From assembly GCA_033761895.1 (NCBI GenBank), contig JANRMD010000115.1, positions 6,926-70,925 on the forward strand: a stretch of DNA of 64,000 nucleotides, in the 5' to 3' direction. The stretch is from Pirellulaceae bacterium. Its GTDB lineage: Bacteria > Planctomycetota > Planctomycetia > Pirellulales > Pirellulaceae. How positions within the stretch are numbered: the stretch's first letter is position 1; each line of letters opens with the position of its first letter. Below are positions 1 to 64,000 of the stretch, piece after piece. The translations under genes and the position numbers were made by a program. The notes under the pieces were generated by a model that saw only the letters and a program-made list of their open reading frames with translations, did no database searches and was not told where the DNA came from.

Positions 1-13
1 GGTCACGGCAGTT

Positions 14-1528
14 TTGCATCAGAGAGTTCTCGCAGAGGTTGATGTGGATTGCGGACCGCGCGCCCTTGCAGTAGTGCTGTCTTCGCTAAAAGTAGACTAC
101 GATTTCGTTGACCTCAAAAAGCGTTTTGGTAGTCCCGAACGCGGAGGCTTTTCACTCGCATCGCTCGATCAGGTTGCGAGGTCGTACGGAGTACAGACCC
201 TGCTGGCTAAGAGTTCGCTCGAAAATCTTTCGCGCAGAAAGAACTACGAGAGTTTCGCTTGCATTTGCTGGCTTACAGAAAAGCACTTTGTAGTTTGTGC
301 TGATTATGCTGACAGCAAGGTTGTAATTGTCGATCCTCCCGAAATACGAGATGTTCCTGCAGCGACGTTCGCTGCGAATTGGAGCGGCGAGTGCCTGCTT
401 GTGTCTCGTGGTTCGCTGATGTCCGAGTCGCGATTGGTAAATGGTTTCAACAGCGGACTTTGGATCATCGTAACTTTAACAATAATTGGAATTGCGGGCG
501 CAACAGTCGCGTATCGAGCGAGAAAACCGGTTTTCCTCGTTGGATCGATTCTATGCACATGTATGTCGGGTGAAAGCTTTGCGCAGGAGGGTGAAAAAGT
601 TGGCGCACGCGACCGTGTAGAGCTCAGGTTTTCAAATCCTCCCGTTACTTCGATTGACTTAGGTACGGCACGAATTGGCGATAAAAAGTTAGTAACACTC
701 GTACTGCGGAACGACACGGAAAAAGTCTGGAAACTGCGAGGAGTTCAGATGTCCTGCTCTTGCATTGGTGTCGAAGCACCAAAACGGGATATTATGCCCG
801 GCGAATCAGTTGAAATCTCCGCGAACCTTTCATCAAGCCAAGGCGGCGAACGGAAGGCATCAATTAGCTTTGTGTTCGGAGAAAGTCCAAATGAACGGAA
901 CTACCAAGTTCCATTAATGTGGAAAGTGACCCATGCATTAGTTACCGAGCCTGAGAGATTGCATTTTGGCGAGATAGGATTAGCTGGTAAGCACGAAATA
1001 AGTTTCAAGGTGAAGCGAGTGAAAGAAGGAGGCGAATCAACCGACGCTAAGTTGACGGAAGTCGTGGCAAGTTCGAAACTGCTACGCTGCACATTCGAGG
1101 GTTCGGTCGTTAAAGCTGAAATTTCCGATTGCGGCAGAGAGTCTGGTGAAGTTGCTTACATTTATGTTCGTGACGAAACAATGAAACCAGATCAACTAAT
1201 TGCGTTTACTGTGAACTGGCTTCGGCCTCCTCCCGAATTTATCTCGCTCCCCAAAGAATTCACCCTCAGTGGCGACATTTCGAAGCAAGTCAAGTTCGTC
1301 ATTGTTGCTCCGCGATCCAATTTGGCGAAGATCTCGAAGTTAGAGGTTGTGGGCATTGATCTTGCAATTAAGCATTGGGAAGAAAAGCGTTCGAGCGAGA
1401 ACCGTACACAGTTGTCAATAACTTTTGATTCCAGCGTTGCCGTTAGTGAGAACCAAAAGTTCTCGGTCGAAGTGACCTTCGATGACTCTAGGGTCTTTCA
1501 TTTGTTTGGCAGCAGGACCGTCAAGTGA
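14..1528 (+). CDS. C39 cysteine peptidase-like domain + TM + DUF1573 (Ig-like) membrane protein
   Basis: N-terminal DCGPRAL...HFVV...IVDPP gives the C39 Cys/His/Asp pattern. A hydrophobic segment ([15 protein letters not shown]) follows, then a DUF1573-like SCSCIG...PGES region. No ABC ATPase domain. The start may lie slightly upstream of the ORF-track call. Confidence 0.7.
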
Positions 1529-2511
1529 TACTTAAGCGACGAAATGGCCTTACGCTCATTGAACTTATCGTGGTTGTTTCAATCATTGGTATTTTGATGG
1601 GATTATTGCTGCTTGGCACGAGCGCTGCGAGAGAAACGTCACGACGTAATTCGTGCAGCAACAATCTTCGTCAATTTGGAATAGCACTTCACGCGTTTGA
1701 GTCGCGAAGCAAAAGCTTGCCCACGAACTCCCGCCAAGAACTTGAGTACGCGCATAGCGGGAGAATGGCTAGTGTCGTGTCAGTACACTATGATCTACTC
1801 GCCGATCTAGACCTGATGCAGCTTAAGAAAATTCCACTGCCAGACGCGATCTTAGGCGGGGTTTTTGGCCATCTTGGGCATCCTCAGAATTATCCACACC
1901 CAGTACTTTCTGCAACGATTGCTGTTTTTCAGTGCCCGTCTGACCGTGGTGTGAGTATCGGTACCAACTACCGTTTTTGTACTGGTCCCGATGCGCATCG
2001 TTTTTTCGTTAAGGCGATCAATGAGGGGGCTAAGGGGCCATTTGGTTCAGTGAGTAAGAACGGATTTCAGCGCTTTAGTAGAGGTCTTTCCAACACTGTT
2101 GCGGCGTCCGAGCGTTCGCGATCTGTAGATGGCGTTCGTTCGTTCAAGTCTTCGGTCTGGGGCGGGGCATTCAGCGTTCAGCCAGTTACAACCCAGTACT
2201 TTCTTGATGTCGCCAAGACTTCTCACACCTTCCCGCCTCAGACCTTCTTCGGCTATAACGGGCATTATTGGGTCCAGAGCGGATATGATTGCACCTTGTA
2301 CAATCACGTGTTTACACCCAACGCGCAGACCTATTCACTCTTCGCCGGTCAATTTAGTGACGATAAAGGCTGGGGGGCGATTATGACGGCGACTTCCAAT
2401 CACTCCGGTGGAGTGAACACTCTCAATTGCGACGGTTCGGTCGAATTCATTGCCGATGACATTGACAGCTTGTTGTGGCAAGCATTAAGTACGTGCAACG
2501 CTGATCTCTAG
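1525..2511 (+). CDS. DUF1559 family prepilin-type N-terminal cleavage/methylation protein (H-X9-DG motif)
   Basis: [31 protein letters not shown] and C-terminal [18 protein letters not shown] overlap with the upstream stop. Confidence 0.9.
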
Positions 2512-2517
2512 CACGTA

Positions 2518-3792
2518 CTAACTCCTCGAAGGAGTAATTAGACCCTTACCTCCTCCAACGAAATTTGGAAGAATCAGAAGTATCACACAGGGCATCACAG
2601 GTGCTCGCATGCGCATGTTGCTCCAGTAGATTGAATGGATTGCAGAGAGCGAAAAGGTCATGGCTAAGCCGATCAACCAAGGTCGGTAACTGCGTGTGAT
2701 GCGGATTCGCAATAGGCCCATATACGCAAGCACAAAGATGACTGCGTACCAAACGCCAATGATCACTTCTTTTGCACCAAACGAACCGTCATAAGGCCAC
2801 AGCGCCCACAACCAACCGACGCGGTAAATGCAACTGACCGGGAAGATGTACCAATAACGAGCAATGGTGGAACGCGCGGCTAGGTAGGCCAACTCATCTT
2901 CACCGACTTCATTCAGCGGCGGGACTTCTAAGCCTACGCGGGCCGACCAAGCGTCTTGAAACTCCTCAGCCTCCCAAGCCCGCGATGGTCCGTTAGCGAT
3001 GAAGTGTCGATAAAGTGGCGGATTATTGGCCAGCAACAGCGTGTAGCCGCCGTGTGTCGTGGCCCATATCGGTTTCCCGAACGTCGAGTAATTGCGCAGC
3101 GTCCAGGGCACGACACATACCAAAACACCAAGGCATATCAGTACACAATCGTTGACGCGTCGCTTCCAACAATCGCAGCCAACAAACAAAGCGATCAGCG
3201 CGCACAGTAATGCCCAAGGTGCGGCCGTTGGACGCGCTAGGATCGAAACACCCAGCGTCAAACTGAAGGCCGCCAGTGCCATCCACTGCCTTCTAGATCG
3301 CTGCTGGCCTTGTCCGGTGTCCATCGATGGCCAGGCCACCAACCACAGCCACCACGCGAACACTCCCAAGAAGGTTGCCAGCGTTTCCGTCATTACCAAT
3401 TGGCTCTGTCGCAATAGAATCGGATCCACGGCAACCGCAACTCCGGCTAGCCAAGCGAACCGCAATCTCAGTCTAACACCGATCAAAAACGTCAGCGCGA
3501 CCGTCGCACAGCCCAACAGCAGATGCAAACCTGCAACCCCCGCGCGCGCGACTTGACCATCGACGACAAACCAGCTGAGCAACCAAGGGTACAGCGGCGG
3601 GCGAAACGCAGTCGGGCTTGGACCGGCTTCACCTTCGAAACCCAAAGTTCCGGTCTTAGCCAAGGTGGTCGCTATTCGTGCGTACGAATCTGGGTCGGCG
3701 TTCATATCCGCCGCGCCGAACCACAGGACCGCTGCGCGAATGGCGAATGCAATAATTAACAACGGGATGAACTGTCGGCGCCAATCAATCAT
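2518..3792 (-). CDS. GT-C fold glycosyltransferase (ArnT/PMT-like, GT39/GT83-type) membrane protein
   Basis: Multi-TM protein with DPDSY, FRPPLYP and TETL motifs. Start placed at ATG 3792, which overlaps the upstream stop as ATGA. Confidence 0.7.
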   Translation of the reverse strand: MIDWRRQFIPLLIIAFAIRAAVLWFGAADMNADPDSYARIATTLAKTGTLGFEGEAGPSPTAFRPPLYPWLLSWFVVDGQVARAGVAGLHLLLGCATVALTFLIGVRLRLRFAWLAGVAVAVDPILLRQSQLVMTETLATFLGVFAWWLWLVAWPSMDTGQGQQRSRRQWMALAAFSLTLGVSILARPTAAPWALLCALIALFVGCDCWKRRVNDCVLICLGVLVCVVPWTLRNYSTFGKPIWATTHGGYTLLLANNPPLYRHFIANGPSRAWEAEEFQDAWSARVGLEVPPLNEVGEDELAYLAARSTIARYWYIFPVSCIYRVGWLWALWPYDGSFGAKEVIIGVWYAVIFVLAYMGLLRIRITRSYRPWLIGLAMTFSLSAIHSIYWSNMRMRAPVMPCVILLILPNFVGGGKGLITPSRS

Positions 3793-4958
3793 GTGCGTGG
3801 CACACACCACTTCGCATCAAAGCCAACCTTCTCTGCTTCGCCGCCACGCAACTTGTCCAAGTCACTGATCAGCTGTGAAACACGCTCGGGACGATTGATG
3901 CCTTCCAATCGCACATGGAACTCAACGGACTTGCCAGCGGCTAGCGGCACCACACGGCCTTGCTTTTCTTCAAATGTTCTCGGGTTGGGAAAGCCCGTTC
4001 CGGGTTCAAGTCCCGTGACATAACCATCTGCCGCGCCGACGGTATTCTTCCACTGGGAGAAATAGGGCAGCGTGTCAGGCCTATAGTGGACCGCGAATCC
4101 ACGACTGCGATTCTTGGAAGCCAGTAATGCCGTCGCCCAGCCATCGGTACCGGCGGTCGGCGATGAAAAGTAAACTTGCTCGACGTAACCGGGTGTCGGT
4201 GGCAAATAGGTGGGCCAAGTTGCCAGATCATCCGCCGCATGTTGATCGCGAGCCACGATTCGCTTGGCAGCGCTTTGCATGGTGGCTCCGCCCTCAAGCA
4301 GCGGCGAACCGACGTTGACGTGATACAGCATTTGGATCGTTGTGGCGGTGTCCGATGCATTCTTGACGGAGTCGACCACATCAATGGTCGGTTGGCCGAA
4401 CGCAAACCGATAATTGACCGTCATTCGCAGATTGAATTGTAGGAAGCGGGCCTCATGTACCTCGCCGCGAACCTCTAGCAACGAATGATCGGCATCGAGG
4501 TGCACCGACCAGTTGACGGCGGGTTGGTTGGCGATTCGGCCGTGGAGCGGATGTTTGAGCTGCCCTTTGTCGTTGAAGTCCGGAGCGCCGAAACTCTGCA
4601 AGCCGCATCTGACCAGCAACTCGTCAAAGCCGTCCAACCAACCGAGTCCGTTCGAATCGGTGATGGGTACGTATTGCGGGTGAATCGGCCCTTCGACTGG
4701 CGAACGCCAACTGCAATCGAGCCCATCGATGTTGGCTTTCCACAAACCCAGTCCGCGGGTCGGACAAATAGCGGCCCGAACTTTCCCGCTATCGACCACC
4801 ACCAGTTCCACACCCTCTCGTTTTCCCGAGGCAAATCGATATCGCTGAACCGCAAAGGTGCCACCCGCCGATTTGGCTCGCGTCGCGGTATCTGGAAGCG
4901 ATTGGGCAAGGTCGACCGGTTGTTCAATCAGTAACGGTTGAGCAAGTTCGATTTTCAT
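3789..4958 (-). CDS. Aldose 1-epimerase family protein (DUF4432-like)
   Basis: PTRGLG, GWLDGF, LHGRIAN, MLYHVN and TGLEPGT motifs typical of the galactose mutarotase-like DUF4432 family. Confidence 0.8.
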   Translation of the reverse strand: MKIELAQPLLIEQPVDLAQSLPDTATRAKSAGGTFAVQRYRFASGKREGVELVVVDSGKVRAAICPTRGLGLWKANIDGLDCSWRSPVEGPIHPQYVPITDSNGLGWLDGFDELLVRCGLQSFGAPDFNDKGQLKHPLHGRIANQPAVNWSVHLDADHSLLEVRGEVHEARFLQFNLRMTVNYRFAFGQPTIDVVDSVKNASDTATTIQMLYHVNVGSPLLEGGATMQSAAKRIVARDQHAADDLATWPTYLPPTPGYVEQVYFSSPTAGTDGWATALLASKNRSRGFAVHYRPDTLPYFSQWKNTVGAADGYVTGLEPGTGFPNPRTFEEKQGRVVPLAAGKSVEFHVRLEGINRPERVSQLISDLDKLRGGEAEKVGFDAKWCVPRT

Positions 4959-5140
4959 GGTGGGTGCTAGTGGGTTTGAGAGTGGTGACTTTGGGATAAA
5001 ATGCCAGAATTTCGCGTCCTTACTTGTAACCGCTCGGGACTCGGAATAAAACTGGCAGTTCGGTTTTTGTTGGTCAGAGGTCGGCCCTTAGGACTAATTA
5101 ATGGTCCCATTGGCGACTCGGGCAATCGACAATAGGTGCC

Positions 5141-5163
5141 GTAGCCTAGGCATCCTGCCTGGG
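5141..5163 (+). repeat. GTAG-type REP palindrome family A (GTAGCCTAGGCATCCTGCCTGGG)
   Basis: GTAG followed by a CCTAGGC/GCCTGGG hairpin. Identical copy at 12526-12548 and near-identical copy at 17435-17457. Confidence 0.8.
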
Positions 5164-5187
5164 ACAGAGCAGCAGGCTACTGAAAAG

Positions 5188-5251
5188 TAACCCGAAGCGT
5201 TAGAGCGTTAGCGAGGGAATAGAGAGCGCCCCTCGCTAACACTTCGGGTTA
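5188..5251. repeat. REP-like inverted doublet (TAACCCGAAGCGTTAG...CCCTCGCTAACACTTCGGGTTA)
   Basis: Imperfect inverted repeat with an internal AGCGTTAG duplication; intergenic. Confidence 0.7.
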
Positions 5252-5355
5252 GGATAGACCCGTCACATTTTGCAAACCGACTTTTTCAGCAGCCTGCTAG
5301 TTGGTTATGACCATTTAATTGCATCCATCCACTTACCAAAGCAACCACTGAGATT

Positions 5356-6618
5356 ATGACCAAAGTTAGTTTAGATGCTGGACTGGTGAACAAAGATAGT
5401 GTCGCCAAGATTCTTGATCGAGCCCTCGATGCTGGCGGAGGTCTCCTGCGACTGACACCGACTTGGGTCCCCCGCAGCTTCCTCCATCCTGGACGCCGCA
5501 TCAAACTGAATCCGGCTGACCTGTATGCGTTCGGTGCCGATCGCGGTGGCATCGATGAACGCTGGTTTTCAAGTACTACCGAAGCAGCCAACGAAGGCCG
5601 CGTGTGGCACGAGGGGCTGAGCTTCTGTTTGTTTGAAGGCCAAAAGTTCCTGCTTCGCGACGCCGTTTCCGAACTGGGCAATCGCTTAGTCGGGCAGCCA
5701 ACGTTCTCGAAGTACAATCGCTGGCCAGTGTATTCGAAATTCTTCGATAACATGGGCCCCATTCCGCATCACATGCACCAGTCAGCGGAAGATGCTGCTC
5801 TAGTTGGCCAAGAAGGCAAGCCCGAAAGCTATTACTTCCCACCTCAATATAACAACGTTGACAACAATTTCTGTTACACGTTTATGGGGTTGGAACCTGG
5901 CACAACCAAAGAACAACTTCGCCGCTGTCTTGAGAATTGGAACAAAGGTGACAATGGCATTCTCGATCTATCGAAGGCTTATCGACTGAAGCGTGGCACC
6001 GGCTGGTTGATTCCGCCAGGCGTTTTGCATGCACCAGGTTCCTTGTGCACCTACGAACCTCAGTGGGGCAGCGACGTGTTCGGTATGTTCCAGTCGATCG
6101 TTGAAGGTCGCTATGTGCCTTGGTCACTACTCGTTAAAGACATGCCCAAGGAAAAGCACAATGACCTCGACTTCATCATCGGTCAACTTGACTGGGAAAA
6201 GAACGTTGACACGCACTTCAAGAATGCCAACTACATCGAACCGATCGTTGACAAAGATCGCAGTGGCCCAGGCTTCACGGACAAGTGGATTGTCTACGGC
6301 ACCATCGACGGCAAGCAGTTGTTCAGTGCCAAGGAACTGACGGTCGATCCAGGTGCGAAGTGCACCTTGAAAGATCCTGGTGCCAGCGGCTGGATCACAG
6401 TGCAAGGTAAGGGCCGGATTGGCAAGTTGGCTTTGCAGACGCCAGCCATGATCAACTTTGGCGAGAACACCGAAGACGAAGTGTTTATCTCGCACGAAGC
6501 AGCCACAGGTGGCGTCGAAATCGAAAACACCGGCAGCGAACCGCTCGTCGGCCTGCGATACTTCGGCCCAGACTGCCATCCGAATCTGCCCAAGAACGGC
6601 GCTTGGATGAACGGCTAG
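5356..6618 (+). CDS. Cupin-fold protein, mannose-6-phosphate isomerase class I-like
   Basis: PIPHHMH...PESYYF...HAPG metal-binding cupin pattern; lies in a sugar-catabolic cluster. Confidence 0.6.
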   Translation: MTKVSLDAGLVNKDSVAKILDRALDAGGGLLRLTPTWVPRSFLHPGRRIKLNPADLYAFGADRGGIDERWFSSTTEAANEGRVWHEGLSFCLFEGQKFLLRDAVSELGNRLVGQPTFSKYNRWPVYSKFFDNMGPIPHHMHQSAEDAALVGQEGKPESYYFPPQYNNVDNNFCYTFMGLEPGTTKEQLRRCLENWNKGDNGILDLSKAYRLKRGTGWLIPPGVLHAPGSLCTYEPQWGSDVFGMFQSIVEGRYVPWSLLVKDMPKEKHNDLDFIIGQLDWEKNVDTHFKNANYIEPIVDKDRSGPGFTDKWIVYGTIDGKQLFSAKELTVDPGAKCTLKDPGASGWITVQGKGRIGKLALQTPAMINFGENTEDEVFISHEAATGGVEIENTGSEPLVGLRYFGPDCHPNLPKNGAWMNG

Positions 6619-6643
6619 TAACTCGCCAAGTTACTTATGAGAA

Positions 6644-6757
6644 CCCTCCTCCCTTCTACCCGGTACTCCGGGGAGAAGGGTCGGGGATGAGGGGCATGAG
6701 ATTCTCCTGCCCCTCACCCCCAGCCCCTCTCTCCCCGGAGTACTGGGGCGAGGGGAG
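6644..6757. repeat. Inverted REP doublet (CTCCC...GTACTCCGGGG...GAGGGG / CCCCTCACCCC...GAGGGGAG)
   Basis: Two ~47-bp arms that are imperfect reverse complements of each other, each with its own hairpin; intergenic. Confidence 0.75.
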
Positions 6758-6837
6758 CCACAAAGCTTAAAAAGCCAAATAGTTAAGATTTTCCCGCAAA
6801 ACCCTCACCGAAACCTACCCTCTCGGAGTTCACTGTC

Positions 6838-7866
6838 ATGAGTCATCCTTCCCCGAAACTTCATAATGCGATGTGGCCTGGACTGGTTGGCAAAGGCACT
6901 GATGCTGGCCAAGAACCACCGATCAGCTTGGAGAAGATGCTCCAGTTGACTGCTGCTGCGAATGTGAATGGTCAAAAGTTTGACGGCATCGACTACTTTT
7001 TGTTTCTGCCACACACCAACCCGGACGCAAGTGACGATGAACTGAAGAAGATCGCGGACCAGATTGCCAGTTATGGCTTTAGCGTTGGTTCACTGGTTGC
7101 TCCCGTGTGGCCGGGAACCGTGGGTGACTCTTCGATGGGCGACGACGCTGCACGCGAGAAATTCATGAGCGCTGTGAAGACGGCTTGTCGCATTGCTGGA
7201 GTTTTTGAAAAGCATGGCGTCCGCAAGTACGGTGTGATTCGAATCGACTCGGCTGAGTTCGGCGTTGCCAAATGGCGTGAGAATCCCAAGACCAACACTT
7301 CGAAGATTGCTGGCACGTTCCGCGAAGCGGCCAAGATCGCGGCTGATCATGGTCAACGACTGGCTGCGGAAGGAGAGATTTGCTGGGCCGGCATGCACAG
7401 CTGGAAAGACATGCTGAACTTACTGGAAGAAGTCGGTATGCTGGAATCGCTAGGCTTCCAAGCCGACTTGGCTCATACATATCTCTATCTGCTTGGTTAC
7501 AACGCACCCGAATGTGCGCTAGTCAAGGAAGGGCATACGACGGAGGAGTTCTACGCGGCCTATGAAAAGATGACCGATAAACTGCGACCTTGGACCATCG
7601 ATTTCCACGTCGCACAAAATGACGGTCATGTCCACGGTGCTGGTTCTCACGACAAGACGGGTAAGCACTGCCCTGCCGACGATCCGAACGGCAAGCTGGA
7701 TATCGTCAAGTGCTCTGGTTATTGGCTGAAAGACGCAGCCAAGCGTGGCATCAAGCATATCTGTTGGGACGGTTGCATGTTCCCCAACGCAATGCTGGAA
7801 GATCCCAAGACTTGGAACACGATCCTCGACACAATGATAAAGGTTCGCAGCGCCCACGGTTGGTAA
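6838..7866 (+). CDS. Sugar phosphate isomerase/epimerase (xylose isomerase-like TIM barrel)
   Basis: AEGE, QADLAH, FHVAQND and CWDG metal-ligand pattern of the AP_endonuc_2-like barrel. Confidence 0.8.
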
Positions 7867-7959
7867 CCTGTCCGAAAAGGGGTCTGACCCTCTCCGGCAA
7901 AGCCATAAACGCAACGAAATCAAGTTAAGTCCAAAGGGTCAGACCCCTTTTCGGACAGG
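7867..7959. mobile_element. MITE-like element with perfect 25-bp terminal inverted repeats
   Basis: CCTGTCCGAAAAGGGGTCTGACCCT (7867-7891) and its exact reverse complement (7935-7959) enclose 43 bp of non-coding DNA. Confidence 0.6.
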
Positions 7960-7991
7960 CTCTTAAATCAATATCCTCGAAAGGTAACACT

Positions 7992-9122
7992 GTGAAAGAA
8001 CTTCGTATCGGCATGATCGGCTATGGCTTCATGGGCAAAACGCACTCAAATGCCTATGTGCAAGCGGCTCACTTCTTCAAGAGTGAATATAAACCGGTGC
8101 TCAAGGCTCTGTGTGCTCGTAACGCGGCCAAGGCCAAGCCCTTTGCGGACAACTGGGGCTATGAATCCGTCGAGACCGACTGGCGAGCGTTGCTCAAACG
8201 CGATGACATCGATGCAGTTGATATTTGCACGCCGAACAATCTGCACAAAGAGATCGCTGTCGAGGCAGCCAAAGCGGGCAAGATGATCCTCTGCGAAAAG
8301 CCACTGGCGATGAATGTTGCCGAAGGCGAAGAGATGTGCGAAGCGGTCGAAAAGGCTGGCGTGCCGAACATGGTGTGGTACAACTATCGCCGCATTCCAG
8401 CTGTGACTTTGGCGAAGCAGATCATCGACTCGGGCAAGCTTGGCAAGATCTTCCATTATCGAGCTAATTTCTTGCAAGACTGGACGATCAACGCCGATGT
8501 GCCTCAAGGGGGCGCGGCAACATGGCGTTTGGATGTCGAAGCGGCCGGTAGCGGTGTGACGGGCGACTTGCTGGCTCACTGCATCGACTCTGCGATCTGG
8601 TTAAACGGATCGATCAAAGACGTGACCGCGATGACAGAAACGTTTGTCAAAGAACGCGTGCATGCGGAGACAGGCAAGAAGGAGCCTGTTGGCATCGATG
8701 ATGCTTGCTCATTCCTCTGTCACTTCACCAACGGTTCGCTCGGTCTGTTCGAATCGACAAGATACGCTCGCGGACATAAAGCGCTCTACACGCTCGAAAT
8801 CAACGGTGAACATGCGAGCTTGAAGTGGGATCTGCACGACCTACATCGTTTGCAATACTTCGACCATGCCGATCAATCGATCGTACGCGGCTGGCGAAGT
8901 GTCCACGTATCCGATGGCGATCAACCTTACATGGGCAATTGGTGGGTTCCTGGCCTGCAGATTGGTTACGAGCACTCGTTCACGCACCAGGTTGCTGACT
9001 TCTTAACCAGCTTGGAAAAGGGCACTCCAGCTCATCCGACTTTCCGCGACGCGCTGGAGACACAGCGAGTTTGCGACGCAGTTTTGGCCAGTGCGAAACA
9101 AGGCGTTTGGAAGACGGTGTAG
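7992..9122 (+). CDS. Gfo/Idh/MocA family oxidoreductase
   Basis: [10 protein letters not shown] Rossmann motif, ILCEKPLA, and GDLLAHCID. Confidence 0.92.
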
Positions 9123-9145
9123 GTTTTTCGTACACGGAGCTGGTG

Positions 9146-9482
9146 ATGCCAGAACTCCCAGGCATACTGCTTTACCTTCGAGCACTTGAGCAACGGCTAC
9201 TTGGCGAGCGGATTGAATCGATTTCAGTCCGCTCGCCATCGCTTTTACGGACTTACTCACCTCAACTTGAGTCTGTCGTCCAACAACGCATAACAGCCAT
9301 CTCGCGCAGCGGCAAACGCATCCTCTGGACACTCGATTCCGGAATCTGTTTGGTATTTCATTTGATGATCGCTGGTCAACTACTGCCCACGTTGCCAAAC
9401 CGAAGGCAGAATCCTCGCGGATCGCTCGCTCAGTCGACTGCTCAAAGACGATTGGCCGAGGTCGCTCGATGAACTCGAGTGA
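9146..9482 (+). pseudogene. Fpg/Nei-family DNA glycosylase pseudogene with internal deletion and frameshift
   Basis: The frame from 9146 reads MPELP...SGKRI...FHLMIAG (Fpg N-terminus). From 9378 a different frame reads [34 protein letters not shown] (zinc-finger C-terminus). The H2TH middle region is absent. Confidence 0.85.
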
Positions 9483-9490
9483 AGCATGCG

Positions 9491-12454
9491 TCATTGCCCA
9501 GGCGTCTTCAGGTCCTCGATGATGGTAGTGATCTTGTTCTTGACTGAGGTGGAGGTCTCTGGAGACGCTACGGACATGATCTTCTGATTGACCGCTCTAC
9601 CTAATTGCTGTTGTAACGAAGCGAGTTCGGAGAGTTCCTGCCAGCGTTGCTTGGGAGCATCCGAGCTGGCGGCTGCTTCTTGTTCGGCCAGTTCTTTAGC
9701 TGCTGTGTATAGACCAGATCGCAACAGCAAGTTGAAGGCCATGCCTGCTGGTACGGGTGCTGTTGAGTACTTACCTTCTTTGACTCGCCATTGGTAGATG
9801 ATCGGCATCACTTGCGTCAACTGTTCTTGATCAACCGGTTTCTCGGCGGAGATGGATTCCAAGACTAGGGAAGCGAGTGCGCACCATGCTGCGGAGCGTT
9901 GCAAATCGGCGAAGATCACATCCGCTTGGGCCGCTTGGCTGAAGTACTTGTAGGTTTGTGCCCAATCGGGATCACCAAACCGTTGTAAACCAACGATGTA
10001 GTTGAGAAGTTGGTGGTCGGGGATGATCTCATGGATGCGTTTCAGTGGTTTGTCGAGAGATGTAAACCCAGTTTCGATGGAGAGCAATTCCACAGCACCT
10101 GGAATCGCTTTGTATAGTTCGCCCATCCACGCAAATTGCTGCGGCACCATTGGGCTATTCTCGCCGTACTTCCGGGAGATCAGTATCCCCAAGGAATGCA
10201 TGATCTTCAGGAACTCAATCGTCGTCAGTGGGAACATTTGACCGTCGTCGGTTGACTGCATCGCGTTTTCGAAACTGGTGTACAGTTCTCCAATCGCATC
10301 AATCATTTCAACTTCTGCTTCGTAGCCGCCTTGTTTGCGAAGTGGATTGAGGGCTGTCGCGGCTTCGTCTTTATGGCCACACATCGCCAGCGAAAGTGCC
10401 TTCAGAAAGGCGAATCGAATATCGTTGGGGAACAGCCGCAGACCAAGATCAGCATCGTCGATCGCTTGTTGGACTCGCCCGACAATTGCGCAGGTAATCC
10501 CTCTTCTCGCCAGGGCATTGGAGTTGTAAGCGTCCGCCTCCAGGCAGTCGCCATAGAGTCGGATGCTATCGTCGGCTGATTTGGCAATTAGGGCAGCAGC
10601 GTAGGCCGCGTCGGACCGCGAAAGTTGGTTACTAGCCAGTGCCTGTTGAATCAGCTTATTACCGCTTGCATCTCGTTTGGTCATCAGCAGCATGTCGCCA
10701 AACAGTAGGTCGAACTGAGACTGTTCGGCTTCTGCGAGTTGTGTACGGTCAAGCTTTTCTGCTTCGGCGATGGCGGCCTGCATATCCTCTGAGAAGTAAA
10801 GGTCACGCACCAGCAGCAGCGACTGGGAACTGGTCATCATAAACTCGGGGTTGGTTTGCAGAGTGCGCATCGACTTCGCCGCTTCGCGATATTGTCCACG
10901 GCTGCGCGCAAGATTGGCTGAGCTAAGAAGTATCGCTTGATTGCTTTCTTGCAATTTGGAGTTGGCTTCTCGTTGTTCAACCAGCAGCTTCCGTTCGCTT
11001 TCAGCGCGTTTTTGTTCCCGAACGAACAGCACGCCCAGCAGAACCATGGCGATCATCGATCCCACACCGATGGATGAGCTAACCGCCTGATGTTGACGGA
11101 TCCAGCGGCCCGCCTTTGCGCTTAGCGGTTCCTGCATGGCGTCAATGGCCTGATCATCTAACCATCGCTGCACATCATCGCGTAGTTCTCGGACCGAACG
11201 GTAACGCTCAGAACTTTCGTTCTTAAGTGCCTTCTTGCAGATAAATGCCAGTTGCTTTGGTATGTCGTTGCGGGCATCTCTTGGACTGTGGTTTTGCAAA
11301 TCGGCAATTTGTTTCAGAGCACGGTCGATGTTCCGCGTCGACTCAATCGGCGGTTTGCCGACTAGCACATGGTACAAAGTTGCCCCTAGGCTATAGACAT
11401 CCGAAGCAGGCACCATGCGATCGAGTTCACCGCGCAGTTGCTCGGGAGGCGCGTAAACGATAGTGCCCACGACGCTGCCATGACGCGTTGCAGAATCCCA
11501 GTCGTCGCTTTGGATTGTCGGTTCTTGGAGGCCAGGCAGGCTTGAATCGGATACCGACACGGGGCTGGTCGGAAGCGGTTTGGCTAGTCCCCAGTCGACG
11601 ACCAGGGTTTCACCGTGATTGCCAAGCATAATATTGTCAGGTTTGAGATCCCGATGGAGGACTCCGCGTTCGTGCGCATACTCCACGGCATTGCAAACAT
11701 CGATAAATCGCCGTAGCAGTTGCCGCAATTCGGGCGAATCAAAAGTCGTCTTGCTTGATTTCAGATTGTGGTGGAAAGATTCGATTCTCTTGCTTAAGCT
11801 CTCGCCGCGAATAAATCGCATCGCATAGAAGGGACGACCAAAGCCGTCGGTGCCAAGCGCATAAATGGGGACGATCCCAGGATGCTCAAGCTGCCCGGTT
11901 AACTCCGCCTCGCGTTGAAATTTTTGGCGGTAAATGGCTTCGTCAGCTTTGTCGTCGCGAATTTGCTTCAGTGCAACTTGCCGACGCAATTGATCATCCT
12001 GTGCCTTGTAGACGATACCAAGACCACCACGGGCTACTTCATTGACAATCGAGAATCGCTCCATCGTCGAGTGTCCAGCGGCGGTTGGCTTTTTGCTAGA
12101 ACCCAAAGGAACTGTGTCGAGGCTATGACGAGTCGCGTCGAGAGTCTTGGAAAGAACCGTTCGCTCGACTCCCTCACTCTTGGCGACTTCAAAGAGCTGA
12201 TCACAGAGTTCGGCGACTGATGGCAGATTGGCAATCGATGCTTCATCGCTGCCAAACTTGCCCTGTAAACGTTCGACGAGCGTTATGAGCAGATCGTGAT
12301 CCTGCTGCGAAAGATAACCCTCCGCGACTAGAATGCCACCGAGGCTCGACGAAGGATTCTTGCTCCATTGTGAAAAGGCTTTGAGCAGTTGGTCGCGTTT
12401 GACGAACTCGTTCAGAAAAGCCAACAAGCCAAACAATAGGTTCTGTGACAGCAT
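9491..12454 (-). CDS. Ser/Thr protein kinase (Hanks type) with TM and C-terminal TPR-like region
   Basis: ARGGLGIVY, VALKQI, HRDLKPDNIML, DWGLAK and SDVYSLG motifs; TM SIGVGSMIAMVLLGVLF; helical Ala-rich repeats. Confidence 0.92.
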   Translation of the reverse strand: MLSQNLLFGLLAFLNEFVKRDQLLKAFSQWSKNPSSSLGGILVAEGYLSQQDHDLLITLVERLQGKFGSDEASIANLPSVAELCDQLFEVAKSEGVERTVLSKTLDATRHSLDTVPLGSSKKPTAAGHSTMERFSIVNEVARGGLGIVYKAQDDQLRRQVALKQIRDDKADEAIYRQKFQREAELTGQLEHPGIVPIYALGTDGFGRPFYAMRFIRGESLSKRIESFHHNLKSSKTTFDSPELRQLLRRFIDVCNAVEYAHERGVLHRDLKPDNIMLGNHGETLVVDWGLAKPLPTSPVSVSDSSLPGLQEPTIQSDDWDSATRHGSVVGTIVYAPPEQLRGELDRMVPASDVYSLGATLYHVLVGKPPIESTRNIDRALKQIADLQNHSPRDARNDIPKQLAFICKKALKNESSERYRSVRELRDDVQRWLDDQAIDAMQEPLSAKAGRWIRQHQAVSSSIGVGSMIAMVLLGVLFVREQKRAESERKLLVEQREANSKLQESNQAILLSSANLARSRGQYREAAKSMRTLQTNPEFMMTSSQSLLLVRDLYFSEDMQAAIAEAEKLDRTQLAEAEQSQFDLLFGDMLLMTKRDASGNKLIQQALASNQLSRSDAAYAAALIAKSADDSIRLYGDCLEADAYNSNALARRGITCAIVGRVQQAIDDADLGLRLFPNDIRFAFLKALSLAMCGHKDEAATALNPLRKQGGYEAEVEMIDAIGELYTSFENAMQSTDDGQMFPLTTIEFLKIMHSLGILISRKYGENSPMVPQQFAWMGELYKAIPGAVELLSIETGFTSLDKPLKRIHEIIPDHQLLNYIVGLQRFGDPDWAQTYKYFSQAAQADVIFADLQRSAAWCALASLVLESISAEKPVDQEQLTQVMPIIYQWRVKEGKYSTAPVPAGMAFNLLLRSGLYTAAKELAEQEAAASSDAPKQRWQELSELASLQQQLGRAVNQKIMSVASPETSTSVKNKITTIIEDLKTPGQ

Positions 12455-12525
12455 CTTTTACCCCAAGCCAGTTATCAGGAACGGGGCATTTTACAGTCTG
12501 TTTGAAGATATTGTCAGCTACTGTC

Positions 12526-12548
12526 GTAGCCTAGGCATCCTGCCTGGG
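12526..12548 (+). repeat. GTAG-type REP family A copy
   Basis: Identical to 5141-5163. Confidence 0.8.
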
Positions 12549-12703
12549 TTTTGCATTGGTTTCCTGGCCGTTGCTGCGTGACATGTAACGCCAATGCAGA
12601 ACCCCGAGCGCTTTGATCGTTCGTGCACACGATCAAGGCGCTCGGGGTTCAGATTACCGTTGCTATGTTGTCTAGATCAAGCAAGCAGACTTAGCCTGCC
12701 GAA

Positions 12704-13504
12704 CTATTGCTCATCGCTTTCCATACCCAGTCGCATGCACAGCGTCTGGAATTCGTCGAACAGTTTATCGCTGCTGGTGTGGACGTGTTCGGCTTCGGTG
12801 ATGAAGCGAATGTCTTTGTCGATATAGACATCGTGGCTGATCAAGACACGTTCAAAGCTCTCAAGCGGTGAACCGTAGGAGATGATCATCTTGTGTTCGT
12901 CAAACTGCACTTCTTGCTGGCGTTTGGGATTGAGTACAGCGATGCCGGTGCAGCCATCGTTGAGTAGCATGTCTTCGAAATCGTAGAGAATGCTCTTCAG
13001 GACTGGCATGTCGATATGTTCGCGATAGTGGTCTTGATGACCGCCTGAATGATAGTGGCTGGTTTCGAGTACGACGTCGACGACGGGGCCCAGTGTGTCG
13101 ATCATATCGATGAATAGGTCGAATAAGCGTTCGCTTGAGGCGGCAGCAAGAATGACTGGAACTTTGGCCTTGGAGGTTGGATCGACATATACGTCATGGC
13201 GAAAGCCTTGTCGCGGGACGACTTGCAGACCAACCGATGGTCGAATCGCATCGGTTAAATCGAACGCACCGTAACGAAATACTTCCAGATGCGCTTCTAG
13301 TTGCTCATCCGACAAGCTCCCGAAACTCGTAAGTGCGTCTGGCGCCGACGAAGTAACAGGAGTCGAATTGCTTTGCTGGGAGCGTTGCTGCGAACCCATG
13401 GGAATCTCACTTGCCATTTCCGGGGAATGTTTTCCTCGCGTTCCGCTCTGTATCCAATGGGACAATTGAGGCACGGAAGTCGGAGGTGTTATTGCTGTCT
13501 GCAT
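12704..13504 (-). CDS. Hypothetical protein (acidic; low-complexity N-terminus)
   Basis: 266-aa ORF fills the gap between genes. The globular C-terminal part reads VVDVVLETSH...LNDGCTGIA...FDEHK...AEHVH. Function not recognised. Confidence 0.7.
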   Translation of the reverse strand: MQTAITPPTSVPQLSHWIQSGTRGKHSPEMASEIPMGSQQRSQQSNSTPVTSSAPDALTSFGSLSDEQLEAHLEVFRYGAFDLTDAIRPSVGLQVVPRQGFRHDVYVDPTSKAKVPVILAAASSERLFDLFIDMIDTLGPVVDVVLETSHYHSGGHQDHYREHIDMPVLKSILYDFEDMLLNDGCTGIAVLNPKRQQEVQFDEHKMIISYGSPLESFERVLISHDVYIDKDIRFITEAEHVHTSSDKLFDEFQTLCMRLGMESDEQ

Positions 13505-13766
13505 TGCGGGTGACCGTTTTTGCAGATAACTAAAACTAGGTCAGCTTCTGGCAAAGCGTCTGTTTTGCCAGAAACTTGTCCACTTTCCTGATGGCTTGAG
13601 GCGGTAAACTTGATGCTAATCGCTACAATCGGACCCCCTTGTTTCCCCAGTTATGCAATTGGTTGCGTATTTGCAACAGTTGACTAAAGGCGTCAGGGCG
13701 ACCAAGGTTGAAACTCGCAAGTACAATGACTGAAGGATTTCACAAGCACCAAGCGAGAATTGAAGC

Positions 13767-15395
13767 ATGCAAATTGAATTTACTAGATCGAGTAGACAGT
13801 TGATTCCGTGTTGGACTGTGGGCATGCTGGTCGTCATTACTCTAGTCGGAGGTTGTGACAATCGGACAGTCATAGTACCGCCGGAAGAGAGTGGCATCCT
13901 CCCGCCTGAGAATCCGACGAAAGTTGTCATTGAACCCCAGAAGGCAGAAGTGATTCTTGCTGGTCAACAGCCATGGTTGAGGAAACAAGCCCTGCCCCTC
14001 ACTCGCTGGTATGCACAGTATTTGAATGCCAACACCATTGGGTTTACGGAATTCACGATTAATGCCGCTGAAACTCAGACCAATCTATTTCATTTAACTA
14101 AACGCGACGTCCTCGAGGTTGCTTCGACCTCAGGCGGGCAAATTCGTCGGCGTGAAATCGTCCACGACTCGCTGGAACGTGAGGACGGCAAGTTGTTTAG
14201 TTACACCGAAGATTCGAATGTCGATGGCAGTGTTTCTGAAACGGTGGCGAGAATTGAACGCGAGATGTTGACGATCACTAAAACTGCTGATGGCAAAACC
14301 ACAAGCAAAAGCTTGCCATGGCCTGCCGGAACATGGGGGCCCTTGGGTACCATTGCAATTCTGCAAGTGAGACCGATGCAACCTGGCGAATTTCGCGAGG
14401 CCATGATTTTCGTGCCGCAACTGGAAAAAGTCGTCAAAGTTGAGTTGAAAAGCAAGAAGGTAGAACCCACTCCACTGCCCGGCGGAGTGTCGAAAGAGTT
14501 GCTGTTAGTTGAAACGAGATTCATCGTAGATGGTGAATCTGTATTGACGAAAAACTGGGTGAACGAAGCTGGCGAGATTATCAAGTCGGTCAGCCGCGGC
14601 GGCTACACGATGTTCCAAACCACGCGCGAGGAAGCGGAGCGTATCGATGGCTCGATCCGAGCGGCACAGCTGATTGATACCAAGTTACCTGTACAAGCAA
14701 CGGTAGAACAACTGCGGGCGAGCAAAGTGACCTTCTCGATCGACTCCGCGAATGTGGATCCCTTTGGTTTGCTTTCAGGCAAAGTCAATCAGCAGATCAC
14801 TTCGCTCAGTTCGCTGGGGGCGACCGTCACGGTTCACCGTGTGATTCCGTCGGCTCCGGTCCCAGAGGGGGGCGCACAGGATCCGCCTGAGGAAGCGTGT
14901 CTTGCGAAATTTGAACCCGAAGCAATACACGTGCAGAAGTTTCTCAGCGAGTTTCCCAACACGTCGGAGGATGCTTTAGCGACAGCATCGACATTGACCG
15001 CAGGTGTTTTTCGAAAGCTTGAGAAAGCACCCCTTTCGCGCAGAGTTTGCATGCCAGACCATGCGCTCAAGGAAGGTAAGGGCGACTGCGTAGCTCACGC
15101 GATTTTGCTGTTGGCTGCTTTGAGGGAACGGGGCATCCCGGCGCGTGTAGCCAGCGGATTGCGAATTCTAAAGGAGAAAGATAGCACTCAGCTTTCTGCG
15201 ATCTATCACATGTGGTGCGAAGCTTGGGTGGGCGATCGGTGGATGCCACTTGATCCTTTTGCGGGAACGATTGGAGTGGGGGCGGACCATATCAAGTTTT
15301 CAGAGTCGTCCCTGCATGACAAGAGTCCCATGAACATGATGCTGGAAGTTCTGCAAAACATGAAGCAGTTCACGATCGCAGTTAAGCCGCAGTGA
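13767..15395 (+). CDS. Transglutaminase-like domain lipoprotein
   Basis: Lipobox-like LVGGC; catalytic triad GDCVAH...YHMW...PLDP; RGIPARVASGL. Confidence 0.85.
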   Translation: MQIEFTRSSRQLIPCWTVGMLVVITLVGGCDNRTVIVPPEESGILPPENPTKVVIEPQKAEVILAGQQPWLRKQALPLTRWYAQYLNANTIGFTEFTINAAETQTNLFHLTKRDVLEVASTSGGQIRRREIVHDSLEREDGKLFSYTEDSNVDGSVSETVARIEREMLTITKTADGKTTSKSLPWPAGTWGPLGTIAILQVRPMQPGEFREAMIFVPQLEKVVKVELKSKKVEPTPLPGGVSKELLLVETRFIVDGESVLTKNWVNEAGEIIKSVSRGGYTMFQTTREEAERIDGSIRAAQLIDTKLPVQATVEQLRASKVTFSIDSANVDPFGLLSGKVNQQITSLSSLGATVTVHRVIPSAPVPEGGAQDPPEEACLAKFEPEAIHVQKFLSEFPNTSEDALATASTLTAGVFRKLEKAPLSRRVCMPDHALKEGKGDCVAHAILLLAALRERGIPARVASGLRILKEKDSTQLSAIYHMWCEAWVGDRWMPLDPFAGTIGVGADHIKFSESSLHDKSPMNMMLEVLQNMKQFTIAVKPQ

Positions 15396-15430
15396 CGGTC
15401 CCAGTGAAAGTCTTAGCAAAGCACTCTGGG

Positions 15431-16837
15431 CTACGAACCCACCTGCGCGATGTGATGCCAAAGGTGCCCTGAGGCTCGTATGCCGCGATAGAAATCCGCA
15501 ATGCAGAATTTCTCATTCGGGCTATGCGCACCGTCGTCGTCGAGTCCCCAGCCGAGCAGCAACACATTTGCGCCCAGTCGTTCCACCATCGCAGCGACGA
15601 TTGGAATCGAACCACCTTCCCGAATGAGTACCGCAGGCTTTCCAAAGGCGTTAGCCACTGCGGATTGAGCCGCTGCGATGAAGGGGCTGTGAGGATCTAC
15701 AACCACGCCCGGCCCACCGTGAAGATCGATCAGTTCGATACGAATGCCGGCGGGAGTGTTATGCGAGATAAATTGCCGCAGTTGCTCGGTGATTTCGGCC
15801 GGTTTTTGGTTGGGAACTAAACGGAAGCTGATCTTCGCACCAGCGGAAGCCGGGATGATCGTTTTGCCTCCTTCGCCTTGATAACCGCTCCACAAACCAT
15901 GAACATCGTAAGTTGGTCTTGCCCAGCGACGTTCAAGGGTCGTAAAGCCAGCTTCGCCGTTGAGCGCGTCCACACCCATCTGCTTGGCAAACGCATCGTC
16001 ACTAAAGTTCAAGCTTTGCCACATCTTGCGTTCGGAGGCTTCCAGTGGCTTAACGGAGTCGTAAAAGCCGGGCAACTGGATACGGCCCTGGTCGTCGACG
16101 ATCTTGGCGAGAAACTTTGAAAGTGCGATCGCTGGATTGTTGATTGCTCCGCCAAAACTACCCGAATGCAAGTCTTGCTTCGGCCCATAGAAGTGCAACT
16201 GATAGTACGCGATGCCGCGCAGGCCATAGGTGATGGCTGGCTGGCCGACGGCGTACTGCGAAGAATCGCTGATCACAACCACATCGCATGCCAGTCGTTC
16301 GCGAGCTTCTTCAGATTGAAGGTATTTGGCCAGTTGAGCACTGCCGACCTCCTCCTCGCCTTCGATCAAGAATTTGACTTGCAATGGCAGCGGTTGGCCG
16401 GTGGCGGCCCAAGCAGCGGCCCCCAAGACGTGGGTGAGCATTTGCCCTTTGTCGTCCGTCGCTCCCCGAGCGTAGAGGTTCCCATCGCGCTCCTGAGGGT
16501 CAAATGGGGGTGTGATCCACTTTTCCAGAGGTTCCGGGGGCTGGACATCATAGTGGCCGTAGACGAGGGCAACCGGCTTGCCTGGGACCGCGGGGCTTTC
16601 GGCATAAACCAATGGCGGCCCATCGGTAGGAATCAGCTCAACCCGGAAATTGGCGGCCGCCAAAGTGTCGCGCACCCGTTCGGCGGCAGTCAGCATGGCG
16701 GATTTCGAGCCCGGATCCGCGCTAATGCTAGGAATGCGAAGCAGGGATTTAAGTTGATCTAAGTGATTGGGTTGACTTTGCTCAAGATGCCGGTCAATTG
16801 CTGTTAAGTCGGTCATTTCGTGGGTTTTCTGGTTCAT
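15431..16837 (-). CDS. M20 family dipeptidase (ArgE/DapE-like)
   Basis: YGHYDVQP, RGATDDKGQ, EGEEEVGS, GGSIP and AHSPNEK motifs. Confidence 0.92.
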   Translation of the reverse strand: MNQKTHEMTDLTAIDRHLEQSQPNHLDQLKSLLRIPSISADPGSKSAMLTAAERVRDTLAAANFRVELIPTDGPPLVYAESPAVPGKPVALVYGHYDVQPPEPLEKWITPPFDPQERDGNLYARGATDDKGQMLTHVLGAAAWAATGQPLPLQVKFLIEGEEEVGSAQLAKYLQSEEARERLACDVVVISDSSQYAVGQPAITYGLRGIAYYQLHFYGPKQDLHSGSFGGAINNPAIALSKFLAKIVDDQGRIQLPGFYDSVKPLEASERKMWQSLNFSDDAFAKQMGVDALNGEAGFTTLERRWARPTYDVHGLWSGYQGEGGKTIIPASAGAKISFRLVPNQKPAEITEQLRQFISHNTPAGIRIELIDLHGGPGVVVDPHSPFIAAAQSAVANAFGKPAVLIREGGSIPIVAAMVERLGANVLLLGWGLDDDGAHSPNEKFCIADFYRGIRASGHLWHHIAQVGS

Positions 16838-16860
16838 TTAATAACGAAAGAGCTTGATAT

Positions 16861-17051
16861 ACCACCCAGGCTATGCGTTACAATATAACTGATACGATAC
16901 CTGCAAGGATTCCCCCGAATGAACCGCGAATGCCCACTTCGGCAGCGAATCCGACGGCGTAGTTTACAGCGTCACCATGCACAGCTGAACTGTCGCTTGA
17001 TTGTGGGTAGTGAACATCGTACAGTTCGACGTCAATGGCTACTTGGGTAGG
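16861..17051 (+). ncRNA. Candidate 6S RNA (ssrS)-like long hairpin
   Basis: The ends pair (CCACCCAG/CTTGGGTAGG; GCTAT/ATGGC). Inner stems are AACTGATACGAT/ATCGTACAGTT, TGCCCAC/GTGGGTA and AGCGA/TCGCT, around an asymmetric internal bubble. Length is ~190 nt. All wobble pairs are G-U on the + strand. Not confirmed by a covariance model. Confidence 0.5.
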
Positions 17052-17079
17052 CCAGAGTTTGTAGGAGGAGCGGAGAGCG

Positions 17080-17424
17080 ATGGCTGAATCTGATAGTGCT
17101 GTTATGGAACCGGAAGTTTTTACAAGTCGTAAACCGGCGCCTACTAGGCCCAAGCAACAACCCAGGTATCACGTCATATTGTGGGACGACCCCGACCATA
17201 CGTTCGATTACGTCATCATGATGACGCAGCAGTTGTTTGGCGTCACCTTCGAACGAGCCATGCAGCTAGCCAAAGAAGTTGATACCGCAGGCCGGGCTGT
17301 TTGTTTGACCACTACCAAAGAACACGCTGAATTGAAACGCGATCAGATTCATGCGTTCGGTAAAGACCCACTCCTAGCAAGATGCTCAGGCAGTATGACC
17401 GCCAGCATCGAACCCGAGTGTTAA
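17080..17424 (+). CDS. clpS: ATP-dependent Clp protease adaptor ClpS
   Basis: PRYHVILWDDPDHTFDYV...VDTAGRAVC...EHAELKRDQI; strong RBS AGGAGG upstream. Confidence 0.92.
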   Translation: MAESDSAVMEPEVFTSRKPAPTRPKQQPRYHVILWDDPDHTFDYVIMMTQQLFGVTFERAMQLAKEVDTAGRAVCLTTTKEHAELKRDQIHAFGKDPLLARCSGSMTASIEPEC

Positions 17425-17434
17425 GTACTTTCAC

Positions 17435-17457
17435 GTAGCCTAGGCTTCCAGCCTGGG
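17435..17457 (+). repeat. GTAG-type REP family A copy (GTAGCCTAGGCTTCCAGCCTGGG)
   Basis: Two substitutions relative to 5141, both in the loop; located just after the clpS stop. Confidence 0.75.
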
Positions 17458-17588
17458 TCTGCTGCCCTCGTTACCTGCTGAACCCTTTTTGCCTAGCTGT
17501 TTCAATTCCAAATTGCCCTCCCGAGCGAACCGAACGCTCGGGACAAATGGTCCCAATCTACAATCCCTCTCGAGCCAACTAGAATTGC

Positions 17589-18557
17589 TCACTTGGACTT
17601 CACAAGCTCCCGCGCCTCAGCATCCAACTTCGCAGCTTTGGCCTCGGCTTCTTCTAGCGGTAACCCCGCTGCGATCCCAGGCCGAACATGCTTGGTCAAC
17701 GTAAGCCATGCGAGCTTGAGTGTGTTTTGCTTTTCACGCACCAGTGCCGCAATCTCTTTCGCTTTGGGATGATCGGGCAAACCATTCGCTTCGATTTTTA
17801 GCCCCCAAGCATCGGCTAAGGGCGCTGCCACTACCACTTGTCCCTCAGCATTTGGATGAACACCATCGCCGGCAAACGTAAAGTTCGGTGCATCTTTGCG
17901 TTTGGCTGCTAGCGCTCGTTTGACAGAGCCGTGCACATCAAGCACCTGCCAACCGTCCGCTTTTCGACTGAGCAGCCATTGCGAGTACGCTTCTAGCACA
18001 TCGTCGTAACCTTCATACGGCTGCGGGTAACTGTCCAGTCCCGCAGGCAGCAATCTAGCTTTGATGGGTAGCGGATCAAAGAGTGCAGGTGTCAGGTGAA
18101 GGATCTTAGCGCCTCGGGACTCGACGGCCTTGTGCAGACGTTCAATGCCGGATTTGAACTTCGCAAAGCGATCTTCACTCAGTGGATAGTAAATGCCATC
18201 GTTCATTCCGTAACAGGCAATCACCAAGTCGGGTTTCGTTTTTTCTAGCACCCTCTCGAGCCGTTCGTGCAGATCGGGTCGAGGAAACTGGCCGCCAGCA
18301 TGCCCGGGCTCGGACAAACCCGAAGTGGTTTCGCTGGGCAGGCCGAGGTTAAGCAGTTCGATACGGCGCTGCGGATATTGAACGATCAACGCCGTCTCGA
18401 TCGCATCGATGTAGCCACCGGCGTGCGTGATGCTGTCGCCAAGAAAGACAACGCGTTTGACCTCCGGTGGTGCTGCTTTGTCCTGCGCGGAGGTCCGATC
18501 GTTGGCCAAACAAACTAAGGCACCTACTAGGCCAATAAGTGTTAAATTGAGTCGCAT
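17589..18557 (-). CDS. SGNH/GDSL hydrolase family protein (exported)
   Basis: FLGDSIT, GMNDG and DGVHP blocks; signal peptide from ATG 18557. Confidence 0.9.
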   Translation of the reverse strand: MRLNLTLIGLVGALVCLANDRTSAQDKAAPPEVKRVVFLGDSITHAGGYIDAIETALIVQYPQRRIELLNLGLPSETTSGLSEPGHAGGQFPRPDLHERLERVLEKTKPDLVIACYGMNDGIYYPLSEDRFAKFKSGIERLHKAVESRGAKILHLTPALFDPLPIKARLLPAGLDSYPQPYEGYDDVLEAYSQWLLSRKADGWQVLDVHGSVKRALAAKRKDAPNFTFAGDGVHPNAEGQVVVAAPLADAWGLKIEANGLPDHPKAKEIAALVREKQNTLKLAWLTLTKHVRPGIAAGLPLEEAEAKAAKLDAEARELVKSK

Positions 18558-18804
18558 GCTGATACTTCTTTGAAAAGCTGTCACGGAAGGTTGTTTGGGT
18601 AGCTGTCTTGATAAACACATGCTATTTGAAACCGCCTTGGGTTCCCCCCGAATTGTTCGATCAGCATACCAAATTTTTGATCAGAAACGCAGTTCTTGAA
18701 CGCTCTCAGCGCCCTTCCAATCGGTAGACATCGGGACCGGTACATGTTCCAATGTCGGTGACTTTATGGCATTAAACGGATTCTAGACCGATGGAGACGG
18801 ACGA

Positions 18805-21528
18805 ATGAGCACTGCAGTCAAGACAGCCAAAGCCACCAGCAGTCCCGAATCGAAGAAACCGAAAATCAATCCGTTTCATCAGCGTTTAGCGCGGCTGACT
18901 CACTACCAAGCCTGTCAACTGCTGGGCACTGAGGGACGTAAGCTGATCCAAACCGGTTCGCAGAGCGTAGAACTGGAAACTGAGAGCGATGTCTATCTCG
19001 GCGGAGACCTCTATCGGGTCCGCATTCCAGCGGCTTCTGGCGGCGTCGCGGTCGTGACCATTACGATGAACAGTGGTCGCGACAGGCAATTGCAAGTGAA
19101 CTGTGATCAGTGCAGTAAGAATTGTGAACATATGGGAGCCGCTCTTGGGCACCTGCTCGACGCGAAGTCGACGATGGGACTAGCGGCACCCCCCGACGAA
19201 GCAGTTCCGCTAGAGAACTTGACCGAAAACGAACTACTGCAACGCGCTTTAGCGGAGCGTCAGAAGCGAGCTGCCGAAGAGAAAATGCAAGTCCGTGCGA
19301 TCGACAAAGATCGTCCCTGGTCCGATTACATCGTGACCAGCACCAGTTCTGGTAAGACCTATCGCGTTGCACTTCGCGGAGTCGAACCGGGTCAATCCTA
19401 TTGCAGTTGTCCTGATTTTCGCACCAATCATCTCGGTACTTGCAAGCATATTCTTCACACGCTGAAGAAGGTTCAGCAACGCTTTTCAGCCTCGAAGCTA
19501 CGCGTGGCCTACAAACGCACGAACATCTCGGTTCGTGTCAACTATCAGCAACCGCTAGGTTTGCTGTTCAATATGCCGGACAAAGTACCGGAAAAAATGG
19601 CCGAGATCGTAGGTGACAGCGCGACCGTTCCGACCGATGGTTGCAAGATGATGAACAAGATTCAAGCGCTGGAGCAATCGCGCTATGATGTTCATGTGTA
19701 TCCTGACGCTGAAGAGTTTATCCAGCATGCTTTGATGCAGAGGCGATTGAGCAGCCGCTGCAAAGAGATTCGCAAATCGCCGAAAACACATCCGCTGCGG
19801 CAAAAACTGTTGTCGGTTGAACTGCTGCCTTACCAGCTCGACGGTATCGCCTTTGCCGTTGGAGCTGGGCGGGCAATCCTAGCCGACGATATGGGGCTCG
19901 GCAAAACCATTCAGGGTATCGGCGTCGCTGAGTTGTTAGCGCGAGAGGTTGATATTCGCCGGGTGCTAGTTGTCTGCCCTGCGTCGCTAAAAAGTCAATG
20001 GCGTAGCGAAGTCAACCGGTTCTCCAATCGAACCTGTCAGTTGGTGATGGGCAACGGTGCAGAACGCAACGCATTGTATCAATCAGATGCGTTCTTTACG
20101 GTTTGCAATTACGAACAGGTGATGCGCGATCTGACCGCGATTGAATCGGTTCAATGGGATCTGATTATCCTTGACGAAGGCCAACGCATTAAGAATTGGG
20201 AATCGAAGACCAGCCAAGTCATCCGCGCGCTGCGGAGTCAATTTGCTTTGGTACTATCGGGCACGCCACTCGAAAATCGACTCGATGAACTCTATACAGT
20301 AGTTCAGTTTGTGGATGACTTCCGTCTGGGACCGGCCTATCGCTTCTTCCACAAACATCGGGTGGTTGATGATCGCGGTCGAGCGGTCGGTTACCAGAAA
20401 CTCGATGACTTGCGGGAAGCCTTAAGTCCAATTCTGCTGAGACGAACTCGTGCGGAAGTCGCTAAGCAATTGCCCGAACGGACCGATGAAATCATTCGGA
20501 TCCGACCGACCGAAGAGCAACTGGAGATTAGCAATAACCAATTAACCATTGCAGCCAGAATCGCGGCTAAGCCGTTTTTAACGGAGATGGATTTGCTCCG
20601 GCTGCAAAAATCCCTGTTGCTCGCGCGCATGTCCGCCAATAGCACTTTCTTGATTGACAAAAAGGAACCCGAGTTCAGCAGCAAGCTCGAAAGATTAAGT
20701 GAGTTGCTGGCCAGCTTGATTGAGACGCCTGATCGCAAGGTCGTGCTGTTTAGCGAATGGCGCACGATGCTCGATCGAATTGAAATCAAACTGGATGCAC
20801 TCGGATGCGATTATGTCCGCTTGGATGGTCAAATACCGCAGAAGCAGCGGGCGGCTATCGTTAAGAAATTTCAAGAGGATCCCAAGTGCCGTGTCATCTT
20901 GATGACCAATGCCGGCAGCACCGGACTGAACCTGCAGAGTGCCAATACGGTCATCAACGTGGATTTGCCCTGGAACCCAGCGGTTTTGGAGCAGCGTATC
21001 GCTCGGGCGCATCGCATGGGACAAAAGAATCCGGTCACGGTCTACAAGCTGGTGACTGAAGACACGATTGAGGAAAGGCTGCTGGAGACGCTGGAATCGA
21101 AACAAGGCTTGGCCGACGCGGCTCTCGATTTTGATTCGGATGTCAACGAGATCACCATGAAGAGCGGGATCACGAACATTCGTGAGAAACTGGAAAAAAT
21201 ACTGTTGCCGACGCGTCCAGCGGCTCGGGATGAAAGTCAGAAACGGACGGTCGAACAACAGGCTGAATCCATTCAGCAGCGTCGCGAAAGAGTTTCTGCA
21301 GCCAGTGGCCAGTTGCTGAGCGCTGCTTTGCAGTTGGTCGGCGAGTTGGTGGTTTCGAAAGATGCGCCCCGCCCAAGTTCGGAGGCCGTTGATCAACTGT
21401 CGAGTAGTTTGTCTGAGTGTGTGCAACGCGACGCGTCCGGTCGGCCGCAACTGACCATCAGCTTGCCTGATGACACCGCACTGCGTGGACTTGCCGAAAC
21501 GTTGGCCCTATTGCTGGCCAAAAAGTAA
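18805..21528 (+). CDS. SWIM zinc finger + SNF2-family helicase/ATPase
   Basis: SWIM CSCPDF...TCKH; ADDMGLGKT, LDEGQRIKN, LSGTPLEN, VDLPWNP and QRIARAHRMGQ motifs. Confidence 0.92.
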   Translation: MSTAVKTAKATSSPESKKPKINPFHQRLARLTHYQACQLLGTEGRKLIQTGSQSVELETESDVYLGGDLYRVRIPAASGGVAVVTITMNSGRDRQLQVNCDQCSKNCEHMGAALGHLLDAKSTMGLAAPPDEAVPLENLTENELLQRALAERQKRAAEEKMQVRAIDKDRPWSDYIVTSTSSGKTYRVALRGVEPGQSYCSCPDFRTNHLGTCKHILHTLKKVQQRFSASKLRVAYKRTNISVRVNYQQPLGLLFNMPDKVPEKMAEIVGDSATVPTDGCKMMNKIQALEQSRYDVHVYPDAEEFIQHALMQRRLSSRCKEIRKSPKTHPLRQKLLSVELLPYQLDGIAFAVGAGRAILADDMGLGKTIQGIGVAELLAREVDIRRVLVVCPASLKSQWRSEVNRFSNRTCQLVMGNGAERNALYQSDAFFTVCNYEQVMRDLTAIESVQWDLIILDEGQRIKNWESKTSQVIRALRSQFALVLSGTPLENRLDELYTVVQFVDDFRLGPAYRFFHKHRVVDDRGRAVGYQKLDDLREALSPILLRRTRAEVAKQLPERTDEIIRIRPTEEQLEISNNQLTIAARIAAKPFLTEMDLLRLQKSLLLARMSANSTFLIDKKEPEFSSKLERLSELLASLIETPDRKVVLFSEWRTMLDRIEIKLDALGCDYVRLDGQIPQKQRAAIVKKFQEDPKCRVILMTNAGSTGLNLQSANTVINVDLPWNPAVLEQRIARAHRMGQKNPVTVYKLVTEDTIEERLLETLESKQGLADAALDFDSDVNEITMKSGITNIREKLEKILLPTRPAARDESQKRTVEQQAESIQQRRERVSAASGQLLSAALQLVGELVVSKDAPRPSSEAVDQLSSSLSECVQRDASGRPQLTISLPDDTALRGLAETLALLLAKK

Positions 21529-21542
21529 GGTGAGTTACAAGC

Positions 21543-22370
21543 ATGCGTTCCAAGTTCTTGCCGATAGGCGTTGTGCTGCTGTTATTCTTCACCTGTGCTT
21601 GCATAGCGTTGTATTGGCTCCTGCGCGAACCGCGTGACCACATAGGCTTCTTGTTTGGGGCGCTTTACGGTCACAGCACTTTATCCTCAGGCTGGATGGT
21701 ATTTGGACCAGGCAAATGGCCTAGGTATCCCTTGGCTTTCGTATGGCTGATCGCTATCCCCTCCGCATTTATCCTTAATAGTCTGTTCTCTGCAAATCTG
21801 CCCGCCTCAGGTTTCTTGTGGTTGAGCGCGGGCTTCATATTTGTGTTGGTGCAAGTACTCGCATGGCCAATGCGATATTGGTGGCGGCTAAGAATCTGCC
21901 GTACAGCTCAAGCCACGCAAGCCAACGGGGAGACGGTACTTTCTCATCAGTTCGGGATTCGCGAATTGATGATCTTAACCACCGTCGTTGCGATTTTCCT
22001 CGCTGGTGGTCCATTGCTGTTGCCATTGCTGCGAGCGTTTCTCGGTTCAGGTGAGTTCGCGGTTTTTGCGTTCCTCGTAGTTGCTTCGGTGGTTATCTGT
22101 ATTCCAACAATCTTCTCAATTCTTGCGATGCGAAAGCCCATCGTTCCGACTCTGATTCTGTTCGTATTCGTAACGATTGCCACTTATATTGAATTGCCGC
22201 TGCTTTCGAGTCTAGGTTTTCCGCGAGGCGGACCAGATCGACTTCACTTGATACTGATCAATGTTTTTTCGTTATTACCGATCGTTATTGTGTGCAGCAT
22301 GCTGCGAGTCGCTGGCTACCAACTCTCCAGCAATCGCAATCAACCGCAAGGATCGGTGGCTAACAGCTAG
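21543..22370 (+). CDS. Multi-pass membrane protein (QFGIRELM...TTVVA / GY(R/Q)L family)
   Basis: About 8 hydrophobic segments; shares motifs with the ORFs at 43642 and 62650. Confidence 0.75.
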   Translation: MRSKFLPIGVVLLLFFTCACIALYWLLREPRDHIGFLFGALYGHSTLSSGWMVFGPGKWPRYPLAFVWLIAIPSAFILNSLFSANLPASGFLWLSAGFIFVLVQVLAWPMRYWWRLRICRTAQATQANGETVLSHQFGIRELMILTTVVAIFLAGGPLLLPLLRAFLGSGEFAVFAFLVVASVVICIPTIFSILAMRKPIVPTLILFVFVTIATYIELPLLSSLGFPRGGPDRLHLILINVFSLLPIVIVCSMLRVAGYQLSSNRNQPQGSVANS

Positions 22371-22382
22371 TATGTCGCTATA

Positions 22383-22647
22383 GACGATTGCCACAAAAGA
22401 ACACAGAGGACGCAAAAAGAGTGACGCAATTGGATCCAGCTCTACGACTATCTATCGAAGCCCTTGGGCATTGCTTTTGTGTCCTTTGCGTTTTTTCGCG
22501 GCCATCGTTGCGCTAGGTAGCGACGATTGCCACGAAAAGAACGCAGAGAACACAAAAAGAGTGGCGCAATTGGATCCGGCTCTGCGACTATCTATCGAAG
22601 CTCGTGGGCCTTGCCTTTGTGCCCTTTGCGTTCTTTCGTGGCAATCG
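22383..22647. repeat. Two tandem ~125-bp hairpin elements (period 139 bp)
   Basis: Copies at 22383-22508 and 22522-22647. Each starts GACGATTGCCAC(A/G)AAAGAAC(A/G)CAGAG and ends in an imperfect reverse complement (...CTTTGCGTT(T/C)TTTCG(C/T)GGC(C/A)ATCG). The internal sequence is also shared. Confidence 0.85.
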
Positions 22648-22824
22648 CCGGACGGGAACGGTAGGTAACTCTCGCAATGAGACAAACCGGTGCCAGATGA
22701 AGTGACGTAATCTATGGTATCTATGCTTGTTTCGCGTTTACAGCAGTTAACAATTAACTAGTCGTTTTGAGAGTCGCGAACCAAAGAGAAACTCAATGTT
22801 TTAGAAAGTGAGGGATAGATTGCT

Positions 22825-23202
22825 ATGCAGACGATTAAGGAGCTCTGTGACTTCGTTCGGGAAACGTCCTACAAGATACACCTCTACCATGGCCACGGCC
22901 ATCTGGAAAAGGTCTATGAAAACGCCCTAGTTCATCGCATGCGAAAAGCTGGATTCGACGTAGAGCAGCAGCATCCATTGACCGTTTTTGACGAAGATGG
23001 AACGGTAATCGGCGAATATTATGCAGACCTTTTCATCGACGGGCGTTTGATTGTGGAATTGAAGGCCGTGCGGGCCGTTGCTGATGAGCACATAGCGCAG
23101 ATTCTGGGGTACTTGAAGGCGTCACGTTTCGAACATGGGTTGTTAGTGAACTTTGGTTCGCCGCGTTTCTGGATTAAGAAGTACATCCTAACGCAACAGT
23201 GA
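22825..23202 (+). CDS. GxxExxY protein (PD-(D/E)XK nuclease-like fold)
   Basis: GHLEKVYENAL fits GxxExxY; also YYADLFIDGRLIVELKAV and GLLVNFG. Confidence 0.9.
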   Translation: MQTIKELCDFVRETSYKIHLYHGHGHLEKVYENALVHRMRKAGFDVEQQHPLTVFDEDGTVIGEYYADLFIDGRLIVELKAVRAVADEHIAQILGYLKASRFEHGLLVNFGSPRFWIKKYILTQQ

Positions 23203-23326
23203 AGTGGCAAGTGTAAGCCTCTCCAAAGTTTGCGCCAAAAAGGACGAGACAAGTGGTCCCGTGGCACGATGTCACATTGTGTATAATGAGCGTCTTCCTT
23301 TCACATCCCACCCCCGGAGTTTCGCG

Positions 23327-24814
23327 ATGACTCAGCCTATTTGTTCTCCCAAAGTAACTGAATCCATTGAATTGAATCGTCGTAAATTGCTGGTTGCGGG
23401 TGGTGCAGGTGCTGCTCTGCTGATGACTGGGCGGAAGGCCTCAGCGCGAGTGATCGGAGCCAATGACCGCTTGCGGATTGCTGTAGCGGGCCTTAACGGT
23501 CGAGGGCAAAGTCATATCGATGGCTGGCTGAAACAGGAGAATGTTGAGATCGCGTGGGTGATCGATCCCGATGAGCGTGCGCTGGCGCGTGGAATCAAGA
23601 TCGTGCAAGAAAAGTCAGGTGGCAAATCCAACCCGCAAGGTGTTGCGGATGTTCGACGTGCACTTGAAGACAAAACGTTGGACGCGATTTCGATTGCGAC
23701 CCCTAATCACTGGCATTCGCTGATGACAATTTGGGGTGCTCAGGCGGGCAAGCATGTCTATGTCGAGAAACCGATGAGTCACGATGTGGCTGAGGGCCGC
23801 ATTGCGATGGAGGCGCAGAAGAAATACGGAGTGGTTGTGCAGCACGGCACTCAAAGTCGTAGTAGCGCTGAGATCGCTGGATTGCACGCAGCTATCCACG
23901 CTGGAAAATTCGGTAAGCTGAAAATCTCGTATGGTTACTGCTGCAAGGAACGCGGTAGCATCGGCACTAAACCCATTAGTGAACCGCCAAGTAACCTTGA
24001 CTGGAATTTGTGGCGTGGCCCGGCAGATGTGAAGGAGTTTCACGCGAACTATGTGCATTACAACTGGCACTGGTTTTGGAAGACTGGCAACGGCGACTTG
24101 AATAATCAAGGTACGCATCAACTCGATATTGCGCGATGGGCCATAGCGCCCGATCAAACACATCCGGTGCGCGCGATGGCGATTGGTGGCCGCTTTATGT
24201 GGAATGACCAAGGCGAAACGCCCAACACGATGTTTGGTATCGCTGAGTACCCAAATGGTCAGCAAGTCTTCTTCAATGTCCGCAATATCAACTACGATGG
24301 CTACAAACGCCAAGTTGAGAACGAATACTACTTTGAAGATGGTGGCCGCATCGTCGGTGGAAAGTACTTCGCGAAAGGGAGTAACTCAGGCGAGAAGGTG
24401 AACGTTGAACCTGGCAAAGTCACACCGGGCGGAAATTGGGGTGCGTTCATTGCCGCTTGTCGCGCGGGTGATCCGATGATGGCTAATGGCAATGCAGCGG
24501 ACGCCCACTATGGTTGCGTGCTTGGACACTTAATCAACAATTCGTATCGATTAGGAACCGAAGTGCCTTTCAACGCCAAGGCTGGACGTTTTGGCGACAA
24601 TGCGGATGCCGCGGAGCACTTTGGACGCTTGCATGCGATCATGGCGGATGGGGTGGGGGTTCCCGTAGATGGTTCTAAGTACGTCGTTGGACCTTGGTTA
24701 ACGTTCGATCCAACCACAGAAAGGCACACCGGCGACCATGCCGAAGCCGCCAATGCACTGCTGAAGGACGAAAACCGAGCGGGGTTCGAGATTCCATCAA
24801 TGGCGAAAGTTTAA
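23327..24814 (+). CDS. Gfo/Idh/MocA family oxidoreductase with Tat signal peptide
   Basis: LNRRKLL Tat motif; IAVAGLNGRG; HVYVEKPMSH; NQGTHQLD. Start placed at ATG 23327 rather than the longer ORF-track start. Confidence 0.9.
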   Translation: MTQPICSPKVTESIELNRRKLLVAGGAGAALLMTGRKASARVIGANDRLRIAVAGLNGRGQSHIDGWLKQENVEIAWVIDPDERALARGIKIVQEKSGGKSNPQGVADVRRALEDKTLDAISIATPNHWHSLMTIWGAQAGKHVYVEKPMSHDVAEGRIAMEAQKKYGVVVQHGTQSRSSAEIAGLHAAIHAGKFGKLKISYGYCCKERGSIGTKPISEPPSNLDWNLWRGPADVKEFHANYVHYNWHWFWKTGNGDLNNQGTHQLDIARWAIAPDQTHPVRAMAIGGRFMWNDQGETPNTMFGIAEYPNGQQVFFNVRNINYDGYKRQVENEYYFEDGGRIVGGKYFAKGSNSGEKVNVEPGKVTPGGNWGAFIAACRAGDPMMANGNAADAHYGCVLGHLINNSYRLGTEVPFNAKAGRFGDNADAAEHFGRLHAIMADGVGVPVDGSKYVVGPWLTFDPTTERHTGDHAEAANALLKDENRAGFEIPSMAKV

Positions 24815-24931
24815 TCCAAAGGTGGCAGAGATTTGCTTGCGGTGGGAGAGCTGGACAGGTTGGGATATAATCCAACGTAACCGAACACGGTTAAGCACCC
24901 GCTTCCCGCCCGCAGATTGCGAAAGCCCCCA

Positions 24932-26107
24932 ATGGAAAAAGTGGATTTTGAACATCGGACGCGTCTCGTCTTTGGCTCTGGCGAGATCGCTCGCCTAGGT
25001 GCAATCGCCCGCGAACTCGGTGGCCGTCGTGCGCTTGTGGTAAGTGACCCGGGGGTCGTCACGGCGGGGCATTTTGGTCGCGGAGTCGCAGCTCTGGAAG
25101 CGGCTGGTTTAGAAGTTGCCGCTTTTCATGGCGTAAAAGAGAATCCATCCACTGCGGAAGTTGCCGCCGGACTCGAAGTCGCACGCCAGTTCCAACCCGA
25201 CCTGCTGATCGGATTGGGTGGCGGAAGTTCGATGGACTGCGCCAAAGGTATCAACTTCCTCTACAGTTGCGGTGGTCGCATGGAGGACTATTGGGGTGTT
25301 GGCAAAGCGACTGCAGATATGCTGCCCATGATCGCTGTTCCTACAACCGCTGGCACTGGCAGTGAAGCGCAATCATTTGCACTGATCAGTCAAGTCGACA
25401 CGCATACCAAGATGGCTTGTGGTGACCGACGCGCCGCCTGTCGCGTTGCGTTGCTCGACCCCGAGTTAACTGTGACTCAGCCGCCGCGCGTTACTGCCCT
25501 AACAGGCGTCGATGCTATTTCGCATGCACTCGAGTCCTACGTTACTCTTCGTCGCAACCCGCTGAGCATCTGTTACAGTCGTCAAGCCTGGCAGTTGCTC
25601 AGCCATGGCTTTCCTGCCGTGCTCGATAATCCGACCGATCTCGAAGCTCGGGGGCAGGTCCAGCTAGGTGCTTTCTTCGCCGGATTAGCGATTGAAACAA
25701 GTATGCTCGGCGCGGCGCACGCGCTTGCCAACCCACTGACGGCACAGTTCAATGTAACTCATGGACAAGCGGTTGGTTTGATGCTGCCCCATGTGGTGCG
25801 ATTCAATGCATCGCGTTCGTCAGCTGTCCACAGTTGGTACACGGAGCTGTGGCGCGATGTGGCTCACTCGAGTTTGGGCAAGTCAGTCGCTCAGCGCGAT
25901 CCGATCGACTCATTAGCCATCTATGTGCAAAACCTCGCATCCCGCGCGGGGTTACATACGGAGCTCGCGAGTTGCGGGGTGACGGCCAAAGATGTGTCTA
26001 AGTTGGCGGTAGACGCAACCAAGCAATGGACGGGCAATTTCAACCCGTGTCCGTTGCAAGAAGGCGATTTTCGGCAATTGTACATTGAAGCCCTTGGTAA
26101 TCCTTAA
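24932..26107 (+). CDS. Iron-containing alcohol dehydrogenase
   Basis: GLGGGSSMDCAK, PTTAGTGSE, and metal ligands D(AISH)...H(ALAN)...H(GQA). Confidence 0.92.
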   Translation: MEKVDFEHRTRLVFGSGEIARLGAIARELGGRRALVVSDPGVVTAGHFGRGVAALEAAGLEVAAFHGVKENPSTAEVAAGLEVARQFQPDLLIGLGGGSSMDCAKGINFLYSCGGRMEDYWGVGKATADMLPMIAVPTTAGTGSEAQSFALISQVDTHTKMACGDRRAACRVALLDPELTVTQPPRVTALTGVDAISHALESYVTLRRNPLSICYSRQAWQLLSHGFPAVLDNPTDLEARGQVQLGAFFAGLAIETSMLGAAHALANPLTAQFNVTHGQAVGLMLPHVVRFNASRSSAVHSWYTELWRDVAHSSLGKSVAQRDPIDSLAIYVQNLASRAGLHTELASCGVTAKDVSKLAVDATKQWTGNFNPCPLQEGDFRQLYIEALGNP

Positions 26108-26124
26108 AACCGGAGAGTTCACCA

Positions 26125-27321
26125 ATGCCCAGAAACATTGCGCCCAGAAACATAGCGCCCAGAAAAATAGTGCCCAACGTAGTTTTGCGTGGAAACAATG
26201 TTATGCGGACTATAACCGGCCTTATTTCCGGTGCCCTGTGCGCGGCTACATGCATGGTACCTCTGTTTGCGGACAGCTGGCCGTTTGGTCGCGGCGACTC
26301 CGCTGGAACCGGCGCGACCAAAGTCGAATTGCCAGAAAAGCTCGGCCTGATGTGGGAGCTAAAGCTCGGTGGAATCGGATTCGAATCGACACCCATTATC
26401 GCTGACAACACCATTTTCATCGGCGATCCCGATGGCCGATTCTTCGCGATCGATGCGACCACTGGGCAAGAGAAATGGCGCAAGGAATACGAAACGGGCT
26501 TCGTCGCTTCGGCGGCCTATATCGACAGCATGATCTACATCGGCGACTACGATGGTGTGCTGCGAGCGATGGAGGCGGCAACGGGCAAAGAGGTTTGGAC
26601 TTTCAAAGCTGAGATGCAAATCGATGCCAGCCCAACCGCTTATGGCGACAATCTTCTTGTAACCTCCGAAGACGGAACACTGTATTGCGTGAAACGCGCC
26701 AACGGTGAATTGGTCTGGAAGTATGAGACCGGCGACCAGTTACGTTGCGGTGCTTCACTGGCCGGCGATCGGACTTATCTCGGCGGTTGCGACGGCAAAC
26801 TGCACGTGGTCGATGTGACTCAAGGCAAAGCCATCGGCGAACCGATTCCCCTGGACGGACCAACCGGCAGTACTCCCAGCGTGGCGGGCAACAACGTGTT
26901 TGTACCCACGCATGGTGGAAAGCTGTTTGCATTCGATGCCGAGACCAGCAAAGAAGCTTGGCAGTTTTTTGACCCCAAATTGGCCCAAGAGTTTCAAAAC
27001 AACGTTGCCACAGCGGACAATTTGGTTGTGGCCACCAGTCGCAACAAGCATGTCTTTGCAATCGATGCAACGACCGGCAAAGTTGTGTGGGATATCGTTC
27101 TTCGCAAACGCGCGGATGGCTCTCCAGTGATCGCTGGTGATAGTGTGGTTGTTGCCGCCGCCGATGGTCGATTGATTGTTCTGGACCTCAAGACAGGCAA
27201 CGAAAATTGGCTTTACGAAATCAAGGGTGGCTTTATCGGATCACCAGCCATCGCGGACGGCAAGATTGTGGTCGCTTCCGACAAAGGGACCGTGTTTTGC
27301 TTCGGCGCGGATTTGCGTTAG
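26125..27321 (+). CDS. PQQ-binding-like (BamB-like) beta-propeller repeat protein, exported
   Basis: Repeated AIDATTG(Q/K)xxW-type blades; signal-like segment ending LFA-DSWP. The start is 26125 (RBS GGAGAG) or 26203. Confidence 0.88.
   Translation: MPRNIAPRNIAPRKIVPNVVLRGNNVMRTITGLISGALCAATCMVPLFADSWPFGRGDSAGTGATKVELPEKLGLMWELKLGGIGFESTPIIADNTIFIGDPDGRFFAIDATTGQEKWRKEYETGFVASAAYIDSMIYIGDYDGVLRAMEAATGKEVWTFKAEMQIDASPTAYGDNLLVTSEDGTLYCVKRANGELVWKYETGDQLRCGASLAGDRTYLGGCDGKLHVVDVTQGKAIGEPIPLDGPTGSTPSVAGNNVFVPTHGGKLFAFDAETSKEAWQFFDPKLAQEFQNNVATADNLVVATSRNKHVFAIDATTGKVVWDIVLRKRADGSPVIAGDSVVVAAADGRLIVLDLKTGNENWLYEIKGGFIGSPAIADGKIVVASDKGTVFCFGADLR
26127..26175 (+). repeat. 15-bp tandem repeat x3 (GCCCAGAAACATTGC) at the 5' end of the beta-propeller gene
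   Basis: Units start at 26127, 26142 and 26157, with a partial unit at 26172. They encode PRNIA/PRNIA/PRKIV. Confidence 0.75.
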
Positions 27322-27379
27322 ACTGGACCTACAAGCCCTGAACGTTTTCCGCCAACCCAAAAACACCAAGCAAAGACCC

Positions 27380-28699
27380 ATGGCAGAAGCAACAAAAACC
27401 GAGGTTGGCAGTTATTTCATCTCCAACTATCCACCGTTTTCTCAGTGGAAAGCGGAGAATTTGCCACAAATCGAAGCCGCGCTGAACCAACCACCGCGCG
27501 TGCAAGCGGATGGAACTCCTACTCCGCTCGGTTTGTATCTACACATCCCTTTTTGCCGTAAGCGTTGCAAGTTTTGCTACTTCAAAGTCTTTACGAACGT
27601 CAACGCCGATGAGATTGAGCGTTACGTTCAGGCGCTTTGTCGCGAAATCGAATTGGTTAGCGAACTGCCGGTGATGGGCGAGCGCCCATTCCGCTTTGTG
27701 TATTTCGGTGGAGGCACGCCGAGCTTTCTCTCACCGAAGCAACTGACCAGTCTGGTCGATCGGCTCCGCGCGAGCATCAGCTGGGATAAAGCGGAGGAAG
27801 TCACGTTCGAATGCGAGCCCGGTACACTCAGCGAAACGAAGGTCAAAACTCTCCGTGAACTTGGTGTCACTCGACTGAGTCTGGGCGTTGAGAACTTTAG
27901 CGATGCTATTCTGGAAGAGAACGGTCGAGCTCACTTGTCGAAAGAGGTTCACCGCGCGTGGCAATGGATCGTCGATGCTAACTTCCATAACGTTAACATC
28001 GACTTGATTTCCGGTATGGTCGGCGAGACGTGGGATAACTGGAAAGAGAACGTTACGAAGACGCTGGAGCTCTCACCGGAAAGCATTACGATTTACCAGA
28101 TGGAGTTGCCCTTTAACACGGTGTATTCCAAAGGTATTCTCAATGAACAGCAAGAATCGCCGGTTGCCGATTGGCAGACCAAACGCGATTGGGTTCAGTA
28201 CGCCTTCGAGGCGTTCGCTGCCGCTGGATACGCACAAAGCAGCGCGTACACCATGATCAAGGATCCCAAGAAAGTCAGCTTCAGTTATCGCGACAACCTT
28301 TGGAAAGGCTCGGACTTACTGGCTACCGGTATTGCATCCTTTGGGCATGTGAGTGGAGTGCATTATCAAAACCTGCCCGAATGGCCGCAGTACCTCGGCG
28401 CGCTCGAAGCTGGCAAGTTGCCACTCGGCCGGGCCTTCACACCGACCCAACATCAGTCGATGGTTCGCGAATTAATCCTGTTGTTAAAGCGTGGTTACCT
28501 CGACATCGATTACTTCCAGAACAAGTTTGGGGTAAACGTGTGGGACGAGTACCAAGAGATTTGGCAACAGTACATCGAAGACGGCTACGCAGTGCATGAT
28601 GGGAACCGCATCGAATTGACCATGCAGGGGCTGCTTCGGGCCGACGGATTGCTGCCTCCGTTCTTTGAACCGGAGCATCGTGGGGTTCGCTACACATGA
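27380..28699 (+). CDS. HemN-like (coproporphyrinogen III oxidase family) radical SAM protein
   Basis: LYLHIPFCRKRCKFC (CxxxCxxC), YFGGGTPS, RLSLGVENF and NIDLISGM. Start placed at ATG 27380. Confidence 0.88.
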   Translation: MAEATKTEVGSYFISNYPPFSQWKAENLPQIEAALNQPPRVQADGTPTPLGLYLHIPFCRKRCKFCYFKVFTNVNADEIERYVQALCREIELVSELPVMGERPFRFVYFGGGTPSFLSPKQLTSLVDRLRASISWDKAEEVTFECEPGTLSETKVKTLRELGVTRLSLGVENFSDAILEENGRAHLSKEVHRAWQWIVDANFHNVNIDLISGMVGETWDNWKENVTKTLELSPESITIYQMELPFNTVYSKGILNEQQESPVADWQTKRDWVQYAFEAFAAAGYAQSSAYTMIKDPKKVSFSYRDNLWKGSDLLATGIASFGHVSGVHYQNLPEWPQYLGALEAGKLPLGRAFTPTQHQSMVRELILLLKRGYLDIDYFQNKFGVNVWDEYQEIWQQYIEDGYAVHDGNRIELTMQGLLRADGLLPPFFEPEHRGVRYT

Positions 28700-29157
28700 C
28701 CGCAGAACTAGTGTTCATGATGGGTAGTTTTGAAGCTCGCTTTCCAACCGATCGACTTTACGCCAAGAACCACATGTGGGCTGAGCAGCGCGAGCCATCG
28801 GTGTATCGCTGTGGGCTGACGGCCTATGCGGTTCGCTTGCTTCAAGATGTGTACTTTTTGGATCTTGTTGTAGAAGCGGACATGCCCGTGAAACTGCGGC
28901 AAGAAATTGGTTCCATCGAGAGCAAAAAAGCCGAGAGCAGTCTGTACAGTCCGCTTGCAGGGACGATTACCTGCGTTAATGATCAATTGCTGCAAGATCC
29001 GACCTCGATCAATTTGGATAAATACGGCGCGGGCTGGTTCTTTGAAGTGAAAAGTGACGACGCAACACTGCTGAGTCCAACGGAATACATCGAGCATCTG
29101 AAGGCCGCTTGGGAGGTTGCCCAGCGGACAATTAAGGGACAAGCCAATGCTGAATAG
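28696..29157 (+). CDS. Glycine cleavage H-protein-like lipoyl carrier
   Basis: YAKNHMW, GSIESKKAESSLYSPLAG (lipoyl-Lys position retained) and INLDKYGAGWF. ATGA overlap with the radical SAM gene. Confidence 0.85.
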   Translation: MTAELVFMMGSFEARFPTDRLYAKNHMWAEQREPSVYRCGLTAYAVRLLQDVYFLDLVVEADMPVKLRQEIGSIESKKAESSLYSPLAGTITCVNDQLLQDPTSINLDKYGAGWFFEVKSDDATLLSPTEYIEHLKAAWEVAQRTIKGQANAE

Positions 29158-30229
29158 CGAATTGACGATTGTGATCTCACAAGGGCAGAGCCGAAGTCCC
29201 GATAAACGTGACTTGGAGCAAGCGATCGCCGATGGCGCCGCACAGCTGAACGGTGTGCGCGTGCTCAAAGTTCCTCACCTCTACGATTTGCCCAAAGATA
29301 GTGAAACTTACAAAACCCTGCGAGCCTTAGAGGGTGACTTGATTGTCTTGTCCTGGTTGTTTGATCGAGCCACCCACTGGACGCTTGACCGACAGGGCGT
29401 GCGTGGCCAAGTTGGTGAGGTACTACTCAAGCAAGAGCATGATGACGAGGAAGAGGAATCGGCCGAACCCGAAGATTTAGAGCGAGTTACCGATAGCCAA
29501 CCGCGTTCGAATCGCAAAATTTATTGCATCGATTTCCGCGCTAGCCAAAAGGCCACAGACTTCATCGAAGAATTCGAGCGAATCATCGCTGACCGACAAT
29601 CCAATTGGTTAAAGGGCGAAGCCACCAGCGAACAGATGGCTCGTTTCGAGCAACCGACGAACAACACCTACGTCGGAGCACCATCGATTGGAACACCTGC
29701 CGTTCCAGCGGAATCTGCGATAAGTGTTTTGTTCGGTACAAATTCTGTGGCCACTATCGACGAGCATCCCGGTCGGCGTTGGTACCCAGTGATCGATTTC
29801 AGTCGATGCACAAATTGCATGGAGTGCATCGATTTTTGTTTGTTTGGGGTCTATGGCGTCGATACGGTAGAAACGATCGTTGTCGAGCAACCGGATAATT
29901 GTCGAAAGGGTTGCCCGGCCTGCAGTCGTGTTTGTCCACAGAATGCGATCATCTTTCCGCAGCATAAAACGCCCGCGATCGCCGGGGCTCCAGTTGATAC
30001 CGGTGGCATGAAGATCGATTTATCCAAGTTATTCGGTGCACCCGATGAGGGCGAAGACGCCATCGCAGTCGCAGCTCGCGAGCGGGACGAGCAACTGATC
30101 CTGGCCGGCCGTCAGGCAGTTGGGCTTTCCGAGGGCATTAGTGATCGCTTGGCCAAGCAATCTGAGGCATCCAAGAAACATGACGAGTTGGACGACTTGA
30201 TCGACCAGCTCGACTCGTTGGACCTGTAA
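29147..30229 (+). CDS. 2x[4Fe-4S] ferredoxin-domain protein with uncharacterised N-terminal domain
   Basis: CTNCMECIDFC and CRKGCPACSRVCP motifs; acidic linker; 11-bp overlap with the upstream gene. Confidence 0.82.
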   Translation: MLNSELTIVISQGQSRSPDKRDLEQAIADGAAQLNGVRVLKVPHLYDLPKDSETYKTLRALEGDLIVLSWLFDRATHWTLDRQGVRGQVGEVLLKQEHDDEEEESAEPEDLERVTDSQPRSNRKIYCIDFRASQKATDFIEEFERIIADRQSNWLKGEATSEQMARFEQPTNNTYVGAPSIGTPAVPAESAISVLFGTNSVATIDEHPGRRWYPVIDFSRCTNCMECIDFCLFGVYGVDTVETIVVEQPDNCRKGCPACSRVCPQNAIIFPQHKTPAIAGAPVDTGGMKIDLSKLFGAPDEGEDAIAVAARERDEQLILAGRQAVGLSEGISDRLAKQSEASKKHDELDDLIDQLDSLDL

Positions 30230-30274
30230 ACGCTGTGAGGACGCAAATCGACTATCTCAGCAGCCTGCAAGTGA

Positions 30275-31069
30275 TTAACCCAGTGCTGCGATTAACTCTT
30301 GGGCCAGTTGCTCTACTCCGGCGAGGGCCAGTTCAGGGTCGGCAACTTCGGCAAATCGGCGAACGATGGCTGAGCCGACGATCAACCCATCGGCGACTGG
30401 GGCCAGCAGCTTCACATGCTCGGGGCGGCTGATGCCGAAGCCGATGCAGATTGGAATCTCAACCCGTTCTCGCAGCCAAGAGACTTTTTCAAGCAAACCC
30501 GGTGGCAGTTCATTGCGTTCACCGGTGATGCCTGTAATCGAAACGAAGTACACAAACCCGCTCGACAGCTCCGCGATTCGCAGCATACGCTCTGGGGTGG
30601 TGGTTGGGGTGACCAAGTGAATTAAGCTGAAGTCTTCGCGCCGACAGATTTTTCGTAAATCGTCAGCTTCTTCAGCCAACAGGTCGGGCACGATGGCGCC
30701 TGAGAAACCTGCGGCACGCGCGTCCGCCACATAGCGCTCCATCCCCATACGGTGAATCACTGCATAGCTGACCATTGACACGAGGGGCATCTGTAGTCTT
30801 GGGGTCACTTCGCGGACTGTGTCGAAGATATCCTTCAGTTTGATACCGGCGTTCAGGGCACGGGTGTAGGAAGCTTGGATTACAGGTCCATCTGCAATTG
30901 GGTCGCTATAGGGAATTCCAACTTCAGCGATCGCACTTCCGCATGCAGACAGTTTTTCGAGCAACCGCGCGGTCATCGGCAATGAGGGATCGCCTGCCGT
31001 TACGAATGGCAAGAACGCTTTCTTGCCGGTGCTGCGAAGTTGTTTAAATCGATCATCGATAGCGGACAT
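30275..31069 (-). CDS. trpA: Tryptophan synthase alpha chain
   Basis: PFVTAGDP, EVGIPYSDPIADGPVIQ, SITGITG and IGFGIS motifs. Confidence 0.97.
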   Translation of the reverse strand: MSAIDDRFKQLRSTGKKAFLPFVTAGDPSLPMTARLLEKLSACGSAIAEVGIPYSDPIADGPVIQASYTRALNAGIKLKDIFDTVREVTPRLQMPLVSMVSYAVIHRMGMERYVADARAAGFSGAIVPDLLAEEADDLRKICRREDFSLIHLVTPTTTPERMLRIAELSSGFVYFVSITGITGERNELPPGLLEKVSWLRERVEIPICIGFGISRPEHVKLLAPVADGLIVGSAIVRRFAEVADPELALAGVEQLAQELIAALG

Positions 31070-31109
31070 GAGGTGAGGTTTCTAGGTCTAAGTGGCATAA
31101 GCTTGGGGG

Positions 31110-32324
31110 CTAGTATTCTAATCCGCGAAGGCGAGCGATTTCGGCAGCATCCTTATCGCCGCGGCCGCTTAGGCAGACCAAGACAATCTTGTCTCGACTC
31201 AGCGTGGCGGCGACTTCCATGGCTTTGGAGATACCATGCGAGGATTCGAGAGCGGGCAGGATACCCTCCATTTTCGCAACTTTGTCGAATGTCTCGAGGG
31301 CAGCACCATCGCGGCAGTAGCTGTATTCGACGCGACCATTGTCTTTCCAGTAACTATGTTCTGGACCAACGCCGGGGTAATCCAAACCTGCCGAAATCGA
31401 ATGTACGGGAGACGTTTGACCATCTTCGTCTTGCATCACATAGCTATAACTGCCGTGCAGCACACCGGGCATGCCAAACGACAGGGGCGAAGCGTGTTCG
31501 CCAGCTTTGCTGGACAGTCCACCCGCTTCGACACCGATCAACTTGACCTCGTCATCATCGACAAACGGGTAGAACATACCGGCTGCATTGGATCCGCCGC
31601 CAACGCATGCGATGACCGTGTCGGGCAAACGATTGAAGACCTCTAGGCTTTGCTGTCGAGCTTCGCGGCCGATCACGGATTGAAAATCGCGGACCATCAT
31701 CGGAAATGGATGGGGGCCGATGACCGAACCAATGATGTAGTGGGTTGTTTCAACCGAAGACATCCAGTCTCGCATGGCTTCGTTTACGGCGTCGCGCAGC
31801 GTTTGCGAACCGCTGGTGACGGGCCGTACTTCCGTGCCCATCAGTCGCATGCTGAAGACGTTGGGGCGTTGGCGTCGCACATCTTCGGCACCCATATAGA
31901 CCACGCAGGGCAGTCCAAAGTGGGCACAAGCGGTCGCGCTGGCGACGCCATGCTGTCCAGCGCCCGTCTCGGCGATCACCCGCTTCTTGCCCATTCGCAA
32001 TGTCAGCAACGCTTGGCCGAGTGTGTTATTGATCTTGTGTGCACCGGTATGATTTAGGTCTTCACGCTTGAACCAAATCTGTGCGCCACCGGCGAGGTCG
32101 CTTAAGCGTTTGGCGTGGTACAAAGGCGAAGGGCGACCCACAAAAGTCTTCAGCAGATGATCCAACTCCGCCTTGAATTTTGGGTCCTTTTGAGCTGATG
32201 CGTATTCGGCTTCCAGTTCAACGAGTGCCCGCGTCAGTGTTTCGGGTACAAAGCGACCACCGAATTCGCCGAAGCGACCGCGTTGGTCAGGTACTTGGCT
32301 GAGCGTCTTGTCTGCAACAGTCAT
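31110..32324 (-). CDS. trpB: Tryptophan synthase beta chain
   Basis: [32 protein letters not shown] and LSGRGDKD motifs. Confidence 0.98.
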
Positions 32325-32351
32325 ATCTCGTTCATTCAGTGAGGTGTTTAT

Positions 32352-33983
32352 CTAACCCTGCAGCCACGTTGGCAGTTTGCCGGCTGGTGGCAATTGGATC
32401 GGCTGCACACGGCTGATGCCACGCAGTGCCAACAGTTCTTGCAGAGACGCTACGGTGGGCTGGCTATCGAGGTTGAGAACACCGATCGCGTCACCGCCTT
32501 GTTGTGTACCACTTCGCCCGACAGCCATCTGAGCAATGTTGACTTGGTGTTTTCCAAATACGGTTCCGACGTGGCCAATGATCCCAGGCATATCAGTATG
32601 GGTGAAGATCAAGAGGTTACCATCGATGTAAGCCTCCAACCGGTAATCATCTAGCATAACTAGTCGTGGCATGTTGTGGCCAAAAACGGTTCCCGATGCC
32701 TTAACGGTTCGTTCGCCGCCGCGCACTTCTGCGGTGATAGTTGAGGAAAATGCACCTTTTTCATGGCTGCGAACTTCCTTCAACTCGATACCGCGTTCGA
32801 GCAGCAGCATTTCAGCATTGATAATGTTCACGTCTTCCATCGCGCGTTCGAGCAGGCCGACGCAAAAGGCGTTGGTTAGCAACTTGACTTCGCGATCCGC
32901 CACTTCGCCACGATACGTTAGGGTACAACCCGAGACCGATCCGCCATGCCATTGACTGAGCATCAAGCCCATACGATGCGCGACGTCGAGGTAGCTGCGG
33001 AGAGCGTCGAGGGTTTTGGGATCGATGGATGCGACGTTCACCGCATGCCGAATTTCGCCAGTCTTGAAGAAATTGATCAGCAGTTGGATACCTTCGACAG
33101 CAACCTGAGTTTGAGCCTCCTCAGTGCTGGCGCCCAAATGCGGCGTGCACACAACGTTGGGCATACCGAACAGCGGGCTGTTGGAGCAGGGTTCTTCCTC
33201 GAACACATCCAGCGCCACACCACCAATCTTGCCGCTCTTCAAGCCCTCGACCAAGGCAGCCTCTTCATAAATACCGCCGCGCGCACAGTTAATTAACCGA
33301 ACCCCGGGCTTTAGAATGTCCAGTTCCTTCATCCCCACCAAGTATTTGGTTTCGGTTGTTAAGGGGGTATGCACCGTCAAGTAATCTACTTTGGGCAGCA
33401 TCTCGGCCACGGTCTCCGCCCGCAAAATCCCGAGCTTAGTCGCTTGTTCCGGAGCCAAAAATGGATCGAAGGCGATCACTCGCATGCCGAACGCCAGCGC
33501 TCGCATCGCCACTTCTCGACCGATGCGACCAAAGCCGACGACTCCCAGAGTTTTGTCAGCGACTTGCGTCCCCATATAGCTTTTGCGATCCCACTTGCCG
33601 TTGCACAAGCTCTGATAGGCGGGAGCAATTGAGCGCGAAAGTGCGAGCAGCAATGTGAAGGCGTGCTCGGCCGTTGAGAGCGTATTGCCGGCTGGAGTAT
33701 TCATGACCACGATGCCTTGGCGGGTCGCAGCATCTTTGTCAATGTTGTCGGTTCCAACTCCTGCGCGAACCAAAGCCTTCAAACGCTTGTTGCCTTCAAG
33801 CGATTCGGCGGTGATCTTCACGCCGCTACGCAGGATCGCACCATCGAACTGACGGAGCGTATCACGCAGTTCGGTGCCCTTCAGTCCAATACACTCTTGA
33901 TATTCAAAATCGGATTCTGTCTTCAGCAGAGCGATGCCTTCGTCGGCAATAGAATCCAAAACAGCGATACGAAACTTAGCCAC
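32352..33983 (-). CDS. serA: D-3-phosphoglycerate dehydrogenase (with ASB and ACT domains)
   Basis: RAGVGTDNID, GFGRIG, NCARGG and TPHLGAST; C-terminal ACT domain HTDMPGIIG...NIAQM. Confidence 0.96.
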   Translation of the reverse strand: MAKFRIAVLDSIADEGIALLKTESDFEYQECIGLKGTELRDTLRQFDGAILRSGVKITAESLEGNKRLKALVRAGVGTDNIDKDAATRQGIVVMNTPAGNTLSTAEHAFTLLLALSRSIAPAYQSLCNGKWDRKSYMGTQVADKTLGVVGFGRIGREVAMRALAFGMRVIAFDPFLAPEQATKLGILRAETVAEMLPKVDYLTVHTPLTTETKYLVGMKELDILKPGVRLINCARGGIYEEAALVEGLKSGKIGGVALDVFEEEPCSNSPLFGMPNVVCTPHLGASTEEAQTQVAVEGIQLLINFFKTGEIRHAVNVASIDPKTLDALRSYLDVAHRMGLMLSQWHGGSVSGCTLTYRGEVADREVKLLTNAFCVGLLERAMEDVNIINAEMLLLERGIELKEVRSHEKGAFSSTITAEVRGGERTVKASGTVFGHNMPRLVMLDDYRLEAYIDGNLLIFTHTDMPGIIGHVGTVFGKHQVNIAQMAVGRSGTQQGGDAIGVLNLDSQPTVASLQELLALRGISRVQPIQLPPAGKLPTWLQG

Positions 33984-34079
33984 AGTCGAACCTTCAATTC
34001 TTGAAACGTAGCAAAGGCATGCTCTGTCTTGATTGCAATCCAGTGAACAATAACAAGCAGGGCCTTTACTACAGAGATG

Positions 34080-35189
34080 CTAGGCATTCTTCTTTGCGAA
34101 ATCTGTCATGTACTGAGCCAATGCTTGAACGCCTTCCAGCGGCATCGCATTGTAGATACTGGCGCGAATACCACCGACACTGCGATGTCCTTTAAGGTTA
34201 TCCATGCCCTGGTCAGCTGCCCCAGCTAAGAACTGCTTTTCAGCTTGTTCGTTCGCGAAGCGGAAGGTGACGTTCATTAACGATCGATCAGACTTTTGCG
34301 CGTGCCCGATGTAAAACTCTGGGAACTGATCCAAAACGTCGTACAGCAGTTTGCATTTTTGCTGGTTGATTTTCAGCATGTTGTCCAGGCCGCCGATGGT
34401 TTCTTCCAGCCATTCCGCGACCAAGCCAAGTGCATAGACCGCAAACGTGGGAGGTGTGTTCCACATCGAGTCGTTTTCAGAGTGATTCTTGAAGCTCAAA
34501 TAACCTGGCAGGTCTTTGGCAGAGCGTTCCAATAACTCGCGCTTGATAACCACTACCGTCACGCCTGCTGGACCAGCATTCTTTTGAGCGCAAGCATACA
34601 TCAGACCATAGCGGTTGATGTTGTAAGGACGATACATGAAGTCGCTTGAAGAGTCGCAAACCAGCGGAGCCGAACCGGTATCGAGGTCCGAAGGAAATTG
34701 AACACCTTGGATCGTCTCGTTGCTGGTGATGTGAACGTAAGAAGCATCGGGCTTGATCGTCAGTTCGTTGGCTTTGGGCAAGCGATCGTAGTTGGTGGCT
34801 TTCGAGTCGTAGATAACTTCGACTGGGCCTTCTTTTTTGGCTTCATCGAGAGCCGATTTGCCCCAGGTTCCGGTAATCACATACTGAGCGGCTTGCGTCC
34901 GGCCCTTCAGCAGATTGATTGGGATCATCGAGAACTGCAGTCGAGCCCCACCTTGGAGGAACAGAATATCGTAGCTTTCATCGACGCCGAGCAGACGTGC
35001 GAGGCGAGCTTTGGCCCCCTCTTGAATGTCAATGAATTGCTGGCTGCGGTGGGAAATCTCTAGAATCGAAGCCCCAGCGCCTGGCAAGCACAGCATTTCT
35101 TCCTGAATGCGCTGCAGGACTGGGACCGGCATGACCGCGGGCCCCGCCGAGAAGTTGTAAATTCGCTCTTGAGTGACCTGGGATGCCAT
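34080..35189 (-). CDS. serC: Phosphoserine aminotransferase
   Basis: NFSAGPA, SNETIQG, ACAQKNAGPAG, NTPP and GHRSVGGIRASIYNA motifs. Confidence 0.97.
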   Translation of the reverse strand: MASQVTQERIYNFSAGPAVMPVPVLQRIQEEMLCLPGAGASILEISHRSQQFIDIQEGAKARLARLLGVDESYDILFLQGGARLQFSMIPINLLKGRTQAAQYVITGTWGKSALDEAKKEGPVEVIYDSKATNYDRLPKANELTIKPDASYVHITSNETIQGVQFPSDLDTGSAPLVCDSSSDFMYRPYNINRYGLMYACAQKNAGPAGVTVVVIKRELLERSAKDLPGYLSFKNHSENDSMWNTPPTFAVYALGLVAEWLEETIGGLDNMLKINQQKCKLLYDVLDQFPEFYIGHAQKSDRSLMNVTFRFANEQAEKQFLAGAADQGMDNLKGHRSVGGIRASIYNAMPLEGVQALAQYMTDFAKKNA

Positions 35190-35302
35190 GAGCGTGTATT
35201 CCTGCCGATAAAGTCAATTCTTGGGGTTGGTGAAAAGGCCCATTCTACGAATGAAGTTCGTACTGCGGAAGAACCAACGCAATGGCCGGGCCGCGCCTGC
35301 CC

Positions 35303-35372
35303 GTGGGTCGCTTCTGCCGTGCCGCATCTAGGTGGGTCGCATCTAGGTGGGTCGCTTCTGCCGGATGCGACC
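35303..35372. repeat. REP-like cluster (GTGGGTCGC x3; GCATCTAGGTGGGTC duplication)
   Basis: GTGGGTCGC units start at 35303, 35332 and 35347. A GGTCGC...GCGACC hairpin is present. A related palindrome GTCGCACTTGGCAAGTGCGAC lies at 51230-51250. Confidence 0.6.
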
Positions 35373-35471
35373 GAACGACCGCTGGAGGCACCTGCTCGCT
35401 TCTGCCCGGATCCACCGCTCTGTTGGATACTACCTGTGGTTGCCAAATGCAGGCCGCGTGCGCACCAACCC

Positions 35472-36224
35472 TCAATATCGCGAAGGCTGATTTGGGTTCG
35501 GGTTCTGCACTGTCCAACCACCATTGGGGGGTGCGCCAGGTTGTCCCATGGTCGACATCGTGTTTTGGGCCATCTTCACATTGAGAGACGCAACGCGTTG
35601 GTAGAGTTCGGGTTGCAAGCTATTGATTGCTAAACTTTGGTTGTAATTCTGCAAAGCTTGATTCAAATCTCCTGAGGCTTCACGCATTTGCCCCCGCGCC
35701 GTCCAAGCTCGATGGTCATTAGGGTTGATTGCAAGCGCTTCATCCAGATACTGTTCAGCCACTTTGGCTTGCCCGAATTCTTGATGCAGGCGGCTGAGTT
35801 CGATGCGAGCGTCCGCTAGTTGCGGGTTCTTGGCGGCCCAATTCTTGAGTAGCTTCATCGCTAACTCGGGGCGCCCAGACTCGGCCAGCAAAACAGCCAG
35901 CCCTCGATGGCAGTCCACGTGATTGGGCTGGAGATCCAAGCATTGGTTGTACAGCGATTCGGCTTGGGTGATCAGTTCATTGTCTTTTTTGGCAACTCCG
36001 AGTTTGTGATAAGTCGACGCGAGGTTGTAATAGGTGTCGGGATTTGACGGATCGGAAACCTGAGCGGTCTGAAATTGCTGCAGGGCTTCGGCGTAGCGGC
36101 CTTGCTGATAAAGTCGGACGCCTAACGTGTTTTGCCCCATGCTCGTCATGCGGCATCCGCTGGCTGAAAAGACACAAAGCATGAGGCCGAAGAGGTTTAT
36201 CGCTAGTTTCGTCGAGCCTTGCAT
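35472..36224 (-). CDS. Tetratricopeptide repeat lipoprotein
   Basis: Lipobox-like SASGC; several TPR units (YQQGRYAEALQQF, YYNLASTYH, ALAINPNDH). Start placed at ATG 36224. Confidence 0.88.
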   Translation of the reverse strand: MQGSTKLAINLFGLMLCVFSASGCRMTSMGQNTLGVRLYQQGRYAEALQQFQTAQVSDPSNPDTYYNLASTYHKLGVAKKDNELITQAESLYNQCLDLQPNHVDCHRGLAVLLAESGRPELAMKLLKNWAAKNPQLADARIELSRLHQEFGQAKVAEQYLDEALAINPNDHRAWTARGQMREASGDLNQALQNYNQSLAINSLQPELYQRVASLNVKMAQNTMSTMGQPGAPPNGGWTVQNPNPNQPSRY

Positions 36225-36540
36225 GCCACAGTTCCTCCAGTTGATCCGAGTTAGTTGATCGATTCGGATTAGTCGAAAACCGAGCAAGCAGTTGAAGGGT
36301 CGAAGTTGGTTGTGAGCTCAACTTGAGAAAATCTGCCGGTTTAGGTGCGACTTTAGTAAAAAAGTCAGCGCGGACTCAATAGGAATCGGCTGCTAGCAAT
36401 CCCGCAACGTTGAGGTAATTCTGCAGCGCATTTTCGCGATCGAGATGGATTCCGCTACTCAAGCTCTCTGGTTTGGCCTCGTCATGTCACCGGGCCGTGG
36501 ATGCGAGTGTCCGCTTGACGACCGCTTGGCCACCGCTTAA

Positions 36541-36564
36541 CCACCGCTTGGCAGCGGTGGCTAC
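36541..36564 (-). repeat. GTAG-type REP (GTAGCCACCGCTGCCAAGCGGTGG)
   Basis: GTAG plus a perfect 8-bp stem on the - strand, next to degenerate CCGCTT repeats from ~36511. Confidence 0.7.
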
Positions 36565-36639
36565 GGAAAGCAACAGCCAGCATTTTGAATTCGTTTAGAA
36601 GTCGTTTAGAAATTCAAGTACTGCGACAGGACTCAGCCG

Positions 36640-37392
36640 TTACTCAACTGAAATGGGATTGCCCGCAAGGATTTCGGCGATGTGCATTGTCCGCAAAGGG
36701 ATCTTGCGCCTGCGGACAATGCCTTCCATGTGCATCAAGCAGCTGGCGTCGGTGGCGGTCATGACTTCAGCCCCGGCCGACACATGATCGGCAATACGAT
36801 CGGCACCCATGAGAACGGAGACTGCCTCTTCAGCCACCGCGAATGTTCCACCAAATCCACAGCATTCATCACCCCGCTTGAGTTCGACTAGCTCAAGGGC
36901 TTCCACCATATTGAGTAGCTTGCGGACTTTGCTCGGTTGGCTGCGCATCAGCTCCGAGCAAGCATCGAGGCGCAATTCTCTCAGGCCATGGCAACTGCTG
37001 TGCAGTCCTACGCGATGTGGAAATCGAACAGGCATGCTCTCGACATTCAAGACATCGACCAGGAATTCACACAGTTCCCAAGTGTGGGTCTTCAACCGCT
37101 CGTAACGCGCGTCGGACTGGAAATAGTTCTCGTAGTGGTTTCTGACCATCGACACGCAGCTGCCCGACGGGCAAACCACATGTTCATAATCACTGAAAAT
37201 CTCCAGAAAGCGTTCCGCCAGCGGTCGCGTGTCGTCTAAGCAGCCCGTATTAGCCATCGGCTGGCCGCAACAAGTTTGCGCTTCTGGAAAGTCGACTTCG
37301 ATGCCCAAGCGTTCCAGGATTTTGACAGTCGCCATACCAATCTGCGGATAGAACTGGTCAACGTAACAGGGGATGAAGAGGCCAACACGCAT
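36640..37392 (-). CDS. lutA: LutA/YkgE-family (Fe-S)-binding protein (two CCG domains)
   Basis: FIPCYVD, QTCCGQP, SGSCVSM, HSSCHGLR, ECCGFGGTF and DASCLMH motifs. Confidence 0.88.
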   Translation of the reverse strand: MRVGLFIPCYVDQFYPQIGMATVKILERLGIEVDFPEAQTCCGQPMANTGCLDDTRPLAERFLEIFSDYEHVVCPSGSCVSMVRNHYENYFQSDARYERLKTHTWELCEFLVDVLNVESMPVRFPHRVGLHSSCHGLRELRLDACSELMRSQPSKVRKLLNMVEALELVELKRGDECCGFGGTFAVAEEAVSVLMGADRIADHVSAGAEVMTATDASCLMHMEGIVRRRKIPLRTMHIAEILAGNPISVE

Positions 37393-37437
37393 GGGAGGAT
37401 TCGCTGGATGTAAGGAATAAGGAGTAAGGTGTAAGGG

Positions 37438-38238
37438 TTACTTGCGCAGTGTTGCGACCAAGGGCAGGTGATCGGACGCGATGGGCTCATTTAGCACTTC
37501 CACCGCATGTACTTTCCAGGGGCAGTCTTGCTGAAGCAAAATGTAGTCGATCTTAAGTGTCGGTTTCGCTACGGGAATTGTTGGCGTTAATTTAGTCGCG
37601 TCAACGTCTATCCATTTTTCGACGATGGTTTTCATTTCTGCGCTTTTTATGGTCGCGTTAAAGTCACCTGCCAGTATGGCTTGGCTTGGCCCGTTGCCGA
37701 ACAGTCTTCGCAAGGTGTCGGTTTGTTTCGCACGATCGTTCTCGCCCGAGCTGTGATCAAGATGCGTGCAGACAAAGACAAATTTCTCACTTTCGCTTGG
37801 CTGCACGACGACTTCCAAGGCTACCCGCTGTTCGCGTTTGTTTCCCGACGGCAACTGCCACGTCTTATGCGCTATAACTGGCAACTTCGACAGTATTCCG
37901 ACTCCATATTCGCCGCCGCCATAATCGATCGCTTTGCCGAAAAACGGCTTCATTCCTGTTAGTTCTGAGAGTCTTGCGAGTTGATCGACCTGTTGGGAAC
38001 GGTTGGTGTTGCGATCGATTTCCTGGAGTGCAACCAAATCGCAATTCTGGCTGTTGATGATGGAGGCGATTCGTTCCAAATCAAGTTTTCCATCCGTTCC
38101 CTCGCCATGATGGATGTTGTAGGTCATCAGTCGCAGTTCGGTGGGTTCGGAAGCTGCTGCCAGACGCACTCCGATCAGTACCAGGGTCAAGCAAGCCAGC
38201 GATCTAGCCAGTTGGTGCAAGCGATGTCGGGTACGCAT
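37438..38238 (-). CDS. Endonuclease/exonuclease/phosphatase family protein (exported)
   Basis: TYNIHHG, LQEID, THLDH, AGDFN and SDHLP motifs; signal peptide. Confidence 0.9.
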   Translation of the reverse strand: MRTRHRLHQLARSLACLTLVLIGVRLAAASEPTELRLMTYNIHHGEGTDGKLDLERIASIINSQNCDLVALQEIDRNTNRSQQVDQLARLSELTGMKPFFGKAIDYGGGEYGVGILSKLPVIAHKTWQLPSGNKREQRVALEVVVQPSESEKFVFVCTHLDHSSGENDRAKQTDTLRRLFGNGPSQAILAGDFNATIKSAEMKTIVEKWIDVDATKLTPTIPVAKPTLKIDYILLQQDCPWKVHAVEVLNEPIASDHLPLVATLRK

Positions 38239-38531
38239 AGGGGAATCGTTCTAATTGGAAAAGTTTCAAGTGGGCTGGGACCATTTGTCTCAGCTTTGCT
38301 TGTGGGCGTCTAAGTCTACACTTCAATGGAGCTAGAGTTTGGGACCAGGGTCCTGGGATGCAATTCGCGGTGGCCTTTGGCGGGAAGTTGAACTGTAGGT
38401 GTCTTCAATGGCATGCGGTCCGCCTTTCTGTTCTCGTGTCGGTAAAAGAGTCGAGTTATTGCCAATCGGAAACGGTCGATCTGCGGAACCTAATGGCGGT
38501 TGACGCTTCTTAAAACAGGAAAACCTTGGCG

Positions 38532-38560
38532 TTGATATAGCAGAAACCGGGTCCTATACT
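38532..38560 (+). promoter_or_regulatory. Putative sigma70-type promoter
   Basis: TTGATA (38532-38537), 17-bp spacer, TATACT (38555-38560), upstream of the 38717 gene. Confidence 0.5.
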
Positions 38561-38716
38561 TACGATACATAGCAACACAAGTTAATGATATCTTGGCACG
38601 AAGCCGATTACGCTGATTTTGGGGCGCATCGAACCGAGCGAGTTTGAGGCCATTTAGCGCGGCGGCGCGTAGATGCCCGCCAGGTGGGGAGAGTTGGGTT
38701 GAGTACCAAATCAAAA

Positions 38717-40408
38717 ATGCTCTGGATCGGCAGCTCTGGTCAAACGACCATTCAGCAGACTCTCCAGAACAACATCGATATCGAATTCGTTCCGACTCCG
38801 CTTGAAGCGATTTCTCGACTGGCTCGCAATCAATATGGCGGTGTTTACCTCGACGGGCAGAGAGTCGATTCGGGCGAAGGCATCGTCCGTCTGTTGCAGA
38901 GCGAACGCATTCTCGACGGTATGCCCGATGGTGTGGCGCTTGTGAATGCGGACATGGTGGTGACGTGGGCCAACGGTCGCTTACGCAGCTGGTCTCCCTT
39001 GCCTGAGGTCCTCGGTCAAAACTTTTACGCGACGCTTGGCAACACCCAAATTATGGGACCGGATTTCTGTCCGTTCCACACCGCGCTTGCCACTGGTTCG
39101 CCAAGCAGCAGTACCCTGCAATCCGAAGACAATCGCTATTACCAAGTTCACGTGGCTCCGTTGACCGATGCCGCCACCGATCAAGCGGCTTTGGTGGCTA
39201 CCGTTAGTGACATCACCGCTGAAATTTATCAGCAGCATAAGCTCGCGGCGATTCATCAAGCCGGGCAGCGCCTGACCGACTTGAAGCCCGACGAGATCTT
39301 CGCGATGGATACTCAGTCGCGTATTGATCTCCTGAAAGACAATATTCGTCACTACACTGCCGACTTGCTGAACGTGGAAATCGTCGAAGTCCGCTTGCTA
39401 GAGCAAAACAACAACTTGATTCCTTTGCTGAGTGTGGGCATCGATCAAGAAGCCGCCGACCGGCAGCTGTATGCGAGCCCCCAAGGCAACGGTGTGACTG
39501 GCTATGTGGCATCCACCGGACGCAGCTATCTTTGCGAAGATGCTAGCCAAGACCCGCTTTACCTAGAAGCTTTCAAAGGCGCCGCCAGTTCTCTGACGGT
39601 GCCTTTAATTTTGCATGACGCAGTCATCGGCACCATCAACGTCGAAAGCAACAAGGTTCGTGCCTTCACCACATCGGATATGCAGTTCCTTGAGATCTTT
39701 GCACGCGACGTGGCTGTATCGCTGAATACGCTCGAATTGCTTGTGGCTCAAAAGAACAACGCAGCCCAGCAAAGCTGCGAGGCGATCCATAGCGCGGTTG
39801 CTTTGCCCGTCGATCACATTCTCAATGATGCCGTCAGCATCATTGAAAAGTACATCGGCCATGATCCCGATGTTGTGGATCGACTACAGCGCATTCTCCA
39901 AAACGCGCGTGATATTCGCCGTGTCATCCAGCAGATAGGCCAGCGGATGGCGCCTGTGGAAGCTGTTCCAGCGGGCTGCACGCAGCAACTTCACAACAAG
40001 GTGCGCGGTAAGCGGATTTTAGTGGTCGACTCCGATGACTCAGTGCTGAACGACGCTCATGCTCTGCTCGAACGCTACGGCTGCATTGTCGAGACGGCCC
40101 ATTATGGCGACGAAGCTGTTTCCATGTTCCGCGCCAGCCGCGTGAATGCGGCTTACGACGTGGTGATTTCCGCGATCAATCTGTCAGACTACAGCGGTTA
40201 TCAATTGATGCTGCGTTTGCAAAAGATCGTTGAAGTAGTTCCGATGGTCCTGATGACTGGTTTCGGTTACGACCCGGGACACTCGATCGTGAAAGCTCGC
40301 CAAGCCGGTCTCCATCCCAAAGCGCTGCTCTACAAACCGTTCCGCTTGGCCCAGTTGCTGAGTGTTCTTGAAACCGTTATCGATGCCTACGACGCCGAAC
40401 CCGTCTAG
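38717..40408 (+). CDS. PAS-GAF-atypical receiver signalling protein (no kinase catalytic domain)
   Basis: PAS (ILDGMPDGVALVN...CPF), GAF (GVTGYVA...VPLILHDAVIGTINVES) and a C-terminal REC fold (ILVVDSD...ISAINLSD...MTG...YKPF). An alternative GTG start lies at 38684. Confidence 0.78.
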   Translation: MLWIGSSGQTTIQQTLQNNIDIEFVPTPLEAISRLARNQYGGVYLDGQRVDSGEGIVRLLQSERILDGMPDGVALVNADMVVTWANGRLRSWSPLPEVLGQNFYATLGNTQIMGPDFCPFHTALATGSPSSSTLQSEDNRYYQVHVAPLTDAATDQAALVATVSDITAEIYQQHKLAAIHQAGQRLTDLKPDEIFAMDTQSRIDLLKDNIRHYTADLLNVEIVEVRLLEQNNNLIPLLSVGIDQEAADRQLYASPQGNGVTGYVASTGRSYLCEDASQDPLYLEAFKGAASSLTVPLILHDAVIGTINVESNKVRAFTTSDMQFLEIFARDVAVSLNTLELLVAQKNNAAQQSCEAIHSAVALPVDHILNDAVSIIEKYIGHDPDVVDRLQRILQNARDIRRVIQQIGQRMAPVEAVPAGCTQQLHNKVRGKRILVVDSDDSVLNDAHALLERYGCIVETAHYGDEAVSMFRASRVNAAYDVVISAINLSDYSGYQLMLRLQKIVEVVPMVLMTGFGYDPGHSIVKARQAGLHPKALLYKPFRLAQLLSVLETVIDAYDAEPV

Positions 40409-40496
40409 CGTCCGATGGCGGCTTCTCGTGGCTTGCCATTTCGCGACAATATAGCCCGGCTTCGCTGTACGATGATCTTGGGCTATTGGTTAATAA

Positions 40497-41864
40497 ATGT
40501 CGCAAAACAACGAACTGAAGATTACTCGCATCGACGCTCGCCAAGGTGGGTTTGAAAGCGACCTGAATCGACTGCGCGAGCAATTGAGTCCCTCTGGCAA
40601 CGTGGTTAGCCCCAAAGGCCGTGAGCTAACGCTGCGAGTTTTTGGCGAGCCGCTTTCGCCGGGGGCGGTGGTCGAACGGATCTGCTCGGCAGTTAAGTCC
40701 GAGGGCTTGGCGGCGCTGCTGAACTATTCAAGGCAGCTCGATGGCGCGGAACTGGGGGCAGAATTGCGGCTGCCGGAAGAGCAACTGCGAGCTGCGCATG
40801 CTGAGGCTGCTCCTCAGTTTCTGCAGTGCATTCGGCGGATTCGTGCAAACATCCTTGAGTTTCAGCAAGCGATTTTGCATTCCAGCATCACGACTCAGCC
40901 TCGACCTGGTGTTCGCTTGGATCAACGCTACGTACCGCTCAAACGAATTGGCGTGTGTGTGCCCGGTGGTGCGGCGGCTTATCCATCTACGGTATTGATG
41001 ACCGTTGTTCCAGCACAGGCAGCGGGCGTTGAGCAGATTGCCGTTGTCGCACCACCCACCAAATTCGGTGCTTACAACCCTGATGTATTGGCAACTTGTT
41101 ATGAACTTGGCGTCCGCGAGGTGTATCCGATCGGTGGCGCTCAAGCAGTCGCAGCCATGGCCTACGGGGTTGAGGGCTTGCCTGCCGTCGACAAGATCGT
41201 CGGGCCAGGCAGCCTGTTCGTGGCTCTGGCCAAAAAGTTGGTCTATGGCGACGTCGACATCGATTCGATCGCTGGGCCCAGCGAAGTGGTGGTGATCGCG
41301 GACGAAACCACCGATGCGGCTTTCACTGCCGCTGACATGTTGGCGCAAGCGGAGCATTCGCCCGGAGCGAGTTTGTTGGTAACGTGGAACGAGTCGTTGA
41401 TCGATGCTGTCCAAGCTCAGTTGCAAGTCCAACTGCGTGAACTCAGCCGTGGCGATCTGAGTCTAGATAGCTTGAACGCATTCGGAGCATTTTTGCTGGT
41501 CCGTGATGCCGCGCAAGCCTGTGAAGTTACCGACTTGATTGCACCTGAGCATTTGCATATTGCTTGCCGCCATCCTCGCGAACTGAGCGACAAGATTCGC
41601 AATGCGGGAGCAACCTTTTTGGGACCCTACAGTCCTGTAGCGCTCGGAGACTACGCCGCTGGTCCATCGCATGTTTTGCCCACTGGCGGTACAGCTAGGT
41701 GGGCCGCTGGACTGTCGGCGAACTCATTCTTGCGAAGTGGCAGTGTAATCGAGTTCTCGCGTGAAGCACTTGCGGATATTTCAGCAGACATAAGTCAGTT
41801 GGCCAACAAAGAAGGGCTGACTGCCCACCGCCGAAGCGTTGAGATAAGATTAGAAGAAGTTTGA
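40497..41864 (+). CDS. hisD: Histidinol dehydrogenase
   Basis: VPGGAAAYPSTVLM, GGAQAVAA, DSIAGPSE, AQAEH, APEHL and GPSHVLPT motifs. Confidence 0.97.
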   Translation: MSQNNELKITRIDARQGGFESDLNRLREQLSPSGNVVSPKGRELTLRVFGEPLSPGAVVERICSAVKSEGLAALLNYSRQLDGAELGAELRLPEEQLRAAHAEAAPQFLQCIRRIRANILEFQQAILHSSITTQPRPGVRLDQRYVPLKRIGVCVPGGAAAYPSTVLMTVVPAQAAGVEQIAVVAPPTKFGAYNPDVLATCYELGVREVYPIGGAQAVAAMAYGVEGLPAVDKIVGPGSLFVALAKKLVYGDVDIDSIAGPSEVVVIADETTDAAFTAADMLAQAEHSPGASLLVTWNESLIDAVQAQLQVQLRELSRGDLSLDSLNAFGAFLLVRDAAQACEVTDLIAPEHLHIACRHPRELSDKIRNAGATFLGPYSPVALGDYAAGPSHVLPTGGTARWAAGLSANSFLRSGSVIEFSREALADISADISQLANKEGLTAHRRSVEIRLEEV

Positions 41865-41884
41865 AGTTTGAAAGCCCTGCCCTT

Positions 41885-41926
41885 GTTCCCAGGCTCCGCC
41901 CTCGTTCCCAGGCAGAGCCTGGGAAC
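41885..41926. repeat. REP-like palindrome GTTCCCAGGC-AGA-GCCTGGGAAC with a partial upstream copy
   Basis: 10-bp perfect stem at 41904-41926 and a half copy GTTCCCAGGCTCCGCC at 41885; lies between hisD and hisC. Confidence 0.7.
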
Positions 41927-41964
41927 CAGTACCTGCCCCCTAATCCCTGACCTGTGAAGCTGCA

Positions 41965-43035
41965 ATGCCTGAAAACGATTCGCTTACTCGACTTTTTCGT
42001 CCCGAGATTCAGGCGATGCAACCGTATGTACCGGGTGAGCAACCTCAGGGTGGGAAATTCATCAAGCTGAATACGAACGAGAATCCGTATCCGCCATCAC
42101 CTAAAGTTGCCGTGGCAATCCAAGAAGCGGCAACGGCGCGACTGGAACGTTATCCCGATCCGCTTGGTACTGCCTTTCGCATTCGTGCCGCCGAAGTGCT
42201 GGGGGTCGAACCGGATTGGATTCTGTGTGGTAATGGCAGCGACGACATTCTGACTATCGTCACGCGTGCCTTTGTCGGAACTGGCCAGCGTTTGCGTTTG
42301 CCCTACCCGAGCTACATTCTCTATCGCACTTTGGCTCAGTTGCAGGGTGCGGAATGGGAAGAGGTTCACTTCAAATCGGATTTCACACTTGATTCTGCAT
42401 TCTCGAAGATGCATGCACAGCTGAAGTTGGTCTTTTTGCCCAACCCCAACAGCCCCAGCGGCACGGTGATCGCCCCTGATGTCATTGCATCGGTGGCTGA
42501 GCAACTCGATTGTCCGCTGTTGGTGGACGAAGCCTACGGCGATTTTGCGGAGTTCAATTGCATCGAATTGGTGAAGCAGAATCCACGCATCATGGTTTCG
42601 CGGACGTTGAGTAAGTCCTATGGTCTGGCAGGCCTTCGTTTTGGATTTTTGGTCGCACAGCCTGCCATGATCCAGATGCTTCGCAAGGTGAAAGACAGTT
42701 ACAATTGCGACTCGCTCAGTTTGGCCGGCGCCACTGCCGCGATGGATGATCAGGCTTGGTTGCAGTCCAACCGCCAACGAATCCTGGCGACGCGTGAGTC
42801 GATGACTGTGCGTCTGCGCGAGATCGGCTTTGACGTCACCGATAGCCACGCGAACTTCGTTTGGTGTACACTTCGCGATCGACCTGTTCAGCCGCTCTAT
42901 GAATCGCTCAAGCGAGACAAGGTGCTGGTGCGCTACATGAACTATGCGAACTGGGGCGATGGACTGAGGATCAGCGTCGGAACAGATGACCAAGCCGAAG
43001 CTTGTATCGAACTACTTAAAAGCTATTTGAAATAA
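41965..43035 (+). CDS. hisC: Histidinol-phosphate aminotransferase
   Basis: [26 protein letters not shown] and [15 protein letters not shown] motifs. Confidence 0.96.
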
Positions 43036-43043
43036 GTGCATCC

Positions 43044-43634
43044 ATGGCTACACGCACCGCTGAAATTAATCGACAAACGGCTGAGACGAAGATCTCGCTG
43101 AAGCTGAACTTGGATGGTACCGGTCAGTCGCAGATCAATACCGGAGTTGGCTTCCTAGATCACATGCTCACGTTGTTCACCAAGCATGGCTTGTTTGATC
43201 TTACGGTGACTTGTGATGGCGACACTCAAGTCGATGCGCATCACAGCACTGAAGATATCGGAATCTGCTTGGGGCAAGCGTTTGCAAAAGCGCTGGGTGA
43301 CAAGCGTGGCATCACGCGTTACGGCCATGTTGTCTTGCCGATGGAGGAGACACTCGTCACCGTTGCGGTAGACTTGAGCGGCAGGAACTACGTGGTCTTC
43401 AATTCACCCATACCAGCGCAGAAGATCGGTGAGTTTGATAGCGAGTTGGTCGAGGACTTTTGGTACTCGTTCGCCAGCAACGCCTTGTGCAATTACCATG
43501 TTGTGTTGCATTATGGTCGCAATAGCCATCACATCGCCGAAGCGATTTTTAAGGCCAGTGCGCGAGCACTGCGAATGGCGGTCACAGTCGATCCTCGGCA
43601 GTTGGATGTCCCGAGCACAAAAGGCCTGCTGTGA
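43044..43634 (+). CDS. hisB: Imidazoleglycerol-phosphate dehydratase
   Basis: [18 protein letters not shown] and [12 protein letters not shown] motifs. Confidence 0.97.
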
Positions 43635-43641
43635 GCAAACT

Positions 43642-44448
43642 ATGGAGTCGAGTTCTTTCCTACGGATGGTTGCTTTCCATGTGCTATCGGCTTTGGGGAC
43701 CTTCATCGTTGGGCTGATCTGCATGCTTCTGATTGCAGTCGATGATGACATGCAGATATCGGCGGCCATCGGGCTGGGGTTTGGGCAGATCAGCATGCTG
43801 GCTATCTGGTGCGTAACAGGAGTTTCTCGAACGCGGTTTGGGGCCTCACTGGTCGCCGTCTTGGCTTGTTTCATCACCATGGTTCTGTGGGTTGCAATCC
43901 TTGGAAATTTCGTTGATGGGGCGTTCTTTTTATCGTTAGCAATATTCTCCGTTGTCTATTTCTTTGCGATAGCCGCAGCACTAGTGTTCATACGAAAGAC
44001 CCGCAGGATTTCAGTGGAGCGTTTGACAAGCACTCAAGCAGCGGAGCACTATTCCGGACAGTATGGCATTCGCGACATTATGATCGTGATGTCGATTGTG
44101 GCTGTTGGTATCGCAGTCATTAAGTTTTTTACCGCGTACAAGTTTTCAAGCGACATGCTACTGATGTTCGCCATCTTTGCCTTAATTTCGGCTTCATTCT
44201 TCCTGATGAGTTGGCCGATTGTCGTGACCTGCTTAAATGAACGCTGGAAAGTATTGGCAATTTTCTCCTCACTGTTGGTCCTTACTTTAGGTCTGCTGCA
44301 GCCACCGATCTTTAGATCAATTCTAGGCCCTGGTGGGAGTTTTGGATTTTTCTTTTTCTTGGATATCCCGTTTGTATTTGCGATTGCTCTGCATTCCCTA
44401 ATTGCAAGGATGTTCGGCTACCGACTGAGGACGTTGAGTACCGCTTGA
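43642..44448 (+). CDS. Multi-pass membrane protein (QYGIRDIM / GYRL family)
   Basis: About 8 TM segments. Start placed at ATG 43642; the ORF-track upstream extension overlaps hisB. Confidence 0.75.
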   Translation: MESSSFLRMVAFHVLSALGTFIVGLICMLLIAVDDDMQISAAIGLGFGQISMLAIWCVTGVSRTRFGASLVAVLACFITMVLWVAILGNFVDGAFFLSLAIFSVVYFFAIAAALVFIRKTRRISVERLTSTQAAEHYSGQYGIRDIMIVMSIVAVGIAVIKFFTAYKFSSDMLLMFAIFALISASFFLMSWPIVVTCLNERWKVLAIFSSLLVLTLGLLQPPIFRSILGPGGSFGFFFFLDIPFVFAIALHSLIARMFGYRLRTLSTA

Positions 44449-44727
44449 AAGGTCGGTGTTACCTGCCCATCGCCAATCCCTTTAGGGTGTGCCGCCTAGT
44501 TGCTAGGGTGGACTCAAGTCGCCTACACACGAATGATTCCTGTCACAACTTGCCACAGTGGGGCACTGTTCATCGCTTCTTAGTCGCGATGAGCAAATTT
44601 CTGATTATTCCTGGAATTTCATTGTGTTCTTATCAACCACAAAATAAAGTGGCTTCATCTCGCCACACACGCGAATCCCTCCAGGAAGATTCATCATTGA
44701 GTAGGTTGCTCGGAAAGAACGTGGTTT

Positions 44728-45471
44728 ATGTCTCGCTTGTTGCAAGTTTTTTCACTATGCCTAATCTTGTCAGCATGCACGACCACTTACGCTGGCGTAA
44801 TCACGAAATCCTACGGGTTCACAAGGATTTCAAGTAATGCTACAGAAAACGTAGCCAACCAATTTGTGGTTGAAGTGAGCGGCGACGACTCAACTAACTT
44901 TGCGCAATTCAAGTTTTCAAACTCAGCCATAACTCAAAGTAGCATTACAGATATTTATTTCCAGGACGGAACCCTATTGGGAATATCAAGTATCACTTAC
45001 TCTTCTGGCGTTAGCTTCGCAAGGGATGCTAAACCTGGCGATTTGCCGGGCGGAAATGAGTTGACTCCGGACTTTGTAACCACTGCAGGATTCTCGCTCG
45101 ATTCCGATAAACCTATCATGCACAGCGGTGTAAATGCGGCATCGGAATGGGTTACGGTCGGATTCACATTGCTAAGTGGTAAAACAATTCATGATACTAT
45201 TTCAGCCTTGGATTTGGTTCACTCCAGTGGAGCGGCTTCCATCTGGAATAATGATGGGTCCTACATCCAGCAAAATGTAACTGGTTTGCGCATCGGGATT
45301 CATGTTCAATCAATTGGAGCGAGATCAGAGTCAGACTCGTTTGTTAACGGCCCAGTATTTAGCGCGACTACTCTGCAGCAAGTGCCAGAGCCGAACGCGA
45401 TGGTGATCTTTGGATGCTTATCATTGATCGCAGTCGCATTTCGCCGGGGTCGAGGTAAGCAGCCTGACTGA
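44728..45471 (+). CDS. PEP-CTERM sorting domain protein
   Basis: Signal peptide; C-terminal VPEP, hydrophobic helix and RRGRGK basic tail. Confidence 0.9.
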   Translation: MSRLLQVFSLCLILSACTTTYAGVITKSYGFTRISSNATENVANQFVVEVSGDDSTNFAQFKFSNSAITQSSITDIYFQDGTLLGISSITYSSGVSFARDAKPGDLPGGNELTPDFVTTAGFSLDSDKPIMHSGVNAASEWVTVGFTLLSGKTIHDTISALDLVHSSGAASIWNNDGSYIQQNVTGLRIGIHVQSIGARSESDSFVNGPVFSATTLQQVPEPNAMVIFGCLSLIAVAFRRGRGKQPD

Positions 45472-45643
45472 AGAGTGAACGGTGCACACCCTAATCGATG
45501 TTCAAGCGAACAACGAGGGCGTTGGTCTCACACAACATGTAATCGCTACAATCATACTTCGGAATGACCATTTTCCGCCAGCAATTAAACGTGTGGTACA
45601 CTTCACAAAGTTACAGCGTTTGGGTGTCGATGGAAAAAGCACG

Positions 45644-45835
45644 ATGGATGATTTTACAATTAAAGCAGCGAGCGCGGTCAAACAATCGCAAGTTGAGAAC
45701 CAAGTCAACTTGGCAGTGGCTGGTAAGGCACTTCAAGCGCAGAAGCAACAAGGTGACGCCGTCATCCAACTAATCGACCAAGCCTTGCAAATCCAGGAAC
45801 AACTCGCCGACGGCTATATCGACGTGCAGATCTAA
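45644..45835 (+). CDS. Small YjfB-like (putative motility) protein
   Basis: 63 aa with AVAGKALQAQKQQGDAVIQLIDQA. True start is likely ATG 45644, inside the longer ORF-track call. Confidence 0.6.
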   Translation: MDDFTIKAASAVKQSQVENQVNLAVAGKALQAQKQQGDAVIQLIDQALQIQEQLADGYIDVQI

Positions 45836-45891
45836 TGCCTTTTAGGCTCTCGCTAACCCGCGGTTGATGTCGCCCCAATACCACGAGCTTT

Positions 45892-46782
45892 TCATTTTGC
45901 CAGCAAGCGCATTGCTGACGCGACTCCCAGGGTGACCTCCGTCATACGCTCGTAATCCAACGTTTCTGGAGTGTCCATAGCTCGATGGTAATGGGGATTT
46001 CTGAGAAAGCTTGTGTCCGTAAGCATCAAAGCTCGATAGCCCTGATCCCAAAATGAACTGTTGTCGCTCATCCGAATCTCGTTGATCTTCTCTGGCAAGC
46101 AGATCGAAAAAAGTGGCATCGATCGAGCGCCTCGTTTAAAGCCGCGACGAAAGTTCCAGCAAAGTTTCCAGGAGGGCATGTTTCCGACGGCAGCCAAGAA
46201 GTCTCCCCGATGCGGAAAGAAGCGATGGAGCCACTTGGGAATTAGCGGTGGTATCGCCTGCGAATTGGCCGCTGTGTTGTAGTAGCCGACCATTTCCAAG
46301 CAGAGCATGCCTTGAATCTTGTCACCGCGCAATCGGGACTGGCGCGCGTGATATTGGCTGCCCATCGAGCCAACGTTGAAATACGGCGGCTCCTCGCAAG
46401 CAAATGCCACGTAGCGAATCGTGCGTTGGTTAGGCTGTTCGCGCAGTAGGCGACTGACTTCCAACAGGACTGCCACCGCAGATGCGTTGTCGTCTGCGCC
46501 AGGCGTTGAAAAAACCGTATCGTAGTGAGCTCCAAGCAAGATGATTTCATCAGCTCGTTTGCTGCCGGTTTGTTCGACGACTAGGTTGGTGGCCTCATCG
46601 CCTAACGCATCGTAGCACTCGCGAGAACTCTCGTAGCCCATGTCAGCCCATTGGCCCTCGATGTAACCAATCGTAGCAATGATGGTCTTGGGCTTCTTGA
46701 GGTAACGTGGACCGATTAAACCCGCCAGGCGATCGACGTGGAGCCGCAAGTTCGATTCGATCTGGCCTTTATCTGGTTTCAT
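45892..46782 (-). CDS. M28 family metallopeptidase
   Basis: GAHYDT, GADDNASA, CEEPP and SDNSSF motifs. Confidence 0.88.
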   Translation of the reverse strand: MKPDKGQIESNLRLHVDRLAGLIGPRYLKKPKTIIATIGYIEGQWADMGYESSRECYDALGDEATNLVVEQTGSKRADEIILLGAHYDTVFSTPGADDNASAVAVLLEVSRLLREQPNQRTIRYVAFACEEPPYFNVGSMGSQYHARQSRLRGDKIQGMLCLEMVGYYNTAANSQAIPPLIPKWLHRFFPHRGDFLAAVGNMPSWKLCWNFRRGFKRGARSMPLFSICLPEKINEIRMSDNSSFWDQGYRALMLTDTSFLRNPHYHRAMDTPETLDYERMTEVTLGVASAMRLLAK

Positions 46783-46947
46783 AAACAGGAGTCCGAATCA
46801 CGTTCATGTTCACTGTGCGAGTTTGTCCCAAGCGTTGCTGTAACCATCGAGACAATTGTGCGATACTCTAGAGTACCCCAACGTAGGGTTCTTGCTAAGA
46901 TAGGTGGAGATGTGGTTTGCGTTGAGCGCCAATAGGTTCGATCTAGG

Positions 46948-47685
46948 GTGATGAACATGCCGATGCACGACTGGTCACGCGTCCAAGCTGGTATCTACCA
47001 TAATTTCCACTATCGCTGGATTGCCGCCATCATGGATCGCCTAAACGCTGGTCTACTACCCAGTGGTATGATCGCGATGGCGGAGCAGATCATCGGAGGC
47101 CCTGAACCCGATGTGGTGACACTCCAGCAAAACGACGTTGTGTTTTCGGCAAACGTTGGTGACGCAGCTACGATGACAGAGGCTCCGCCGAAACCGAAAA
47201 CGGAATTTGTGATCCCTGTCGCCGTCGAACGCTATGCCGCTAAAGCCAATCGAGTTGTTGTGCGCCACTCGCTGGGTAAAGTGGTTGCGGTTGTAGAATT
47301 GGTTTCGCCCGGCAACAAGGACTCACGCCATGCCTTGCGTTCCTTCGTTGAGAAGACAGTGGAACTGCTGTACGCAAATATCAATCTGCTGGTCATCGAC
47401 CCTTTCCCACCAAGCCCGCGCGATCCTCAAGGCATTCACAAAGCCATCTGGGATGAGATTACCGACGAGCCGTTTGAGTTGCCTGAAGGTCGCAAGTTAA
47501 CCCTGGCGGCCTATCAGGCGTCGCCAATTAAAACCGCTTTTGTAGAACCGTTTGCCGTGGGCAGTACCATGCCTGATATGCCACTGTTCTTGCACAACGA
47601 TTTCTACATCAATGTTCCTTTGGAAGCGACCTACATGGACACCTGGGCCGTATTGCCACAGGTGCTACGTGACCTCGTACTGTAA
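46948..47685 (+). CDS. DUF4058 family protein (Uma2-like restriction-endonuclease fold)
   Basis: MPMHDW...FH, EPDV and VELVSPGNK motifs, recalled as typical of the planctomycete-expanded family. Confidence 0.78.
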   Translation: MMNMPMHDWSRVQAGIYHNFHYRWIAAIMDRLNAGLLPSGMIAMAEQIIGGPEPDVVTLQQNDVVFSANVGDAATMTEAPPKPKTEFVIPVAVERYAAKANRVVVRHSLGKVVAVVELVSPGNKDSRHALRSFVEKTVELLYANINLLVIDPFPPSPRDPQGIHKAIWDEITDEPFELPEGRKLTLAAYQASPIKTAFVEPFAVGSTMPDMPLFLHNDFYINVPLEATYMDTWAVLPQVLRDLVL

Positions 47686-47733
47686 TGCACTTGAACCTTA
47701 CATAGACGCTGAACGGTGCTGAACCTTCAGCAG

Positions 47734-50283
47734 TTACACGTCCAAGTTACGGACTTCCAACGCATGTTTCTCGATGAACTGCCGCCGAGGTTCGACTTTA
47801 TCGCCCATCAGCACGCGGAACATCTCGTCCGCCGCGCCAGCGTCGACCAATGAGACTTGCAGCAGGGTGCGGTTCGCGCGATCGAGCGTTGTTTCCCGAA
47901 GTTCTTCGGGGTTCATTTCACCCAACCCCTTGAAGCGGGTCACCTGCATGCCTTTCTCACCTGCGGAACGAATGGTCGGCAGCAGCACGCGAAGGTCATC
48001 CATACCGGAACGATTGTCTTCACGGTTCACATGGAATTTCGACTCGGTCTTGCCTGTGCGCTCCTGCGGTATCAAGTCTTGAATCGTGAACCCGTGTTTG
48101 GCGAGTTCCTTGAGGGCCGTGTTAATCGTCTTGACTTCATGCATCTCAACAAAGTGAGCTTGCAGCGGTGCGTTGCTTGCATCGGTTGTGTTGGGTGCGC
48201 TCTCAGGTGTTGGGCCTTCATCGGAAACTGGCGACATCGAAACGCGAGCTTCTAACGACAGGCCTTCCTTGGTAGCGAAGTCATCCATGTCTTTTCGCGT
48301 TTGGAAGAAGTGCGCGTCGTTGCCAACTTTTAATAGGAACTCGGGCACACGCAGTGTCTTTTCGTCGATGCGTTTGGCATGTTCCTTGAGACCCACACCA
48401 CGGCGTTCCAGAGCCAGAAGAGCATCTTCCATGGTTGCCAGCGTTTCTGCCAAGTGCCGCATATCCGCGCCTTCGATACGGCGTCCATCGTCAGTCTCAA
48501 GCCAGCAGTCGGCCAAGCCGCGTTCCAGCAACTGGGTCTTCATCTCGACTTCAGACTGCACATAGTACCGCTCCTTCTTACCACGCACGACGCGGAACAA
48601 AGGCGGTTGAGCCAAGTAGACATGCCCACCAGCTACCAATTGGTACATCTGTCGATAGAAGAAGCATAACAGCAAGGTTCGAATGTGCGAACCGTCGACG
48701 TCGGCGTCAGTCATGATGATGACTTTGTTGTAACGACGCTTGCCAATTTCTTGATCCGCCCCAATACCGCTGCCGATGGCTTGGATCATGCTTTGGACTT
48801 CCTCGTTAGCCAGCACTTTATCTTCGCGGCTCTTGTACGCGTTGATGATCTTACCGCGGAGAGGCAAGATGGCTTGGAAATCGCGGAAGCGTCCACCTTC
48901 GGCGCTACCACCCGCGGAATCACCTTCCACTAGGTACAGTTCGCATTCTTCCATCTTGTTGCTGATGCAGTCACGCAATTTGCCTGGCAGGCCGCCGCCG
49001 CTGAGTGCATCTTTGCGTTTGCGAAGCGCGTCCTTGGCTTTCTTGGCCGCCTCCCGAGCTTCGCAGGCCAGCAGGCCTTTCTTCGCAATCAGTTTGGCAT
49101 TTTTGGGATTCTCTTCCATGTATCTTTGCAGAGCATCCCCCACAGCACTGTTGATGATCCCTTCAATTTCGCTGTTGCCAAGTTTGGTTTTCGTTTGGCC
49201 TTCGAATTGCGGATGAGGCACGCGGAGGCTGATCACTGCAGTCAGACCTTCACGGAAGTCATCGCCGGTCGGCACGAGATCTTTGAACAAGTTCTCTTTC
49301 TTGCCGTAGTTGTTTAGTGTTCGCGTCAGGGCTGAACGGAATCCAGAGACGTGTGTGCCGCCTTCGATCGTATGGATGTTGTTGGCATACGATTGAACGT
49401 TTTCGGTGTATTCGGTTGAATACTGCAGAGCGATTTCGAACGTGACTTCGTTTTCGTTGTCATCGATCCGCGAACCCTTGATCATGATCACGTCGGGATG
49501 AATTGCATCGCTCGCTCGGTTGAGATACTCAACAAACTCCTCAATCCCGCGTTCGTAGTAGAACTCGTCGCCATCATTCTTGCGTTCGTCACGGAATTTG
49601 ACCCGCACTCCGCTGTTCAAAAACGCGAGCTCCTGCAGACGCTTGTGAAGCGTGTCGTAAACGAAAGTTGTATTTGGGAAAATCTGACCATCGGGCTTGA
49701 AGGTGGTCTTGGTACCGCGATGTGTTGTCGTGCGGCCTTTGACAACTGGGCCAGTGGCGACGCCGCGTTCGTAAGCTTGGGTCCACACAAACCCGTCGCG
49801 ATGAACTTCGACTTCGCACCACTGCGACAGAAAGTTGACAACCGTTACGCCGACGCCGTGCAGACCGCCGGATGTCTTGTAGGAATTCTTGTCGAACTTG
49901 CCGCCGAACTTGAGGACTGTCATTACCCCTTCGAGCGTACTGATCTCGCGATCCATCTCCTGGCTCAGCTGAGCGTGGATGCCGGTTGGAATACCACGAC
50001 CATCGTCTTCGACCGTAACCGAACCATCCGTGTTCACGGTGACGGAAACGCTCTTCGCGTGTCCCGCCATGGCTTCGTCAATCGAGTTATCAACGACTTC
50101 GTAAACTAGGTGGTGAAGGCCTTTGAGCGTCGTGTCGCCGATGTACATACCCGGCCGAGCACGCACGTGCTCCATGTCGCTCAAGTGTTTTAGATCGTCT
50201 GATGAATAAGACCCTTTTTCGAGATTGATTTCGTTTTCATCAGTTGGCTTGGGGTCGTTTCCAGAATCCGATTCGTTACTCAT
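47734..50283 (-). CDS. gyrB: DNA gyrase subunit B
   Basis: RPGMYIG, EVVDNSIDE, SGGLHGVG, VEGDSAGG, PLRGK, MTDADVDG and RFKGLGEMNPE motifs. Confidence 0.97.
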   Translation of the reverse strand: MSNESDSGNDPKPTDENEINLEKGSYSSDDLKHLSDMEHVRARPGMYIGDTTLKGLHHLVYEVVDNSIDEAMAGHAKSVSVTVNTDGSVTVEDDGRGIPTGIHAQLSQEMDREISTLEGVMTVLKFGGKFDKNSYKTSGGLHGVGVTVVNFLSQWCEVEVHRDGFVWTQAYERGVATGPVVKGRTTTHRGTKTTFKPDGQIFPNTTFVYDTLHKRLQELAFLNSGVRVKFRDERKNDGDEFYYERGIEEFVEYLNRASDAIHPDVIMIKGSRIDDNENEVTFEIALQYSTEYTENVQSYANNIHTIEGGTHVSGFRSALTRTLNNYGKKENLFKDLVPTGDDFREGLTAVISLRVPHPQFEGQTKTKLGNSEIEGIINSAVGDALQRYMEENPKNAKLIAKKGLLACEAREAAKKAKDALRKRKDALSGGGLPGKLRDCISNKMEECELYLVEGDSAGGSAEGGRFRDFQAILPLRGKIINAYKSREDKVLANEEVQSMIQAIGSGIGADQEIGKRRYNKVIIMTDADVDGSHIRTLLLCFFYRQMYQLVAGGHVYLAQPPLFRVVRGKKERYYVQSEVEMKTQLLERGLADCWLETDDGRRIEGADMRHLAETLATMEDALLALERRGVGLKEHAKRIDEKTLRVPEFLLKVGNDAHFFQTRKDMDDFATKEGLSLEARVSMSPVSDEGPTPESAPNTTDASNAPLQAHFVEMHEVKTINTALKELAKHGFTIQDLIPQERTGKTESKFHVNREDNRSGMDDLRVLLPTIRSAGEKGMQVTRFKGLGEMNPEELRETTLDRANRTLLQVSLVDAGAADEMFRVLMGDKVEPRRQFIEKHALEVRNLDV

Positions 50284-50597
50284 CCTAGTATTCCACCGAG
50301 CGCAAGCCCGGCTCCAAACGAGAGATTAACTATGGTTTGCATCGAAGCTAAGCGACGGATTTGCGTTCGCCCAGTCTGTCCACTTTTCCGCGATTTTGCC
50401 TGCGAAAAGCGGCATTCAAAACGGGCTGTCATTCTAGCATCTTTGGGCTGGTTTGGTGACCCCTAATAGCTCAATTGCGCCCTTTTGTGCATAGTCGTAA
50501 GTTGTTGAGGGATAGGGGGTTGGAGGAGGCGCCCAGACAATCTTCGATGCCTCCCGCCAGCGGGTCGCTCCTGCCGGGTGCGACCGTGTTCGCCTAT

Positions 50598-50975
50598 GGT
50601 GGCTGGCACCTTGCGCGTGAGGCTCTAGCCTTCGGTCGTCGGTAGGTGGCTGGCACCTTGCGCGGTAGTCGGAAGGTGGCTGGCACCTTGCGCGGTACGG
50701 GTGGGGGCAGGTGGGAGTCGTTTCACCGCGGAGCGGTCTTCGGACAATAGCCGGTGGTAAGCGGAGCGCCACCACCGGAATGTTCGCGGAACAGGTGTTT
50801 GATCCTGAAGGGATCACAGAATCAGGGATGAGCGTGGTATGCGCGTCAACTCTGCGATCCCTTCTGGATCGGCACTCACGCGACCACCCCAACCGGTGGT
50901 GGCGCTCCGCTTACCACCGGCTATTGGCTTGGATCCTTTCAGAATGGTTTGGTCGGGCGTAAGGTGGCTGGCACC
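50598..50975. repeat. GGTGGCTGGCACC repeat x4
   Basis: Copies start at 50598, 50645, 50675 and 50963; three continue TTGCGCG. Confidence 0.8.
50745..50926. repeat. Nested inverted-repeat (BIME-like) element with perfect 34-bp arms
   Basis: CAATAGCCGGTGGTAAGCGGAGCGCCACCACCGG (50745-50778) is the exact reverse complement of 50893-50926. Inner 20-bp arms at 50801-50820 and 50851-50870 differ at 2 positions. Confidence 0.85.
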
Positions 50976-51133
50976 ATCTGACACTTGGCAAGCAAGCAAA
51001 CCAAACCCGGCAATGCATGCTTCGTTAGTAGCCAAGAAAAGCTGACCCATCAACCAACATCATTGCCGACGAAAACGCTAGCAAAAACCACACTTTGTCG
51101 GCTGTGTCCTCCAAGGCGATTTGCTCGGGTCGA

Positions 51134-51323
51134 GTACTAGTACCGCTTTGCTGAGTACGAGTACCACTTTGCTGAGTACGAGTACGAACCGTGGCTGGGG
51201 CCGAGCTTGCGCGCAGAGCCGTGCAGCTGGTCGCACTTGGCAAGTGCGACCCACCATCGCGCCGAACCTGCCCGCAGTGCACTTGGTACACGGAGTTCTT
51301 GGTACACGGAGCTCTTGGTACAC
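51134..51323. repeat. Short tandem repeats: 21-bp GTACGAGTACC..TTTGCTGA unit and 16-bp TTGGTACACGGAG.TC unit
   Basis: 21-bp period at 51134-51187; 16-bp period at 51283-51323. Confidence 0.7.
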
Positions 51324-51386
51324 TGGTGGCATCCTGCCTTCACAACTTCCCGCGTTACAACTTCTTCTCTTACAAGGCGAACTACC

Positions 51387-52283
51387 ATGCCCTGCCATCC
51401 CTGTGCCAGCTTTGGTCGCCCGATGTTTGTTGTGCTGTCAATTATCTGCGTGCAAGCCATCACCAGCGTTCAATACTCTCAATCGGCTGAACCCGAAGCG
51501 ATTCCGTTATGGGTCGACGGGGCGCCAGGCTCTGAAGCTCGAAAAGCAGAAGCAGAGAAGGCCGACATTGGGCCAGGCAAATGCAATGTGAGCAACGTCC
51601 ACCATCCGTCGATCACTCCCTATCTGCCGGCTGCCGACAAAGCCACTGGGACCGCGATCATCATTGCTCCCGGCGGTGGTCACCGCGTCCTCTGTCTTGG
51701 CCACGAAGGCAACAGTTTAGGAGAGTGGTTCGCAGAACATGGCATCGCTGCTTTTGTTCTGAAATATCGGCTGGCGCGTGAGCCGGGTTCCACTTACACA
51801 GTTGATGAGCATGCGATGGCTGACACTCGCCGAGCCATCCGCATGGTGCGCAGTCGAACGGTAGAATGGAAGCTTGATCCCACACGTATTGGTGTACTTG
51901 GATTTTCTGCTGGAGGCGAATTGGCTGCGTTAGCTGCCATGAAGTCCGACGCGGGTAAGCCCGACGCAACCGACCTTATTGAACGAGTCAGCAGTCGCCC
52001 AGACTTTCAAGCACTAATCTATCCGGGCAGCTCAAATCGCTTTACGGTTGAAGCTGGCATGCCCCCCGCTTTCATCGCTTTGGGGGCGAAAGATCGGCCA
52101 GACATTTCGCTTGGTATGGCGCAGTTGTATTTGAAGTACAAAGAAGCTGGCGTTCCCGCAGAACTGCATATCTACTCGAACGCTGGCCACGGTTTTGGTT
52201 ATCGCCCTGAATCCAAGTCTGCTGACGGCGCTTGGCCGATGCGTTTGCGAGAGTGGTTGATCGACAGCAAGTTGATGAATTGA
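51387..52283 (+). CDS. Alpha/beta hydrolase (esterase, BD-FAE/xylan esterase-like), exported
   Basis: APGGGH, GFSAGG nucleophile motif and GHGFG. The start is likely 51387 or slightly downstream; the ORF-track extension runs through repeats. Confidence 0.85.
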   Translation: MPCHPCASFGRPMFVVLSIICVQAITSVQYSQSAEPEAIPLWVDGAPGSEARKAEAEKADIGPGKCNVSNVHHPSITPYLPAADKATGTAIIIAPGGGHRVLCLGHEGNSLGEWFAEHGIAAFVLKYRLAREPGSTYTVDEHAMADTRRAIRMVRSRTVEWKLDPTRIGVLGFSAGGELAALAAMKSDAGKPDATDLIERVSSRPDFQALIYPGSSNRFTVEAGMPPAFIALGAKDRPDISLGMAQLYLKYKEAGVPAELHIYSNAGHGFGYRPESKSADGAWPMRLREWLIDSKLMN

Positions 52284-52302
52284 ACCTAGGCAGCAGACGT
52301 AA

Positions 52303-53988
52303 TCATTTGTATTCAAAAACGACTTGCCCATCATAGATGGTTTTCATGACCTTGGCGTCTTTCACTTGCTCCACTGGAACGGCAAAAATATCGCGATCCC
52401 AAACGACAATATCCGCTAACATGCCTGCCTCCAAACGCCCTTTCTCATCTTCAGCGAACTGTGCATAAGCAGCCCCGCTGGTGTAAGCTTGCAGCGAATC
52501 CTGTAACGACAAGCGTTGTTCAGGAATAAAGCCATCCTTGGGTTTGCCATCCAAAGTTTGGCGTGTCATAGCCGTGTGCAGCCCGGGAATCGGGTCGAGT
52601 CCCACAACTGGCCAGTCGGTTCCAAATGCCAAGTGACCACCAGCATCCTGAAGGCTCTTCCAAATCCAGGCCCGCGACGAACGTTCAGGGCCCAGGTTTA
52701 CCGCCCAGACGTTGAAGATATTGCTGTTCGGATTCGCATGAAACGGTTGCATCGAGGCGATGATTCCCAGTTTACCGAATCTCGGAATGTCTTCACGGCT
52801 GACCGATTCGATATGTTCCAGTCGATGTCTTCGGCCTTTCGCTGGGGTAGGATTTACTTGGGTTGCATGCTCCAAGGCGTCCAGGGTCATGCGAATGCCC
52901 CCATCACCGATCGCATGCACCATGACCTGATAACCGTGACGATCCAGCGCTGCGATAACGCGATTCATGTCTTCTTGCGTATACTCGGGCAGACCACGAA
53001 TTGGCTGATTGGAATAAGGTTGTAGCAGCGCTGCTGTATGAGCCTCAATGACACCGTCAGCATACAGTTTGACAGCACCGATCGAGAGGTTCTTGAAACG
53101 CGCTCGCAGCGCATCCAACTGGTCGATCTCCTCTTCGGTCATGCGCGGCCTCCCTTCAAGCGCAATGTGAATCCGCAAATTCAATTCACCGTTTTTTTGT
53201 AGGGAATCGAGCACCTCTAATTCAGTCAAGCCGATCCCCGCTTCCTGAACACTGGTAACGCCCAATCGATGAGCCTCCCGAATAGCGGCTCGAAGCGTCT
53301 CTTGCTTTTCTGCCCTGGTTAACTTGGGCAGCACCCCATCAGCCAACGACATGGCCGATTCTTTCAAAACCCCAGTTGGTTCACCTTGGGCATCGCGCAC
53401 CACGATTCCGTTCTCCGGGTCTTTGGTATCGCGAGTGATGCCTGCCGCCTTGAGTGCTTGGGAATTCAACCACATACTGTGCCCGTCGTAGCACTTCATC
53501 ACAGCGGGACGATCTGGGATCAACGCGTCCAGTTGTTCACGCGTTGGCAAACCATTTTCAAAGAACCCATAGAGCCAACCGCGTCCCACAATTACCGCAT
53601 TTTTCGGATGGGCAATTGAAAACGAACGTATGCGATTGCCGATATCCTCGAGTGAAACCGCATCCAGTAAATCGACCTGCTGCAACGATTCGCTGCCTGA
53701 GAACATATGTACGTGAGCATCATTGAAGGCTGGCGAAACAGTGGCACCGTCAGCATCAATTCGGAGGGTGTTCCTACCTGCTAGTTTCTCAATGTCCGCT
53801 CGCTTGCCAATCGCCTGGATCTTATTGCCCCGGATTGCAATCGCTTCAGCGAAACGATTGGGAGGCGAATAAACTTTGGCATTAACGATAACGATGTCAC
53901 TAACTTGTGGAGACCCCATTAGAAGCGACGAGACGCCACCAACCAATAACGCCGAGAGAATCAGAAGCAACACGACTTTAGTTTTCAT
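52303..53988 (-). CDS. Amidohydrolase (YtcJ-like, amidohydro_3), exported
   Basis: FNDAHVH, VKLYADG, VHAIGDG, RLEHIE, FGTDWP and LADIVV motifs. Confidence 0.9.
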   Translation of the reverse strand: MKTKVVLLLILSALLVGGVSSLLMGSPQVSDIVIVNAKVYSPPNRFAEAIAIRGNKIQAIGKRADIEKLAGRNTLRIDADGATVSPAFNDAHVHMFSGSESLQQVDLLDAVSLEDIGNRIRSFSIAHPKNAVIVGRGWLYGFFENGLPTREQLDALIPDRPAVMKCYDGHSMWLNSQALKAAGITRDTKDPENGIVVRDAQGEPTGVLKESAMSLADGVLPKLTRAEKQETLRAAIREAHRLGVTSVQEAGIGLTELEVLDSLQKNGELNLRIHIALEGRPRMTEEEIDQLDALRARFKNLSIGAVKLYADGVIEAHTAALLQPYSNQPIRGLPEYTQEDMNRVIAALDRHGYQVMVHAIGDGGIRMTLDALEHATQVNPTPAKGRRHRLEHIESVSREDIPRFGKLGIIASMQPFHANPNSNIFNVWAVNLGPERSSRAWIWKSLQDAGGHLAFGTDWPVVGLDPIPGLHTAMTRQTLDGKPKDGFIPEQRLSLQDSLQAYTSGAAYAQFAEDEKGRLEAGMLADIVVWDRDIFAVPVEQVKDAKVMKTIYDGQVVFEYK

Positions 53989-54058
53989 GGCTTGCCTAGC
54001 AAGTAAATCAGTGAGCTGGTGAGGCTCATTATACTGTCATTCTGGATTGTTAGTATTT

Positions 54059-54138
54059 GTAACGGATGGCGTCAAGCATCTCAGCAATTCAGTGTATTCG
54101 CAAAATAGCTTTGTTGGCGCCTTGTCGGCTTCCGCTAC
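54059..54138. repeat. Degenerate inverted pair of GTAG-type REP family B
   Basis: GTAACGGATGGCGTCAAGCATC on + (54059) and GTAGCGGAAGCCGACAAGG on - (ends 54138). Confidence 0.6.
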
Positions 54139-54148
54139 CTGTCAGCCG

Positions 54149-55600
54149 TTAGCGACTCGACGGGCGACCAACACTAATCAACAGCAGCCCCAAGAATGTC
54201 AACGCTCCATTGACCAGCAGCGTTTCGAACCCCATTTGATAATCGTTGAACAGATCCTTGCTGTACGCGCGCAACAAAAACGAACCTACTGCCGCGGCAA
54301 TACACACAACCGGCACCAGCCATTCACGAGTCATTCGCGTGGTCAGGATTCCGAAGCAAAATAGGCCTAACAGCGGCCCGTAAGTGATCGCTGCTAAATC
54401 TAGTACCGTCTTGATAATGGACTCATCGTTGCGCCAATAAAACCACAGCACTAACGCTTGAAACAAGACTGCGATTGCAAGATGCACGGACTTGCGCACC
54501 CGAATCTGCTTGACCTCATCCCAATTTCGATCACGAATCCCAATCAGATCGATGCAAGTACTCGCGGTCAGTGCGGTCAACGCGCCATCGGCACTCGGGA
54601 ACAACGCGCTGATCAACCCGATGATAAACAGCAGCCCCAACCAGGTCGGAAAATACTCTAGTGCCAGAGTGGGAAACAAATCATCGCTTTTCTCGGGCAT
54701 CGCCAAGCCAAGTTGCTGAACCTTCAGGTAGATCAAAGCACCCAGTAAAAGAAACAGGACATTTGTGAGCAGTAACACAAAACTGAACACCCACATGTTC
54801 TTCTGGGCACCCGCCAATGTCCGCACACTCAAGTTCTTCTGCATCATCTCTTGATCCAAGCCCGTCATGGCAATCGTGATGAAGATGCCACTGAGGATCT
54901 GCTTGGCAAAGAACTGGGCGTTTCTCCAGTCAGTCTCAATCACGCGCAGCATACCGCTGTCCGTCAACCGTTGCCGCCAATCCACCATCGCTGGATCACT
55001 GACGATGTACAGAATCGTCCCGACAAGTGCAGCGAGCATAAACAAGGTCTGCAGCGTATCGGTCCAAACGATCGTCTTCACGCCACCTTGAAGCGTGTAC
55101 AAGAAGATCATCAGCAGCACGACTCCACTGGTCACCCAAAAGGGAATGCCAATCTCACTCAGTAAATACTGATGGATTACATACAGCACGATATAGATCC
55201 GTGCGGTGGCGCCCAACAATCGACTGACAATGAAAAGTGCGCTACCTGATTTGTAGCTAACTTCACCAAACCTCTGACGCAAGTAACCGTAGATACTGGT
55301 CAGCTGCAAACGGTAGTAAAGTGGCAACAAAACGCTGGCTACAATCCAATAGCCGATGACGAACCCAATGACCACTTGCAGGTAAGTCCATTGCGATTTG
55401 TAGACAGCCCCAGGCACGCTGATGAACGTCACTCCGCTCAGCGATGTTCCAACCATTCCAAAGGCTACGATCCACCACAGACTCTTGCGTTCACCTGAGT
55501 AAAACGCATGTTCACCCGCACCTCGCGAGGTGTACCACGCAATCGCTAGCAGCACCGCGAAGTATCCGAAAACGACAACGAGCAAGAGGGTGGAATTCAT
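54149..55600 (-). CDS. Sodium:solute symporter (SSS family)
   Basis: GTSLSGVTFISVPG, MTGLDQEMMQK and PSADGAL motifs; about 13 TM segments. ATGA overlap with the upstream gene. Confidence 0.9.
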   Translation of the reverse strand: MNSTLLLVVVFGYFAVLLAIAWYTSRGAGEHAFYSGERKSLWWIVAFGMVGTSLSGVTFISVPGAVYKSQWTYLQVVIGFVIGYWIVASVLLPLYYRLQLTSIYGYLRQRFGEVSYKSGSALFIVSRLLGATARIYIVLYVIHQYLLSEIGIPFWVTSGVVLLMIFLYTLQGGVKTIVWTDTLQTLFMLAALVGTILYIVSDPAMVDWRQRLTDSGMLRVIETDWRNAQFFAKQILSGIFITIAMTGLDQEMMQKNLSVRTLAGAQKNMWVFSFVLLLTNVLFLLLGALIYLKVQQLGLAMPEKSDDLFPTLALEYFPTWLGLLFIIGLISALFPSADGALTALTASTCIDLIGIRDRNWDEVKQIRVRKSVHLAIAVLFQALVLWFYWRNDESIIKTVLDLAAITYGPLLGLFCFGILTTRMTREWLVPVVCIAAAVGSFLLRAYSKDLFNDYQMGFETLLVNGALTFLGLLLISVGRPSSR

Positions 55601-57918
55601 TCGTTCAAACTTTCGGCCGCAGGTTTCGGTCCGCGATCAAAATGTGCCAGCAAACTAGGCAGTAAAAAGAGATCACAAACCAACGCCGCGATCAAGGTAA
55701 TGACTCCCAGAATACCAAACACGCGGTGATCGCGTGTCTCGCTAATCAGCACTGAACTGAATCCAGCGACCAAGACGATCGTCGTCATGATCATCCCAGT
55801 CCCAACGCCTTGAAACGCTTGCTGAAGCGCCAAACGCCGATCCGGCTGGTGCAGTTGCTCTTCTCGATAACGCGACAAAAAATGAATAGTGTCATCGACG
55901 GCAATCCCCAAGCAGATTGTGAACGAACAAACGCTCACAATGTCCAGCGGCCAGCCGAAAATCGCCATAAACGTTCCAGCCGCCGCCAGTGGAACCATGT
56001 TCGGCACGATCGCAATCAGCCCCAGCTTCAAGGATCGAAACGCAATTCCCATTACAATGAGGATCTCAATCGAGGCGGTCCCCAGACTGGTCGCTAGATC
56101 GGAGACGATCTTGTACAAGTTCCGCCACCGCCAAATGGGACCGCCTTCCATCTTGCAGGTAAAGCCCGCATGCTCTTGCTCGATAAGCTTCAACCCCGCT
56201 TCGACACGTTCAAAAGTCGGCTTGTACTTCGCAGTACCAAGATCTTTAACGCGAAAGTTCACAATCGCTTGCCGATTATCAGGATCATACAACGCCAACT
56301 TCAATGGAGGCGGTAATAACTCCGCCATCGGCATCTTGTCCACCGCGGATTCCTCGCCGGGCAAAGCAGCTAACAACTTACACAGCGATAAAGGATGCGC
56401 GAGCAGTGGTTCTTGGTCGAGTAGTTTGTCGATTTTGTCAATCACGGTTGCAATCATCCGCGGCTCGCTCGCCTCATCGTTCCAGTTCAAACGAATCGAA
56501 CCAACTTCCAAGCCCCCCATCGTCGCATCCAGCCCCGCCAACGCCTGCTGCGCTTCACTACCGCTAGGTAACGCGTTCGACTGGCGATCATCAGGACGCA
56601 ACTGAAAGGTCATCGTTGCCAAAACAATCAACAAAAAAATGGCGAAGTAGGCTACATACCGCGAGTATCGAACCACCGCCATCACCGGTTCACCCACATG
56701 TTGCAAGTAACGATCCACGATCCCTCGATCCGCCCCCTTGGCCAACATCCGCCCCAATCCAGTACAACATGCAAGCGGAATCACAAGCAGCACGGCAATC
56801 AAGATCGTCGAAGATCCGAGCACACAAGAGTAGGCAAACTCGCGGACTACTTCATTGCGTGAGAACCCTAGCGACCCCATCCCGATCGAAGTCGTAATCG
56901 TGGTTAGGCTACATGCGACACCCACCGTCGCTAGTGCATTGCGGCACGCGACTTTAGGCAGTTGGCCTTCGCTTAAGCACGAACGAATGTAGACCATCAT
57001 GTGCACACCATCCGCAAAGCCAACTAAGCTTAGGAGAACTGGCAAAATCACTTGACTGAACGGATTGTCCTCCCAACCAAAGTAACGCAAGTATCCCAAC
57101 GATAAAAACACACCCAGCGCCGGTGCAGCAGCCACCACAAGCACCACGACGAACCCGCGAAACAGCACGATGGCCATCGCGAGAATCATGCCATAGCCAA
57201 TCAGTTGAAACGTAAACTCGTTCGAGGCCTGATTCGCAAGCATCGCAATCCGTATGGGCACGCCTCCAGTCATCGCAAACGACATCTCAACGTCAGGATG
57301 TTTTTCCAAAGTGGCTTTCGCAACGTCGACCACATGCGTGGTGCAGTCCGCATCCTCATCCACAAAAATCCAGTTGAAATTGATTCCAATCAGCAGCGTG
57401 TTCGCATCTTTTGACAAGAACATTCCGACCACCAACGGATGCTTAAGCGCCTTCTCTTTGGCCAACGCAAAGCGCTGCGGAGAGGCCTGCCCTCGCGGCA
57501 GAATCGGTTCCGACAAACCAAAGATGTTCAGTGGTGGAGCTTGATCGAGCCACTGGACACTGGCAATCGTATCCTGCTGCTCCAGCGTAGCCACAATGTC
57601 GCGGATGGCGGCCGCGCCCTCGCGAGTAAAGAACTGTTTCGATTCAACGACTAAAAACGCTTGGGCACGGCCGAGCGAATTGCGTTCAACATTCATCGCT
57701 GGAGTCTGACGTCGCTGGTTGGCCTTCCTTTGTGCCTCGTCTTTCGCAACTTCAGCGGGCTTCAAACCTCGCCATAGATCTTGCGGCCAAGTCGGACGAA
57801 AATAGCCGCCCACGGCGAGCAAGATAAGTAACACCAACGCGGATGAGCAAACCCAAGGATGGTCAACGATGCTTGCGAATGTGCGCGAGATCCACGATTG
57901 GGGTGCACTACTTTCCAC
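55597..57918 (-). CDS. MMPL/RND-family (hopanoid/sterol-sensing type) transporter
   Basis: Two repeats of a periplasmic domain plus TM bundle; VGFADGVH and GIAVDDTIHF motifs. The start is GTG 57918 or 57939. Confidence 0.88.
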   Translation of the reverse strand: MESSAPQSWISRTFASIVDHPWVCSSALVLLILLAVGGYFRPTWPQDLWRGLKPAEVAKDEAQRKANQRRQTPAMNVERNSLGRAQAFLVVESKQFFTREGAAAIRDIVATLEQQDTIASVQWLDQAPPLNIFGLSEPILPRGQASPQRFALAKEKALKHPLVVGMFLSKDANTLLIGINFNWIFVDEDADCTTHVVDVAKATLEKHPDVEMSFAMTGGVPIRIAMLANQASNEFTFQLIGYGMILAMAIVLFRGFVVVLVVAAAPALGVFLSLGYLRYFGWEDNPFSQVILPVLLSLVGFADGVHMMVYIRSCLSEGQLPKVACRNALATVGVACSLTTITTSIGMGSLGFSRNEVVREFAYSCVLGSSTILIAVLLVIPLACCTGLGRMLAKGADRGIVDRYLQHVGEPVMAVVRYSRYVAYFAIFLLIVLATMTFQLRPDDRQSNALPSGSEAQQALAGLDATMGGLEVGSIRLNWNDEASEPRMIATVIDKIDKLLDQEPLLAHPLSLCKLLAALPGEESAVDKMPMAELLPPPLKLALYDPDNRQAIVNFRVKDLGTAKYKPTFERVEAGLKLIEQEHAGFTCKMEGGPIWRWRNLYKIVSDLATSLGTASIEILIVMGIAFRSLKLGLIAIVPNMVPLAAAGTFMAIFGWPLDIVSVCSFTICLGIAVDDTIHFLSRYREEQLHQPDRRLALQQAFQGVGTGMIMTTIVLVAGFSSVLISETRDHRVFGILGVITLIAALVCDLFLLPSLLAHFDRGPKPAAESLNE

Positions 57919-59917
57919 GTTTCGTCCTTGCCGCAGCAATCAACTCGTCGCGAGTGATCGAACCATCGCCGTCGGTATCGATGCGATTGAAAGAATAGTC
58001 CCTTACGATGCGCGGAACTTCGGCCACGATGACGGACCCGTCCTTGTTCGCATCGAACTTCGTTAGGAAGCTCTCAGCGTACTCGACTTGACCAGCCGAC
58101 GGCTCATCCATCCCGTTACTCGCGACTTGAGCGGCCAGTGCAGAGTTGGCCAGCGCAGAGTTGGCCGGTGGCGTCGCTGAATCACCTCGCTTGAGTGGCT
58201 TGGCGACTTCCAAAAAGGCAACCGACATCTCTTCCCAGGTTTGATCGCCCCACACAACGTACTCCTCTGGGGCTGGATTGAAGGGATTGTTTTTCGAATT
58301 GTCAAATGTCGTTGTCAACTCAAGCGACTTCAATTCACTAAATCGAAGTGGTTCGGAAAACTCGTAGGTATGCTGCCAGTTGAAGTCATACTGCGGGACT
58401 TTCAGCACCGTGCTGCGATCTTCCGAAGCAGAATTGCGTCCTGCTACCGCCACCATTTCAAACGACTTGCCACGCAAGTGCATATGCGGTGAAACGGCCA
58501 GCAGCACACCATCGTGTGGCAGACGATTAACATTCGACTTCACCACGTGGTTCGCTTCACCGGGCGGAATCTCGAACTCTTGATCGATTCCAATCATCGT
58601 GAACACTTCATGCGTCACTTGGTTGGCATCCATAAAGGTCATACCAATCTGCGTCGTGTCCGTTTGCTCCTGCCCGTTAGGCGTGTAATGCATTTGAAAG
58701 ACCAGCTTTGAACCCGCTGGGATCTTTCTGGCGAAGCCTGGCGGAAAAATAGTCGCTCGCTGACCAGGCACATAAGCCGTCAACCAGCCGATTCCCGCAA
58801 AGTCGACGCCGTCTGGGGGCCGCACAAATACAATCGCATGGTGCACCACGGAAGGATTGCCCGGCACAATCTGTGCCGACGCAACCCAACGATCTTCGGT
58901 GATCTTGGGATCAACCACAAAGTACTGGTAATCCACTGAGCCACTGGCTGGGATTGTGTAAGGCTTGTCACGCATCGCCACGACCAACTCCGGTTCCTTT
59001 TCTAGTCGCCAACCGCTGACAAACTTTGGCAAGGCAGGCAAGTCGGCTTTGTCACCGTAAGGTGTTCCCGCCTTGACCCATTCTCGCAACATCGCAAGCG
59101 CACTGTCGGGCATGTGACGTTGGTTCTTGAATGCACCAAACTTGGGGTCAGCATGCCAGGGCGGCATCCGCTTCTGTTCGACTACCTCCACAATCATCTC
59201 GGCCCAGCCGCGCACTTCGTCATAGTCCGTGATGTCGAACGTACCGATCTCGCCCGCTCGATGGCACTCGACGCAGTGTTCGTTGAACAGCGGTGCGATG
59301 TTCCTGCAGTAAGTGATATCTGTCGTCGTTGTCGTTTGTTTCGCGAATGTGATCAAACAGCCCACTGGATCGACTCGCGACTCAGCTGGCTCTTTGCCGG
59401 CTAGCACTGCGTCGATGGCATTCTTCAGATGGTCATTACTCGCGTTCGAGCGCTTGACACCCGGCGCGTACTGGTCATCGATGCGGCCGCTGTAATGCAG
59501 CTTGCCTGCAGAGTCGACCACAAATACTTCGGGAACACGAGTCGCCTTGAGTTGTCGAGCGATCGCTTGTTTATCATCGTGAACTTGTGGGAACGAAACG
59601 TTGAGTTCCTTCACAAACTTCTGTACGTCCGCTTCTGAATCATGCATGTTGGCATGGACGCCTACGAGACGCACGCCTTGCGCGGCATACTGCTTCGAAA
59701 GCTCTTCCAACCGAGCCGCATAGAATCGCGACACCGGGCACTCAGTACCGAGCACACAGTAGACTCGCAGCGTGGCATCCGCTAAAGAAATTGCCGCTCC
59801 ATCAACCGACTTAAGCTCCATCGATTGAAGTGCGGTGAAATTCGGCTCGTCAGCACGAGCGACCAACGAAACGAAAGCACAAGCGACAATCGCCAACCAT
59901 CTACAGTTCATCATCAA
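57908..59917 (-). CDS. Redoxin + c-type cytochrome + copper type II (PHM/DBH-like) monooxygenase + EF-hand fusion, exported
   Basis: GTECPVS redoxin; CVECH heme motif; Cu ligands VHHA, MHY, PHMH and EEM; EF-hands DANKDGSV and DTDGDGSI. Confidence 0.85.
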   Translation of the reverse strand: MMMNCRWLAIVACAFVSLVARADEPNFTALQSMELKSVDGAAISLADATLRVYCVLGTECPVSRFYAARLEELSKQYAAQGVRLVGVHANMHDSEADVQKFVKELNVSFPQVHDDKQAIARQLKATRVPEVFVVDSAGKLHYSGRIDDQYAPGVKRSNASNDHLKNAIDAVLAGKEPAESRVDPVGCLITFAKQTTTTTDITYCRNIAPLFNEHCVECHRAGEIGTFDITDYDEVRGWAEMIVEVVEQKRMPPWHADPKFGAFKNQRHMPDSALAMLREWVKAGTPYGDKADLPALPKFVSGWRLEKEPELVVAMRDKPYTIPASGSVDYQYFVVDPKITEDRWVASAQIVPGNPSVVHHAIVFVRPPDGVDFAGIGWLTAYVPGQRATIFPPGFARKIPAGSKLVFQMHYTPNGQEQTDTTQIGMTFMDANQVTHEVFTMIGIDQEFEIPPGEANHVVKSNVNRLPHDGVLLAVSPHMHLRGKSFEMVAVAGRNSASEDRSTVLKVPQYDFNWQHTYEFSEPLRFSELKSLELTTTFDNSKNNPFNPAPEEYVVWGDQTWEEMSVAFLEVAKPLKRGDSATPPANSALANSALAAQVASNGMDEPSAGQVEYAESFLTKFDANKDGSVIVAEVPRIVRDYSFNRIDTDGDGSITRDELIAAARTKRGK

Positions 59918-59967
59918 CGTCGAGTCCTTTTCCGCCTGGAATAGTTCTCTGCTTAACGTACAACTTG

Positions 59968-60188
59968 GTAGCGGAATGCGTCAAGCATTTCGGTATGCTC
60001 GTAGCGGAATGCGTCAAGGGCTTTTTGATTTAATCAACCGTACCGCGTTAGCGGCGGTTACGAAAGCAAAAACAGGGGCTCACGCCCATCGGTTGATTGT
60101 TATCATTCTGCATTGACATTAAATGAACAAGCCTTCAGCATTTCGGTGCATTGTCGCCACCCCCGAAAGCCTTGACGGCTTCCGCTAC
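59968..60188. repeat. GTAG-type REP family B cluster (GTAGCGGAATGCGTCAAGCATTTCG)
   Basis: + copies at 59968-59992 and 60001 (degenerate); - copy GTAGCGGAAGCCGTCAAGGCTTTCG at 60164-60188. The stems co-vary. Confidence 0.8.
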
Positions 60189-60272
60189 CACTTTCAATAC
60201 AGGAAACGCGAGCCACAAACGCCCGCGTTCCCCCAAAACCTACAGCCTACAGTCTAAACCGCTACAGCCTGC

Positions 60273-61583
60273 TCACAGATATTGATTGATCAAATTCTCG
60301 AGCATCTCTTGTCGGCCGCTTGCGTTCGGTGCTGCCTCACCTTTCGCCAGCATGTATTTTTCCAGCGAAGCCAATGACGACTTGCCGCTTTCGATTTCCT
60401 TACCGAGATCGCTATCCCAACTGCTGTAACGTTGCTTGACAAAGTCTGCCAACACGCCGTCAGCACGAATTGCGGCAGCGATCTTCAGGCCCCGAGCGAA
60501 CGCGTCCATCCCGCCGATATGCGCGTAGAACAGATCGATCGGCTCAAAACTCTCACGGCGCACCTTGGCGTCAAAGTTCACTCCGCCAGTCGTCAGACCG
60601 CCGTGCTTGAGAATCGCCAACATGCACTGTGCAGTTAGATAATAGTCGGTTGGGAACTGGTCTGTATCCCAGCCCAACAGCAAGTCGCCGGTATTTGCAT
60701 CGATCGACCCCAACACGCCTTGATGACCAGCGTAGTCGAGTTCATGCATCATCGTGTGTCCAGCCAGCGTAGCGTGGTTGGTTTCGATGTTCAATTTGAA
60801 GTACGGCATCAAGTCGTACGCCCGCAGGAAGTTCAAACAAGCGGCTGCATCGGAGTCGTATTGATGCTTGGTCGGCTCTTTGGGTTTCGGCTCGATCAAG
60901 AATGGGCCAGTGAAATTAATTTGCTTGGCGTAGTCGACAGCCATATGGAAGAAGCGAGCCAAATGATCGAGCTCGCGCTTCATGTCGGTGTTGTACAGAT
61001 TCTGATAACCTTCACGACCGCCCCAGAACACATAGTTCTCGCCGCCGAGTTCTTTGGTTACTTCAAGGCACTTCTTCACTTGGGCCGCAGCGTATGCGAA
61101 CACATCCACATTGCAGCTTGTCGCCGCTCCATGCATGAAGCGTGGGTTGCTGAACAGGTTCGCAGTGCCCCACAGCAGTTTGACGCCGGTCTTCTGCTGA
61201 TGTTCCTTCAGCGACTTGGCGATCGTTTCGAAGTTCTTATGCGACTCCGCCAGAGTCGCCCCTTCAGGAGCCACGTCGCGATCGTGGAATGCGTAGAAAG
61301 GAGCTTGCAGTTTTTCAAAGATCTCGAACGCCACTTCGACTCGCTTCAGAGCGTTGTCGACCGAATTCGAACCATCATCCCACGGGCGGACTGCTGTGCC
61401 GGGGCCGAACGGATCTCCGCCAGTGCCGCGCATGGTGTGCCAGTACACGATGCTGAACCGCAGGTGATCCTTCATACTCTTGCCTTCGATCATTTCGTCT
61501 GGGTTGTACCAGCGAAAGGCGAGTTGGTTCTTACTTTTCGGTCCTTCGTATTCGATGCGGTTAATGTCTTTGAAATAGCTCAT
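60273..61583 (-). CDS. xylA: Xylose isomerase (class II)
   Basis: [37 protein letters not shown] and GWDTDQF motifs. Start placed at ATG 61583. Confidence 0.97.
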
Positions 61584-62317
61584 CGCGTCAGCAGCCTCGG
61601 CTTGAAAAGGGGGTGTTTCGGAGGAGGAAAACCTTCCTGAAACAGCATGTTTTACCGTGAAAACCCGTTTTTCTCCAGGTGGCAACAGTGTGGTTCTTGT
61701 CTTCTTAATGGGCCTTAAATTGACCAATTTGTAAGGCTTGGATCTGTTTTCGGGCGGACGGACCTGCTTGGGCGATTGCTGTGAATTAGTCTACATCTCT
61801 CCGAAGTGTGGTATTCTTGAAATTCTAAACTGATCGAAAGCTTTCATAGAGAATCTCGACTTTCGGTGCATCAGAGCCATGACTTCAGTTTGCTATTCAG
61901 ATTGCAGTGCAACTTCTCCGAATTTCGCCTACACAGAAAAGTGTCTTGAGTTCGCTAGCGGGTTTAGGCTTTTGGCATACCCCAAGTCGCGTTATCAAAC
62001 ACTTAGGAATACCGGACAATATTGAGAACGAGTTGTTGGGTGGCGGAAGGTGGAACGAAACTTGGGAGTATGACCTATGTGTCAACGGCCTCTGGAAGAA
62101 CATCAAAATCCACTGGAAACAGTTTGGGTTGTTTTGAGCAGATCCTCCGGGGTAGAGATCAGTAATGCAACGCGCGACCTCTATTCCGCTCGACTCCAAA
62201 AGATCTTGTCAGATAACATGGTCACACTTTGAGCGTCCTCGATAGTAAAGACTCGCAAAGTCAAAAACGGACGTGAATTCGAACTCGAGATTGCGGCCGT
62301 CAGGCGACACCCATTCC

Positions 62318-62399
62318 GTCGCTCCGCGACTCCGCAGTTCTTTGGGACTACCTACCTGGGACTAGTATCCCAGGCTGTAGCATGCCGTTGCTCCGCAAC
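62318..62399. repeat. REP-like composite (GTCGCTCCGCGAC / CCTGGGACTAGTATCCCAGG / GTTGCTCCGCAAC)
   Basis: Three adjacent hairpins; the first and third show compensatory changes. Confidence 0.65.
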
Positions 62400-62649
62400 T
62401 AGATTCAGGTTTGAAAAACCTAGAAAACTGGCAACCAAGCACTAATGGGGTTGCTCCTATTGAGGTACAGCAATCCTGCGTCAATACCGAATTCATAACT
62501 GCCAGGAAAACTCGCCTAGGCCAGAATCTAAATCAATATAGTAGGTGAAGAACGTACTAGTTATATTGCTCTGTGCTGGCGGCTTTGAAGGGTGGCTTTG
62601 CACGTGTCTGGCCGCAAAAAAAAACAAGTCGCGTCATGGTGGACCGCTA

Positions 62650-64000
62650 ATGGACTCTGGAAAATCAAGACTGCGTCGCGTAGCTCTGCTGCCATTGGCG
62701 ATTTTGTTGTTTGTCCTCTTGGCGGGTAACGCGGTCGCTGCTTACTTGTTGGTTTGGAGACCGATTTTCCTAGGGAGTTTTTGGGTTTACCAGATATACG
62801 CCTTTTTCACGGCTCAAGCGGGGAGCTATTGCGTTTTGAGCGGGATGCTCGGGCGGGCTTGGATAGCTAGTTTTCTAATTGGGGCTGTGTGGACAGTTGC
62901 TGCTGCTCTCGTGTTCTGCTTTTACTGGACTTCAGCAGAGATTACAGCATTCATTTGCGGATTTATCCCGCTGTTGCTCTTTTGCGGCTGCTTGCCGTTT
63001 CTGCTGCTGAGAAGCTGGTTCGGTTGGCACCTGCATCGAAATCACGATCCCTATGTCGAGCCGTATACATTGCGCATGGGAGATATCTTCGTGGCAACGA
63101 CCGTCGTTGCTGGCTTGATCGCGATGGCAGTGACCTCATACAACTTTATGTACACGGTTGATGATGCCGATCGCGCCACAAGAGCCATGGGCATGTTACT
63201 GATACTTGCTGCGGCGACAGCCCTGTCATCGGTTACGGTCGTACCTGTAACAGTCATGTATTTTCGAGCATCGACTCGCCGTCGTCGAACTCTAGTGCTA
63301 TTAGGTTTCGGTGCTGCCGGGTTGATGGCTTGGACAGGGTTCTTTGGTGGCATGGCTCTGCTTTCCCAAATTGATCCGCTCAGCTTAATTTTACAGGTAT
63401 TGCCACCTGCGATTACCTCCGCGCTACTCTTTTCAACAGGACTGGTCGTCATCCGAGCTAGCGGTTATCGCTGGGTAGTCGTGAAGGCCAGCAACAAACC
63501 ACCGTCAGGAGTTGACGTCTTCTCACAAGTCGATCAGCCAACAGCCGGCCGCGCTTACGGTCGACGCAATCTAATGGCAACTTTGGGCATCGTGGCCGGT
63601 TCAATTCTCCTGTCCTTATCGATATCGGCGATTCAGCAAGTTCGATCTTCGATTGCCAGAACCTACGCAGAACTGAACGGGAAACTGGTCAAAGACGGTG
63701 GATACCTCGAACACGTGGAGCATATTCCGATCGCTTTGAAAGTCGGCAACTCAACTACCGATAGCACCTTACCGGAACTAAGCCAATTTGCCGATCTGGG
63801 TAGGATCTCCCTCGCGGGAAGTCCTGTGACGGAAACAACCTTGAAGTCGATCACCAAGCTTCGCTCGCTGCATGATATCGATCTTAGTTACACCGGTATT
63901 GATGATTCTGCATTAGATCGTCTTGATGGCAAAAGTTTTTTATCAAGATTGGCTTTGGCGGGCACTCGCGTTACCATCGAAGGAATCAATCGTGTGAGAG
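62650..64000 (+). CDS. Multi-pass membrane protein with C-terminal leucine-rich repeats (partial, runs off the window)
   Basis: Not in the ORF track. Translated by hand from ATG 62650 and open to 64000. TM region has GDIFVATTVVA and RASGYRW; then LRR-like LGRISLAGSPVT, LHDIDLSYTGIDD and LSRLALAGTRVT. Confidence 0.85.
   Translation, partial: MDSGKSRLRRVALLPLAILLFVLLAGNAVAAYLLVWRPIFLGSFWVYQIYAFFTAQAGSYCVLSGMLGRAWIASFLIGAVWTVAAALVFCFYWTSAEITAFICGFIPLLLFCGCLPFLLLRSWFGWHLHRNHDPYVEPYTLRMGDIFVATTVVAGLIAMAVTSYNFMYTVDDADRATRAMGMLLILAAATALSSVTVVPVTVMYFRASTRRRRTLVLLGFGAAGLMAWTGFFGGMALLSQIDPLSLILQVLPPAITSALLFSTGLVVIRASGYRWVVVKASNKPPSGVDVFSQVDQPTAGRAYGRRNLMATLGIVAGSILLSLSISAIQQVRSSIARTYAELNGKLVKDGGYLEHVEHIPIALKVGNSTTDSTLPELSQFADLGRISLAGSPVTETTLKSITKLRSLHDIDLSYTGIDDSALDRLDGKSFLSRLALAGTRVTIEGINRVR

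Follow-up and report, generated by a model that had tools for sequence, protein, structure and literature searches.

Hairpin repeats and a GxxExxY nuclease-fold gene in a Pirellulaceae genome: a candidate cassette whose arms follow the protein subfamily

Described enzyme-repeat systems

The Ssn nucleases and their NTS/SRM repeats are among the closest described systems. Inverted repeats that can form hairpins stand on either side of a small gene for a single-domain nuclease, gene-less repeats are found around the genome, many enzyme/repeat pairs have their own sequences, and the layout resembles that of an insertion sequence (PMC11893778). The GxxExxY genes and repeats described here resemble Ssn/NTS in these respects. 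At least one repeat was present at 71% of the ssnA loci, and repeats were present on both sides at 42% (Chenal et al. 2025, PMC11893778); the corresponding association figures in this study were 82% and 59%. However, Ssn is a GIY-YIG enzyme, whereas the protein studied here belongs to PF13366 and is RecB/Cas4-like, a fold other than GIY-YIG. The NTS repeat is semi-palindromic and short and carries a directional tag on its upstream side, whereas the arms in our window are arrays of three units of ~9 nt. The site-specific cleavage of single-stranded DNA by Ssn and its effect on transformation have been measured (PMC11893778), whereas action of the GxxExxY protein on its arms is putative.

REP sequences, REPINs and RAYT genes show a similar arrangement. 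According to two reports, the enzyme gene is flanked by repeats on which the enzyme is thought to act, gene-less inverted doublets form extragenic hairpins, and several families with their own genes occur per genome (PMC3116915, PMC3733652). These traits are shared with the pair described here. RAYTs are HUH/Y1 transposases, whereas the window gene belongs to PF13366; five weak Y1_Tnp (PF01797) matches were found on other contigs of the genome. REPs are palindromes of 20-40 nt with a GTAG or CGTC tag and usually hundreds of copies. In contrast, the window family consists of three-unit arrays of ~29 nt, has about ten arms in the genome and carries no GTAG or CGTC tag. For REPINs, putative transposition intermediates are reported from population sequencing (Bertels & Rainey 2011, PMC3116915; Di Nocera et al. 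2013, PMC3733652); none was seen for our pair. The pair differs from Ssn/NTS and REP/RAYT in enzyme fold and in arm array design, and it lacks the defining features of these families.

The pair can also be compared with autonomous insertion sequences and their MITEs. Terminal inverted repeats are present, full copies carry one gene and shorter copies are gene-less, insertion is intergenic, and junction sequence stands on both sides of the inserts at one well-sampled site (nuoJ/nuoK), as a putative target duplication. However, the cassette has no DDE, serine, tyrosine or HUH transposase, its sole gene encodes a 125-aa nuclease core, and identical copies at different sites were not found among the contigs compared. 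In a survey of PD-(D/E)XK proteins, the function of GxxExxY is given as 'unknown', with multiple transfers (PMC3424549). In the literature searched, no published description of repeats beside GxxExxY/PF13366/PDDEXK_3/TIGR04256 genes was found.

The gene, the hairpins and their neighbours in the window

The window is the whole 64,000-nt stretch of DNA analysed, which is part of a genome of 8.68 Mb in 654 contigs. The GxxExxY gene (PF13366/TIGR04256) is located at 22825..23202 on the + strand and encodes a protein of 125 aa, predicted to be a RecB/Cas4-like PD-(D/E)XK nuclease. The protein matched both profiles over its full length, with 104.1 bits for PF13366 (cut-off 22) and 112.5 bits for TIGR04256 (cut-off 35), and no Pfam domain other than PF13366 was found in it. 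The catalytic and motif residues are intact: G25xxE28xxY31 (G25-H-L-E28-K-V-Y31), D68, E78-L-K80 and Q92xxxY96. Among 40 sequences of two subfamilies, G25, E28, Y31, D68, E78, K80 and H89 were invariant, and Q92 and Y96 were near-invariant. The AlphaFold2 model reached a pLDDT of 93.3 and a pTM of 0.86. The best Foldseek match was Cas4 SSO0001 (4ic1; E 9e-5, TM 0.53-0.59), followed by the nuclease domains of AdnAB, lambda exonuclease and MGME1, and a PDB sequence search with the protein gave zero similar chains. Cas4, AdnAB, lambda exonuclease and MGME1 act on DNA ends and single strands. Profiles, residues, AlphaFold2 model and Foldseek matches agree with the PD-(D/E)XK fold predicted for GxxExxY proteins, and the residues indicate that the nuclease active site is intact. 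The protein shares the fold and the motif set E...D...ExK...QxxxY with Cas4 and other RecB-family nucleases. However, at ~125 aa it consists of the core domain only and has no Fe-S cluster cysteines, and its gene stands alone with repeat arms, without a CRISPR or helicase partner. The PF13366/GxxExxY family is very large, with at least 8,000 candidates, nearly all of them significant, and the close homologues of the window protein number in the thousands.

Two gene-less hairpins precede the gene, neither of them assigned to a strand. Unit 1 occupies 22383..22510, with its left arm at ~22389-22417 (GCCACAAAAGAACACAGAGGACGCAAAAAG), its right arm at ~22475-22503 and a loop of ~57 nt. Its palindrome continues outward to GACGATT / (A)ATCGTT. 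Unit 1 has two A.C mismatches on the + strand, which correspond to G.T on the - strand. Unit 2 repeats unit 1 in tandem at 22522..22650, with its left arm at ~22529-22557 and its right arm at ~22615-22643, and its outer end pairs perfectly. The original prediction had described two near-identical units with a period of 139 bp and long terminal inverted arms, ~180 bp upstream of a stand-alone gene inserted between unrelated genes. These observations were confirmed. The units are direct (head-to-tail) copies of ~128 nt with a period of 139-140 nt; identity was 88% over a 113-nt block, and the mean column identity was 91%. Each has terminal inverted arms of ~30-35 nt around a loop of ~57 nt and folds as a single long hairpin, with MFE values of -49.4 and -62.0 kcal/mol (z -6.4 and -6.6) for units 1 and 2, respectively. 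None of 200 shuffles equalled these folds, and values on the opposite strand were similar. Tandem Repeats Finder did not list the hairpin pair in the window. When up to 3 mismatches were allowed, the search motif of the original prediction matched unit 2 and missed unit 1, because unit 1 carries an indel.

Between the second hairpin and the ATG lies a spacer of 174 nt (22651..22824, + strand). It has no arm, and its proximal ~60 nt are common to the relatives with 98% and 89% identical proteins. GAGGGA lies 11 nt 5' of the ATG. A consensus scan found no promoter-like sites in the spacer (22651-22824), and the promoter/terminator scan was uninformative. On the other side of the gene, the intergenic stretch 23203..23326 (+ strand) has no recognisable right arm. 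A weak likeness to one (TTTGCGCC...CGTGGCACG) was rejected; it is absent in the 98% relative and unmatched by the arm model. Homology to a gene-less sister species restarts at ~23283 (GTGTATAAT, 5' of the oxidoreductase gene). All four arms of the window thus lie upstream, in two complete hairpins, and none lies downstream, so the arm-gene-arm order is not seen here. The neighbouring genes are unrelated: a SNF2 helicase, a membrane ORF without a family (21543..22370, + strand; unconserved in the sister species G014), a GFO/IDH/MocA oxidoreductase (23327..24814, + strand) and an iron-containing alcohol dehydrogenase (Fe-ADH). The window copy is an atypical and probably old cassette, with two hairpins upstream and a gene that has no adjacent arm on either side.

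Association of the arms with the gene across taxa

Homologues were sampled with one genome per species and chosen by protein similarity alone. The best 80 of 532 relatives, with 67-79% identity, were used. According to their labels, these loci came mostly from Verrucomicrobiota and Planctomycetota; the other labels were a cyanobacterium, Nitrospirota, Anaerolineae, Kiritimatiellia, Blastocatellia, Lentisphaerae and Trichlorobacter. When the flanks were read, a sequence of ~29 nt was common to nearly all 80 loci. The arm model was a profile built from the arms of these foreign loci only (consensus AGCCGCGAAAGAACGCAAAGAACGCAAAG). In the scan with this model, 66/80 loci had an arm no more than 300 nt away from the core gene. 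A left-oriented arm was upstream at 57/80, a right-oriented arm was downstream at 55/80, and both were present at 47/80. The commonest layout was the plain arm-gene-arm order (29/80). Arm density reached 2.35 per kb in the 300 nt nearest the gene, as against 0.02-0.16 per kb from 300 to 1500 nt, a difference of ~28-fold, and several of the 14 loci negative in the scan bear visibly related variant arms. The median distance from the end of the left arm to the start codon is 19 nt, and many ORFs run into the right arm. Many family members of 149-150 aa consist of the core and a tail that passes through a spacer of ~50 nt into the right arm and ends at a TAA just outside it. The association of gene and arms is real and cognate rather than a product of chance. 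The original prediction would have failed if the repeats were not enriched near GxxExxY genes across taxa, and they are enriched. Its comparison with RAYTs and REPs is apt in layout, and the enzyme differs, being a RecB/Cas4-like nuclease with all catalytic residues present.

The foreign arm model also recognised the window hairpins. Both arms of unit 1 were matched (22390-22416 on the + strand, 22502-22476 on the - strand), as were both arms of unit 2 (22642-22615 on the - strand, 22536-22556 on the + strand), and these hairpins were among the best matches in the 8.68-Mb genome. About ten window-type arms were found in this genome with a degenerate pattern, for which the reversed control gave zero everywhere. 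With so few arms in 8.68 Mb, the chance of proximity to a single cognate gene is ~0.2%. Gene-less hairpins with window-type arms exist elsewhere in the genome: a full copy on C453, a truncated copy on C223, full copies with a different loop on C491 and C157, single arms on C345, C436 and C104, and a copy on C504 found by pattern scan only, with 3 mismatches. The copies are intergenic, and most lie just past the 3' ends of genes. Their mutual identity is 75-91%, and no target duplications were seen at the copies in this genome. Because the copies are few and diverged, nothing suggests current activity. The genome is rich in palindromes, with 714 matches of one GTAG-type motif, and three of its four PF13366 genes have no window-type arm. 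From this genome alone, the link between gene and hairpins could be chance.

Other genomes extend this picture. Five with a window-type gene contained 11, 8, 7, 49 and 8 arms, with tandem hairpins among them. In the genus, the window subfamily (protein identity of at least 60%) was found in 2/48 other species and arms were found in 10/48 genomes; one gene carrier had 14 arms and the other had 0. Among the genus genomes without the gene, 37/46 also had no arms. Two gene-less genus genomes had 7 arms each, and these assemblies are only 54% and 70% complete. Some genomes bear arms although the cognate gene was not found in them, which counts against the explanation that we prefer below.

This genome also has a further GxxExxY gene, on contig C552, whose product is ~31% identical to the window protein. 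The C552 gene is bracketed by arms of the same design and another sequence (AACCACGAAATACACGAAGCACACGAAAG and its complement), and two gene-less copies of this type stand in tandem before it. Exact arrays of three CACGAA occur at 13 positions spread over 10 contigs, and C552 has five of these. Three-unit inverted arrays were present at all 30 loci of the C552 subfamily examined in the same phylum; the cores vary by lineage (CACGAAA, CGCGAAA, CACGGAA, CGCGAAT, CACGAAG and others), and the gene occurs in either orientation. The window-type arm profile matched 69/80 window-subfamily loci and 0/29 C552-subfamily loci, whereas arrays of three CRCGRA were found at 1/80 and 20/29, respectively. Since the same protein in different phyla has the same arms and two proteins in one genome have two arm types, arm type goes with the protein instead of the host. 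The comparison of loci indicates that the arms track the protein subfamily. Linkage through common descent would likewise make the arms follow the protein.

Arm design, insertion history and competing explanations

Each arm consists of three units of ~9 nt that recur every 9-10 nt (AGCCGCRAAAGAACGCARAGANCRCAAAG) and have the form CRCARAGAA, and the window arms fit this consensus. C and A positions are invariant every 9 nt, the variable positions are nearly all A/G, and the units within an arm are spaced by about one helical turn. The units of one element share one core, and the core differs between protein lineages. Among 77 homologous genes, pairwise identity was 0.316 at fourfold sites, which are saturated, and 0.848 at codon position 2. 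Arm identity between loci was 0.85, equal to that of codon position 2, in arms located by a profile that favours conserved ones. The data indicate that the arms are under selection. The left arm was also compared with the reverse complement of the right arm. Identity was 0.861 within and 0.846 between loci for 47 gene-bearing elements, and 0.850 within elements and 0.842 between loci for 22 gene-less hairpins. If pairing were the selected property, deviations should be shared by the two arms of an element, and this is barely seen. Of the mismatches, 77% were A/G, and on the coding strand A.C (79) exceeded G.U (51), the opposite of what is expected for a selected mRNA stem. The original prediction had regarded the arm differences as partly compensatory. 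This reading was not upheld: GCCACAA/TCGCGGC of unit 1 and GCCACGA/TCGTGGC of unit 2 are set apart by two changes, each on one side only and each at its own pair position, and compensatory change between arms was rejected also in view of the near-absence of covariation across the 47 and 22 elements from other genomes. In these comparisons, the arms look like putative binding sites and not like a stem.

The close relatives of the locus showed both retention and absence. A 98%-identical protein on two Logan contigs and an 89%-identical protein on four JGI contigs adjoin the same oxidoreductase and Fe-ADH genes. The same arms lie upstream in both, and every contig that reaches that far breaks inside the repeat. 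In the 89% relative, a tandem array has the same arms, but its loops and spacers are unrelated in sequence; the arms are thus retained as the remainder turns over. The GxxExxY gene is the upstream neighbour of the oxidoreductase gene in these relatives, and the corresponding site of G014 and G002, two sister species that have the orthologous oxidoreductase and Fe-ADH genes, lacks it. In the genus, the Fe-ADH neighbour is kept only in G014 and G002, the two species used for the empty-site comparison, and most 'orthologues' of the oxidoreductase are therefore likely to be paralogues. Downstream of the SNF2 gene in G014 (94% amino-acid identity) come a lone arm and, beyond it, unrelated genes, so that the arm marks a break of synteny. 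A locus fixed and syntenic in relatives would have spoken against the original prediction, and it is not fixed. A search for locus variants at strain level through the upstream membrane ORF gave a 32% relative as the only metagenome match.

Empty sites, which the original prediction had proposed to look for, were found at the nuoJ/nuoK junction, in addition to the gene-less orthologous sites of G014 and G002. Several of the homologous cassettes are located between nuoJ and nuoK. A joined-flank search covered 36 species of one verrucomicrobial family, and the junction was recovered in 28. It was empty in 5, with the stop overlapping the start (AAATGA or TAATG), and it held a 42-nt armless insert in 1, a full cassette in 6 (inserts of 501-515 nt) and a gene-less hairpin in 16 (82-282 nt, at least five unit types). 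Junction sequence of 3-8 nt was repeated on both sides of the inserts (AAATGA; for example GAAATGAA in L156). These repeats could fit insertion at a staggered cut, and they could also be required by selection for both genes. The TA flanks of cassettes, considered as a target duplication, are better explained as stop codons, on one side that of the upstream gene and on the other that of the cassette ORF. The junctions indicate historical insertion and loss of the cassette. Recent movement was not seen for two proteins that occur on many metagenome contigs; their neighbourhood was always identical, between brxC and a BREX methyltransferase gene for one site and inside an ABC-transporter operon for the other. 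Close homologues are rare on plasmids, where 5 distant matches were found, and the phage collection gave none.

We lean towards the explanation that the hairpins are gene-less copies of the arms of the window GxxExxY subfamily, and that gene and arms form one cassette whose arms are read by the nuclease. The cassette, usually in the arm-gene-arm order, would have spread between phyla by inserting into short intergenic spacers, including those inside operons, and gene-less arm pairs would persist or multiply as hairpins. The three CRCARAGAA-type units per arm would be the recognition sites of the encoded RecB/Cas4-like nuclease. The nuclease may bind these units as an oligomer and cut at or near the arms, probably when the arms are exposed as single strands or as extruded hairpins. 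The pair would resemble NTS-ssnA-NTS or REP-RAYT in its action but use a nuclease of another fold, and the window gene may have lost its own flanking arms, with two tandem hairpins remaining upstream. On this explanation, binding and cleavage of the arms by the nuclease are what we infer, and the pair would be either selfish or host-serving. Direct recognition of the arm units by the nuclease appears evenly balanced. It is doubtful that the element is actively mobile, because recent movement is lacking. To our knowledge, a PD-(D/E)XK nuclease alone is incapable of strand transfer, which also counts against the explanation.

That the gene and the arms are linked by descent only appears unlikely. 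Under this explanation, the arms are cis elements for host machinery, such as RNase III stems, mRNA insulation or termination, or sites for another recombinase, and the nuclease is unrelated to them. Several features of layout fit: cassettes lie inside operons and are mostly co-directional with the upstream gene (~58/75 by a crude ORF call), the short distance from left arm to start codon and the entry of many ORFs into the right arm suit a transcript element, the hairpins of this genome lie just past the 3' ends of genes, and recent movement was not seen. However, the two arms are almost without covariation, and the excess of A.C over G.U on the coding strand is contrary to a selected mRNA stem. 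A stem also needs no three equal units per arm, yet the units of an element share a lineage-specific core. Rfam gave sub-threshold miRNA-like matches only, and the arm-bearing contigs have no Y1 transposase gene. The explanation by chance neighbours, that the hairpins are one REP-like family of a repeat-rich genome that happens to stand beside a GxxExxY gene, is hardly credible. The hundreds of other palindromic repeats in the genome and the three PF13366 genes without a window-type arm would agree with it. It is effectively refuted by the enrichment across taxa and the distribution of arm types between the two subfamilies: the same arms stand beside homologues at 66/80 loci in other phyla and beside the 98% and 89% orthologues, and the expected chance proximity in this genome is very low.

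A domesticated host system is rather improbable. Here the protein would recognise the arms and serve the cell, for example in the control of recombination or transformation, like SsnA with NTS. The published Ssn precedent supports this, as do the stability of the site among near-identical strains, the presence of one gene with few to dozens of hairpins per genome, the persistence of the gene at its site in both the 98% and the 89% relative, and the arm remnant at the synteny break in G014. However, the distribution within the genus is patchy, and the high identity between phyla (67-79%) points to horizontal spread. Cassettes are inserted in essential operons and even in genes, and at nuoJ/nuoK the hairpins persist after loss of the gene.

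If it is true, a matched nuclease-repeat pair gives the GxxExxY family a testable function, and a third enzyme chemistry joins the systems of the REP/RAYT and NTS/Ssn types. Structured intergenic hairpins of a kind that interrupts assemblies and lies within operons would be explained as well. For annotation, the window hairpins are best described as cognate repeats of the adjoining gene, rather than terminators or generic REPs. A wider claim is possible, though we regard it as less likely than not: GxxExxY would be a large class of sequence-specific nucleases, each lineage with its own unit of ~9 nt, and a new small mobile cassette in which a RecB/Cas4-like nuclease replaces the transposase would seed hairpins without a gene in many bacteria, both at junctions in operons and where synteny breaks. 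The window would then contain a half-decayed copy of long standing, together with its cognate hairpins. Should every lineage read a 9-nt unit of its own, small site-specific nucleases could be drawn from the family, as the authors of the Ssn study propose for Ssn (PMC11893778).

The arm-rich genome G468 may illustrate another route of increase. Its near-identical hairpins lie inside larger repeated units, so part of the spread may be duplication, not transposition. Some of these hairpins, when read by eye, stand directly after the stop codon of an apparent multi-copy gene family.

Possible unit turnover and the surroundings of the cassette

The nuoJ/nuoK junctions compared across species of one verrucomicrobial family (L149-L176, the family of G465) represent one 0-nt junction, which carries hairpins of at least five unit types depending on the species. 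The unit types were CACAAAG, CAGATGG, CGTTAAA/GTTACAG, CGCAGAG/CGCGGAG and CGCAAAGG. At one of these junctions (L164), the unit variants differ between the two arms of the hairpin, which suggests that units are replaced in place within an array.

In the relative whose GxxExxY protein is 89% identical to that of the window, an rve-family IS encoding a 350-aa transposase separates the GxxExxY gene from the oxidoreductase gene in three JGI contigs (L025-L027), whereas the IS is absent from this position in the fourth JGI contig (L028). This is an insertion polymorphism immediately adjoining the cassette. In the sister species G014, a single arm-like sequence, TTAGCCACGAGAAAACGCAAAGAACC, was found approximately 55 nt 3' of the SNF2 stop codon (L184, contig C347), and its position is the exact end of synteny with the window. 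This single case fits the view that hairpins mark rearrangement points.

By eye, the cassettes of two of the loci sampled from genome contigs (L083 and L103) appear to have been inserted within a coding region, with the arms prolonging the host reading frame. The host gene is possibly a comM/Mg-chelatase-like gene.

Further three-unit families in the same genome

The genome containing the window has a second GxxExxY gene outside the window (C552, approximately 5845-6900; locus L109), flanked on both sides by CACGAA-type three-unit arms. Upstream of this gene, two gene-less copies form a tandem repeat of approximately 310 bp, and a right-arm remnant is located directly 5' of the gene start. CACGGA x3 arrays constitute a third three-unit family. 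No cognate GxxExxY gene was identified for these arrays; the six of them, on contigs C138, C487, C492 and C563 of this genome, share a single orientation.

Other repeats of the window and genome

The GTAG-tagged palindromic repeat GTAGCGGAAGCCGTCAAGGCTTTCG has 714 matches genome-wide (≤4 mismatches) and frequently pairs with CGAAATGCTTGACGCATTCCGCTAC and with several further repeat families; an exact copy is present in the window at 60164-60188 on the minus strand. Five matches to Y1_Tnp (RAYT-like), all weak, were obtained. Together, these repeats and matches look like a classic REP/RAYT load, which is probably responsible for the splitting of the assembly into 654 contigs.

Short tandem repeats also occur in the window at 50633-50697, 51132-51185 and 51282-51323. 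Another, with 3.3 copies of a 15-nt unit (26127-26176), is located at the very start of the ORF 26125-27321, and its product, MPRNIAPRNIAPRKI, is N-terminal to a PQQ-like beta-propeller-looking protein.

Follow-up and report, generated by a model that had tools for sequence, protein, structure and literature searches.

The five genes analyzed here belong to a real operon that is conserved in the Pirellulaceae, with a stable core formed by a beta-propeller, a HemN-like radical SAM enzyme and an H-protein-like carrier, and with a ferredoxin-domain protein as an optional member. They lie in a 64,000-nucleotide stretch of Pirellulaceae DNA (henceforth the window). We put at about an even chance the reading in which this operon represents how the Pirellulaceae arrange parts of two linked gene modules, A and B, that would act in a joint meroterpenoid-like pathway.

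The original prediction had proposed five open reading frames on the same strand, separated by two short gaps and two overlaps, and each of these features could be verified. The gap between the ADH and propeller genes is 17 bp, and another of 58 bp lies between the propeller stop codon (TAG, 27319–27321) and the radical SAM start (ATG at 27380). The radical SAM/carrier junction reads ...TACACATGACC, giving an ATGA stop/start overlap at 28696–28699, and the end of the carrier gene (GAATAG, at 29157) overlaps by 11 bp the ferredoxin-domain gene, whose ATG at 29147 is backed by the alignment of 33 orthologs. These junctions establish the gene structure and the translational coupling of the five-gene stretch. 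The ATG of the Fe-ADH (24932) sits within a TTG-initiated ORF opening at 24917, and the propeller has an alternative start, Met27, at 26203.

Genes of the operon, with their positions in the window and the evidence for each assignment.
Feature	Position	Strand	Evidence
Fe-ADH (iron-type alcohol dehydrogenase)	24932..26107	+	Pfam domain matches
BamB-like PQQ_2-repeat beta-propeller, hydrophobic N-terminal signal or anchor segment	26125..27321	+	Pfam
HemN-like (HemN-fold) radical SAM enzyme, distinct Planctomycetota family	27380..28699	+	Radical_SAM + HemN_C
Second, dedicated H-protein-like (lipoyl-carrier-type) protein	28696..29157	+	GCV_H
Two-domain 2x[4Fe-4S] ferredoxin-domain protein	29147..30229	+	Fer4 models + eight invariant cysteines

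Conservation within the Pirellulaceae was counted over 80 species, the denominators being informative loci from different species. In 70 of 79 loci the next gene after radical SAM is that of the carrier, and this order bears out the expectation of a conserved system, for which the literature searched held no matching description. The 4-nt overlap between the two genes is kept in about 43 of the 70. A propeller gene is found upstream of the radical SAM gene in 52/75 loci, a ferredoxin gene nearby in 43/74 and an ADH gene upstream in only 18/68. Thus, although all the genes of the proposed "five-gene operon" are real, its complete form is a minority arrangement and the name overstates the unit. 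Adjacency of the radical SAM and carrier genes also occurs in two further families (f92 and f86) and is more than chance. Neighbors were detected by tblastn and a crude ORF caller; two apparent gene fusions were rejected as ORF artefacts, and two others described below, ADH–radical SAM and carrier–ferredoxin (one cluster representative each), could be artefacts of assembly or gene calling.

The radical SAM protein matches the Radical_SAM (73.8 bits) and HemN_C (25.4 bits) models of Pfam, and its sequence matches in the PDB include HemN (1olt, E=6.6e-28) and NocN (9p2u, E=2.9e-26). The HemN fold (radical SAM core plus HemN_C) is common to this enzyme, HemN, HemW, ChuW (HutW) and the class C methyltransferases (NosN/NocN, Jaw5, C10P, MenK), and the window enzyme keeps CxxxCxxC, GGGTP and the residues aligned with Tyr56, His58 and Glu145 of HemN. 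On the other hand, its cluster motif (CRKRCKFCYF) lacks the fourth cysteine of HemN, GVENF stands in place of GVQDF and, as had been noticed from the sequence, the N-terminal GPRYTSYP is absent, with SNYPPF near the N-terminus and GVRYT at the C-terminus. The equivalog cut-offs of HutW (ChuW; 196.5/400), HemN (173.2/325) and HemW (165.9/205.4) are all missed, in agreement with the earlier statement that this is not a true HemN, and so is that of HemZ, no curated family threshold being reached, whereas two true HemW paralogs encoded elsewhere in this genome do score above the HemW threshold. Sequence comparison thus supports the view that the protein is neither a bona fide HemN nor a HemW, and probably not a heme enzyme. 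Orthologs across the Pirellulaceae are 72–96% identical, and an ortholog (at least 47% identity) is present in 57 of 301 Planctomycetota genomes. Unlike HemN and its class C relatives, the family is found with ADH, propeller, UbiC-like and flavoprotein genes and not with heme, thiopeptide or polyketide genes; neither heme nor glycine-cleavage genes appeared in the neighborhoods examined. No HemN, HemW or class C member coupled to an H-protein-like gene turned up in the literature searched, and we know of no described example. Public annotation names the orthologs "coproporphyrinogen III oxidase family protein".

For the Fe-ADH (164.6 bits, plus 118.5 bits to ADH_Fe_C, Pfam) there is no NCBIfam equivalog, because its best match, ErcA, scores 281 bits, below the cut-off of 550. 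Its predicted linkage to the radical SAM enzyme holds across the phylum: in about 25 of 42 Planctomycetota loci an ADH gene directly precedes the radical SAM ortholog or is separated from it by a single propeller gene, and the two are joined in one natural fusion protein (P0122). The propeller (PQQ_2, 175.9 bits, Pfam) misses the BamB equivalog (176 vs 285) and the PQQ-dehydrogenase models. Ahead of its first blade (WP.FRG) a hydrophobic N-terminal stretch is present in 14 of 15 propeller loci, phylum-wide, the fifteenth (L110) being without an extracted sequence.

The carrier matches GCV_H (78.6 bits, Pfam) and misses the gcvH equivalog cut-off (82.9 vs 115.85). The lysine of its ESKKA motif, pointed out originally, is indeed there: 26 of 26 orthologs have Lys78 (in IESKKAES), and in a broader set (n=121) its conservation is at least 95%. 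The AlphaFold model (pLDDT 92.4) shows a predicted H-protein fold in which this lysine occupies the turn joining strands 70–76 and 80–84, at the tip of the hairpin, and the top Foldseek match is the T. thermophilus H-protein 1onl (TM 0.87, rmsd 1.5 Å, 36% identity). Orthologs are publicly annotated as "glycine cleavage system protein H". As had been stated, gcvT, gcvP and a lipoate ligase are absent from the operon; this carrier is a second copy, in a clade separate from canonical GcvH, and the genome has a canonical gcvT-gcvH-LplA/LipB-type locus on contig C275, lipA on C269 and a further LipB/LplA-type gene on C333. Clade, fold and the canonical copy elsewhere agree with the idea of a dedicated paralog with a conserved lysine.

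Specialized H-like proteins have precedents. LbpA of sHdr sulfur oxidation is GcvH-like, has a lipoyl-type lysine and works outside glycine cleavage, encoded beside iron-sulfur/redox proteins. The window carrier shares its conserved lysine and this kind of neighbor, but Hdr-like, LipS1/S2 and sLpl(AB) genes are missing from the window operon and the related loci examined, and the partners are instead a HemN-like radical SAM enzyme, the two-domain ferredoxin, apparently novel, and terpene genes. GcvH-L of Streptococcus pyogenes (SirTM/macrodomain/LplA2 operon, PDB 5a35) is likewise a specialized second paralog in a dedicated operon. The carrier model matches it (E=1.3e-5, TM 0.84, 20% identity) but is much closer to true H-proteins such as 1onl, and sirtuin, macrodomain and dedicated ligase are all missing near the window carrier.

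The last protein consists of an N-terminal alpha/beta domain (about residues 1–150), a 2x[4Fe-4S] domain (about 210–270) and a conserved acidic C-terminal tail. Several Fer4 dicluster models of Pfam score at or just under threshold, and the predicted pair of clusters is upheld by eight cysteines (C221/224/227/231 and C252/256/259/263) that are invariant in 33 orthologs. Judging from a confident model, whose best PDB match, WrbA, is not significant (E=0.013), the N-terminal domain appears to be novel. It was found in 137 proteins of a 5.8-billion-protein set; all 120 listed had the same architecture, and every one of these with a source taxon name was a planctomycete. A carrier–ferredoxin fusion exists as a single cluster representative.

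Across the Planctomycetota, the radical SAM ortholog sits in what we call module B, whose order (SSS transporter, adenylating enzyme, ALDH-like, ADH, propeller, radical SAM, UbiC-like, flavoprotein, 4HBT, EamA-like, PaaK-like) was observed in 20 or more loci drawn from different families. Besides the genes shared with the window, this module includes a PaaK/LuxE-like adenylating enzyme, an aldehyde dehydrogenase-like protein, a UbiC/DUF98-like lyase, a halogenase-like flavoprotein and a 4HBT thioesterase. A single weak profile match (PDB 2nwi, E=2.6e-5) carries the whole UbiC-like assignment; the flavoprotein has a WxWxIP-type motif (GWFWYIPL), with CmlS/PltA-type flavin halogenases as best match. 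One radical SAM–UbiC/DUF98-like fusion (P0123) has a UbiC-like domain 41% identical to a free copy (E=1e-32).

Module A, in contrast to the window, places carrier and ferredoxin beside an "SHC-like" class II terpene cyclase, a DUF116-polyprenyl synthase fusion, a second radical SAM enzyme and a G3E GTPase. Among 12 loci in which neither is linked to the radical SAM gene, carrier and ferredoxin genes are adjacent in 10; in four of the 12 the SHC-like cyclase comes next, and in three the DUF116-polyprenyl synthase as well. Twelve further loci contain the carrier, G3E GTPase, (ferredoxin), second radical SAM, DUF116-synthase, a toroid protein and the SHC-like cyclase, and the carrier lysine is kept in 12/12. 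The constant partner of the carrier is the ferredoxin-domain protein, and its wider context is a terpene cyclase/polyprenyl synthase cluster. Parts of both modules meet in genome G228 (locus L092), where ADH, propeller, radical SAM, carrier, ferredoxin, SHC-like cyclase, DUF116-synthase and UbiC-like genes are contiguous on one strand. The DUF116-synthase is present in 45/57 genomes with the radical SAM ortholog vs 32/244 without it; the modules can be separated, 12 of the 57 having no DUF116-synthase (E≤1e-40). Terpene genes are on other contigs in most Pirellulaceae, the window genome included, where the remaining pathway parts are dispersed on C345, C539/C325 (the SHC-like cyclase and DUF116-polyprenyl synthase), C156, C315, C22, C511 and C245.

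Each module touches on systems already described. No function is known for the SHC-like cyclases of PVC bacteria as a clade (PMC12414744), nor for the SHC-like class II cyclase clusters that Santana-Molina et al. (2020, as cited in PMC12414744) reported from PVC, FCB, Spirochaetota and Acidobacteriota; as presented there, that work covers cyclase phylogeny and not carrier/ferredoxin neighbors. In families f2, f58 and f92 window-type carrier and ferredoxin genes adjoin DxDDT cyclases and the DUF116-polyprenyl synthase, whereas the window itself is without terpene genes and its carrier pair is coupled to the HemN-like gene. In Planctomycetales strain 10988 a chorismate-lyase-like and flavin-halogenase gene pair, baaA/baaB, has been proposed for a brominated anisic acid, 3,5-dibromo-p-anisic acid (bioRxiv 10.1101/723874). 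Compared by description only, BaaA/BaaB resemble the module B pair, which in many loci comes immediately after the radical SAM ortholog, but radical SAM, ADH and carrier genes are not reported there (bioRxiv 10.1101/723874), and the UbiC-like and halogenase-like genes of the window genome are on other contigs. Bacterial meroterpenoid pathways with class II cyclases, those of merosterol (MstE) and longestin (Lon15), as summarised in PMC12414744, share the logic of a polyprenyl synthase, a class II cyclase and a benzoate-type head group. In the planctomycete modules, however, a UbiA-type prenyltransferase was not identified. For the radical SAM enzymes, the lipoyl-type carrier and the G3E GTPase we know of no counterpart in the MstE/Lon15 pathways.

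The original prediction was that a substrate, acyl group or lipoyl arm is held on Lys78 of the carrier and modified by the HemN-like enzyme, with the ferredoxin reducing the SAM cluster. The ATGA overlap, the invariant lysine at the modelled hairpin tip and the presence of a radical SAM ortholog wherever the window's kind of carrier was sampled (22 of 22 genomes) point in this direction, as does the LuxE-like "acyl-protein synthetase"-type adenylating enzyme of the wider cluster. So does its flavoprotein, since flavin halogenases of the CmlS/PltA type often work on carrier-bound substrates. However, this kind of carrier is missing from the other 35 of the 57 radical SAM-positive genomes, in f2 and f58 the carrier–ferredoxin pair lies megabases from the radical SAM gene, beside terpene genes, and some genomes that lack the radical SAM ortholog have a sister kind of carrier (e.g. 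G100, G245). Moreover, the radical SAM domain is found fused to ADH and to the UbiC-like domain, while no fusion to the carrier was seen. Because carrier and radical SAM enzyme each occur without the other, tethering is not favored and we consider it unlikely.

Alternatively, carrier and ferredoxin could serve the other radical SAM/iron-sulfur enzymes of the terpene cluster, by providing electrons, sulfur or clusters, and adjacency to the HemN-like gene in the Pirellulaceae would reflect no more than shared regulation of one pathway. The pair is an invariant unit, and in most Planctomycetota the carrier has as neighbors a G3E GTPase, a small ferredoxin and another radical SAM enzyme, by the DUF116-synthase and cyclase. 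Yet the tight translational coupling to the HemN-like gene is kept over a whole family, the adjacency recurs in f92 and f86 and, in the sampled set, carriers of the window's clade, which come with the long ferredoxin-domain protein, are confined to genomes having the HemN-like ortholog; co-location alone seems to us rather improbable. That the genes are ordinary housekeeping ones (an oxygen-independent coproporphyrinogen oxidase or heme chaperone, a spare glycine-cleavage H-protein and a generic ferredoxin) is what the public annotations and the fold and core motifs common to HemN would suggest. We find this very hard to credit given the missed HemN, HemW, HemZ and HutW cut-offs, the missing cysteine and N-terminal motif, the restriction of the ortholog to a minority of the phylum's genomes, the lack of heme and glycine-cleavage genes in the neighborhoods examined and the separate canonical gcvH with gcvT.

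In the preferred reading of a joint pathway, module B would supply the Fe-ADH, the exported or membrane-anchored BamB-like propeller and the HemN-like enzyme, and module A the carrier with its dedicated 2x[4Fe-4S] protein. The most likely product would be an isoprenoid-derived, probably meroterpenoid-like compound, made by both modules from a chorismate-derived aromatic acid joined to, or produced alongside, a cyclised polyprenyl chain. Gene context suggests that the HemN-like enzyme performs SAM-dependent radical chemistry on an aromatic or carboxylate intermediate, which might be class-C-type methyl/methylene transfer or HemN-type oxidative decarboxylation, and the Fe-ADH may interconvert alcohol and aldehyde forms of the same intermediate. 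Lipoylated by the housekeeping LipA and LipB/LplA enzymes of the genome, the carrier would form with its ferredoxin partner a swinging-arm relay of redox equivalents, or possibly of sulfur, that serves the iron-sulfur/radical enzymes of the pathway, and it would probably not carry the substrate covalently. Both modules are conserved across the phylum, and neither was previously characterized.

The five ORFs lie on one strand in the order Fe-ADH, propeller, HemN-like radical SAM enzyme, H-like carrier and ferredoxin-domain protein, and every junction of the original prediction was recovered: the 17 bp between the ADH and propeller genes, the spacing of the propeller and radical SAM genes and both downstream overlaps (see table). 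By Pfam, the encoded proteins are an Fe-ADH, a PQQ_2/BamB-type propeller, a Radical_SAM plus HemN_C protein, a GCV_H protein and a 4Fe-4S dicluster protein, and none of the five reached a curated NCBIfam equivalog. The source genome (8.7 Mb in 654 contigs) has its nearest named relatives in the Pirellulaceae, e.g. Aureliella. Upstream of the operon, the PD-(D/E)XK and GFO/IDH/MocA genes are retained in the very closest relatives only (the latter in just three loci, L007, L009 and L010), and for this reason the GFO/IDH/MocA gene is probably outside the operon unit. Its product carries a twin-arginine-like N-terminal segment, NRRKLLVAGGAGAALLM. Downstream, on the opposite strand, are genes that their translations suggest to be trpA, trpB, serA and serC. 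A scan of positions 22000-31500 returned 2 promoters against 5.8 expected from shuffled sequence, and 11 terminators against 10.7, so that neither class stands out from shuffled sequence.

Coordinates of the operon, its junctions and flanking genes, and of loci on other contigs (C, contig; G, sampled genome; L, locus)
Feature	Location	Strand	Remark
PD-(D/E)XK_3 (GxxExxY-type) nuclease-fold gene	22825-23202	+	104 bits; upstream of operon
GFO/IDH/MocA oxidoreductase gene	23204-24814	+	directly upstream of operon
Five ORFs of the operon	24917/24932-30229	+	ORF calls
Propeller stop / radical SAM ATG	27321 / 27380	+	58-bp gap
Radical SAM/H-like stop/start overlap	28696-28699	+	ATGA
H-like gene end / ferredoxin-domain gene start	29157 / 29147	+	11-bp overlap
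gcvT-gcvH locus, source genome	C275:13315-14264	-	
Fourth HemN_C paralog, source genome	C570:~3067-4215	-	464 aa; outside window
GTPase-linked carrier locus L150	G104:C140:~9309-11957		

The radical SAM protein scores 73.8 bits for Radical_SAM and 25.4 bits for HemN_C (cut-off 24), and this combination, together with its CxxxCxxC core, indicates membership of the HemN-like superfamily only. It fell short of the equivalogs for HemN (TIGR00538, 173.2 bits versus a cut-off of 324.95), for the heme chaperone HemW (TIGR00539, 165.9 versus 205.4) and for the anaerobic heme-degrading methyltransferase ChuW/HutW (TIGR04107, 196.5 versus 400), and the gene neighbourhoods that we examined contained nothing recognisable as heme utilisation. 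Four HemN_C proteins, this one included, are encoded in the source genome, and two of the paralogs, on contigs C360 (286.6 bits) and C149 (254.3 bits), do pass the HemW cut-off. The enzyme and HemN of E. coli (1olt) align at the cluster cysteines and at Tyr56, His58, GGGTP and Glu145, whereas the fourth cysteine of HemN (Cys71 of CxxxCxxCxC) is replaced by Phe (CRKRCKFCYF), the GPRYTSYP-type N-terminus by GSYFISNYPPF and GVQDF by GVENF. The core (residues 49-242) is also similar to that of the class C methyltransferase NocN (9p2u, E=2.9e-26). Ten full-length representatives nearest in sequence space (29-33% identity) were scanned as well; no true HemN was among them, and four only just cleared the HemW cut-off. 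On these family scores the enzyme does not group with HemN or HemW, and the earlier claim that it is neither of the two stands.

Several more distant relatives were encountered along the way. The fourth HemN_C paralog of the source genome is divergent, with Cx6CxxC in place of CxxxCxxC in its cluster region (HPFCNPKISGCGFCTF), and matches no NCBIfam equivalog (best STM4012, 97 bits versus a cut-off of 380). In a subfamily of HemN-like paralogs that share 39-43% identity with the enzyme of the window, the protein is either fused at its N-terminus to a full AMP-binding enzyme of the acyl-CoA ligase type (locus L088 and public proteins P0127/P0135) or paired with the halogenase-like flavoprotein of module B (see below). 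At L088, a JGI metagenome contig, the fusion adjoins an aromatic ammonia-lyase fragment. On two other metagenome contigs (L130 and L131), a 39%-identity paralog has this flavoprotein and a cyclase (PF04199) as its partners; in the vicinity are a PNPOx-like gene and another block of radical SAM and ferredoxin genes.

The H-like protein did not reach the GcvH equivalog either (TIGR00527, 82.9 bits versus 115.85). A GCV_H search of the whole genome gave it 78.8 bits versus 121.4 bits for a canonical copy on contig C275, which is flanked by gcvT and an LplA/LipB-type gene; the window's copy is associated with neither gcvT nor gcvP. At the C275 locus, gcvT-gcvH is followed directly by the gene for an LplA/LipB-type catalytic domain (266 aa) with an FHA-domain gene next in line and no gcvP alongside. 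The source genome also encodes lipA and, in all, two LipB/LplA-type genes. In a tree of 44 sequences the canonical GcvH clade (100/98) stands apart from the clade of the window's protein (96/93), which is best regarded as a second, specialised copy. Three well-supported groups were resolved in this tree: canonical GcvH, carriers linked to a GTPase, and the window's clade, with members from four planctomycete families (f1, f2, f58 and f92). The last two occupy the same cluster position and were in no case seen in the same genome. Orthologs of the window's protein share conserved N- and C-terminal extensions and an invariant IESKKAES, the second lysine of which aligns with the lipoyl lysine. In the predicted structure (pLDDT 92.4) this residue, Lys78, sits in a hairpin turn between strands 70-76 and 80-84, and the top structural matches are true H-proteins (1onl, TM 0.87, rmsd 1.5 A). 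Given the H-protein fold and the invariant lysine at the hairpin tip, the protein looks like a competent swinging-arm carrier. LbpA is encoded together with sHdr and the dedicated maturation genes LipS1/LipS2 and sLpl(AB), whereas no such domains were present among the five operon proteins or the annotated recurrent neighbours of the window's carrier.

The ferredoxin-domain protein has eight cluster cysteines in the motifs CxxCxxCxxxC (221-231) and CxxxCxxCxxxCP (252-264), invariant in an alignment of 33 orthologs, and scores near or slightly below the thresholds of the Pfam Fer4 models. The N-terminal domain and the C-terminal tail are likewise conserved across these orthologs, which also have an acidic linker. 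The N-domain was confidently modelled as an alpha/beta domain that gave no significant match in a PDB fold search; homology to the flavodoxin-like WrbA was considered and rejected (E=0.013, TM 0.16-0.29). In a set of 5.8 billion proteins this domain occurs in 137 only, and among the 120 matches listed the architecture is identical and all those with a source taxon name are planctomycete. One public protein, P0455 (430 aa, from a planctomycete MAG contig of 411 kb), joins a truncated GCV_H (21-108) to a 2x[4Fe-4S] domain (358-414), and represents either a genuine fusion of carrier and ferredoxin or an artefact such as a frameshift over the 11-bp overlap.

Both Pfam domains of the Fe-ADH (PF00465 family) are above the gathering score (164.6 and 118.5 bits), and no substrate-specific equivalog was matched, the best being ErcA (281 versus 550). 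The propeller falls below the cut-offs of BamB (176.4 versus 285.2 bits) and of PQQ alcohol dehydrogenase (104.4 versus 480 bits), and it is a PQQ_2-repeat propeller only, with PQQ binding not implied. A hydrophobic N-terminal segment is present in the orthologs of 14 of 15 loci examined across the phylum (the fifteenth yielded no sequence), and the propeller is therefore probably exported or membrane-anchored.

To gauge conservation within the Pirellulaceae, loci from 80 species were scored by tblastn. The H-like gene immediately follows the radical SAM gene in 70 of 79 informative loci (about 43 with the 4-nt overlap), the ferredoxin-domain gene is near in 43 of 74, the propeller is upstream in 52 of 75 and the ADH in 18 of 68. 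Radical SAM orthologs across the family are unusually conserved (72-96% identical). In the literature searched we found no description of this conserved, translationally coupled HemN-like/H-protein-like pair, nor of the wider system set out below, although the DUF116 query was crowded by DUF1162 (VPS13) papers.

Across the Planctomycetota we used an even sample of 301 genomes, with a radical SAM ortholog defined by at least 47% identity; neighbours were called by tblastn and a simple ORF caller, and co-occurrence is given as raw counts that ignore kinship. The ortholog was found in 57 of the 301 genomes and 42 of 238 genera, and is accessory rather than housekeeping. A single gene order, here termed module B, recurs at 20 or more loci spread over many families: a sodium:solute symporter, a short PaaK/LuxE-like adenylating enzyme, an aldehyde dehydrogenase-like protein, the Fe-ADH, (the propeller), the radical SAM enzyme, a protein of ~180 aa with no Pfam hit, a Trp-halogenase/CmlS-like flavoprotein with a GWFWYIPL motif, a 4HBT thioesterase, an EamA-like membrane protein and a PaaK/FlxY-like ligase. 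The ~180-aa protein, referred to as UbiC-like, has a profile match (E=2.6e-5) to PDB 2nwi, a DUF98/chorismate-lyase-like protein. There are two Rosetta-stone fusions, of Fe-ADH with radical SAM (P0122) and of radical SAM with the UbiC-like domain (P0123); the former is known from a single representative and may be an artefact. At loci L106 and L107, what looked like fusions of the radical SAM enzyme with the flavoprotein and with the ADH proved on Pfam and reading-frame checks to be ORF-extension artefacts, and these were discarded. In the source genome the module B partners are on other contigs (C345, C539, C511/C458, C245 and C233).

The window's kind of carrier was present in 22 of the 301 genomes, every one of them radical SAM-positive. 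Its gene is remote from the radical SAM gene in families f2 and f58, yet 10 of 12 loci there have it beside the gene for the long ferredoxin-domain protein. An SHC-like class II cyclase follows in 4 of the 12, in three cases with a DUF116-polyprenyl synthase fusion too. Two to three loci each also encode a CobW/G3E GTPase, a protein with the toroid prenyltransferase fold and a further radical SAM enzyme that is not HemN-like; we call this assemblage module A. Twelve more genomes encode a carrier (EGFKA) with a G3E GTPase, (a small ferredoxin), a second radical SAM enzyme, the DUF116-synthase, the toroid protein and the SHC-like cyclase, and all 12 carriers of these clusters retain the lipoyl-type lysine. 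The modules meet in genome G228 (locus L092), where eight contiguous same-strand genes encode the ADH, propeller, radical SAM enzyme, carrier, ferredoxin, SHC-like cyclase, DUF116-synthase and UbiC-like protein, and in G200, where the carrier module and a radical SAM/UbiC-like/flavoprotein module are adjacent and divergent. The modules also touch at L150, where a GTPase-linked carrier gene lies divergently beside two module B genes, those for the PaaK/LuxE-like and ALDH-like proteins. The DUF116-synthase was found in 77 of the 301 genomes and in 45 of the 57 radical SAM-positive ones, and the source genome has UbiC-like, DUF116-synthase and SHC-like (DADDT motif) genes on contigs C539/C325.

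The window's operon appears to be a lineage-specific join of the module B core with the carrier-ferredoxin pair of module A. The housekeeping reading, in which the genes have heme and glycine-cleavage roles as their annotations imply, was rejected on the family cut-offs, the comparison with the paralogs, the patchy distribution and the gene context. We also considered that the carrier might stand in for the UbiC-like gene, which elsewhere follows the radical SAM gene; this was set aside since both the source genome and G228 hold both. Modules A and B most likely form one undescribed pathway that would combine isoprenoid-chain synthesis and cyclisation with aromatic-acid-type enzymes. No function is known for the clade of SHC-like cyclases in PVC bacteria, which is reported to be sister to the epoxy-polyprenyl (meroterpenoid) cyclases (PMC12414744), and a planctomycete pair of adjacent chorismate-lyase-like and flavin-halogenase genes has been proposed, without genetic proof, for brominated anisic acid (bioRxiv 10.1101/723874). 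From this kinship and this pair, our best guess for the product of the combined pathway is a meroterpenoid-like compound.

Within such a pathway the HemN-like enzyme could perform class C methyl or methylene transfer, or a HemN-type oxidative decarboxylation, the ADH may interconvert alcohol and aldehyde forms of the intermediate, and the carrier and ferredoxin may act as a redox or sulfur relay. The original prediction was of a carrier-tethered modification; we rank tethering of the substrate on the carrier below the relay because either of the two proteins, carrier or HemN-like enzyme, can be present where its counterpart is missing. Taken further, a lipoyl (or other) group on Lys78 might be recharged via the two-domain ferredoxin, the arm supplying the HemN-like enzyme with electrons, a hydrogen atom or sulfur, or itself bearing the intermediate, in the synthesis of a cyclic polyprenyl-aromatic (meroterpenoid) that is the long-sought product of the PVC SHC-like cyclases, a combination that we consider rather unlikely.

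Members of the HemN-like radical SAM and H-protein-like families repeatedly prove to have unexpected functions, and thousands of public entries labelled 'coproporphyrinogen III oxidase' or 'glycine cleavage system protein H' are probably misannotated. Were the Lys78 arm to work as outlined, radical SAM chemistry would gain a new type in which an H-protein-like arm takes an active part. Which substrate the SHC-like terpene cyclases in Planctomycetes and Verrucomicrobia use, and what they make of it, is acknowledged to be an open question (PMC12414744). It becomes testable through the tie between these cyclases and the HemN-like/carrier pair, with a concrete set of genes to work on in culturable planctomycetes: ADH, propeller, HemN-like enzyme, carrier, ferredoxin, cyclase, DUF116-synthase and UbiC-like lyase.
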